Shown: one piece after another, positions 1 through 64,000 of the stretch
Layout: each line of letters begins with the position of its first letter
Position numbering within the stretch: the stretch's first letter is position 1
Source: Eledone cirrhosa
Lineage: Eukaryota
Reading direction: 5' to 3'
NCBI GenBank assembly: GCA_964016885.1
Contig: OZ024743.1
Coordinates: 104,532,001 to 104,596,000 of the forward strand
DNA: 64,000 nt
Position numbers and translations under genes: made by a program
Notes under the pieces: generated by a model
Database searches by the model: none
What the model saw: the letters and a program-made list of their open reading frames with translations, nothing else
What the model was told of the DNA's origin: nothing

Positions 1-559
1 TCCCGTCACCTCTCTCTCTCTCTCTTTCTCCACTACTGCATCTCCCATCATCATCTCTCTCTTTCTCCCCTACCGCATTTTTCGCCATCTCTCTCTCTTC
101 CCTCCCGCATCTCCCGTCATCCCTCTCCACATGTCTCCCGACTCTCTCAATATTTCCTCTACAGGGAGGAAATATCTGAAGACATGCTATAGAGTATCAA
201 GGAACAGTTCTGTCTTGTTGTCTCTCTGTTGAGAGTAGAAGGTGGCAGATACATTACGATTGTGTTTATAATCTTCCATCTGTTTATATGTGTTATTTAG
301 TAAAATGACAGCATGACGTTGACCGATATATAAAAAAATATATTTTAGATGATACACTCTAAAAGGACATAGACATTTCTACTGTTTAGCTAGCATATTT
401 CTTGCATGATGTATACTTTTTAATAAATCCAGGGTATATTTTAAGGAAAGTTTAGGATGGCACATGTCTTTGAAGCAGGTGCCATGATGCAATGATATAT
501 TCTATGAGTCTGAGAAACATTTGTAATATAATGGGGTTATTTTGACATTTTATGAATGT

Positions 560-778
560 TTAACCTTTCAGCATTTAAACTGGCCATAATTCTCTCACTT
601 CATTCTGTTCAAACCAGTCATAACTTGTCACTCATACTGAAGTTAAAGCATTGTTCTCAAAATAAATAAGATCAAAATCTCATAGATTCCATATTATGGG
701 AAATAAGTAAGTGAGGGAAAGCCTGTACCACGAAAATACAATAGTATATACAGAGTAATGTAAATGCTAAAGGGTTAA
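560..778. mobile_element. TTAA-flanked MITE (piggyBac-like)
   Basis: TTAA-CCTTTCAGCATTTA (560-577) and TAAATGCTAAAGGG-TTAA (761-778) form imperfect terminal inverted repeats with a TTAA target duplication; no ORF. Confidence 0.7.
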
Positions 779-1242
779 AGTCTTTTATCCGTCATTTACC
801 ATGTAAGTGCATGTAGTATTTGATAGAAAATATAAATTTACTGCAGAAAATTACATCTAGAAGTACAGAAGCATGTGTGAACGACAGAAAATTAGATTTA
901 CATTTACAACTACACAAACAGGTGTCAACTGCAGAAATTAGATTTACAACTACACAAGCGGGGATCAAATATGATGTTAAAATATTAACCGATTAAGTTG
1001 TTAATAATGAGCATAAGGCATTTCAAAGGTTTGAATACAAAATGGTTTTGAAAACGGTTATTATTTTATTATTTTTGTTTATCATGTATTAAAATAATAA
1101 TTGTCACAGCTTTAGAAAAGAGTACGGACATATGGTCCTATATTCAATTACTTGTGTATATAAAAAAAATAAAATCGCACGCGCACACACACACACACAC
1201 ACAGAGGACCTTGAGATTGGAAAGTGAACTTATTGTAGTAAA

Positions 1243-1556
1243 ATGGAGCTAAAGGCGAGTGAGGCACTGTCTCCTGGAGCAGATACAAACTATGCAGTGT
1301 GGAAATGCCTAAACAAACTAAGATCTGGTGTTGGACGTGCAAAAGTGACTCATGCAAAATGGGGATACTTAAAGGATGGAGACGTTGTGTGTGACTGCGG
1401 CATCGAACCACAGATTATGCAGCACCTCCTGCGGCCACACTCCTGTACAGTATTGAACATGGCAAAGTTGAAAGGACAGCAATGTGTTCAGGTGTGGAGG
1501 AACCACATCTAGCCAAGCTCTGTAACTGTCACTGTTATGGACATGACAAGTAAAAT
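1243..1556 (+). mobile_element. 3' fragment of a non-LTR retrotransposon ORF2 (post-RT region with zinc-knuckle remnant)
   Basis: WKCLNKLRSGVGR...KWG...CDCG..PQIMQHLL matches the LINE C-terminal LNRLRTG...CxCG...QTxxH pattern. Confidence 0.7.
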
Positions 1557-1619
1557 GACTTGGTCGCTACAGAAGTAGAAGATTGAATATTATTGTTTTT
1601 TGTAACTAAAACCAGACCT

Positions 1620-2058
1620 GGTGTTGTTGTCAGTGTGGTCATAGATGTCGTTATCAACATCGTCAATGGTTTTGTTGTTGTCGTTAATGTCAACGCCGTC
1701 ATCAATGTTGTTGTTCTTGTCAATGTCGTCATCATATTTGTTGTTCTTGTCAATGTCGTTATTATATTTGTTGTTGCTATCAACACTGTCATCATATTTG
1801 TTGTTCTTGTCAACATCGTCCCCGTTGTTGTTATTCTTGTCAATGTTGTCACCATATTTGTTTTTGCTGTCAATATCGTCATCGTTGTTGTTGTTCTTGT
1901 CAAAGTCGTCATTATATTTGTTGTTGCTATCAATATCGTCATCGTTGTTGTTCTTGTCAAAGTCGTCATCACATTTGTTGTTGCTGTCAATATCGTCATC
2001 GTTGTTGTTGTTCTTGTCAAAGTCGTCATCGTTGTTGTTCTTGTCAATGTCATCATCA
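1620..2058. repeat. Degenerate GTT/GTC-rich tandem repeat
   Basis: Recurrent TTGTTGTTCTTGTCAA / TTGTTGCTATCAA units about 30 bp apart; source of the spurious V/N/D-rich ORFs. Confidence 0.85.
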
Positions 2059-2064
2059 CACACT

Positions 2065-2775
2065 CAGACGCCACCACTATATATACAGTCACACACGCAG
2101 ACAACACCACCACCACTATATATACAGTCACACATGCAGACAACACCACCACCACTATATATACAGTCACACATGCAGACAACACCACCACCACTATATA
2201 TACAGTCACACACGCAGACAACACCACCACCACTATATATACAGTCACACATGCAGACAACACCACCACCACTATATATACAGTCACACATGCAGACAAC
2301 ACCACCACCACTATATATACAGTCACACATGCAGACAACACCACCACCACTATATATACAGTCACACATGCAGACAACACCGCCACCACTATATATACAG
2401 TCACACACGCAGACAACACCACCACCACTATATATACAGTCACACATGCAGACAACACCGCCACCACTATATATACAGTCACACACGCAGACAACACCAC
2501 CACCACTATATATACAGTCACACATGCAGACAACACCACCACCACTATATATACAGTCACACACGCAGACAACACCACCACCACTATATATACAGTCACA
2601 CATGCAGACAACACCGCCACCACTATATATACAGTCACACACGCAGACAACACCACCACCACTATATATACAGTCACACATGCAGACAACACCACCACCA
2701 CTATATATACAGTCACACACGCAGACAACACCACCACCACTATATATACAGTCACACATGCAGACAACACCACCA
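2065..2775. repeat. 39-bp minisatellite, about 18 near-perfect copies
   Basis: Unit CACCACCACCACTATATATACAGTCACACAYGCAGACAA; translates as repeated TTTTIYTVTHADN. Confidence 0.95.
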
Positions 2776-4082
2776 TATATACAGAAACACACACTGACAA
2801 CATCACCACCACCATTTATACAGACACTACCACCACCACCACCCATACCATATATACAGACCACCACCACCACACTCAGGCACTACCAACACCACCATAT
2901 ATACAGATACACACCACAGCCATCACCACCAAATATACAGACGCACCCCCAGACTCCACCACCGCTACCATCACCACTACCACCACATATACAAACACAC
3001 CACAACCACCACCACCACCACCACATATACAGACACACCCCTAGACCCCAACACCACCACCATATATACAGACACACACCCAGACACCACCACCACCACA
3101 ACCACCACTATCTCCACCTCCGCTACCACCACCACTGTTACCACCACAACTACCCCCCCCCCCCCCACTGCCACCACCACCACCACCACAGATACCGCCA
3201 CCACCGCTACCACCACCACTACCGCCACCACCGCTACCACCACCACCACCACAGATACCACCACCACCGCCACCACCGCTACCACCACCACCACCACAGA
3301 TACCACTACCACCACTGCTACCACCACCGCCACCACAGATACCACCACAGATACCGCTACCACCACCACCACCACAACCGCCACCACCACTACCACCACC
3401 ACCACAACCACCACCACCGCTACCACCACCACATATACCACCACCACCGCCAACCACCGCTACCACCACCGCTACCACCACCACCACCACAGATACCACC
3501 ACCACCACCACCACCACCACCACCATTGGTAACCCCTCCCCCACCACAGATACCACCACCACCACCGCCACCACCACCAACACTACCACCACCACCACCA
3601 CCACCACCACAACCACCACCACCACCATATATAGACACACACATCCAGACATCACCACCTGTACCAACACTATAAAGACATACACATCTAGACAACACCA
3701 GCATCAACATCATATAGACTACCCACACACATCTAGACAACACCAGCATCAACATCATATAGACTACCCACACACATCCACACAACACCGTCGCCACCAC
3801 CACCACTATATATATACATATATACATCTAGATAACACCACCAACACTATATATACACATGCATCTAGACACACATCTACACACCACCGTCCCCACCACC
3901 ACTATATATATATATACACACATCTACACAACACCGTCCCCACCATCACTATATGTATAGCCACACATCTACACAACACCGTCCCCACCATCACTATATA
4001 TACAGACATCCACACAACACCGTCCCCACCACCACTATATATACAGACATCCACACAACACCGCCCCCACCACCACTATATA
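2776..4082. repeat. CAC/CCA-rich low-complexity degenerate minisatellite
   Basis: (CAC)n runs interspersed with TATATA(C)AGAC motifs related to the adjacent 39-bp unit. Confidence 0.85.
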
Positions 4083-4151
4083 TCATAAAACATGTCTATA
4101 GAATCACCAGATAAAATATATATGTATGTATATATATATATATATGTAAAC

Positions 4152-4239
<88 letters not shown>

Positions 4240-4335
4240 AAATCACATAATTGGGATTATACTTAGGTATATCCTAATGTTTGTTGAGTGAGATGGAGTT
4301 GGTCAGAGTATCGCTTAAAGCTTTCTCTGTTAATG

Positions 4336-4383
<48 letters not shown>

Positions 4384-4407
4384 TTGTATAATATATATAT
4401 GTATATA

Positions 4408-4459
<52 letters not shown>

Positions 4460-4462
<3 letters not shown>

Positions 4463-4694
4463 ATAATAATAAAATTGAAGACTAAAATCCAAAGAGGGCT
4501 CGATAAGGAAAATATATATCAAATATATAAGAACCGTAGAGCAAATATTTATTAAAATAACAGATTAAAGTTTAAGCAAAGAATCGCTGCTTTCACCCTT
4601 AACGGGATCTTCTGAAACTCCGTTCAGAAGATCCCGTTAAGGGTGAAAGCAGCGATTCTTTGCTTAAACTTTAATCTGTTATTTTAATAAATAT
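4460..4694. mobile_element. Short fold-back element in (TA)n with degenerate HHR core
   Basis: About 72-bp perfect arms (4545-4616 / 4623-4694) around loop ACTCCG; the arm contains CAGAAGA-TCCC-GTTAA-GGGT-GAAA. Confidence 0.75.
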
Positions 4695-4709
4695 ATATAT
4701 ATATATATA

Positions 4710-5258
4710 TAATATAAGATCAAAAGATGGTTAAAAGAGTTCCATGTATTTTATTATGCGCATTTCAAAAACAAATATCATCATGGGATGCTATTTGCGT
4801 TCTCATCAGATAAAATAGGAAGACATGATATGAAGCTTAAAAAATACTTGCGAGCAGTGAAGTATTAAATCAACATATGAAAAATAAAATAAGATGGATA
4901 TATGAGATTGGGAAAAAAAGGAAAGGAAGGGGGGAAGGAAAAGGTAAGGAAGAGGAAGAAAGAATATAATAAGAAAAAAATATATAATAATAAGGAAAGG
5001 ATGACGGAGGAGGAGTATAAGAAGGAAGGAAATTTTATTTTATCTGATGAGAACGCAAATATTATTTTATCTGATGAGAACGGAAATATCATCCCATGAT
5101 GATATTTGTTTTTGAAATGCGCATAATAAAATACATGGAACTCTTTTAACCATCTTTTGATTTTATATTATTTATACTCCAGTCCTATAAACTGTTGAGT
5201 GCTACTTATCCGATATTTGCATTGCTTTATTGTGCTACAATAAAACTCACCTCCTACA
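4710..5258. mobile_element. Short head-to-head copy of Penelope-like family B terminal repeat (pLTR)
   Basis: Homologous to the arms of 21112-23898; HHRs at 4747-4817 (-) and 5063-5133 (+); flanked by (TA)n. Confidence 0.85.
5063..5133 (+). ncRNA. Type-I hammerhead ribozyme (family B)
   Basis: Stem I TATTTTAT/ATAAAATA, core CTGATGA, stem II AAATATCATC-CCAT-GATGATATTT, GAAA, palindromic stem III ATGCGCAT, AUA cleavage triplet. Confidence 0.8.
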
Positions 5259-5481
5259 TATATATATATATATATTGTTATACTTGGGGAGGGTCATATT
5301 TGTGTAATAATATTACCAGAATGAATAACAGAACACACTCACTGTTTGGTTGGTTTTCGCTTCTGTATCTTTTATATCGGTTAATTTAATTTATTCGGTA
5401 CTCAATGTTGCCATTGACTGACCAACGGTCAAGAATACAGATACAATATAGACACAAACACATATATATAGTCTAACAAAG

Positions 5482-5546
<65 letters not shown>

Positions 5547-5547
5547 C

Positions 5548-6158
5548 ATGGTGGCTGCCAACTCGTTTTCGAGTACGGCCACTACTTTATATCCATGTAG
5601 GAGAACCCCTACAGGTGCGCTGAACGAGTGTGACTTTTTAGTCCAGCCAGCGACTTGAAAACTCTGGTACAAACACTACACTTGTGACAATTATTGACAC
5701 ATAGTGCTGGGCCCATGGTACCATGTGACGACAAGTGCAGAGAGATCTCCAGATATAAAGCAATACCTGTGCCGTGAAGCTTTTATAGTGAGCAAAGGCA
5801 CTGCACAAAGCCAGTCCCACTCTCTTAACCAAGATGATATTTACCTAAAAGAAGAACAAGTCAACATCATTGGATACCATCAGGGTTGCAGGTGTTATAT
5901 CAGAGTTGTCCTTCTCCTAGAATTCTGCCTTGACAAAGGCTAAGGGGTCATCTCTCCCGGTGATTTTGGATGGCCATTGATTCTTAAGAGCTCCTTTGCC
6001 CTTTGACAGGTTTTGTTTTTAGTCCTACAGGATGTCCAAAGTCACCCTCCTCACCAAGAAACCTTGGTGGGGTTGCCAGTTTAGTCGCCAACGACCCGAC
6101 CATGAGACAGGTTGTACTGGGATACATGTTACCAGTAGCACCAACTGGTGACCTGACA
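5548..6158 (-). mobile_element. Non-autonomous RTE-derived bipartite SINE (about 610 bp)
   Basis: Highly similar inverted copy at 63175-63785; RTE 5'UTR-like CTAGGAGAAGGA(C/A)AACTCTGAT motif; 3' end encodes a C2H2 remnant like RTE ORF C-termini. Confidence 0.75.
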
Positions 6159-6347
6159 TACATATATATATACATACATACATCCACACATCCACACAAC
6201 ACCGTCACCACCATCACTATATATACGCATACGCATCCAGACAACACCGTCGCCACCACCATATATACACATACACATCTAGATAACACCACGAACACTA
6301 TATATACACATACATCCAGACACACATCTACACAACTCAGTCATCAC

Positions 6348-6388
<41 letters not shown>

Positions 6389-6489
6389 TCCACACAACTC
6401 CGTCCCCACCACCACCACCACCACCACCACCATATATCACATACATCCAGACAGCAACAACATCACCAACACCACCATTAACACACACA

Positions 6490-6829
6490 CTCACACACAC
6501 CAAAGACCACCACTAACAACACCATATATATACATACACATCCAGACAACAACATCACCACCACTAACACACACACACACACACACACACATACACAACA
6601 CACACACAACACACACACACACACACCAAAGACCACCACTACCAACACCATATATACATACACATCCAGACAACAACATCACCACCACTAACACACACAC
6701 ACACACACACAACACACACACAACACACACACACACCAAAGACCACCACTAACAACACCATATATATACATACACATCCAGACAACAACATCACCACCAC
6801 TAGCACACACACACACACACACACAACAC

Positions 6830-6883
<54 letters not shown>

Positions 6884-7309
6884 ACAACACACACACACCA
6901 AAGACCACCACTAACAACACCATATATACATACACATCCAGACAACAACATCACCACCACTAACACACACACACACACACACAACACACACACAACACAC
7001 ACACCAAAGACCACCACTAACAACACCATATATACATACACATCCAGACAACAACATCACCACCACTAACACACACACACACACACACGCACACACACAC
7101 ACAACACACACACAACACACACACACACCAAAGACCACCACTAACAACACCATATATACATACACATCCAGACAACAACATCACCACCACTAACACACAC
7201 ACACACACACACAACACACACACAACACACACACAACACACACACACCAAAGACCACCACTAACAACACCATATATACATACACATCCAGACAACAACAT
7301 CACCACCAC

Positions 7310-7387
<78 letters not shown>

Positions 7388-7679
7388 ACAACACACACAC
7401 ACCAAAGACCACCACTAACAACACCATATATACATACACATCCAGACAACAACATCACCACCACTAACACACACACACACACACACAACACCATACAACA
7501 CACACACACACACACCAAAGACCACCACTAACAACACCATATATACATACACATCCAGACAACAACATCACCACCACTAACACACACACACACACAACAC
7601 ACACACAACACACACACCAAAGACCACCACTAACAACACCATATATACATACACATCCAGACAACAACATCACCACCAC

Positions 7680-7713
<34 letters not shown>

Positions 7714-7738
7714 CACACACACACACACACACACACAC

Positions 7739-7778
<40 letters not shown>

Positions 7779-7857
7779 ACAACACACACACACCAAAGAC
7801 CACCACTAACAACACCATATATACATACACATCCAGACATTAACATCACCACCACTA

Positions 7858-7901
<44 letters not shown>

Positions 7902-8349
7902 CACACACACACACACACCAAAGACCACCACTAACAACACCATATATATACATACACATCCAGACAACAACATCACCACCACTAACACACACACACACAC
8001 ACACACACACAACACACACACACACACACACACACACAACACACACACACACACACACACACACAATACAACACACACACACCAAAGACCACCACTAACA
8101 ACACCATATATACATACACATCCAGACAACTACATCACCACCACTAACACACACACACACACACAACACACACACACACCAAAGACCACCACTAACAACA
8201 CTATATATACATACACATCCAGACAACTACATCACCACCACTAACACACACACACACAACACAACACAATACAACACACACACACACCAAAGACCACCAC
8301 TAACAACACTATATATACATACACATCCAGACAACTACATCACCACCAC

Positions 8350-8382
<33 letters not shown>

Positions 8383-8472
8383 ACAACACACACACACCAA
8401 AGACCACCACTAACAACACCATATATACATACACATCCAGACAACAACATCACCACCACTAACACACACACA

Positions 8473-8522
<50 letters not shown>

Positions 8523-8691
8523 AAAGACCACCACTAACAACACCATATATACATACACATCCAGACAACAACATCACCACCACTAACACACACACACACA
8601 CACACAACACACACACAACACACACACACCAAAGACCACCACTAACAACACCATATATACATACACATCCAGACAACAACATCACCACCAC

Positions 8692-8767
<76 letters not shown>

Positions 8768-9067
8768 ACAACACACACACACCAAAGACCACCACTAACA
8801 ACACCATATATACATACACATCCAGACAACAACATCACCACCACTAACACACACACACACACACACAACACCATACAACACACACACACACACACCAAAG
8901 ACCACCACTAACAACACCATATATACATACACATCCAGACAACAACATCACCACCACTAACACACACACACACACACACACAACACACACACAACACACA
9001 CACCAAAGACCACCACTAACAACACCATATATACATACACATCCAGACAACAACATCACCACCACTA

Positions 9068-9103
<36 letters not shown>

Positions 9104-9212
9104 CACACACACACACACACCAAAGACCACCACTAACAACACCATATATATACATACACATCCAGACAACAACATCACCACCACTAACACACACACACAC
9201 ACACACACACAC

Positions 9213-9243
<31 letters not shown>

Positions 9244-9621
9244 CACACACACACACACACACACACACAATACAACACACACACACCAAAGACCACCACT
9301 AACAACACCATATATACATACACATCCAGACAACTACATCACCACCACTAACACACACACACACACACAACACACACACACACCAAAGACCACCACTAAC
9401 AACACTATATATACATACACATCCAGACAACTACATCACCACCACTAACAACACTATATATACATACACATCCAGACAACTACATCACCACCACTAACAC
9501 ACACACACACACACACAACACAACACAATACAACACACACACACACCAAAGACCACCACTAACAACACCATATATACATACACATCCAGACAACAACATC
9601 ACCACCACTAACACACACACA

Positions 9622-9679
<58 letters not shown>

Positions 9680-9740
9680 AAAGACCACCACTAACAACAC
9701 CATATATACATACACATCCAGACAACAACATCACCACCAC

Positions 9741-9789
<49 letters not shown>

Positions 9790-9801
9790 AAAGACCACCA
9801 C

Positions 9802-9871
<70 letters not shown>

Positions 9872-9930
9872 CACACACACCAAAGACCACCACTAACAAC
9901 ACCATATATACATACACATCCAGACAACTA
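6490..9930. repeat. Compound minisatellite: about 66-bp conserved core plus variable (CA)n spacer, about 28 copies
   Basis: Core CCAAAGACCACCACTAACAACACCATATATACATACACATCCAGACAACAACATCACCACCACTAA alternates with CA tracts. Confidence 0.95.
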
Positions 9931-10421
9931 GGTGAGCCGAAAACGCGTAGAATTGGTAAAAACTCTGACTCTGCCCAGTTGAACTAACGCCCACCTACCA
10001 TATACTTACACTAGAGTTTATGTTGTTGTTGCTGTTGCTGTTGTAGTTCACCTCTATGCTTCCGTCTGTTTGCTATAATACAGACCCAAGTATAGCAGAC
10101 ACCGTTTTGGCACCAGATCGGATCGAAACAATAAGGCTTTATCCCAGGGAATCTTAGAGAGTATTTATTTAACGAACAGTAATTAGGTTCTGCACTTGTA
10201 TTTTTTGATAACGATAATTGAAGACACACAAACACACACACACACGTGTGTGTGTGTGCGCGCGAGAGTATATATGTATGTGTTTGTGTGCGTGTGTGTT
10301 GTGTGTGTATATTCTCATACATGGACGTTGATGAACACATATTCATATTCTCCCTCTTTCTCTCTCTCACACACATGCACACACGTTCATATATACGTGT
10401 ATATAGAAATCACACATATAC

Positions 10422-10452
<31 letters not shown>

Positions 10453-10629
10453 ATATATATATCATCTTAACAACAAAGTGGTTCTTCAGTCTTATGCGCC
10501 AACTGCTATCACAAATGCAATACCACCTTAGTGCGCGAAATTGTACGACACGAAGGTGGCTGGGGAGGTAAAGATGCAGTTGTCAGTTCGTCTTATGTCT
10601 CTCTGTGCATTATATATATATATATATAA

Positions 10630-11075
10630 GGGTGGCCGACCGGGGTAGAAGCTGCTAAATGTTCGGTCGCCTTCATGTCTCTGATTTTCAGCCCCATGGA
10701 TTTTGTCTATTATATTCCTTTGTTATATTTCGAATACCTGATGATGTCACCGGATTCATACTGAACCCGGTCATTGAAAGGAATTATACCAGTCCAGCCT
10801 CCTGTTATTTTATAATAACTCCGTACTCGCACCACCAACTACACAAACGAAGACGGGTGAGTTGCATTACGTTGAGTGCTCCTTAATATCACGTCGAGGT
10901 TGACCATACGGAATATTCCATATAGTCAACCATGATGTAATATTAGGAAAAGCACTCGGTGTTATGCAACTCAGCCATCTTTGATGTTGAATCTTGTTGG
11001 TGGTGTGAAAACGGAGTTAAGTATTATTGAGAAAAATGACAGGTGACTGGACTGGACTGGTGTAATTCCTTCAAA
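10630..11075. mobile_element. Diverged palindromic repeat pair with degenerate HHR
   Basis: Imperfect arms (about 10776-10914 / 10915-11072) centred on GGAATATTCC; CTGATGA...ACCGG..CCGGT..GAAA at 10738-10779; related fragment near 58675-58710. Confidence 0.6.
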
Positions 11076-11159
11076 GATTTATTATAGTTCAAGAAGACAA
11101 CAAACAGGTTCAAAAAGTCTTATTAGTTTCACGCTTTATATTGGAAAGAGGAAAGAAAG

Positions 11160-11194
11160 TACGACGTGTCGGGCTTAAGCCCTTCTTCAGGAGT
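11160..11194 (-). ncRNA. Minimal hammerhead, mutated (GAAA>GACA)
   Basis: Minus strand CTGAAGA-A-GGGC-TTAA-GCCC-GACACGTC; same architecture as 61885-61918. Confidence 0.55.
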
Positions 11195-12103
11195 ACAAAA
11201 TAGAGACAGGATCACAATGGAGAAAAAAAATATATATATATATATATATATATTATGTGTGTGTGTGTGTGTATGCGCACGTGCTTGTGTGTGTTTGGGT
11301 GTGTGTGTGTATGCGTGTGTGTGTGTGTGTGTATGTAACCAAAGAACAGCTGAAGAGAAATGGGCCATTGTGAAAATCAAACTCAATCCCCAAATATTCT
11401 TTTGATTTCCCCCCAAAACAAGGTCGCTGTCTCTACAGTTGGCTCTGTGATTGATGATACTAAAATCATGGGTGAGATCCTGTAGAAACAATAATTTTCT
11501 GTTTTCAGTAATCTTGATATGGCTGATCTGAGTTGTACCAGCGATGTTAATCCCCAACACATCATATCAGACATAACGTTTGTCAACCCTGATATCTCAG
11601 CGGCAATAAACAAAATTAAATACAACCCAGCAGTAGGCTCCGATAGGTTTTCTGATAGTGTCCTAAAGGTGTGTTAACATCAACTTGCATCTTCTCTAGC
11701 TAATCTGTGGAGGAACTCACCGAACGCTGGCTATATCCCTGAAAATGTTATGTCCCAGTCTGTCGTTCCAGTTTTCAGAAAGGGAAACAAGTCTTTTGCA
11801 GTGAATTACCGTCCGCTCTCACTCACCCCTCATAACATTAAGGTATTTGGGGTGGTGGTGAGATCACGAATAACTCACTTTCCCAAAAGCAACAATCTGC
11901 TGAACTCCAAACACCATGGGGTCCGTGATGACAGGGACTGTCTAACGCAGCTTCTGCATCACTTTGATGACATCCTAAAAGCTTTGGGAGAGGGCTCCAT
12001 CACTGATGTCATCTACCTTGATTTCAGCAAGGCCTTTGACAGGGTTGATCACAGCATCCTGTTGAAGAGACTATCCAACATTGGTGTCGGTAGAAAGTTA
12101 CTA

Positions 12104-12259
12104 CAGGTAACATTCCATTATAACGAATACAATTATAACACATTTTTTTCAATCCCCGGCCACACGTTCGATGTGTTAGGTCGATCTCGTTATAAAGAAT
12201 TTTTCGTTACAATGTTTTTTTTTATATCCCATGAATTTCGTTATAACGGAATTCCACGG
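12104..12259. mobile_element. Tc1/mariner(pogo)-like MITE inserted in the LINE
   Basis: TIRs CAGGTAACATTCCATTATAACGAA / TTCGTTATAACGGAATTCCACGG with TA duplication; removing it restores the frame KLL*WIKWFVMNR. Relatives at 13662-13800 and 14758-14931. Confidence 0.8.
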
Positions 12260-12400
12260 TATAATGGATCAAGTGGTTCGTTATGAACAGAGCCAACATG
12301 TTGTGGTCGAAGGGATACAATCAAGCTCAGCCAAAGTCAGTAGTGGCGTCCCATAATGCACAGTGTTGGACTCACTTCTCTTCATTATTTATATCAATGA

Positions 12401-12509
12401 GTTCAAATCCCGCCGAGGTTGACTTTGCCTTTCATCCTTATGGGGTCGATAAAATAAAGTACCAGTAATGCACTGGGTGATTGCTGGCCTTGTGCCTAAA
12501 GTAGAAACA
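12401..12509 (+). mobile_element. 5'-truncated tRNA-derived SINE with 17-bp target-site duplication
   Basis: ATTATTTATATCAATGA at 12384-12400 and 12510-12526; B-box GTTCAAATCC. Confidence 0.9.
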
Positions 12510-14018
12510 ATTATTTATATCAATGACATTATTGACGTCATCAAGCACAGCAGCATAAGAATCTTTGCAGATGATTCCAAACCCCAGAAGGTCATCAACA
12601 GAGTGGAAGAGAGGCCGTACCTTCAATCGGATCTACTTGTTGTTATCCAATAGCCCCCCCCCCCCCCAAAAAAAAAAAATCAACAGAAAACAAAACAAAT
12701 AAAACAAAATACCAACATGCTTTTAAATTAAGATAAATTTCAACTAATCCACTTCGGAAAATTCGGAAAAGAGGATGCTCTGAAGTTTCCACATTCTCTT
12801 TCCTCGGGTGAAACCCTCGTGGTATCCAACAACACCTTGGAGTAATTGTTGATAGCAACTTAAGTTGGAATACTCATATAAATAGCAAAGTTGCCTTTGA
12901 ATACTGTTGTCCCTTGTGATCTCCTCACACGAAACAAAGCATTACGAACACTGAAGCACTACAGAGGTAAATTACAAAAAACAAAAAAAAACAACAAACA
13001 ACCAAACAGACAGACGGTATGACAGGCCTTGACTATTGGAGCTGAGAACCCAAACCCTACTTGCTCCAACGCTGCCGTGAGCACAACACCATCTGTATGA
13101 TGTGGAAAATATTCCATCAACACTCCTCAAATTATGTTGGCGTCAACTTTAAATTTCCTCCAAAGCTTAGTCTCCGTATTATCCACCCATTACAAAATAT
13201 CAAACTCGCACCTCATAATAACGATACGACACAACTACTTCACCCCAGCTGGCCCCGCTCTCATTAATATCATACCAAAATACACCAGAACAGAAACAGA
13301 TACTATAAAATTCAAAATGTCCTTGGACAAAGTCATCCAAGAAATTCCAGATAAACACCATACACCCGGATATGTCTCCGAAATCAATAACTCTTTATTA
13401 GAGTGGGCTATGGTGCCTGAGGTGTGAATATGATCCCAAAGTCTTTGTCATGAGGTGCTATTAAGCCAGACACATGGCCTGGCCCAATACTGGCCGAAAC
13501 CTATCAAAGTTATATATATATATATATATATAACTTTGATAGGTTTCGGCCAGTATTGGGCCAGGCCATGTGACTGGCTTAATAGCACCTCATGACAAAG
13601 ACTTTGGGATCATGATTCACACCTCAGGCACCATAGCCCACTCTAATAAAGAGTTATTGATTATAAAAAAGATTCGCTGTAATGAATAATTCTTTATATC
13701 GAGATCGACCTAACACATTGAGCGTGTGTCCGGCAATTGAAAAAATTTCGTTATACTGAAATTTTTTTTATAATGGTATTCGTTATAACAGAATTTTACC
13801 TATATATATATATTAGAAAGTGAGGTTTTTTTTACAAAATGAAAAATAACCGAGGTGTCCTACACGAGTGAAAGTATAAAGAAAAAAAAGATGAAATCGA
13901 AAATACAACTGGAGTCTTATTTAAAAAAAATATATATATATTTATTTGGTTCCTTTACCGGTTTCGCAGTTCTGCTTTTCAAAAGTAGAGTTGAGATGGA
14001 GGGTCTGTGGTTTTTCTC

Positions 14019-14115
<97 letters not shown>

Positions 14116-14127
14116 GGTGTAACATAT

Positions 14128-14160
<33 letters not shown>

Positions 14161-14161
<1 letters not shown>

Positions 14162-14669
14162 GTAGATAAATCTACCAAAATATACGGTAGTGTCCAATCC
14201 GTATGAAGAACTCAATGTAATCCAAATATCATGAAAAGAGAAGATGTATTCAAATTTTTTTCGATGAAAAACACAGTAAAACAGAGTCAAGATAAATTAA
14301 TAAAAATAATGAATAAAAACAAAGAAACAGTTCCTTATATTAAAAAAATAATCATTTTACGATCGTTTCTAGGATATATATGTGTGTGTTGGTATGTATA
14401 TCATATAGATCTATGTAAAATTTTTACAAACTATCAGAGGGAATATACATACCTACACACATATATGCTATCTTCAGAAATAATCTGAACACAGTATATA
14501 TATGTGTAGGTATGTATATTCCCTCTGATAGTTTGTAAAAATTTTACATAGATCTATATGATATACATACCAACACACACATATATATCCTAGAAACGAT
14601 CGTAAAATGATGAATTTTTTAATATAAGGAAATGTTTCTTTGTTTTTATTCATTATTTTTATTAATTTA
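14161..14669. mobile_element. Short head-to-head copy of Penelope-like family F pLTR
   Basis: Arms 14161-14485 (-) and 14495-14669 (+) match 27011-27200 and 28660-28980; flanked by (TA)n. Confidence 0.85.
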
Positions 14670-14672
14670 TAT

Positions 14673-14757
<85 letters not shown>

Positions 14758-14761
<4 letters not shown>

Positions 14762-14929
14762 TAAAATTCGGTTATAACGAATACCATTATAAAAAATGTT
14801 TCAGTATAACGAAATTTTTTCAATTGCCGGCCACACGCTCAATGTGTTAGGTCGATCTCGATATAAAGAATTTTTCATTACAGCGAATCTTTTTTATACC
14901 CTGTGTATTTCGTTATAACGGAATTTCAC

Positions 14930-14931
<2 letters not shown>
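14758..14931. mobile_element. Tc1/mariner-like MITE (same family as 12104-12259)
   Basis: Ends TTCGTTATAACGGAATTTCACTG-TA; TIR at the left end. Confidence 0.75.
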
Positions 14932-14992
<61 letters not shown>

Positions 14993-14994
<2 letters not shown>

Positions 14995-15333
14995 GTGAAG
15001 CGAGAGACTCTTAGTTTTCATTAAGACATCTCTCTAGGAGAAAGTCACTTTCATGTAAAACCTGCGAATTCATTTGCATCCAATGATGTAGACCAGTTCT
15101 TCTTTTAGGGCAAATGCATTCGATGTTCAGAGAGTGGGATTTGCCCCGTGAAAAGCCTTTCCTCTCTTAAAAAAAACTTCAAGCACAGGCATGGCTCGAT
15201 ATGTAACATTTTTGGGGATGTATGGTATTGCTGGCCATAGGCAAGTCCATAGCAGGACTAAAAAGTCACGTCCGTGATACTCAGGCTTAAGTATCAAGCC
15301 ATGGCATTACACGAAATCATGTAGCAGCCATCA
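14993..15333 (+). mobile_element. Shorter RTE-derived SINE subfamily
   Basis: Shares CTAGGAGAA, CATCCAATGATGT, GGACTAAAAAGTCAC and the GCAGCCATCAT 3' end with the 610-bp element; inverted relative at 25886-26219. Confidence 0.65.
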
Positions 15334-15335
15334 TA

Positions 15336-15398
<63 letters not shown>

Positions 15399-15911
15399 AT
15401 AGAGGTGTAACACACGAGTTGTGATATATTGGTAAAAGGAAAAGAAAATGCTGACAAATTGTTCCCAGTGAAAAATAGTTTAATTAGGAATAAGTAAAAA
15501 TTAGTAATAAGTATTGGTTAGTATTCAGTTTTGGTTTTACATTTTTACCGGTTGCGCATTTCTAATGCTTTTCAAAAATAATTTTGAGATAGAGCGCCCG
15601 TGATGTTTGCTCTAATCTGATTAGAGCAAACATCATATCTATATATATATATTTACCATCATATATATATATATATAAGTGGAAGCTTAGTAAAATCGAA
15701 GCTTTGGCTGTGGCCAAGCAAAGTCGACATACAATAAGGAATGAGTAGCAAAGCACTCAAGATTAGAGTAATAACATTACGTTTAAATAGCTTGACAAAT
15801 TGAAAATTGCGGTAGGCAAAACCCAACCATACAATACCAAAACAACGAAAGAACTAATCAGGTTAAAACAACATATATATATATATTTATATATATGTAT
15901 ATATATATATG

Positions 15912-16360
15912 TACATTCAGTTATTAGGAGTATTCCAAAGCTTGGTAGAACAAGTTGTGAGGAAAGTTCTCAACATACGTTAAGGTGACTCGACAGGTTG
16001 GTAGGGATTCTGTAGTGGAAACACGAACAAACGAGGAGTGTAATCAAAGAAGAGAAATAGGACGAAGGTAAACAATTACAAAAGAATTTAATCCACGTAT
16101 TTACAATTGTTTCATCAGAATTTCAGTCCATTATTGCTACACTATGTTATAATAGGCAATCAATTTTTTTTTTTTTTTTTTCATTTCCTAAGGTCATTCC
16201 AACTTTGTATTTTGAAAATTCGGATGCCACAGTATCTTTCTTGATTGCCTATTATAACATAGTGTAGCAATAATGGACTGAAATTCTGATGAAACAATTG
16301 TAAATACGTGGATTAAATTCTTTTGTAATTGTTTACCTTCGTCCTATTTCTCTTCTTTGA
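15912..16360. mobile_element. Fold-back element in (TA)n with HHR 3' half
   Basis: Inverted arms at about 16023-16163 / 16241-16360; GAAAC-AATT-GTA palindromic stem III; core degenerate. Confidence 0.65.
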
Positions 16361-16406
16361 TATATATATATGTATATAAATATGTGTATATATATATATA
16401 TGTGTG

Positions 16407-16602
<196 letters not shown>

Positions 16603-16672
16603 TAGATATGTCCCAAGGCTCTGATACCATCAACACTATAAACACAGAGCTGGCATATCTAAGAACTGACTA

Positions 16673-16728
16673 ACTGCCTGATGAGGTCATAGCCATTTAA
16701 TGGCTATCATCGAAATATATATAGCAGT
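16673..16728 (+). ncRNA. Type-I hammerhead with (TA)n stem III
   Basis: ACTGC-CTGATGA-GGTCATAGCCA-TTTAA-TGGCTATCATC-GAAA-TATATATA-GCAGT, followed by AATAAA. Confidence 0.8.
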
Positions 16729-16790
16729 AAATAAAGGATTATGAGTTCATGCAATTGACTTATGTTTCGTCACTATACATATATATATAT

Positions 16791-17360
<570 letters not shown>

Positions 17361-17364
<4 letters not shown>

Positions 17365-17638
17365 GGAGGTGATTTTTATTGTAGTACAATAAAGCATTGC
17401 AGATATCGGATAAGAAGCACTCTACAGTTTGTAGGACTGGAGTATACATAATATATAAGATCAAAAGATGGTTTTTTTATATGTTGATTTAAAACTGCAC
17501 TATCCACAAGTGTTTTTTAACCTTCATATCATGTCCTCCTATTTTATCTGATGAAAACACAAATGTTATTGCATGATGATATTTGTTTTTGAAATGCGCA
17601 TAATAAAATACATGGAACTCATTTAACCATCTTTTGAT

Positions 17639-17643
<5 letters not shown>
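17361..17643. mobile_element. Short head-to-head copy of family B pLTR
   Basis: Minus arm with tail (17361-17473) joined to a plus arm containing the HHR at 17540-17610. Confidence 0.8.
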
Positions 17644-18595
<952 letters not shown>

Positions 18596-18659
18596 GTGTG
18601 TGTGCGTGTTTGTTGATATGTATATGGGATCTCGGTTTCGACGTGTAATGCAATTATGT

Positions 18660-18880
18660 GGTCAACGAAACACATTGCTTTTGACACTAACCTGTACATG
18701 GCTGAGCATTACATAAACTCGTTTACTCTTAACGGAGCCCACAGGGAACTTCAGCGTGACAAAGGTTGCGACTTTGAATTACAAATACAACTCATTTTTC
18801 CAACTAAGTAGACGGGAACAATGTGAAATAGTGCGTCTTGCTCAAGGATACAACGCCCGACCAGGAATCGAATCCATGAC
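18660..18880 (-). mobile_element. Second tRNA-derived SINE type (CTTGAGCAAGAC...TTTCACATTG core)
   Basis: Minus-strand B-box-like GATTCGATTCC; the shared core is also at 60793-61060 (+). Confidence 0.6.
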
Positions 18881-19299
18881 TCATGCACTTTCACAGATGT
18901 ATGCATATCAAATGACTATACTGTATGTATAATATATGTATATCGTATATGTATGTTATACATAATAAATATACATATAATATTTTTACATATGCTATAT
19001 GTATATATTATATGTATGCTATATAGACGTGTGTGTGAATATGTAAATACATATGCAGAGTGATGTGGGTAGATAAGTGTACGTTAAAATGTGTGTGTGT
19101 TTATGTTTATATATGTATGCGTTTATGCAGGTGCACTGTTTTCTATATGTGGGTGGGAGAGTTTGTTTAGTTAAGCATTTTTGACACGCCTTTTTCTTAC
19201 ACGCATCGGCACTCATATATACACTCTAAACACACTAAACACATCCACACACGCATACATATGCACATATAGTGAGCAATACTAAATATATAGAGCTAT

Positions 19300-19502
19300 A
19301 CAGTTGTACATACATACACATAGTCTCACAGTTACACTCTATTATACATGTACACTAAACACACAAAGCCACACAGTTACACATACATACACACATACAC
19401 ATGTACACAACACAGAGAGAGCTATAGTTACACATACATACACACATACACATGTACACAACACAGAGAGAGCTATAGTTACACATACATACACACGTAC
19501 AC

Positions 19503-19544
<42 letters not shown>

Positions 19545-20600
19545 AAGAGAGATAGAGAGAGAAAGTGTGAGAGAGAGAGAGAGAGTGAGAGAGAAAGAGA
19601 GAGAGAGAGTGAAAGAGAGAGAAAGAAAGAGAGAGAGAGAGAGAGCTATAGTTACACATACATACACATGTACACTAAACACATAGAGTCACACAGAATC
19701 ACACATACATACACATACACAGCTACACATGCACACAACTACTCTTAAAGGTACAACTACATCCATATACATGCACACACACACCTCCAAACACAACCAC
19801 ATACTCATACATGCACACAAACGAGGCACACACACACCTAAACAAACAGTTAAATACACATACACACACATACATTACCAAGCAAACAGACACACATGCA
19901 TATACACATGCACACACACAAGCAAACGCACATGCACACACAGAAACACACACCCACACGTGTACACACATGCATATACATACACACACATATAGTACCA
20001 AACAAACAGCTACATATACAGACACACATTCACACACATGCACACACACACACACAAGCAAGCATACATACACACACACACACAAGCAAGCACACATACA
20101 CACACAGAGACACATAACCACACGTGCACACACATACACACACATACATTACCAAAGAAACAGCTACATACACAGACACACATGCACACACACACAAGCA
20201 AGCACACATGCACACACACAAGCAAGCACACATGCACACACACACACAAGCAAGCACACATGCACACACACAAGCAAGCACACAAGCACACACACAAGCA
20301 AGCACACATGCACACACACAAGCAAGCACACATGCACACACACGTGCACACACAGAGGCACACACCCACAAGTGCACACACACACATCCATACACATACA
20401 CACACACACATTACCAAACAAATAGCTAAATACACAGACACACATACACACACATACATTACCAAACACAACAGCTACATACACAGACACACATGCACAT
20501 ACCCATGCACACACGCATATACAGAGACACACACCCACACGTGCACACACATCCATACACATACACACACATATAAATACAGACACACATACACACCCAG
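19300..20600. repeat. CA/GA-rich compound microsatellite and short tandem repeats
   Basis: ACACATGCACACACACAAGCAAGC units and a (GA)n tract. Confidence 0.85.
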
Positions 20601-20734
20601 CCCATCCTGAAACAAGTGGTGCTATAACAGAAATGTGCTACATTATCTCCTAATTTGTGTCTTTATTAAGTTTTCAATTAGTATACTGGTTATATGTAGT
20701 GGTAGGCGTGGGTAGGTAGTCGTGTATGTGTGCA

Positions 20735-20826
<92 letters not shown>

Positions 20827-20913
20827 ATAAAATAACCCAGAAAAAAGAGAGAGAGAGAGAAAAAAAGGAAATAAATATATTTTTCTTCCTCATAATCGTC
20901 TCTTTCTCCCTGT

Positions 20914-21011
<98 letters not shown>

Positions 21012-21020
21012 GTATGTATA

Positions 21021-21111
<91 letters not shown>

Positions 21112-21115
<4 letters not shown>

Positions 21116-23898
21116 GGAGATGAGTTTTATTGTAGCACAATAAAGCAATGCAAATATTGGATAAGTAGCACTCAACAGTTTATAGGACTGGAGTATAAAT
21201 AATATAAAATCAAAAGATGGTTAAAAGAGTTCCATGTAGTTTATTATGCGCATTTCAAAACAAATATCATCATGGGATGATATTTGCGTTCTCATCAGAT
21301 AAAATAGCGAGACATGATATGAAGCTTAAAAAACACTTGCGAGCAGTGAAGTGTTAAATCAACATATGAAAAATAAAATTAGATGGATATTATGAGATTG
21401 GGAAAAAAAGAAAAGGATGGGGGGAAGGAAAAGGTAAGGAAGTGGAAGAAAAAATATAGATAGAAGAAAAAAATATAATAATAAGGAAAGGATGACGGAG
21501 GAGGAGTATAAGAAGGAGGAGAAAATTAGTGAGAGAGAGAGAGATAACCTTTAATACTGAGAAACACTGTCTCACAGAGAAAAAAAAACCGTTGTAAGAT
21601 AATACATAATTTTTAAAAAATTAAGAAATTAAAAGTTAATGAGGTTTATGAATGGTGATGCTTATGATTAAAGAAAAAGGAATTAAGAATACTATTTATT
21701 TAAGGTTTATATATTGAAGGGTTTAATAAGATGTTAATAAATGTATTATTAAAATAAAATATATTAAGAAGATAAGGTTAAATGAATTATGAACTTAGAA
21801 GAATTAATTAGGGTCCGAGTTTGTTTCAATATATTGTAATAGGAAAAAGTAAATAATAGATTTAATACGAGGATGGAAGGAGAGAAGAAAGAAAAAATTC
21901 AAGGAAGAAAAAATATATAACGTCAAAAAAATATGTTTACAAAATTTCTCTAATGGTAATATTAGTATATATTAAAAATAAAAATTTGTATGGCCGAGAA
22001 TATAAGGAAAATGCTATAGTGAGTTATAAGATGAATTAAGAAGTAATTGAGAAGTAAAAGTTGCAGATTAAAGATTAGAAATTAAAAAAGAAGAAAAATA
22101 GGGGACCGCTATCTCAACATTATCTCAAAACATAATACTAAAATATTAAGTAATAAATCATATCCATCCAACACTGAGCGTCATAATAATAACAATAGTA
22201 AGCCCGACGTCAATGTTAACTCTAGGCTGGATTCCGTAAATTTAAATACGACGTCAAACGTAACTTTGTCGAATGTTCATAATACCAATCTAAATCAAGA
22301 AACTTTAGCACCTATCGTAAGTAACTTCTCCAATTCAATTCCTTCTATAAATAATACTGGGGCACTTGCTAATAACTCTGGTAATTACTCTAATCGTAAT
22401 TGCAATTGCCCTATTAGAACTAAATGTCCTCTTACTAACCAATGTCTTGATAAACATTTAGTGTATGAATGTAAGGTTATAACTGGTACTAATTCTTTTA
22501 CCTATTTTGGTTCCACTTCCACTTCCTTTAAGGCAAGATTTTATAATCTCAATTCTTCTTTTAAATAACAACTTAAAAGAACTAACACAACACCCTCAGA
22601 ACACATATGGTCCTTAAAGGACAAAAATATTAACTACAACATTTCCTGGAGAAAGGTTTGCAGCACCTCTCCTTACCTTAATTCTTCCCTATCCAGAACA
22701 TGTAATCTCTGCCTAGCGGAGAAATTTACCATTATCTCTAATTTTAATTCTATAATAAATAGACGTACGGATTTATTTTCGCTCTGCTTGCATAAATCCC
22801 ATAGAACTTTCCATAAAGTATACAGCTAATATCTTACTACCTAATTAGTTTAAAATCTTTTTTTCTCAAACACTTTTATATTTTTTACAAATATACCCAT
22901 CTTTCTACCTTATTTCAGTATATTATATAATATTACTCATACTATGTCGTTAGCGGTCCCCTATTTTTCTTCTTTTTTAATTTCTAATCTTTAATCTGCA
23001 ACTTTTACTTCTCAATTACTTCTTAATTCATCTTATAACTCACTATAGCATTTTCCTTATATTCTCGGCCATACAAATTTTTATTTTTAATATATACTAA
23101 TATTACCATTAGAGAAATTTTGTAAACATATTTTTTTGACGTTATATATTTTTTCTTCCTTGAATTTTTTCTTTCTTCTCTCCTTCCATCCTCGTATTAA
23201 ATCTATTATTTACTTTTTCCTATTACAATATATTGAAACAAACTCGGACCCTAATTAATTCTTCTAAGTTCATAATTCATTTAACCTTATCTTCATTCAC
23301 CTTATCTGCTTAATATATTTTATTTTAATAATACATTTTAATAAATTCCTTTTCGCACATCTTATTAAACCCTTCAATATATAAACCTTAAATAAATAGT
23401 ATTCTTAATTCCTTTTTCTTTAATCATAAGCATCACCATTCATAAACCTCATTAACCTTTAATTTCTTAATTTTTTAAAAATTATGTATTATCTTACAAC
23501 GGTTTTTTTTTCTCTGTGAGACAGTGTTTCTCAGTATTAAAGGTTATCTCTCTCTCACTAATTTTCTCCTCCTCTCTCATCCTTCCTTCTTATACTCCTC
23601 CTCCGTCATCCTTTCCTTATTATTATATTTTTTTCTTCTATCTATATTTTTTCTTCCACTTCCTTACCTTTTCTTTCCCCCTTTCCTTTCCTTTTTTCCA
23701 ATCTCATAATCCCTCTAATTTTATTTTTCATATGTTGATTTAACACTTCACTGCTCGCAAGTGTTTTTTAAGCTTCATATCATGTCTCGCTATTTTATCT
23801 GATGAGAACGCAAATATCATCCCATGATGATATTTGTTTTTGAAATGAGCATAATAAAATACATGGAACTCTTTTAACCATCTTTTGATTTTATATTA
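21112..23898 (+). mobile_element. 5'-truncated Penelope-like element (Naiad-type), family B, with about 0.9-kb inverted pLTRs
   Basis: Arms 21200-22111 and 22951-23898 are inverted repeats; the centre encodes the endonuclease; HHRs at 21237-21306 (-) and 23791-23861 (+); (TA)n on both sides. Confidence 0.9.
22113..22829 (+). pseudogene. Penelope-like linker + zinc finger + GIY-YIG endonuclease, one in-frame TAA
   Basis: IISKHNTKIL...CNCPIRTKCPLTNQC (CxCx5Cx5C)...LVY...TYFG..FKARFYN...*...IWSLKDKNINYNISW...CNLCLAEK...CLH in one frame, with TAA at 22566. Confidence 0.85.
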
Positions 23899-23950
23899 TA
23901 TATATATATATATATATATATTACACACACAGAGAGAGAGAGAGAGAGAG

Positions 23951-24780
<830 letters not shown>

Positions 24781-24965
24781 TATTAAAAAAAATAAATATA
24801 TGTATGTACCATCTATACACACATAGAGATATTAAAAAAATAATAAATACATGTACGTACTAGCTATACACACATATAGGTATTTTCTGAGGCAAAAATA
24901 TCAGACATGAGATACAGGAAAATGCAATCAATATTTCATATAAAGAATAAATAAAGTCATACCTA

Positions 24966-25010
<45 letters not shown>

Positions 25011-25078
25011 ATATATAATATATATATACACACACACACGCGCACACGCACACACACACGCACGCACACACACATGCA

Positions 25079-25142
<64 letters not shown>

Positions 25143-25558
25143 TGTATATATACTTCGTTTTTTAATTTGTTTTTCAAGATTTCTTATCTGAAAACGTGTG
25201 TTGAAACAGATAATGTTATACTTTGGGAGGGTCATGTTGCCAATAAAAAACACACGCACCTGTTGGTTTTCACTTCAATTTATTATAAATCTCCGGCTGT
25301 TTGGCTGGTTCGATAACCGGATGGTTGTTTATATATTGTCAAAGCTCTTTCGTCACGCATTCTGTGACCTCATGAGTGACTGGGTTTTTTATTTTGTGTC
25401 TCTCCTTTCTTCTATCCTACACCATCTTGTTTTTGTGTGTTGTGTGTTTTGTGATTAGCTTGAGCATGCGTTACATCCGTGTGTGTGTGCGTGTGTTTTT
25501 ATTCATTTATTTATGTGTTTATTTATTTGTCACTAGTTAGTTGTTTGTTCTATCTATA

Positions 25559-25775
25559 CAAGGGCGGTGAAAGCATTTCTGAATTGGGGGGCCAAATTTG
25601 GACAATTTAGATGTAGTAATTAGTTTAGCTCTTTGCACTCTAAAATGGTCAGAAACCTTGATATGTGATAAACATAACATGTACATAAATTGTAGCGCAT
25701 ATCCAAATAGATGTGCGGTTTGGTAGTTTGGGGAGAACATATAATTATTGGAGGGGGGCATGCCCTCCACCCAAT
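25559..25775. mobile_element. MITE-like repeat (CAGGGGCGGTGGAAG-type ends)
   Basis: Homologous pieces at 49465-49690 and 51425-51561 (the latter ends TTCCACCGCCCCTG). Confidence 0.55.
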
Positions 25776-25885
25776 TAAAAGAAAAATAATGCTCTGTGCC
25801 CTTTCCTAAGGGGTTAATATATCGAGCTTCTTCGCATTTGGTAAGAAACTGGTATTACACCTAATTTATTCATCTCCTATATATA

Positions 25886-26219
25886 TGATGGTAATGGCTG
25901 CAAACTCGATTTCGAGTAATGCCATGAATATCACAGACTGGCTTTCTAGTCCTGATAGGGACTTGCCTATGGTCAGCAATACAATGCATTGCAAAAAAAT
26001 GTCACATATCGAGCCATGCCTGTGCTTGAAGCTTTTTTAAGTGAGGAAAGGCTTTGCATGGGCCAATCCCACTCTCTGAGCATCGAATACATTTGCAAAA
26101 AAAAAAAAAAAAAAGTACTGGTCTACATCATTGGATGCAAACGAAGTCGCAGGTTTTATATCAGAGTAACCTTCTCCCAGAGAGATATCTTAATGAAGAC
26201 TAGAAGTTTTTTGCTCCAC
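25886..26219 (-). mobile_element. Shorter RTE-derived SINE subfamily copy
   Basis: Reverse-complement homologue of 14993-15333. Confidence 0.65.
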
Positions 26220-26314
26220 AAAAAAAAAAAAAAAAAAATATATATATATACTTTATTGGATGGCCGTTGACTCTCCACCAGTTACACCACCCCCGATACA
26301 CACATACGCACACA

Positions 26315-26394
<80 letters not shown>

Positions 26395-27010
26395 TGAGAT
26401 AAGCGGAGCAAGTAAAATTCAAACAATTTCTTAAAATAAATTAAAAGTCATAGACACCCTATATATTTCCAGAGGTACTTAGTACCTGTGGGGATATTAA
26501 TCTCCTTTTATATTTTCTCCGTTATGTAGAGAATAAATCTGTTGTTTTATTTAGCTGCTATTTTTAGTGGCCTGATAGACAACACGTCTATGTTTACTTC
26601 CTGCTTCTACTAAGGGCTGGTTCATGCATAGGTCAAATTTACGGCCTCATTCGATCCTGTGCTAGCTGGCAGGTGGCAATATATTTTGCTGTTCTTGGGA
26701 CTTCTGTCCTAGGAAAGGAAAATGGTCCCTGATAATCCGAACATTTCCCTTGGAGATCCCTAGGATCTCCAATCTTTTGTAAAGTGAAACCGTCGGTAAA
26801 AGCAAATGGATTAGGTAAATATTTAAATTATATTTTTTTAATTTATTTTAAGAAATTGTTTGAATTTTACTTGCTCTGCTTATCTCACTTTTATAGTTTT
26901 GGTATGTCAAATTAATGCCATGGAACAACCACCGTATCATAGACACCCTATATATTTCCAGGGGTACTTAGTACCTGTGGGGATATTAATCTCCTTATAT
27001 ATATATATAT

Positions 27011-28980
27011 ATAAATTAATAAAAACAATGAGTAAAAACAAAGAAACAGTTCCTTATATTAAAAAATTCATCATTTTACGATCGTTTCTAGGATATATAT
27101 GTGTGTGTTGGTATGTATATCATATAGATCTATGTAAACATTTTACAAACTATCAGAGGAAATATACATACCTACACATATATATGCTGTCTTCAGAAAT
27201 AATGATATTTGTTTATTGAAAAAACCCAACAAAGATTTAATATAATAGGTCTGTTTGGGAACAGGTTTTACCTAAAATATACAACAAAATATAAGTGCCT
27301 GGGAACAGGTTTTACCTAAAATATACAACAAAATATACAACAAAATATAAGTGCCTACAATGCATATAAATGTAAAAAAACCATGAATATACCACCAACA
27401 CATCAAACTAACCATAATACTAAAATATACCGCAACAAACCACCATCTCCTTCACATATAACAAGTCGAGTAAATTCCACACCAAATTTGACTAACTTCC
27501 TGATATAATATTCACGAATCGTTGTAACTGTAGAAACAAAGCAAATTGCCATTAAAAGGAAATTGTCTTATTAATAACATAGTATATAAATGTAAAATTA
27601 GCACTAAGGACTCAACTTATTCATATATAGGAGCTACTTCTAACCAATTTAAAGTAAGATTTAATACCCACAAACATAGTTTTAAAAATGCCGTATTAGC
27701 AATACAACATCCTTGGCTGAAATAATTAATAATTATAGAAAAAAGAATATCGATTATAACCTGACCTGGAGTGTGCTCAAAAGGGCCACCCCTTATCAAA
27801 ATAACAGATATGAGTGTAGATTATGTTCCCAGGAACTTTTTGAAATAATGAAATCTAAGGATATCCTATTAAATAAGCGACAAGAATTAATTATATCGTG
27901 CAATCATAGAATTAGAAAAACTTTCAAATATTATAAACCTAATTAATATACACCTTACACTTATATTTTACAAATTATTATAATTAGTTTTTTAATTTAG
28001 TTAACCTATAATTAGAATTTTACTACTGAGAACTTCATAATTTTATTTCCCTTTTACAGCTCTCTTTTCCTAAAATTAATACCTATAAGTATACATATAA
28101 ACTATTTAAATTTCCTGTTATGAATCTAAATTCCTTGTAGTCTATATAAGTTGGTTATTTCTCACTAATACATTTATCCCATTGTTTTCCTTCGTTTTTA
28201 ACAACATACTTTAATAACATCTAACTCTTATTTATCACATCTATATGGACTAATATACATTTATCCCTATAAGTATACCTATCAATTAACTTAATTTAAT
28301 TTCTTATTATAGATCTAAATTCCTTGTGTTTTAAATAAGATTGGTATTTCTCACTAACACATTTACCCTAAAATTTTATTCTCCTTCGATTTTAACATTA
28401 GCATTATTCTTTAATAACATTAAATTTTCGTGTACCTTTCACCGGCTTGACCTCTTTTCATCCCAAAGTAATCTTTTCTTTCAAAGTATTCTTTCCATTC
28501 AAAACTGAAGCCTGCATTCCTCTACCCCTAAATTAAATTTCTACTACTACTATTCTATCAACTTGACCACTAACTACTTTTCTATTGGTCAATTCAAAAC
28601 CTGTTCCCAAACAGACCTATTATATTAAATCTTTGTTGTTTTTTTTCAATAAACAAATATCATTATTTCTGAAGACAGCATATATATGTGTAGGTATGTA
28701 TATTTCCTCTGATAATTTGTAAAATGTTTACATAGATCTATATGATATACATACCAACACACACATATATATCCTAGAAACGATCGTAAATGATGAATTT
28801 TTAATATAAGGAACTGTTTCTTTGTTTTTATTCATTGTTTTAATTAATTTATCTTGACTGTTTTCCTGTGATTTTCACCTAAAAATTTTTTGAATATATC
28901 TTCTCTTTTCATGATATTTGATTACATTGAGTTCTTCATACGGATTGGACACAACCGTATATTTTGGTAGATTTATCTAC
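27011..28980 (+). mobile_element. 5'-truncated Penelope-like element (Naiad-type), family F, with inverted pLTR
   Basis: Arms about 27011-27269 / 28596-28851 plus tail; frameshifted endonuclease 27523-27946 (CNCRNKANC..GNC, IVY...YIG, CRLC..E, LLNKRQE..CNH); HHRs at 27068-27205 (-) and 28660-28796 (+). Confidence 0.9.
28660..28796 (+). ncRNA. Type-I hammerhead with about 100-nt stem II
   Basis: TCATTATTT-CTGAAGA-[ATATATATGTGT..GGTATGTATAT...ATATACATACC..ACACATATATAT]-GAAA-CGATCG-TA-AATGATGA. Confidence 0.7.
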
Positions 28981-29280
28981 ATATATATATACGTTAACCT
29001 GTTTAGCTTGCTTCGTTTTTTTTGGCTCCGGTAGCTGATAGCTTCATGACCACCGTTTTCAGTTTATCTGGCCTCTATAACGTATGTTAATTGCTCTGGT
29101 CTTCTTTTAGTCCATTGAGCGCTTGCCGCATATCTCGAAAATTGCGTTTCGCTTTGTTTTTGACCACGGCCGAAATACGATCTCGCTGAAATTATATTTG
29201 TAAATATATGTATATATGTATGTATATATATATATGTATATATATATGTATATATATATTTGTATATATATATATATATA

Positions 29281-29330
<50 letters not shown>

Positions 29331-29390
29331 GATATGTATATATATATATGTGTATATATGTATATATATATGTATATATATATGTATATA

Positions 29391-30429
<1,039 letters not shown>

Positions 30430-30446
30430 GTATATATTTATGTCTG

Positions 30447-30477
<31 letters not shown>

Positions 30478-30634
30478 GATTCTGATTTAGGCACAAGGCC
30501 AGCAATTTTTAGGGGAGCGGAAAGTCGATTAAATCGACCCCAATATTTTACTGGTACTTTATTCTATCGACGCCGTAAGGATGAAACGCAAAGTTTAACC
30601 TCTCATCCTTACGGGTTCGTTATGTGCAACAGAC

Positions 30635-30836
<202 letters not shown>

Positions 30837-30880
30837 TGAAAAAGAACAAAGGAACTATTATGACATTATAACAAGTTTAT

Positions 30881-30927
30881 TGCCGACAGCCGTTTCGTCC
30901 GACCCCATGGTGGGACTTATCAAGGCA
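30881..30927 (-). ncRNA. Hammerhead-like motif with variant core
   Basis: TGCC-TTGATAA-GTCC..GGAC-GAAAC-GGCT-GTC-GGCA, followed by AATAAA. Confidence 0.55.
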
Positions 30928-31039
30928 TATAACACGCATAGAGCTTAACTAGCTACCGTCACATATTTGGTAAGTCAGACGTGATCATCGCGATTCACAT
31001 ACGACCTACCATACATCTTACTTATATATATATATATAT

Positions 31040-31475
31040 ATAATAATAAATGTAATCTGAGTTTTTCGAATATTAATAATAACATTCGATTTGTTTGCAA
31101 TTATGCAAATAAACCTCAATTTTAAAGCCATGTCAGTAGAATGAACCCTTCATTCTTGCTCTTGTGTTGGCATGTCTGCTAATATGCAAATCAGGCCGAT
31201 CAGTCACTGTGTACTTTTGAAAATAGCATATATTTTCACTAGCTCTGACAGTTTGGCATGTGAACAGTGAGCTGTACTGATGAAGGGTGATACCCAGAAA
31301 CATTAGTGTCTGCTGTTCTGTTGGCATGCCAACACAAGAGCAAGAATGCAGGGTTCATTCTACAGACATGGCTATAAAATTGACCCTTGTTTGCATAATT
31401 GCAAACAAATCAAATGTCATTATTAATATTCGAAAAACTCAGATAACATTTATTGTATTCAGCCATGTAGAGTGA
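31040..31475. mobile_element. Fold-back element with diverged arms and central HHR
   Basis: Arms about 31040-31175 / 31323-31460; HHR 31262-31318: GTA-CTGATGA-AGGGT-GAT-ACCC-A-GAAAC-ATTAGT-GTC-TGC; fragment at 61311-61432. Confidence 0.75.
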
Positions 31476-31480
31476 AAATT

Positions 31481-31531
<51 letters not shown>

Positions 31532-31534
<3 letters not shown>

Positions 31535-31818
31535 CGAAGGAAGTGTGGTAAGGAACCAGATGGACCACAACGCACCAGAGTACTCGATTCTTTGGCTAGT
31601 AGAGTGGGTAATAGGAAAAGAGTCAGGACCCCGACAGCTGAGCGAGCTCAAGCCGTTTCGACGGCTATTTCTGGACGCAATAGTCCAGAAATAGCCGTCG
31701 AAACGGCTTGAGCTCTGCCGTCGGGGTCATACTTTTTCCTATTTCCCACTCTACTATCCTAAATATTGAGTACTCTGGTGCGTTATGGTCCATCTGGTTC
31801 CTTACCACAATTCCTTCG

Positions 31819-31821
<3 letters not shown>
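31532..31821. mobile_element. Fold-back element in (TA)n (arms about 140 bp, loop GCAATA)
   Basis: Arms are identical for about 33 bp at the centre and diverged distally; fragment at 32770-32832. Confidence 0.75.
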
Positions 31822-31913
<92 letters not shown>

Positions 31914-32071
31914 ATGTTTGCATTCTAACGCAAATGACCACAATAATAAACGGAAAAAAGCGGACTGAATTGCCAGGAAGAAATCTTGCACCATGTTATA
32001 ATCCTTTACGTTGGGATGCACAACATATAAAATTTCAAAATCTCCCTCTATATATGCATTCCTTCCTCTCT

Positions 32072-32144
<73 letters not shown>

Positions 32145-32199
32145 CTCTCTCCCCTCTCTCTCCTCTCTGTATATATATATATATATATATATATAATAT

Positions 32200-32764
32200 C
32201 CTGTATTTGGGAGCAAAGATTGGGAATACGGAAGATGATGTGGTTGAGAGGAAGAGCAAAGCCTGGGCGGTGTGCCACACCTTGAGATCGGTGTGGAAGT
32301 CGGACCTTCGTGGAAACCTGAAGATCCGCCTCTTCATTGCTGTAGTGCAGTCTGTGCTGCTGTACGGGTCTGAGACTTGGAAACTAACCAAGAAACTCAC
32401 TCAGATGGTGGATGGGTGCTACACGAGAATGCTGAGGATGGCTCTGAACATTAATCAGTATACACTGAGGATGAAAAACTCAGAGCTGTATGGGAGCCTC
32501 CCAAAAGTCAGCTCAAAAGTGACACAGAGGAGACTGAGGTTAGCTGGACATGCTCACCGACATCCAGAGTTGACATTGCACTCAGTTATCATGTGGGAGC
32601 CCCTACATGGACACACTGGAAGTGGAAGACCAAGGTTAACGTATGTTGATGCCCTAATGACAGACAGTGGTCTGTTGGAGACGCAGGACATGGCAGCGAT
32701 AATGAGGGACAGTGACCGTTGGAGAGAACTCGTCCATGGATCTCAGGAATTTTACCCGCCCTAG
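32200..32764 (+). mobile_element. 3' fragment of an RTE-clade LINE with open frame
   Basis: YLG...KIRLFIAVVQSVLLYGSETW...RRLRLAGH..RH...GRPRLTYVD...DRWR. Confidence 0.9.
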
Positions 32765-33209
32765 AAATATCTATAGGAAAATGTGTGACCTCGACGGCAG
32801 AGCTCAAGCCGTTTCGACGGCTATTTCTGGACTAAATTAGAATTTTTAGCGTGGTAAATATATAGCCGAACTTTTCAAGGGGTAATTCCTTATATGGGAA
32901 GATTGTAGTTGTCAAGAGGATTTGGTCAAAATTTCTTGTAAACACAATTAAGTCTTAATTAAGACTTAATTGTGTTTACAAGAAATTTTGGGATTTATAT
33001 ATATACATATAAATAATATATATATATATATATTTTTAAAAAATATATACTCCAGTTCTACCAATTGCCGAGTACTACTTATCTGATATATGGATAGTTT
33101 TATTGTTCTACAATATTACTCACCTCCTACATATATATACATATATATAAGCGTGAACCTAATAAACCTTTATTTGTGTGCCTCTCTGTTTTGTCCCCGT
33201 ATAAATTTG

Positions 33210-33280
<71 letters not shown>

Positions 33281-33281
<1 letters not shown>

Positions 33282-34184
33282 CGGAAAAAATGAAACGAAA
33301 TTTCATTTCTCACTCTTAGTACGGCTGTTACTTAAATATAAGTATGTATACGTACATACACATGTATACAGACGTACAGTAGTATGTATATATACATACA
33401 CACATGCACACATATATATATGTACGTATGGATTCACCGAACATTTATTATAATGCTCGGTGTGTTTGTAAACAAACATCCCGAATTAAGTCATACAGTG
33501 TCTAGCAACCATCGTTGCTCATTTGTTCAACACTGACAAAGGAACGCTGTACTAGTTTCAAGCTTATTAGCTATCGTCAACAACGTATACCTTCCTGCCA
33601 GATGATTGAACGTCTGAAAGCATAAACTTTCCCTATGCATATTAACGGCTGAATCCATACGTACATATATATATATATATGTGTGCATGTGTGTATATAT
33701 ATATATATATACATACTACTGTACGTCTGTATACATATGTGTATGTACGTATACATACTTATATTTAAGTAACAGCCGTACTAAGAGTGAGAAATGAAAT
33801 TTCGTTTCATTTTTTCCGTTTATCGTTTTCGGTACCCCGGCCGATTAACTCACTCGATATGCAAATTAGGCTGCTCGGCCGTTAATATGCATAGGTAAAG
33901 TATATGCTTTCAGACGTTCAATCATCTGGCAGGAAGGTATACGTTGCTGACGATAGCTAATAAGCTTGAAACTAGTACAGCGTTCCTTTGTCAGTGTTGA
34001 ACAAACGAGCAACGATGCTTGCTAGACACTACGGCTTAATACTGGATGTTTGTTTACAAACACACCGAGCATTATAATAAATGTTCGGTGAATCCATACG
34101 TACATATATATATGTGTGCATGTGTATATATATATATACATACTACTGTACGTCTGATTACATATGTGTATGTACGTATACATA

Positions 34185-34188
<4 letters not shown>
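33281..34188. mobile_element. Retrozyme-like family E: minus partial unit joined head-to-head to a plus 1.2-mer
   Basis: 33281-33649 (-) and 33650-34188 (+, period 439); HHR 33941-33983 intact, HHR 33544-33586 has a C3U core change. Confidence 0.85.
33941..33983 (+). ncRNA. Minimal type-I hammerhead ribozyme (family E)
   Basis: ACGTTG-CTGACGA-TAGCT-AATA-AGCTT-GAAAC-TA-GTA-CAGCGT; stem I 6 bp, palindromic ACTAGT stem III, GUA triplet. Confidence 0.85.
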
Positions 34189-34276
<88 letters not shown>

Positions 34277-34409
34277 AAATACAAGATGCCTTCATAGAAT
34301 GTGACTGAGGTCATAGCGTTCGAGGAGTGATTGTGCTTTTAATGTTGTCAGGAAACTATTAGCAACAAGGACTTAATTCATATATTGATTGTACCTCTGA
34401 CTGTATGTC

Positions 34410-34522
<113 letters not shown>

Positions 34523-34562
34523 GGTGTGCAGATATGTAAATATATCTATCTATCTATCTATC

Positions 34563-34600
<38 letters not shown>

Positions 34601-34717
34601 TATGTGTGTTTGTGGTGTCTGCATATATGTGAATAAATATATTCATATATCTGTATATATATACTTATATATATATATGCAATATATATGTATATATTCT
34701 GTATATATATTTATATA

Positions 34718-34786
<69 letters not shown>

Positions 34787-34934
34787 GCGTGTGTGTGTGT
34801 GTGTGTGTGCAAACACACATAAGTACAACATAAGTACAACATAAGTAGTGTGCATAATTGTGGGGGTTTGAGATAGGAAGAAGCAGACGAAAGACTAAAT
34901 GACAAGATGAGGGAGATGATGGGTAAAGGCAGAG

Positions 34935-35026
<92 letters not shown>

Positions 35027-35090
35027 AGAAAGGCAACGAGAGAGGGATAGAGAGGTAGTAAGAGATATGGGTGGGACAAGGACATCATAC

Positions 35091-35183
35091 ACCAAACATT
35101 GAGTAGCAGTAGATCGACTGGAACTTTGCCAGCCGCTTCGGAGATGATATAATCTTGAAATTCTTTCGCACGAATTGCGAAGA
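35091..35183 (-). other. Candidate 93-bp host-gene exon
   Basis: Non-repetitive sequence with a TTTTTGTTTTAG acceptor and GTATGA donor on the minus strand; frame 0 reads SSQFVRKNFKIISSPKRLAKFQSIYCYSMFG. No homology recognised. Confidence 0.3.
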
Positions 35184-35419
35184 CTAAAACAAAAATTACA
35201 TAAATAGATAAACAAACAAATCAACTAACAAATAAATATAAAAGTAACAACAAGAAAATTACTAAAATAAAACTCCGTTGCTAAGAAACCAATGAGGATT
35301 GCAGCTTCTGTTTTGTATGAGTTGCTAAGCAGCACAATTTGGTTTAAGTTCTGTTTTAAACCATTTCCTTATTTATAAGTATTACGTTTATTATTACTTT
35401 TATTAACGGGTTAAGGAAA

Positions 35420-35890
35420 GACTAAGACTAGGCGCCTGGCATCTGGAATGTTGTCAGACCCTCACAACCCTCTACCAGTTATGCAATGCGGTCAGTGGAA
35501 ATTCCACGTTACTGTTATATAGAGGACTAATTGTGGAGAAAAAGATGATGTTCTCGGAGAAATTCTAAGTAGTCTGTTTCGGAGGACTTTCGGCCCGGGG
35601 TTTATGGATAATTTCTAGAAATCCCTAGCCTGGCAGTGCTACCGGGGGGCCAGTGCTGTCTGTCGAACCTGCCCGGGATGCATACAGAGCGACGAAACCG
35701 TTCTGCACGTACTCGCCCAGTGTCTGCACATTGCTGATATTAGGAGTTTCATCGAACAGCTAGTATCACGTGTAGGACGGATCCAACTATCGGCCGATTC
35801 TGTCGGAAATATGCCCCGCCACTTCCTTTTGGCCGGGAAAGGCAGACTGATTTCTCCTGTCTGGTGGCTATTGTGAAAGAGATTGTTATG
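35420..35890 (+). mobile_element. L1/Tx1-clade LINE ORF2 C-terminal fragment
   Basis: KSLAWQCYRG...TCPGC..SDETVLHVLAQC (CCHC knuckle)...LVAIVKE. Confidence 0.7.
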
Positions 35891-35979
35891 CGATAACAGT
35901 TATGGCATATACGCCTGTATGCTTGTATATAAGTTCTTATCGTTTATCAACATATTTTTTCACACAAAGAGCCTCGTTT

Positions 35980-37970
35980 CGGTGGATTGGCAGTATCGGT
36001 AGAGGGTCGGACGCCATGCTTTGCAACATAGAGTTACGGCCCTTTACGGCCCGAGTTCAAATTCCGCCAAGGTTAATTTTGCCTTTCATCCTTACGGTGT
36101 CGACAAAATAAAGCACCAGTAATGCACTGGGGTAATTACTGGCCTTGTGCAAAAAGTAGAAACAATTATCACAAATGCTTTCCTAGGGATCACTGTAATG
36201 TGTTGAGGTTGGCTTAGTCCCCATTATTAGTATTGCGGTGGATTGGCAGTATCGGTAGAGGGTCGGACGTCATGATTTGACGCATAGAGTTACGGCTCTT
36301 TATGATCTGTGTTCAAATCTCGTCGAGATTAACTTTGCCTTTCATCCTTACGGGGTCGATAAAATAAAGTACCAGTCACGCATTGGGGTGGATTTAATCG
36401 ACTTATCCCTCACCTAAAATTGCAGGCCTTGTGCCTATTTAAGAAACCATTATTAGTATTGGCAGTATAGGTAGAGAGTCGGACGCCATGCTTTCCAGCA
36501 TAGTTACGTCCCTTTACGATCTGAGTTCAAATCCCGCCGAGGTTGACTTTGCCTTTCATCCTTACGGAGTCGATAAAATAAAGTACCAGTAATGCACTGG
36601 GTAATTGCTGGCCTTGTGCCTAAAGTAGAAACCATTATTAGTATTGCGGTGGATTGGTAGAGCCGTTCGAGGGTCGGAAGAAATGCATTGCAGTATTTAG
36701 TTACGACTTTCTGCTTTTACATTTCAAATCCCGTTGAGGTTAATTTAACCTTCCATACTTCTATTGTCTATAAAATAAAGTACCAGTAACGTAATCGACA
36801 GTAATTTAATCGACTTCTCCCCCAAATTGTTGGTCTTGTGCCTAAATCAGAAACCATTATAGGTACAGCGTCGGATACCATACTTTTCAATATAGAGTTA
36901 TAGCTCTTTACGTTCTAAATTAAAATCCTGCCGAGGTTAGCTTTGCCTTTTCCAACCCCCCAAATTGCTGGCCTTGTGCCTATAGTAGAAACATTTATTC
37001 TTATTGTGGATTGGCAGTATCGGTAGAGCGTCAGATACCATGCTTTGTGGCATAGAGGTACGGCCCTTTACGTTCTGATTTCAAATCCTGCCGAGTTTCG
37101 ATTTGCCTTTCATTCTTACCGGGCCGAATAAACAAAGTACCAGTAATGCACTGGTGTCGATTTAATCGATTTTCCCCCACCCAACAGAAAATTATTGGCC
37201 TTGTGACTATTATTGTTATTATTATTATATCTCCCTGAGACACTATCGTTCCGCATTACAGACTGATTAATGAATAACAACAACAATAATTATATCTATT
37301 TTTAGCACAAGGTCAGCAATTATCGCAGTGCATTACTGGTACTTGCACTGCGATAATCGCTGGCCTTGTGCCAAAAGTAGAAACAAATATTATTATAATA
37401 ATTGTTTCTACTTTGGGCACAAGGCCAGTAATTCCTCCAGTGTATTACTGGTACTTTATTTTATTGACCCCGTAAAGATGAAAGGCAAAGTAAACCTCGG
37501 CGGGATTTGAACTCAGAATGGCAAGGGCTGTAACTCTATGCGTCAAAGCATGGCGTCCGACCCTCTACCGATACTGCCAATCCACCGCCAATAATAATAA
37601 TTGTTTCTACTTTAGGCACAAGGCCAGCAATTATCCAGTATATTACTGGTACTTTATTTTATCGACCCCGTAAGGATGAAAGGCAAAGTTAACCTCGGCG
37701 GGATTTGAACTCAGACTGTAAAGGGACGTAACTATGCTAGAAAGCATGGTGTCCAACCCTCTACCGGTACTGCCAATTCACCTGGATTGGCAGCACCGGT
37801 AGAACGCCAGACACCATGCTTTGCAGCATAGAGTTATGGCCCTTTCCGTTCTGAGTTCAAATCCCGCCGAGGTTAACTTTGCCTTTCATCCTTACGGGGT
37901 CGATGAAATAAAGTACCAGTAATGCATTGGGGGTAATTACTGGCTTTGTGCCAAAAGTAAAAATAATTAT
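35980..37970. mobile_element. Cluster of about 11-12 tRNA-derived SINEs in both orientations
   Basis: Repeated A-box-like TGGCAGTATCGG, B-box GAGTTCAAATCC, core GCCTTTCATCCTTACGGGGTCGATAAAATAAAGTACCAG and (ATT)n tails. Confidence 0.9.
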
Positions 37971-38204
37971 TATCATTGTTATTCATTAATCAGTCCGCAA
38001 TGCGGAACGGTAGTGTGTCATGGAGATAAACATAATAATAGCAATTGCAGTAACAGCAGCTACAACAACAACGATAATAGTATTAGCAATAGCAACTACA
38101 AACCGTGTCTGATTAGATTAACATGAAACAATAATTCTTATAGCGTTAAGAAGAAACAGTACATATATCGAGACGCAATCACGAAATTTGAGCTTCCATA
38201 TATA

Positions 38205-38302
<98 letters not shown>

Positions 38303-38366
38303 CATATACATACATATATATATATACATACATATAAATTGAAGATGAAACATTATATCTATATAG

Positions 38367-38435
<69 letters not shown>

Positions 38436-38523
38436 GTGTGTGTATATATATATGTATGTATGTTTGTACATATATGTGCATATATGTGTATCTGTGTGTA
38501 TATATATATATATGTATATACAT

Positions 38524-38586
<63 letters not shown>

Positions 38587-38708
38587 GCATTCATTTATCA
38601 AACATATACATATATACATGTATGTCTGTGCGTACACGCATACACATACAATTGCACGCGCATGCGCACACGCATGTACAAATACATCATCATTATCTAT
38701 AATCATTA

Positions 38709-39030
38709 TCTATAATCTATAACTATCTATAAAAGACAGATTGTTGTTGTTGTGTGTGTGTGTGCATGTTCCATGTTTATACATTTGCACAATTTAAAAC
38801 CGATTCGACTGAAAGTCTGTAAGAATGTTGTAAATGGTCTAATTTAGGTCAACGACTATTTATTTCATTCAAACTCACCCACAATTACGGAAATAATCGA
38901 TAAAACTAAATACATGACGCTTTTCTCCTCTAATACAATCAGATTACCTCTCTCTACTCTCCTTAAAATTCGATAAAATTACATACATGCTGCAACTTTC
39001 TCTTATATACGATTAAACTTACAAACTTTA

Positions 39031-39061
<31 letters not shown>

Positions 39062-39064
39062 GAG

Positions 39065-39109
<45 letters not shown>

Positions 39110-39709
39110 GAGAGAACGTTTGTTTTTGAGTGTGGAACGGTCAAACATTTATTTACTTCAATGACAAAGAGAACTTATTACATTTCATACGAAACAACAA
39201 TTATTCAAAAGCAACAGATACATTTATTCAATAACAAAAAAAATAGCGATAAATCTTTTTTAAAACATCTATCAACGAACGTGGAAGAAAGAAGTATCAG
39301 TTCATTTACTATACACAATAATATCCTCTATGAGGTCACTAAACCTGCTAGAAACAGCAGCTAACTCTCCCCCATATCACACCCCACCCTACTGTCTTAA
39401 ATTTAGAAACACACATTAGACAACCATGCAGAACAACTCCATCGCAGCTCTGTTGTTCGGCTGGCATCGTCTACGCGCGTGTTGCGCAAGTACTGTGAAA
39501 CAATAAATTTCAACACTTCTTTGCACAGAGATAATATCCATAGGCGAAACTACAATTGTCACTGCTGGCGCAGCTCCTGCTTCGGCAGTCCAGGTCTGCA
39601 ATTCATTCACCCAGTGCCTGGCAGACAAAAAAGTGCTGCCATAAAATGGGTGGTGCAACCTAACTTTGGTAACTTACTGACCCTGAGCAACGCCGGGCTT
39701 TAATGCTAG
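38709..39709 (+). mobile_element. Non-autonomous Helitron-like element
   Basis: 5' TCTAT(A/C)TATAAAAG-type start; 3' GC-rich hairpin CCCTGAGCAACGCCGGG followed by CTAG|T. Confidence 0.6.
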
Positions 39710-39724
39710 TTATATATAAATGCA

Positions 39725-39794
<70 letters not shown>

Positions 39795-40233
39795 ATAGAG
39801 GAAGAATTTACTCATGTACTGGACTATTAATTTTTTTTTTACCAGTCACGAAAGAATGTAAGCCCAAGTTGACCTCGGTAGAATTTTAACCTGAACAAAT
39901 ACTGTAAAGAGTTCAATCCAATGTTCTAACGACTCTACCAATTTGCCGAATAGGCTGTTATACGTAGTAATATTGATGTGACATCAGGTGTGATACTTCG
40001 CTTGTCTTAGGAGCCTAGTTGTTGATCGGGTGTTTAGACTCCACTGTATACCATGCTAGCCCATTTCATGCTGGCACAAATCGATAGACAATTTATATCT
40101 ACCTGAGTACTTTGTGCTTTAGTTTATCGACTATGAAAGGAAAAAAAGTCAAAGTTGACCCCCACTGGATTCGAACTCAGAACGTAAAGAGCCTGAACAA
40201 ATACCACAAGGTGTTCAGTTTGATGCTCTAAAG

Positions 40234-40457
40234 CAGGCATGAGCAACCTTTTTCGAAAAGCGGGCCGCAGGCACTAATTTACATTCGTGTCTACATTAAA
40301 AAAAACGGCGGTAACTCAGGTTGCTTTGATTTGTTTCTTCAGAATTCGTACACGTTGTTTTCCTCGATCGTAAAAATAATAGGAAGATAAATTACGACTG
40401 AAAAGTTGGGGTAAAAAAAATCAGAAAGATTAGTGGGCCGCAGGTTGCCCATGACTG
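40234..40457. mobile_element. hAT (Charlie-like) MITE
   Basis: TIRs CAGGCATGAGCAACCT / AGGTTGCCCATGACTG; perfect 8-bp TSD CTCTAAAG (40226-40233, 40458-40465). Confidence 0.9.
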
Positions 40458-40574
40458 CTCTAAAGTTACACCCTATTGTTCGACTCCACAATGAAGATCA
40501 CCTCGTCGTCTTCTTTTGGCTAAGAAGAACAAGCAGTTTTCCCCTGCCTGGTGGCTCTAGCGTAATAAATTGTG

Positions 40575-40720
40575 TTGGATCGGCCAAGCCTTTATAGACT
40601 TTTTCAAGTTCCGCTTGGAAAGGAAGGTGTTGGTAAAAAGAGAAGTGCTGCTCCTCAGTATATTTGGCAAAAGGTGGGTGAATATAGTAAGGATGGCTAT
40701 AGTGAATGAGCCTAGCCAAA
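40575..40720 (+). mobile_element. Probable extreme 3' end of an L1/Tx1 ORF2
   Basis: GQAFIDFFKFRLERKVLVKREVL...FGKRW resembles Tx1 ORF2 termini. Confidence 0.5.
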
Positions 40721-41652
40721 GCACGCGCTTGAAGGCTGGAGAGAACAGAAGGGAAACGGAGTACTTTAGGCTCTACTATTTGGGGCAAATGTAGGCTTAT
40801 TTTCACGGTAATTTTTACTATTTCTTGTTTACTTTTTAAACTTATTTTTATTTTGCTCGGGAAACGAAGAGAATATTCATCTATAAAACAGATAAATTAT
40901 TCCAATTATCATTATCTATGTTAGTAATGAGCCTTAAGGGAGCAATTTGAGCAGGCCTCATACTAACTCGCCTACTATTAACACTATTCCCAGAAGGGTG
41001 GTTGATTGGCAGAATCGTCAGAGAGACGAACAAAATGTCTTGGGATGTTGCTTTGAGATCAACTTTGCTTTTTACTCTTCTTGGGGGTGATAAAATGGTT
41101 TCTTATATAGGCACAAGGCCAGCTCTTGGGGTGATAACATACGAGTAAAATACCGAGGGTTGAGCTAATCAATTGCTTCCTCCTCCTCTTCCCCTCATAC
41201 AGTCGGCCTTCCGTTTAATGTCAACAGAAGTCGTCTTTTGATAATTCTTTCCCTATCTTGTTCTTATACATACATATAAAATTACAGCATTTCTCATATT
41301 CTCTCCGCAGCTACACGTGTCTGTGGAATGCTCAGGCACTTACAGGTTAACGTCACGAGTAGGCTGTTCTGTTGATCAAACAACTGGAACACTCATCGAC
41401 TGTGTGTATGTATGTGTGTGCATGTGTATATGTATGTCTATATGTATGTGTGTGCATGTGTATATGTATGTCTATATGTATGTGTGTGTGCAAGTGTATA
41501 TGTATGTCTATATGTATGTGTGTGTGTGTGTGTGTGTGCAAGTGTATATTTATGTGTGTAACTATATCTGGTAGAAAGACTATGTTAAAGTGTATCAAAT
41601 GTTTCTCTGTTGATGTAGATGTCGTGAAACTCAAGACAAAAGTACATACCTG

Positions 41653-44600
41653 GTGATGGTGGTGATGGTGGTGGTGATCGTTGTCTACTGGTGGTGGTTG
41701 TTGTTGTTGGTAGTGATGGTGGTGGTGGTGGTGGTGATCGTTGTCTACTGGTGGTGGTTGTTGTTGTTGGTAGTGGTGATGATGATGATGGTGGTTGTGG
41801 TTGTTGTTGGTAGTGCTGCTGATGATGGTGGTTGTGGTTGTTGTTGGTAGTGGTGATGATGATGGTGGTGGTGGTTGTGGTTGTTGTTGGTAGTGCTGCT
41901 GATGATGGTGGTGGTGGTGGTTGTGGTTGTTGTTGGTAGTGCTGCTGATGATGGTGGTGGTGGTGGTTGTGGTTGTTGTTGGTAGTGCTGCTGATGATGG
42001 TGGTGGTGGTTGTGGTTGGTAGTGCTGCTGATGATGGTGGTGGTGGTGGTTGTGGTTGTTGTTGGTAGTGCTGCTGATGATGGTGGTGGTGGTTGTGGTT
42101 GGTAGTGCTGCTGATGGTGGTGGTGGTTGTGGTTGTTGTTGGTAGTGGTGATGATGGTGGTGGTGGTGGTTGTGGTTGTTGTTGGTAGTGGTGGTGATGG
42201 TGGTGGTGGTGGTTGTGGTTGTTGTTGGTAGTGGTGATGATGGTGGTGGTGGTGGTGGTGGTTGTGGTTGTTGTTGGTAGTGGTGGTGATGGTGGTGGTG
42301 GTGGTTGTGGTTATTGTTGGTAGTGGTGATGATGGTGGTGGTGGTGGTTGTGGTTGTTGTTGGTAGTGGTGGTGATGGTGGTGGTGGTGGTGGTGGTTGT
42401 GGTTGTTGTTGGTAGTGGTGGTGATGGTGGTGGTGGTGGTTGTGGTTATTGTTGGTAGTGGTGATGATGGTGGTGGTGGTGGTTGTGGTTGTTGTTGGTA
42501 GTGGTGATGATGGTGGTGGTGGTGGTTGTGGTTGTTGTTGGTAGTGGTGATGATGATGGTGGTGGTGGTTGTGGTTGTTGTTGGTAGTGGTGGTGATGGT
42601 GGTGGTGGTGGTTGTGGTTGTGGTTGTTGTTGGTAGTGGTGGTGATGGTGGTGGTGGTGGTTGTGGTTATTGTTGGTAGTGGTGATGATGGTGGTGGTGG
42701 TGGTTGTGGTTGTTGTTGGTAGTGGTGATGATGATGGTGGTGGTGGTTGTGGTTGTTGTTGGTAGTGGTGATGATGATGATGGTGGTGGTGGTTGTGGTT
42801 GTTGTTGGTAGTGGTGATGATGGTGGTGGTGGTGGTTGTGGTTGTTGTTGGTAGTGGTGATGATGATGATGGTGGTGGTGGTTGTGGTTGTTGTTGGTAG
42901 TGGTGATGATGGTGGTGGTGGTGGTTGTGGTTGTTGTTGGTAGTGGTGGTGATGGTGGTGGTGGTGGTGGTGGTTGTGGTTGTTGTTGGTAGTGGTGGTG
43001 ATGGTGGTGGTGGTGGTGGTGGTTGTGGTTGTTGTTGGTAGTGGTGGTGATGGTGGTGGTGGTGGTGGTGGTTGTGGTTGTTGTTGGTAGTGGTGGTGAT
43101 GGTGGTGGTGGTGGTTGTGGTTATTGTTGGTAGTGGTGATGATGGTGGTGGTGGTGGTTGTGGTTGTTGTTGGTAGTGGTGGTGATGATGGTGGTGGTGG
43201 TGGTGGTTGTGGTTGTTGTTGGTAGTGGTGGTGATGGTGGTGGTGGTGGTTGTGGTTATTGTTGGTAGTGGTGATGATGGTGGTGGTGGTGGTTGTGGTT
43301 GTTGTTGGTAGTGGTGATGATGATGGTGGTGGTGGTTGTGGTTGTTGTGGTTGGTAGTGGTGCTGATGATGGTGGTGGTGGTGGTGGTGGTTGTGGTTGG
43401 TAGTGGTGCTGATGATGGTGGTGGTGGTGGTTGTGGTTGTTGTTGGTAGTGGTGCTGATGATGGTGGTGGTGGTTGTGGTTGGTAGTGCTGCTGATGATG
43501 GTGGTGGTGGTGGTTGTGGTTGTTGTTGGTAGTGCTGCTGATGATGGTGGTGGTGGTTGTGGTTGGTAGTGCTGCTGATGATGGTGGTGGTGGTGGTGGT
43601 GGTTGTGGTTGGTAGTGGTGCTGATGATGGTGGTGGTGGTGGTGGTGGTTGTGGTTGGTAGTGGTGCTGATGATGGTGGTGGTGGTGGTTGTGGTTGTTG
43701 TTGGTAGTGGTGGTGATGGTGGTGGTGGTGGTGGTTGTTGTTGGTAGTGCTGCTGATGATGGTGGTGGTGGTTGTGGTTGGTAGTGCTGCTGATGATGGT
43801 GGTGGTGGTGGTGGTGGTTGTGGTTGGTAGTGGTGCTGATGATGGTGGTGGTGGTGGTGGTGGTTGTGGTTGGTAGTGGTGCTGATGATGGTGGTGGTGG
43901 TGGTTGTGGTTGTTGTTGGTAGTGGTGGTGATGGTGGTGGTGGTTGTGGTTGTTGTTGGTAGTGGTGATGATGGTGGTGGTGGTGGTGGTGGTTGTGGTT
44001 GTTGTTGGTAGTGGTGGTGATGGTGGTGGTGGTGGTGGTTGTGGTTGTTGTTGGTAGTGGTGATGATGATGGTGGTGGTGGTGGTTGTGGTTGTGGTTGT
44101 TGTTGGTAGTGGTGGTGATGGTGGTGGTGGTGGTGGTTGTGGTTGTTGTTGGTAGTGGTGATGATGATGGTGGTGGTGGTGGTTGTGGTTGTGGTTGTTG
44201 TTGGTAGTGGTGGTGATGGTGGTGGTGGTGGTGGTTGTGGTTGTTGTTGGTAGTGGTGATGATGATGGTGGTGGTGGTGGTTGTGGTTGTGGTTGTTGTT
44301 GGTAGTGGTGGTGATGGTGGTGGTGGTGGTGGTTGTGGTTGTTGTTGGTAGTGGTGGTGATGGTGGTGGTGGTGGTTGTGGTTGTGGTTGTTGTTGGTAG
44401 TGGTGGTGATGGTGGTGGTGGTGGTGGTTGTGGTTGTTGTTGGTAGTGGTGATGATGATGGTGGTGGTGGTGGTTGTGGTTGTGGTTGTTGTTGGTAGTG
44501 GTGGTGATGGTGGTGGTGGTGGTGGTTGTGGTTGTTGTTGGTAGTGGTGATGATGATGGTGGTGGTGGTGGTTGTGGTTGTGGTTGTTGTTGGTAGTGGT

Positions 44601-46085
44601 GGTGATGGTGGTGGTGGTGGTGGTTGTGGTTGTTGTTGGTAGTGGTGATGATGATGGTGGTGGTGGTTGTGGTTGTGGTTGTTGTTGGTAGTGGTGGTGA
44701 TGGTGATGATGATGGTGGTGGTTGTGGTTGTGGTTGGTAGGGGTGATGATGATGGTGGTGGTGGTGGTTGTGGTTGTGGTTGTTGTTGGTAGTGGTGGTG
44801 ATGGTGGTGGTGGTGGTGGTTGTGGTTGTTGTTGGTAGTGGTGATGATGATGGTGGTGGTGGTGGTTGTGGTTGTGGTTGTTGTTGGTAGTGGTGGTGAT
44901 GGTGATGATGATGGTGGTGGTTGTGGTTGTGGTTGGTAGGGGTGATGATGATGGTGGTGGTGGTGGTTGTGGTTGTGGTTGTTGTTGGTAGTGGTGGTGA
45001 TGGTGGTGGTGGTGGTGGTTGTGGTTGTTGTTGGTAGTGGTGATGATGATGGTGGTGGTGGTGGTTGTGGTTGTGGTTGTTGTTGGTAGTGGTGGTGATG
45101 GTGATGATGATGGTGGTGGTGGTGGTTGTGGTTGTGGTTGTTGTTGGTAGTGGTGGTGATGGTGGTGGTGGTGGTGGTTGTGGTTGTTGTTGGTAGTGGT
45201 GATGATGATGGTGGTGGTGGTGGTTGTGGTTGTGGTTGTTGTTGGTAGTGGTGGTGATGGTGATGATGATGGTGGTGGTTGTGGTTGTGGTTGGTAGGGG
45301 TGATGATGATGGTGGTGGTGGTGGTTGTGGTTGTGGTTGTTGTTGGTAGTGGTGGTGATGGTGGTGGTGGTGGTGGTTGTGGTTGTTGTTGGTAGTGGTG
45401 ATGATGATGGTGGTGGTTGTGGTTGTGGTTGTTGTTGGTAGTGGTGATGATGGTGATGATGATGGTGGTGGTTGTGGTTGTGGTTGGTAGGGGTGATGAT
45501 GGTGGTGGTGGAGGTTGTGGTTATGGTTGGTAGTGGTGATGATGGTGGTGGTGGTTGTGGTTGGTTATGGTGGTGTGGTTGTGGTTGTTGGTAGTGGTGA
45601 TGATGGTGGTGGTGGTCGTGGTTGGTTATGGTGGTGGTTGTGGTTGTTGGTAGTGGTGATGATGGTGGTGGTGGTCGTGGTTATTGTTGGTGGTGGTGAT
45701 GATGGTGGTGGTGGTTGTGGTTGGTTATGGTGGTGGTTGTGGTTGTTGGTAGTGGTGATGATGGTGGTGGTGGTGGTGGTGGTTGGTGGTGGTAGCGGTT
45801 GTCTGGTTATGGTGATGGTGGTTGTGGCAGTAGTGGTTGTAGTGGTAGTGATTATTGTGGTGGTGGTTATGGCGGTGGTAGTTGTAGCGTTGATTTTAAT
45901 ACTGACAATATCATATGTACTTTTTATGGTGTTGGTGGCGGCGGTGATAGCGGCGGTTATAGTTGATGGTGTTGTTGTTGTTGATGGCTATGTTAGTCAT
46001 GGTTGTGGTGGTGTGGTGGTTGTGGTTAATGTTGATAAAGAGGATGTGGATGGAAATATTAGTGTTGATGACGATGCCAGTAACT

Positions 46086-46143
<58 letters not shown>
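41653..46143. repeat. 4.5-kb G/T-rich minisatellite, about 40-bp variable unit
   Basis: Unit approximately GGTGGTGGTGGTTGTGGTTGTTGTTGGTAGTGGTGATGAT, degenerating at both ends. Confidence 0.95.
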
Positions 46144-46317
46144 AAATTGAATACGATAGCAATAATAATTGTTTCTGCTTTTGGCACAAGGCCAGCAATT
46201 ATCCCAATGCATTACTGGTACTTTATTTTATCGACCCCGTAAGGATGAAAGGCAAAGTTAACCTCGGCGGGATTTGAACTCAGATCGTAAAGGGCGAAAT
46301 CTGTAATAATGATTATG

Positions 46318-46367
<50 letters not shown>

Positions 46368-46649
46368 ATATATAATTGGAAATCAGTAAAATCGAATCTC
46401 TGGCCGTTTGCAAGTAAATTCGGCCTACTTACATGAAATGATATATATATATATAGATTTTGAGTATATGTTGGTTGTATACCAACACCTCAGTATGCAG
46501 GCTGGAGCACTCGACGAAGTGCGCAGGTTGGTTTATGATTCCAGTTCCTCAGTGAAATAACAACCCAACCAGGAACTGGGCATATCAGAGTATTGACAAA
46601 ATTATACACCTCAACAACATATGTACTTGTCTATACCACACTAATTCGG

Positions 46650-46704
46650 ACTGCCTGAAGAGGTCACAGCCAAAGATGGCTGTCACCGAAATATATATAG
46701 CAGT
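46650..46704 (+). ncRNA. Type-I hammerhead with (TA)n stem III (relative of 16673-16728)
   Basis: ACTGC-CTGAAGA-GGTCACAGCCA-AAGA-TGGCTGTCACC-GAAA-TATATATA-GCAGT-AATAAA. Confidence 0.85.
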
Positions 46705-46750
46705 AATAAACGAAGCTAAATTTTAAACATTTGACTTATTTATTTTACTT

Positions 46751-46817
<67 letters not shown>

Positions 46818-46821
<4 letters not shown>

Positions 46822-47269
46822 AGTGGGAAATGAAATTTCGTTTCATTTTTTCCGTTTATCGCTTTCGGTACACCCGGCCGATTAACCCACTCGATATGCA
46901 AATTTGGCTACTCAGCCGTTAATATGCATAAGGTAAGTAAATACGTTCAACAATCTGGCAGGAAGGTATACGTTGCTGACGATAGCTAATAAGCTTGAAA
47001 CTAGTACAGCGTTCCTGTGTTAGTGTTGAACAAACGAGCAACGATGGTTGCTAGACACTACGGCTTAATATGGGATGTTTGTTTACAAACACACCGAGCA
47101 TTATAATAAATGTTCGGTGAATCCATACGTACATATATGTGTGCATGTATGTATATATATATACATACTACTGTACGTCTGTATACATATATGTATGTAC
47201 GTATATATACTTATATTTAAGTAACAGCCGTACTAAGCGTGGGAAATGAAATTTCGTTTCATTTTTTCC

Positions 47270-47275
<6 letters not shown>
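46818..47275 (+). mobile_element. Retrozyme-like family E, 1.1-mer (period 416) in (TA)n
   Basis: About 40-bp terminal direct repeat; HHR 46970-47012; ATGCAAAT near 46896. Confidence 0.85.
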
Positions 47276-47318
<43 letters not shown>

Positions 47319-47623
47319 ATGTTGAAAAGGTAACACACCAGAGAGAGATATACAGTGCGTTATCAATATGTGTTATATAGTTATAGAGGTATTTATTTAC
47401 GTTTTAATTTATATTTTTAATTATCGTGTCTATAGTCTGCCTTTCATAGGTTATAGATTCCATACACTGGTGGTTTTTTCCCCTGTTTTATTGATAACGC
47501 ACTGTATCTCTCCCTAGTGTGTTACCTTTTCAACATATTGTATTTTAAAGAGCTCAGGATTTCTTCTCCTTTGAGCACATTATTTACAGGGAATAGCGAG
47601 GACCTATGCCTCCGTTAATTTAT

Positions 47624-47687
<64 letters not shown>

Positions 47688-48189
47688 TACTTATAATTAT
47701 ATCATATTATTACCCCATGTATATTGGGTAGATGTATTTGTATTATCATTATTATTATTCTCATTCCTATCATGCTCATTTTCATATTCAAACTCTTGAT
47801 AAGGTTATATTTGTGCGGTTGAAGATAGATGTGTGTATTGTTGTAGGTGTATGTGTGTGTGTGTGTGCACACATATATACATATGCATAATGTACCTTTT
47901 GATTTTCCATTGTAACTTTAATGTTGGTAAAGGTATAATTATATTATATTACATTATATTATATATGATTCCTGATCTATATAACCACTTTTGTCTAGCT
48001 CTAGGTTTTTTTTGCTTTGGACTATATTTGTAATATGGTTCTTAATGTCACATACATCCTTAGTAATTTTCATTATATATTTTTATTATTTTTATTATAT
48101 ATTTTTGCAATACTTTAGTATATGTACACTCCATATTCTTCGGAGCTTCTGGCTTGTATCTGCCGTTATTACTTCTTGTTGTTTGAATT

Positions 48190-48227
48190 GCCCTGATGAG
48201 TCCTTAATAGGACGAAACATTGTCGGC
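48190..48227 (+). ncRNA. Canonical minimal type-I hammerhead
   Basis: GCC-CTGATGA-GTCCT-TAAT-AGGAC-GAAAC-ATT-GTC-GGC then AATAAA, at the 3' end of an AT-rich pLTR-like segment ending in (TA)n. Confidence 0.85.
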
Positions 48228-48288
48228 TAATAAAGACTTTTGATGTATTGAAGGCTTCTTTGTTTTACTCTCTTAATATATATATATA

Positions 48289-48744
48289 TGTATACGTACA
48301 TACATATATGTATACAGACGTACAGTAGTATGTATATATATACATACATGCACACATATATATATATATATATGTACGTATGGATTCACTGAACATTTAT
48401 TATAATGCTCGGTGTGTTTGTAAACAAACATCCCGAATTAAGCCGTACAGTGTCTAGCAACCATCGTTGCTCATTTGTTCAACACTGACAAAGGAACGCT
48501 GTACTAGTTTCAAGCTTATTAGCTATCGTCAGCAACGCATACCTTCCTGCCAGATGATTGAACGTCTGAAAGTATATACTTTCCTTATGCATATTAACGG
48601 CTGAGCAGCCTAATTTGCATATCGAGTGAGTTAATCGGCCGGGGTACCGAAAACGATAAACGGAAAAAATGAAACGAAATTTCATTTCCCACTCTTAGTA
48701 CGGCTGTTACTTAAATATATGTATATATACGTACATACATACAC
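48289..48744 (-). mobile_element. Retrozyme-like family E, about 1.05-mer (period 435)
   Basis: Different start point from the other copies; HHR 48496-48538 (-). Confidence 0.85.
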
Positions 48745-49036
48745 TTCTAGTTTTTAATTCTTATTAGTTCTTTTTAATTGTAATACTCAACATTTGATAA
48801 AATGAATTTTACTAATATATCGAACCGGTTATACTTTTTATACTTTATATACATTATAAAACTCTTTTTTAAAAGAATTGTCCCTCTCATTTTTACAATG
48901 TTATTTTGACGAACCAAAAAAGGGAAAAAAGAGAAAAACAGACCCTTAAATATATTTTCCGTGCTATTTCCAATTTCACCTTTCTCTATAACCACAGTTT
49001 TGTATAGAACCTTACTCTCCTTTTCATATACTTTTC

Positions 49037-49090
<54 letters not shown>

Positions 49091-49190
49091 CGAGAGAGAG
49101 AGAGATGCATGTATATATATATAGGGGTTCCTGATGATTTCCTTCGAATGAAACAGTTCTAGTCCTGTAGAAGCCATTTCTGTATTAAAC

Positions 49191-49270
<80 letters not shown>

Positions 49271-49354
49271 AAAGGTAAACAGAAATAACAACACAATCGG
49301 TACAGTATATGGAAGGAATATATTAGGTTAACGCTTGAAATAGTAGGAAGAGGG

Positions 49355-49390
49355 TCTTAACGTTTCGGATGCTAGTCCTTCATCAGAAGA
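49355..49390 (-). ncRNA. Minimal hammerhead
   Basis: TCTT-CTGATGA-A-GGA-CTAGCA-TCC-GAAACGTT-AAGA. Confidence 0.65.
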
Positions 49391-49782
49391 AAGAATGAGA
49401 AATAGGATAGATTGAAGGGACGGGCGGGGTGGGATTAGAAAAAATGTCTTTAGATAAAAATAACAAGCATTTCTGGAGGGGGGGAGGGGTGTTCAAATTT
49501 GGACAATTTAGTTGTCGTGATTAGTTTACCACCTTGCTCTTTAAAATTGTCAGAAAACTTCGATATGTGATAAACATAACATGCATATAAATTGTAGCGC
49601 GTATCCAAATAGATGTGTATTTGGGTAGTTTGTGGAAAAAATATAATTATTGGAGTGGGGCAATCCCCAACTCACAGTTCCACTGCCATTGTATATATAA
49701 TTTAAAAAAAAAATGCACTGTGCCTTTTCCTAAGGGGTAAATATATCGAGCTTCTTCGCATTTGGTAAGAAACTGGTATTAT

Positions 49783-50202
<420 letters not shown>

Positions 50203-50390
50203 CGGTGGATTGGCAGTATAGGTAGAGAGTCGGACGCCATGCTTTTAAGCATAGAGTTACGGCCCTTGCTATTCTGAGTTCAAATCCCGCCGAGGTTAAC
50301 TTTGCCTTTCATCCTTACGGGGTCGATAAAATAAAGTAACAGTAATATACTAGGATAATTGCTGGCCTTGTGCCAAAAATAGAAACAATT
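50203..50390 (+). mobile_element. Full-length tRNA-derived SINE
   Basis: A-box-like, B-box, core and tail present. Other copies at 46168-46295 (-), 52081-52290, 55452-55640 (-) and 61434-61620. Confidence 0.9.
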
Positions 50391-51562
50391 ATATATATGT
50401 ATATATATACATTCATTTATTATGGCTATATGGTGAGCTTTGTTACTCTAAAGTTTCACCTGCGCACTCACAGGATCACCAGTCTTGTCTGGTAAGTACG
50501 CAGGCGAGACTCCAGAGTAACAATGCTTAGCCATAATAAATGAATATTTAAAATTTACTTCGGAATTGAATTTTCAATAATTGACGTACTTTCATGTCTT
50601 GAATAATCGTCCCCACTCCCCACTTATTAATTTGTCAGATTTCCCCACACCCCGGTTTTTATTCCACCAACACCCCCTAGATTCTTATTAAATTTTGTTA
50701 ATCTATCTCCAGCGAAATGTTATTGTAAATGATTCATATTGATATAGCAGCTGGAGAATCTAATGATAATTTTATTTTACGTTAAAAACACATTATAAAT
50801 GACAAAAGAAGAACACTACAAGAAATCCCTTATTTACGAACGTCCACTATACAATTAATGATTTCCCAAGCCTCCTCCCCATTATTGCCACCCTTCCTAT
50901 TATTTGGGAGCCGAGAGTGCCAGTAGCCTCTTCTCTCTATGTCTATCACACAAAACTCTCTTTTAATCCCCCTCTCTGTATCTACTAAACCCAAACTCTA
51001 CCCCTCTCTAAATGTACCACAACACCACCTCTCTTATCACACGTTCTATATCTAAGACTAAAACACTCTCTCACTCTCTATAAATATCTACACTTATCTC
51101 TCTCAATCCTCTTCTGTATATCAATCACCCCTAAATTCTTCCCCTCTATATATCTACTACACAGAACTCCCTGCCATTCCCCTCTATATATAAATTAACA
51201 CTAAACTCCCCCCTACGCGGAACTCTCTTCCAATACCCCAATCTCTTCCCCTCTCTATATCTGATACGCAGAACTCTCTTCCAGCCCCCTCTCTATATCA
51301 ATTAACACCAAACTCTCCTCCTCTGTATATCTACTACACGGAACTCTCTTCCAGCCCCCTCTCTATATTAATTTAACCAAACTCTCCCCCTCTCTCTATC
51401 TATATCTATCTCTCCCATCTCCCTACATAACATGTACATAAATTGTAGCGCATATACAAATAGATGTGTGTTTTGATAGTTTGGAGAGAAAAATATAATC
51501 ATTGGGTGGGAAGGGGGGGATTGGCCTCCTGCTCCCCCCCCACACACTTCCACCGCCCCTGT

Positions 51563-51594
<32 letters not shown>

Positions 51595-53347
51595 ATGATA
51601 TTAAATAAATGGAAACTATATTTATAAAACCATATTTATTCTATTATATATATTTCAGGGGTAACAAAAACTTTGGTACGCTTGCAATGGCAAGGATGGT
51701 AGTTGTGGTGGTGGTGGTGGTGATGTTTATAATGATGGTGGTTGTTGTTGTTGTTGTGGCGTAGACTACGGTGACGATAAATGATAATTATTGTTATGTT
51801 TATGATGCTACTGATGCTGTTGACAGAGATTGTTATTGTTTAGACTTCTAGACCGAATAGTTAAGACGTTCACTTCCCATTCATTAGGTTCCGGGTTCGA
51901 TTCTATTGCGTAGCTTCATAGGCAAGTACCATTTGCCATAGCTTCGCTGGACTATCCATGCCTTGCGACTGAGTGAATTTGGGTTGTAATTCAAAGAACC
52001 AGCCTTGTCAAACACTCTGTCATGCTGAATCTCCTTGAGAATTACATTAAGGGTATACGTGTCTATGGAATGCTTAGTCAGGTGTATTGGCAGTATTGGT
52101 AGAGGGTCGGACGCCATGCTTTGCAGCATAGAGTTACGGCCCTTTATGATCTGAGTTTAAATCCCGCCGAGGTTAACTTTGCCTTTCATCCTTACGGGGT
52201 CGATAAAATAAAGTACCAATCACACACTGGAGTCGATTTAATCGACTTTCTCCTCCCCCAAAATTGCCGGCCTTGTGCCTATATAAGATAATTTCATGTG
52301 TGGGCGGTTTCGTTGATCGAACAATTGGGACACTGACGTCGAAGCCGACGTCAGTCCTTTGCTAAGCTTCGATCTAACAGCGATATAATTAATAATCACA
52401 GGAAATTATTATATATTTAATTTAATAATACAAATTTGTATAAAACTGGGGACCTTTAAAGTTCAGTAATACACCTCATTGGGCTGTCTCTCCTAGTTGA
52501 CCTCAATGGTAGCGCTGGCCCTGTACCTAACATTTGGGTGCCTTTATTAGAGCCAGTTGTGTGGCAAGCATTCGGACTTGTACTCCGATTTGAGGGCATT
52601 TTTTTCTAGCCCTCCGGCTTTCCTCGTTCGCATAGGTTGTACGGATTGTCATGAACCAAGACCAGACGGGTTGCAATGATTTCATCTTGCTCTTTACATT
52701 CCATACTTCGCATAGTTTCTACGACTGGATGTCCTTTCCTTATGCTAACCACATTACTGAGTTGACTGAGAGCGTTTTATCCTGGCACCAGCACTACCAG
52801 TTTACAGAATGGAATAGGTGCATTTTATCATGTCTCCAGCATAGTGGATGGAGAGCGTTTTATCGTGGCATCAGCACTACCACTTTACAGAGTGTACTGG
52901 GTACATTTTTTCGTAGCATTAGCGCTTCCTACAACTCTACAGAATGGATTGAGAGCGCTGTATCCTGGTACCATCACTTGACTGAGTGGATTGGGTGTAT
53001 TTTATCGTGGCACCAGCAATACCACTTAAACCACCCCTCTCGCCAAAGCAGTGGCTACTTTTCCACATTTGTGGCAATTACTTCATTAACAGGTTAGGAG
53101 TCCTTTACATCACCAGACCCATAAGCGCCCCTAGCACGTGACCCGCCCATGATATGTTACGTAAGATGTTATCGATTTCTGTATACATTAGCAAATGTTT
53201 ATCGCATCCCCCCCCCCCCCCACACACATACACACACATACACAAATATATATACATACATATATATTTATATATAATGTTTATATTCTAGTTTGCTTGC
53301 TCTGCAATTCAGGTGTTTATTTTTGTTTGTATATATTACACACTTAT

Positions 53348-53392
<45 letters not shown>

Positions 53393-53394
53393 TA

Positions 53395-53458
<64 letters not shown>

Positions 53459-53735
53459 TGCATATATATATATAGATGCACTTCTTTAGACATGTTTATA
53501 TAATCACAGAAAAATCAAGTCTGATATACACTAACAAAATAGGGTTAGTGAGATATTGTAGAAAGATAAGCATTATATAGTTAAATAGACTTCTAGAGGC
53601 ACTGATTGTAAAATAAACAAGGAGGCCAGCCTCTCACACACTTACGAATAGACGAAAAATATTTTATTAAAAAATCGTTATTGGTTCGAATCTCATCGAA
53701 GGTGCTGTGCTGTGTTTCAATCATGCTTCTACTTA

Positions 53736-54510
53736 TTATTATTGATTCATACACCATGCTTTGCAGCATAGAGTTATGTCCCTTGACGTTCTGAGTTCAA
53801 ATCCCACCGAGGTTAACTTTGCCTTTCATCCTTACGGGGTCGATAAAATAAAGTACCAATAATGCACTGGGTAATTGCTGGCCTTGTGCCTAAAGTAGAA
53901 ATAATTATTGATTCATACACCATGCTTTGCAGCATAGAGTTATGGCCCTTGACGTTCTGAGTTCAAATCGCACCGAGTTTAACTTTGCCTTTCATCCTTA
54001 CGGGGGTCGATAAAATAAAGTAGCAGTAATGTACTGGGGTAATTGCTGGCCTTGTGCCAAAAAGTAGAAACAATGGTTATTAGTTCATATAAAGGCGGTG
54101 GATTGGCTGTATCGGTAGAGCGTCAGATAACATGTTTTGATGCATAGAGTTACGTCCGTTTACCTTCAGAGTTCAAATTTCGCCGATGTTAGCTTTGCCT
54201 TTCATCCTTTCGGAGTCGATAAAATAAAGTACCATTAATGCACTGGAGTCGATTTAATCGATTTCCCCATCCTCAAAACTGATGGCCTTGAGCTTAAATC
54301 AGAAACCATTATTACTGCAGGGGATTGGCAGTATCCGTAGAGGGTCGGACGTCATGCTTTGCAGCACAGTTACGTCCCTTTACGGACTGAGTTCAAATCC
54401 CACCGAGGTTAACTTTGCCTTTCATTCTTACGGGGTCGATAAAATAAAGTACCAGTAATACAGTGGTTTAATTGCCGGCCTTGTGCCAAAAGTAGAAACA
54501 ATTATTACTG
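53736..54510 (+). mobile_element. Head-to-tail chain of four tRNA-derived SINEs
   Basis: The first two form a 166-bp tandem duplication including the flank GATTCATACACC. Confidence 0.85.
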
Positions 54511-54730
54511 GTTCATATTCCACCCTTTCTTAATAAGTTGGTGTCACCATTTTCTAGAGAATAAACCTCACTTATATTAAATTGAATTAACCGCAAAATG
54601 AAATATGTTAGTGCGATTTAGTATCATTTGCATGTCAAAAATATAGTTTTCCCTTTTTATTCATTTATATTGTTAGATACATTACAAAACACATACACAC
54701 ACACATACACACACAAACACACACACACAC

Positions 54731-54790
<60 letters not shown>

Positions 54791-54974
54791 ACACACATAC
54801 ACACACAAATACTTATACTCTCAGAAAACCACCAGGGGCAATATTTCTGCTAGTAGATACACCATTTAAATAACAATTAAGTTTATATTTTGATACGTGA
54901 AAGACAAAAGCACTAGATTCAAATGATTAAGAATGTTTTATATATTTTGTTCCCAGTGATAAACAGTTTCGAGG

Positions 54975-56500
54975 CTGTATTAGCATTTATCGATTTCCGA
55001 AGAGCCTTTGACTCAATCAATTGCAAGAAAATGTTTGAAATTCTTACACCTGGTGTAATCGACGCGATCCGAGCCATTTACGAGAATACCATTGTAGTAG
55101 TAATCACACCGGATCGTGAAACTGGTGCATTTAACAACAACACAGGCGTTCTTCAGGGTAATCCTCTCACCTCATACTTATTCATCGTCTGTCTAGATGA
55201 GGAACGCGCAACAGGCGGCCCGCGGGCCACAATCTGGCCTGCCAGATCTGTCAGAGTGGCCTGCGATGACGGTTTTTAATTTTTACCTCGTAGGCTTATT
55301 TAGAATTTTTTTCGTAACCGTAATACAATTTTCTGTTAGTTGACCTATACTAAACGGCTTCACTGATAGGGTTATCTGTGTTATAATTTCCCAGTTCCAT
55401 GTTATGGAAAGAAGTTATGGTGAATCTTTGGAATAGTGCTTAATAAGTATTAATTGTTTCTACTTTTGGCACCAGGCCAGCAATTAATCCAGTGCATTAC
55501 TGGTACTTTATTTTATCGACCCCGTAAGGATGAAAGGCAAAGTTAACCTCGGCGGAATTTGAACTCAGATCATAAAGGGAGGTAACTCTATGCTTCAAAG
55601 CATGGCGCCCGACCCTCTACCGATACTGCCAATTCACCGCCCTTAATAAATATTAATGGCCCTAATAGTTATTCCAATGTTCAAAAGTGGCCCGCCAATG
55701 GAATATGTTGTCTAGATTATGCATTACGCACTTCGATCATTGGAACCGATGACCTGTCACTGAGACGATGTCGTAGTCACCCTCATCCTATCGAAGTCAT
55801 AGCTGATCTTGAATACGATGACGACATTGTGTTTCTCGAAAATACGATTGAAGCCGCATCAGAGTTGAGAAGGTATGCCAAGGGAATTGGTCTGTTTTTG
55901 AATATAGCAAAGACGAAGTACATGCACTTGAATTCATCTATCAATGAGCACCTATAACTTTCAGATGGCTCAGATATCGAACTCATGCGTGATCTCAAAT
56001 AACTGGGTGGGTACACTGACTCAGGCCGTGCCATGGAAGTCAGGATTGCTTAGTCGTGGTGTGCGCTTCACTCTTTGCAGAGGGTGTGGTAAGCGACCAT
56101 CCACAAGTACACAAACACAAGGCCTGTATAGAAACGACCCTTCTGTACAGTTTGGAGCCGTGGACGCTGAATGCTGTTCACTGCAAGATACACGATGGTA
56201 CATACACCATAATGTATACGTTCGACATAAATCTCCCGGTGGCATCATCTAAAAAACAAGGCTCTCTCGCACCTCTCAGGTTGTTAGGCGCCATCATTTG
56301 GCCCTTGCCGATCATGTCACTCGCAATGTTGAACCCACTGGAAGATTGCTCCGCAGGACACTGAATGCAACGAGACGAGTTGGTCGGCCAAATATCACTT
56401 TGGAATCAACCATCGAGATGGATACAGGCTTCTAGAAACTGATCTGCGTGCTGCAATGGTCGACCGAAGACTCTAGAGCTTGAACTTTGTCAAAGGCCTC
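54975..56500 (+). mobile_element. Decayed RTE-clade LINE interrupted by a hAT-like element (55198-55708) that itself contains a SINE
   Basis: FIDFRRAFDSI, GVLQGNPL..YLFIVCLD | YALR...DLEYDDDI; TGTCTAGA(T) duplicated at 55190 and 55709; GGCCCGCGGGCCACA subterminal motif. Confidence 0.85.
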
Positions 56501-56628
56501 ATTACCACCTCAAGGCATCGGATGACCCAAGAAAAAGACAGTGTTTTATTACTTCTTCTGACAATCATCCTTTTATGTGTCATTCTCTCCCCTCTCTCTC
56601 TCTCTATATATATGTATGTGTGTGTGAC

Positions 56629-56728
<100 letters not shown>

Positions 56729-56740
56729 TATACATACATA

Positions 56741-56829
<89 letters not shown>

Positions 56830-56877
56830 GTATTGAAGTTTCCGTTGAAAATTGAAAAAGTCATAGGAATGAAGAGT

Positions 56878-56965
<88 letters not shown>

Positions 56966-56971
<6 letters not shown>

Positions 56972-57030
56972 CTGATGAAAGCGCACCATAATCTGCCTTG
57001 GTGACCCTTGAAATATGTATAATGAAATAA
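56966..57030 (+). ncRNA. Hammerhead motif, partly truncated by (TA)n
   Basis: TAT-CTGATGA-AAG..CACCA..TGGTG..CTT-GAAA-TATGTATA-ATG. Confidence 0.6.
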
Positions 57031-57156
57031 ATATGGTTTTATAAATATAGTTTCCATTTGTTAATATATTGTATATTTACTCCAATAATTTGTTGAGTGC
57101 TTTATATCAGTTATAAAAATATTTTGCTTGTTGTATCCCAACAAATTAAATATAAC

Positions 57157-57275
<119 letters not shown>

Positions 57276-57491
57276 AAGCCTCATTCGTATAGCCTGGTCT
57301 ATTCGATTTTTTATATAGTTAATTATGCTAATTGGGAGAGGAAATAGTATATATTTTATCTTGTGATTCTATAGACATGTTTTATGATATATAGCTCTGA
57401 TTGTTTAATTTATTAATTTTTCATTGAGCCACAAAGTGACCGGTTGCAAAACACGTATATGTATGTGTATGTATATATATATATATGTTAA

Positions 57492-57562
<71 letters not shown>

Positions 57563-57770
57563 GACGTAAAATAAGAAAATTTTAAAAATTTAAAATTAAC
57601 TTACTTACTAAAATTTTAGTAAGTAAGTTAATTTTTAATTTTTAAAATTTTCTTATTTTACGTTTTACATATAATTGTTCTGCATCCCCCTGCATAGAAC
57701 CACAAAGGTACTAAGACATAACATATATATTTGCTAGCATGTGTATACATATGTTGGTAGATATACTAAT

Positions 57771-57810
<40 letters not shown>

Positions 57811-58268
57811 CCCGCGTGTGTTTTATATTTTACTCTTAATAATTCGGCCGGAGAATTATATTCCCATTTGCCCTTTATAGCATAACTTTCTGCATTTACT
57901 GCGGTTATGAGAAGCGGTTCTTATTCGGGTACAACTTCTGATTTAGCCTAAGAAAATATCTATAAGCGTGTGTAATTTATACAAGCATATATTTATTTTT
58001 TTATTTTCAATTGAGTTCTTAAACACGTTGGATTGATAATGTTTTCAAAAAAACTAATTAACCCGCGTGTATATTATTATTTTTTTTCCTCATTTCGTGG
58101 ATCGTGGGTTGTCTCCCCTTCCCGCTTCGTGTCGCTATGATACTTCCTCAGTCAAAAACTGCTGGAATTTCAAATTTGGCGGTCATTCGAGGTGAGATAG
58201 AGCAACTTTACGGACATGATTTTTGACAGCGGTAAGAAATTGTTTTCTTATATCAATATTTAATGGGC

Positions 58269-58394
58269 TTCCACTGATGATTTATAAGTGCCCACCTAAA
58301 TATATTCTTACATGAATATATATTAGGCTTCTACATAAACTGGAAACATTCTCCCAAACTTGTAGAAGACTTATAATGAAACAATTGTTTGGAA
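58269..58394 (+). ncRNA. Type-I hammerhead with long stem II (family A)
   Basis: TTCCA-CTGATGA-TTTATAAG...CTTATAAT-GAAAC-AATT-GTT-TGGAA. Confidence 0.7.
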
Positions 58395-58731
58395 AGAGAG
58401 ATATAATTTAACTTTAATTATATCTCATAAAATAATACAACTGGTTTTTCCACATTATACATATTGCTAGCACCCCAAACACTTAAATTGGGTTTATATT
58501 TTAATATAACCTAATGTTTGTTGAGTGAGATGGTTACCAGTCAGAGTTTAGCTTTAAACTATCTCTGTTATTGTATTAAATATATATATATTATATATAT
58601 ATATATTTAGGTTTGTTGGTTCACCACTAGATAGAACTGGTCATTCCGAAATGATCATAGTATAATAAACCTTTCAAGGATTTACACCAGTCCAGCCTCC
58701 TGTTATTTTATATATATATATATATTTATAT

Positions 58732-58786
<55 letters not shown>

Positions 58787-58846
58787 AACATATATATATA
58801 TATATATATATATTTAAACATATATATATATATATATATATATTTA

Positions 58847-58915
<69 letters not shown>

Positions 58916-58942
58916 ATATATTTAAACATATATGTATATACG

Positions 58943-58974
<32 letters not shown>

Positions 58975-59189
58975 GTGTGTATATATAATAGTCCTTGGTG
59001 TACTCTCCCGGGGGAAGTCATGGGACAGACATTTAACCTATATCATGATTATATTATATGTAATATATCTATATGTAATAAGATCACGACAGGCAACTTC
59101 GTTTATCTTTGTTATGTCGCTTTTAAGTAAGTAACCTTTCTTCTTCCTTTCTCTCTCTCCCCCTCGCCCCTTCTTTCCGCTACCTCACC

Positions 59190-60052
<863 letters not shown>

Positions 60053-60544
60053 GATAATACTTAGGTTAATAGGAGTTAGGTATTATATATATACCCGTGT
60101 CCCGTTAAGGTATTGGCAGCATAATAATATATATATATAGATAGATAGATACATATGTGTGTGTGTGTACGTGTGTGTGTCTGTGTACGTGTGTCTGTAA
60201 GCCGTCTCACTCTCTTCTCACACAAACAAAATATATTATATTATGTAAGCCCCCTCCCTCCTCTCTCTACACACACAGAGAGAAGAAATATGAAAGATTA
60301 TGAATATTGATATTTTTTCATTTATGTCTATTGAGGAACTGATGTCGCTGTGGTGAAATAAGTTAGTTGATATTTCCGTTATGATTTACAGACTGGAATT
60401 CCCCTCCCTGCTTCCTTTTCCCCCTCCCTCTTCTTTCGCCCTATCACTATCATTTCTTTCACTCTCTTCCCCCACTCTCGCTTTCTCCCTATCTCTCCCT
60501 ACATATATATATATATATATATATATAAATGTTTGTCCCTTTTG

Positions 60545-60603
<59 letters not shown>

Positions 60604-60695
60604 GTAGATATATACTTATAAATATGTGTATATATATGTGTGTGTGTGTATGTGTGTATTTATATAATACTCACACACATATATATATTTATAAG

Positions 60696-60784
<89 letters not shown>

Positions 60785-61205
60785 TTATACCGGGAGATGT
60801 GTTGTTTCCTTGAGCAAGACACTTTATTTCACATTGCTCCAGTTTACTCAGCTGTAGAAATGAGATGATAGGGACTGGGGTCCATATCATTCCACTGCAA
60901 GGTCGTCGTAGAGGTGCCACGGCAAAAAAGCACCCAGCACTCACTGTAAATGATGTTGGGGTTAGGAAGGGCATCCAGCTGTAGAAATCAAGGCAGAATC
61001 AGTTCCCGTCCCACCCTTGGAAGCAGGGAAAAAGCGGACATAAAATGAAATGATGATTCAAAATGACATACAACCAAGGTTAACTTAAATCCATTCTTTA
61101 ATTTCTACGCTCGTTTCAATACCAAAAGCAATAGTGGAATACTCCACTATAAACAAATGTATTTATATATATGTGTATGTGTGTGAGTATACACAACACA
61201 AACAC

Positions 61206-61248
<43 letters not shown>

Positions 61249-61255
61249 TATAAAT

Positions 61256-61313
<58 letters not shown>

Positions 61314-61884
61314 ACATTAGTGTCTGCACTTCTGTTTACATGCCAACACAAGACCAAGAATGAAGGGTTCATTCTACTGACATGGCTTTAAAATTGAGGC
61401 TTGTTTGCATAATTGCAAACGAATCAATTGTTGTGGATTGGCAGTATCGGTAGAGGGTCGGACGCCATGCTTTCCAGCATAGTTACGTCCCTTTACGATC
61501 TGAGTTCAAATCCCGCCGAGGTTGACTTTGCCTTTCATCCTTACGGGGGTCGATAAAATAAAGTACCAGTAATGCACTGGGTAATTGCTGGCCTTGTGCC
61601 AAAAGTAGAAACAATTATTAATATATATATATCCATCCTCTTACGTAATCACCTATATAACTCACCCACCCACACACCCCAAAACATTTTTTTTACCCCC
61701 CTTTTAATTTCAGTTTATTTTGATCATGCTTTTATATTTAAATTTATTTCATTCCTTGTATTTTGATCATGCTTTATTTTTATTTTTATTTTTATTTTTA
61801 ATTTCATTCGCACCGTTTCCTTTCGCTATATGTCTCTCCACCACTCCCCTTCACACCCTTTGAACTCTGTTCCCACACACTTCT

Positions 61885-61918
61885 CACCTGAGGAAGGGCC
61901 TATGCCCGAAACGTCGTT
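61885..61918 (+). ncRNA. Minimal hammerhead
   Basis: AC-CTGAGGA-A-GGGC-CTAT-GCCC-GAAACGTC-GT, with AATAAA downstream and then (TA)n. Confidence 0.65.
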
Positions 61919-62005
61919 CCCCACCAACACCCCACTCTCCAGAGCGTGAAATTAATAAACATTCGTTGTACTGCCTCTCTGTTTTGTTCCTGTTCAAATT
62001 GTTCC

Positions 62006-62045
<40 letters not shown>

Positions 62046-62671
62046 ACAGTGACTTTCTCCACCTGTCATTCTCCTCTACTGCTATGCCTTCATCCTGCCT
62101 TGACCATCTGACCACTTCCTGTTGCCCGCGCACCCCACATCTCCCCACTTCCGACCACTACAACCAACGGATTACACACCACCGCTCATCGTTCCAGCTA
62201 TCCACTCCATAACAGGAAAAATATCCGGCATCCCTTCGCACACTCTTCGGAACTACCTTAGGAACTTACCCACGGACATACACTCACAATTTTTTTTTCG
62301 AACCACGCCACCTCATCCACACCACGCGTATAAACACCAACACACGTGCGTACCCCCACATGTACACACTCAGCCTCCAGAATCCTCACACACGTCATTT
62401 GATTTGTCAGACTTAAGCCCACAAGATTCATTGACTTGTCTCTCTTTTCCTCTCTTTACGTTGCATTACTACCATGTTGTTTGTTTCCTTTCCTCTGTTT
62501 TCCTCTGTCCCGATAACTTTATTTAGTTATCGCTCGCACTGATTTTAGGTATCTAGTCTTTAATGTGAAGAAATACCAACGATAATCAGCAGGCTACTGA
62601 TGAAGAACATTCTTGTTTCTCGGTCTATTTTTATTCATATGTTCATATTCGAAACAACGTAGCACGCCATT

Positions 62672-62923
<252 letters not shown>

Positions 62924-62924
62924 G

Positions 62925-62956
<32 letters not shown>

Positions 62957-63055
62957 GTTATGGAATAAACAACATAAGATAATTACATAACTAATAAGCT
63001 CTGTAGCCTACATAGAGCACTCTCTTTTCCTGTACCTTTCCTACGGAAATACTTC

Positions 63056-63141
<86 letters not shown>

Positions 63142-63144
63142 GTT

Positions 63145-63174
<30 letters not shown>

Positions 63175-63175
<1 letters not shown>

Positions 63176-63781
63176 GTCAGGTCACCAGTTGGTGCTACTG
63201 GTAACATGTATCCCAGTACAACCTGTCTCATGGTCGGGTCGTTGGCGACTAAACTGGCAACCCCACCAAGGTTTCTTGGTGAGGAGGGTAACTTTGGACA
63301 TCCTGCAGGAGTAAAAACAAAACCTGTCAAAGGGCAAAGGAGCTCTTAAGAGTCAATGGTCATCAAAAATCACCGGGAGAGATGACCCCTTAGCCTTTGT
63401 CAAGGCAGAATTCTAGGAGAAGGAAAACTCTGATATAATACCTGCCACCCTGATGGTATCCAATGATGTTGACTTGTTCTTCTTTTTGGTAAATATCATC
63501 TTGGTTAAGAGAGTGAGACTGGCTTTGTCCAGTGCCTTTGCTCACCATAAAAGCTTCACGGCACAGGCATTGCTTTATATCTGGAGATCTCTCTGCACTT
63601 GTCGTCACATGGTACCATGGGCCCAGCGCTCTGTGTCAATGATTGTCACAAGTGTAGTGTTTGTACCAGAGTTTTCAAGTCGCTGGTTGGACTAAAAAGT
63701 CACACTCGTTCAGCGCATCGGTAGGGGTTCTCCTACATGGATATAAAGTAGTGGCCGTACTCGAAAACGAGTTGGTAGCCA

Positions 63782-63785
<4 letters not shown>
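63175..63785 (+). mobile_element. Non-autonomous RTE-derived bipartite SINE (about 610 bp)
   Basis: Copy of 5548-6158; 63644-63724 reads CHKCSVCTRVFKSLVGLKSHTRSAHR*. Confidence 0.75.
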
Positions 63786-63848
<63 letters not shown>

Positions 63849-64000
63849 AAATTGAGGTTGGTAATGGCACATGGAATATATAAGAGACAGAATACTTTTT
63901 TGTGAAAAAACATAATTTTATAAGGCAAGGAAATAATAAAGGGTATAAAAAATGACCGGTTTCGATGGGTCTGCAAAAGCCATCTTTTCAAATGTTGATT

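Follow-up and report, generated by a model that had tools for sequence, protein, structure and literature searches.

Several described systems produce DNA that resembles the structure reported here. In yeast, fold-back insertions, which extend one end of a break, range from 2 to about 150 bp (most are shorter than 14 bp), carry overlaps of 0 to 5 bp (median 2), require Pol delta and end joining, and have been primed across a 41-nt loop, as described in PMC11724301. Insertions of the SD-MMEJ and Pol theta type arise by snap-back priming within the same end, followed by unwinding and joining; the templates reported for flies lie within about 30 bp of the break, and priming from a single base is described as typical in worms (PMC5728401, PMC5068794), with Pol theta inserts typically reaching no more than about 30 nt (PMC11724301). 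Tandem duplications in worms, attributed to sister-templated extension of an end, its release and joining at a short overlap, are direct and span 1 kb to 1 Mb (PMC7368036). Penelope-like elements are biased towards (TA)n targets and carry an inverted truncated copy of themselves (PMC8557442), and in vitro work with one purified Penelope-like protein has shown cutting and extension on both strands of AT-rich DNA (PMC11167929). Finally, inverted triplications (ODIRA, DUP-TRP/INV-DUP) place inverted extra copies at short inverted repeats, giving three copies of a contiguous segment with the middle one inverted (PMC4689423, PMC10766183, PMC4352052).

We analysed a window (the whole stretch of DNA under study) of 64 kb of repeat-rich animal DNA containing 109 TA tracts of at least 5 units, and focused on the local feature at 13382-14931. 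Within it lies a 268-bp insert, 13533-13800, which consists of inverted copies of both flanks beside a TA repeat and contains 0 untemplated bases. The observed order is X-TA-X'-Y'-TA...TA-Y, where X is the 3' end of a LINE, Y is a MITE and the primes denote inverted copies; read on the minus strand, the insert joins Y to X and is thus a circular permutation of the ancestral unit. The preliminary description had recognised a 270-bp segment made entirely of inverted local copies; the segment is real, and its limits are here corrected to those of the unique insert. It is most likely the scar of a single break at which both chromosome ends copied themselves and were then rejoined, and it is one neutral event with no evident function. 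The features of the locus are as follows.

11486-13510, plus strand: decayed LINE (reverse transcriptase and C-terminal region; Pfam RVT_1, tblastn), 5' boundary unmapped
12104-12259, plus strand: second copy of the MITE family, used as the outgroup
13382-13510, plus strand: X, the template of the left mirror, comprising the last codons of the LINE open reading frame and its 3' UTR
13511-13532: TA tract 1, 22 nt, centre of a spacer-free palindrome and putative site of the break and of priming
13533-13662, minus strand: X', 130-bp inverted copy of X (1 substitution, 1 indel)
13662: joint of the two mirrors, one shared base, none added
13662-13800, minus strand: Y', inverted copy of the 139 bp with which the MITE begins after the TA (right terminal repeat lacking; 5 substitutions)
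13801-13813: TA tract 2a, 13 nt
13814-14022, minus strand: Z, 209-bp repeat fragment, probably a Penelope-like terminal repeat (a weak call)
14023-14161: TA tracts of 87 and 38 nt flanking a 14-bp fragment (14110-14123)
14162-14668, minus strand: W, 507 bp, truncated Penelope-like insert with its own inverted arm
14668-14759: TA tract 2b, 92 nt
14758-14931, plus strand: Y, MITE flanked by TA at either end, its terminal inverted repeats imperfect; the mirror template is 14760-14898

The insert shares with the yeast fold-back insertions its make-up as the reverse complement of break-adjacent DNA, an inverted repeat at the end that can serve as primer, and a capture overlap within the 0-5 bp range; unlike them, it involves both ends, copies 130-139 bp, uses a microsatellite as primer and is fixed in an animal assembly (PMC11724301). 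By analogy, it may well be a two-sided form of the one-sided insertions demonstrated in yeast. The putative same-end snap-back priming, unwinding and joining also recall SD-MMEJ and Pol theta repair as described in PMC5728401 and PMC5068794, although the arms are four to five times longer than typical Pol theta inserts (PMC11724301). The worm duplications offer a comparable sequence of extension, release and short-overlap joining, but are direct, whereas the product here is inverted and short (PMC7368036); by our reasoning, aborted repair of that kind would yield a short inverted product only by backward invasion of (TA)n. With Penelope-like insertions the locus has in common the (TA)n target and two head-to-head arms, but the arms of those insertions are element sequence mirroring each other, whereas here they mirror the flanks and contain no Penelope sequence (PMC8557442, PMC11167929). 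The inverted triplications share the inverted extra copies at short inverted repeats, whereas the present locus has two copies of each arm and an insert that is circularly permuted (PMC4689423, PMC10766183, PMC4352052). Among the titles and abstract openings covered, an incomplete sample of the literature that leaves the supplements of PMC11724301 outside its scope, we found no description of a two-sided flank mirror at (TA)n.

The left template belongs to a LINE which we take to be CR1-like. Its reverse transcriptase is recognised by Pfam (RVT_1, E 1.6e-9), whereas the C-terminal piece matched no significant Pfam family. In tblastn comparisons with two relatives, the element shows 64% and 59-65% identity, with 2 and 1 in-frame stops and one frame shift. 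Of 35 protein matches to the reverse transcriptase piece, the best, and the only one bearing an organism name, comes from Octopus sinensis (71% identical across 57% of the query), which suggests an octopus-like source. The LINE is interrupted by the MITE copy at 12104-12259 and by a SINE-like repeat at 12383-12518. X (13382-13510) and the reverse complement of X' (13533-13662) align over 129 columns with 1 substitution and a 1-base indel (98.4% match; blastn E 8.6e-61), which bears out the earlier claim of a left mirror of the LINE 3' end with 2 differences. The palindrome formed by the pair is centred at 13521|13522, without a spacer, inside the 22-nt TA tract, and its arm measures 141 nt from the centre. 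Its DNA folding energy is -169.4 kcal/mol (z -33.9), a value that none of 100 shuffles equalled. A microRNA was considered for the palindrome and rejected, as the best Rfam models, mir-3688 (75.9 bits, gathering score 84) and mir-8489 (57 bits, gathering score 99), are generic hairpin matches.

On the right, Y, presumably a MITE of the Tc1/mariner type, is 174 bp long, and Y' stops 33 bp short of its end and therefore is devoid of the right terminal repeat. Y (14760-14898) and the reverse complement of Y' (13662-13800) differ by 5 substitutions in 139 positions with 0 indels (96.4% match; blastn E 1.6e-62), a count that the preliminary description had given approximately. Its further statement that the mirror is closer to the neighbouring MITE than to the copy at 12104 also holds, with 3.6 compared to 17.4 differences per 100: the 12104-12259 copy is separated from Y by 16 substitutions and 2 indels over 121 columns, and from Y' by 18 substitutions and 3 indels, or 15-17 differences per 100 overall. 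In addition, a 17-bp segment common to Y and Y' is absent from the 12104 copy, and the first base of the left terminal repeat is T in both Y and Y' but C in the 12104 copy and at the right end of Y. Two of the five differences between Y and Y' are derived in Y', two lie in the stretch that the outgroup lacks, and the remaining one differs among all three sequences, so that two hits are needed there. The difference between the two arm pairs (2/129 versus 5/139) is insignificant (p 0.45).

Thus far, comparisons of the mirrors identify them as copies of local flanks, as far as the window tests this: within its 64 kb, X' and Y' match only their own flank, plus the 12104 copy in the case of Y', the neighbours are the closest copies of both, and a second copy of the LINE end was not found. 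Both halves could instead be of non-local origin, either as inserts of young subfamilies or as RNA copies made in trans at TA by a Penelope-like reverse transcriptase and then trimmed and fused. The window is indeed rich in two-armed head-to-head inserts between TA tracts (8 measured), two of them with GIY-YIG remnants, and the right-hand tract itself holds a two-armed Penelope-like insert; moreover, the comparison set in the window amounts to 1 other MITE copy and 0 other LINE ends. Yet X' matches at 98.4% a LINE that is decayed, Y' stops before the right terminal repeat and has the same altered first base as the neighbouring MITE, and insertion next to a near-identical copy would be needed for two different families, which makes a closer non-local source very improbable. 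The insert was also considered as a mobile unit in its own right (a MITE or foldback transposon) and rejected, given that the ends of 13533-13800 are unrelated and the joined unit is single-copy in the 64-kb window. None of the best 150 of 203 listed Rfam matches reached the gathering score.

Fold-back chimeras are a known read artefact, and one formed at the TA tract during sequencing could have entered the assembly. Complex inverted structures are reported to trouble assemblies (PMC8557442). However, 6 substitutions separate the arms, as does 1 indel that lies outside a homopolymer, and one of the templates lies 959 bp away; with substitutions making up 6 of the 7 differences, the divergence points to age rather than read error. 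The neighbouring inverted inserts, too, span 0-11% arm divergence, as real age differences would. An artefactual origin is, of all the explanations weighed here, the least credible.

The 959-bp gap between Y' and Y consists of TA tracts of 13, 87, 38 and 92 nt together with Z, the 14-bp fragment and W. The 14-bp fragment (14110-14123) matches the end of a repeat at 15394, and the closest relative of Z in the window is 15544-15608 (77% over 65 bp). Z contains a hammerhead-like motif (by eye), the folding of which is no better than that of shuffles (z -0.26, 74/200 as good). W aligns with the end of the element at 27.0-29.0 kb over 318 columns with 18 substitutions and 5 indels, and its arms (14294-14478 and 14484-14668) differ by 7 substitutions in 185 positions. 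Compared with two family copies, all 7 are private to one arm (4 and 3) and hence arose after insertion. The preliminary description proposed that later insertions had split the right-hand pair. The divergence of W (7/185) is indistinguishable from that of the mirror (7/268; Fisher p 0.58, or p 1.0 for 4/170 when the 15 joint-side bases are left out), so that insertion after the mirror is possible but unproven. If the rate based on an octopus distance of 0.09 for 25 My applies, the mirror would be roughly 3.6 My old (1.5-7.5) and W roughly 5.3 My old (2.1-10.8) (PMC13282606); adjacent arms may also be homogenised, in which case both would be older. A later insertion is, furthermore, unneeded, since a right 3' TA end that folded onto the 92-nt tract and looped out Z and W would give the same order.

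To explain this product, we infer a break in the self-complementary (TA)n after which both 3' ends primed backwards, copied 130-140 nt and were end-joined, a reading to which we assign a probability of about 50%. The order of the pieces, their local identity and the joint are read directly from the DNA, while the break, the priming, the enzymes and the timing relative to Z and W are reconstructed from them. A two-ended break would have occurred in the (TA)n tract between the dead LINE and the MITE. Since the reverse complement of (TA)n is again (TA)n, backward pairing with a TA tract would be open to each 3' end, by folding on its own strand or by wrong-way invasion of the sister chromatid; the backward sister-tract invasion is an equal variant, which would ease release of the new strand. 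Both ends would then be extended by 130-140 nt across their own flank and released, and the new ends would be joined almost blunt, with 1 shared base, and the gaps filled. If Z and W were already present, the right end would have primed on the 92-nt tract on the MITE side, over a loop of ~0.9 kb. Given the typical length of Pol theta inserts, Pol theta by itself is a poorer fit than a processive polymerase with subsequent end joining.

In favour of the two-sided backward priming, each mirror begins exactly at a self-complementary TA tract, and the arms are of nearly equal length (130 and 139 bp; P 0.034 under a random position of the tract in a duplicated unit, a post hoc test), which speaks for a process that affected both flanks of a single site. 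At the same time, these lengths fall in the upper tail of those described for yeast fold-back insertions (PMC11724301), and by that analogy two simultaneous extensions near the limit should be rare. The double snap-back of the preliminary description is therefore retained in part: priming at TA and an ancestral LINE-(TA)n-...-MITE order are the simplest reading, but the product fits other routes as well. The final order is identical under three rival routes, which counts against singling out the double fold-back. The Y/Y' site that needs two hits and the lack of a one-sided mirror at any other tract among the 125 usable flanks also speak against it.

In one of these routes, a single nascent strand would have switched templates without any two-ended break, making a U-turn in the TA, copying X backwards, jumping to the MITE on the same strand, copying this as far as its TA, realigning in a TA tract and resuming. 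Short-range switches that reverse orientation are reported to be frequent in human and yeast (10.1101/2020.03.06.980458), and the route works with or without Z and W in place. It needs three switches, however, the middle one with an overlap of 1 base, and offers no reason for the equal arm lengths; we regard it as improbable. The 1-base overlap at 13662 is itself uninformative, because an overlap of at least 1 base occurs by chance at 47% of the 5041 possible joints.

The left palindrome bears on another route, in which a cruciform at the TA tract was cut into two hairpin-capped ends that were nicked ~140-150 nt from their tips, the resulting giant P-nucleotides being joined. The palindrome is free of a spacer, and its arm of 141 nt from the centre is near nucleosome length (147 bp). 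This route accounts for both arms and their similar lengths in a single event, and cleavage of an AT/TA cruciform to two hairpin-capped ends has been modelled (PMC12972899). Against it, the outcomes described in that source are deletion or restoration rather than long mirrors, and fragility in yeast needed (AT)23 or longer (PMC12972899), compared with 11 units (22 nt) in the central tract today, although its length is unstable and nearby tracts measure 87 and 92 nt. In the literature covered, we found no matching description of long inverted duplications from hairpin opening, and the route fails if Z or W predate the mirror. Such an origin is unlikely, without being negligible.

The TA tracts of the window were surveyed with a scan of the 218 flanks of the 109 tracts, 125 of which were usable after masking; the scan needed similarity within the 70 bases next to a tract of at least 5 units and, missing some inserts, was not exhaustive. 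It returned 7 local pairs (within 3 kb), namely the 2 arms of the present insert and 5 that are arms of inserts or multicopy repeats. By orientation, 3 pairs face outward (the two arms and one inside a multicopy repeat at 46.8-48.7 kb), 1 is direct and belongs to the same repeat family, and 3 face inward and are arms of inserts. No one-sided flank mirror was found at the other tracts among the 125 usable flanks, so the double flank mirror stands as 1 event in 109 tracts.

The survey also bears on a route through duplication, in which the 289-bp X-TA-Y unit was duplicated head to tail and then inverted between two TA tracts acting as inverted repeats; integration of a small X-TA-Y circle backwards into a TA tract would be its one-step equivalent. 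The two-step model agrees with the observed sequence at 422 of 429 columns, and the exceptions are the arm differences already described; yeast provides documented cases of template switching that inverts the spacer between inverted repeats (PMC8604942). However, it needs two events, the yeast spacers reported there are 2-5 bp and not 268 (PMC8604942), and the near-central position of the TA tract has the probability of 0.034 given above for a random unit. Outside multicopy repeats, no direct duplication of unique flanks across a TA tract was detected in the window (125 usable flanks, a small sample). Under this route, Z, the 14-bp fragment and W must also all have arrived after the duplication. 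We consider it unlikely, to the same degree as hairpin opening.

Penelope-like elements provide a further candidate source of the break. The element at 27.0-29.0 kb carries a GIY-YIG remnant (Pfam E 0.0047, below the curated cut-off), and a similar remnant is seen by eye at 22.1-22.8 kb, whereas the other 3 of 4 putative nuclease pieces matched no significant Pfam family. In the 8 two-armed inserts measured, the arms differ by 0 to 11 per 100, and Penelope-like inserts of this kind explain most of the other palindromes in the window. The scar could accordingly belong to a genome-wide class of abortive Penelope insertions, in which the GIY-YIG nuclease cut both strands of the TA tract and the primed ends used their own flanks, not element RNA, as templates before being joined head to head, in the geometry of the ordinary Penelope-like inserts nearby. 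This possibility is suggested by the activity of the purified protein on both strands (PMC11167929) and by the adjacent tract, which holds at least 1 Penelope-like insert of indistinguishable age (7/185 versus 7/268). Against it stand the single case in 109 tracts and the lack of Penelope sequence within the insert, and we rate it as rather unlikely.

If the abortive insertion were true, octopus-like genomes would carry many TA-centred mirrors of host DNA, which would be a natural record of priming and joining at both ends of Penelope targets and would give rise to new long palindromes. Taken as one neutral scar amid repeats, the insert matters little, and its value lies in the search pattern. 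Because a self-complementary tract primes in either direction, a (TA)n break can yield four products: a direct duplication, a double mirror and two mixed forms. Their genome-wide ratio would be telling: an excess of mirrors would indicate fold-back on the own strand, equal frequencies of all four would indicate direction-blind sister invasion, and direct forms far in excess with mixed forms absent would indicate duplication followed by inversion. A TA-rich genome such as the present one would supply these four-class counts, which would also show whether long AT/TA tracts, which are known fragile sites, give rise to palindromes that are inherited through animal germlines, and whether the breaks are due to Penelope-like nucleases.

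Several other features of the window were recorded along the way. The Penelope-like insert at 21113-23891 has long inverted arms around an 840-bp spacer with a broken GIY-YIG-type C-terminus; the inner 325 bp of its arms are identical, compared with 7 substitutions and 3 indels in an outer 267 bp, a pattern suggestive of recent conversion between the arms. Two Penelope-like families are discernible, in which the arms begin at two fixed positions of the element end and either arm can be the long one. The offset of the arm start is 131-132 nt in the family of 14162-14668 and 27014-28980 (2 inserts) and about 94-96 nt in that of 4717-5257, 17362-17640 and 21113-23891 (3 inserts). The 'tail' described for Penelope-like elements is 30-40 bp (PMC8557442, PMC11167929). 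The 131-nt offset equals the length of X' numerically, with no link established between the two. A match to the type I hammerhead ribozyme at 48187-48231 (31.7 bits, short of the gathering score of 34; E 6e-4) sits in the spacer of the inverted arms 46820-47272 and 48374-48739, and related copies occupy 33281-34186.

Further palindromic or two-armed inserts at TA tracts lie at 4549-4690, 15602-15635, 16043-16361, 16911-17226, 31045-31454, 31534-31819, 47315-47540 and 57561-57666. Their arm divergence is 0 to 11 per 100 where measured, several have hammerhead-like motifs (by eye), and they are probably truncated Penelope-like inserts. At 26390-26446, a 57-bp inverted copy of 26836-26892 is followed by a 59-bp direct repeat (26448-26506/26937-26995), the whole lying between two TA tracts; the segment 26390-26995 resembles a small retroelement in partial tandem, one end of which is inverted.

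Among the dispersed repeats, the family that includes 12383-12518, which we take to be a SINE, has copies also at 24340-24477, 35977-38045, 46149-46295, 50203-50398, 52081-52288, 53735-54528, 55442-55649 and 61427-61632; these are mostly 80-97% alike and are clustered, in tandem and in inverted orientation, at 36-38 kb and at 53.7-54.5 kb. A 606-bp element occurs twice in opposite orientation (5550-6155 and 63178-63783, 96.5% identical) with TA tracts on both sides; its older relatives lie at 14995-15283 and 25925-26219. A 101-bp direct repeat without mismatches is present at 17762-17862 and 18306-18406, 444 bp apart, its family being represented also at 57561-57769. Long degenerate minisatellites extend over 2071-2775, 6567-9928 and 41651-45879, and include a 39-bp unit in 18 copies (97%) as well as multi-kilobase CA-rich and TGG-rich arrays with extreme strand skew.
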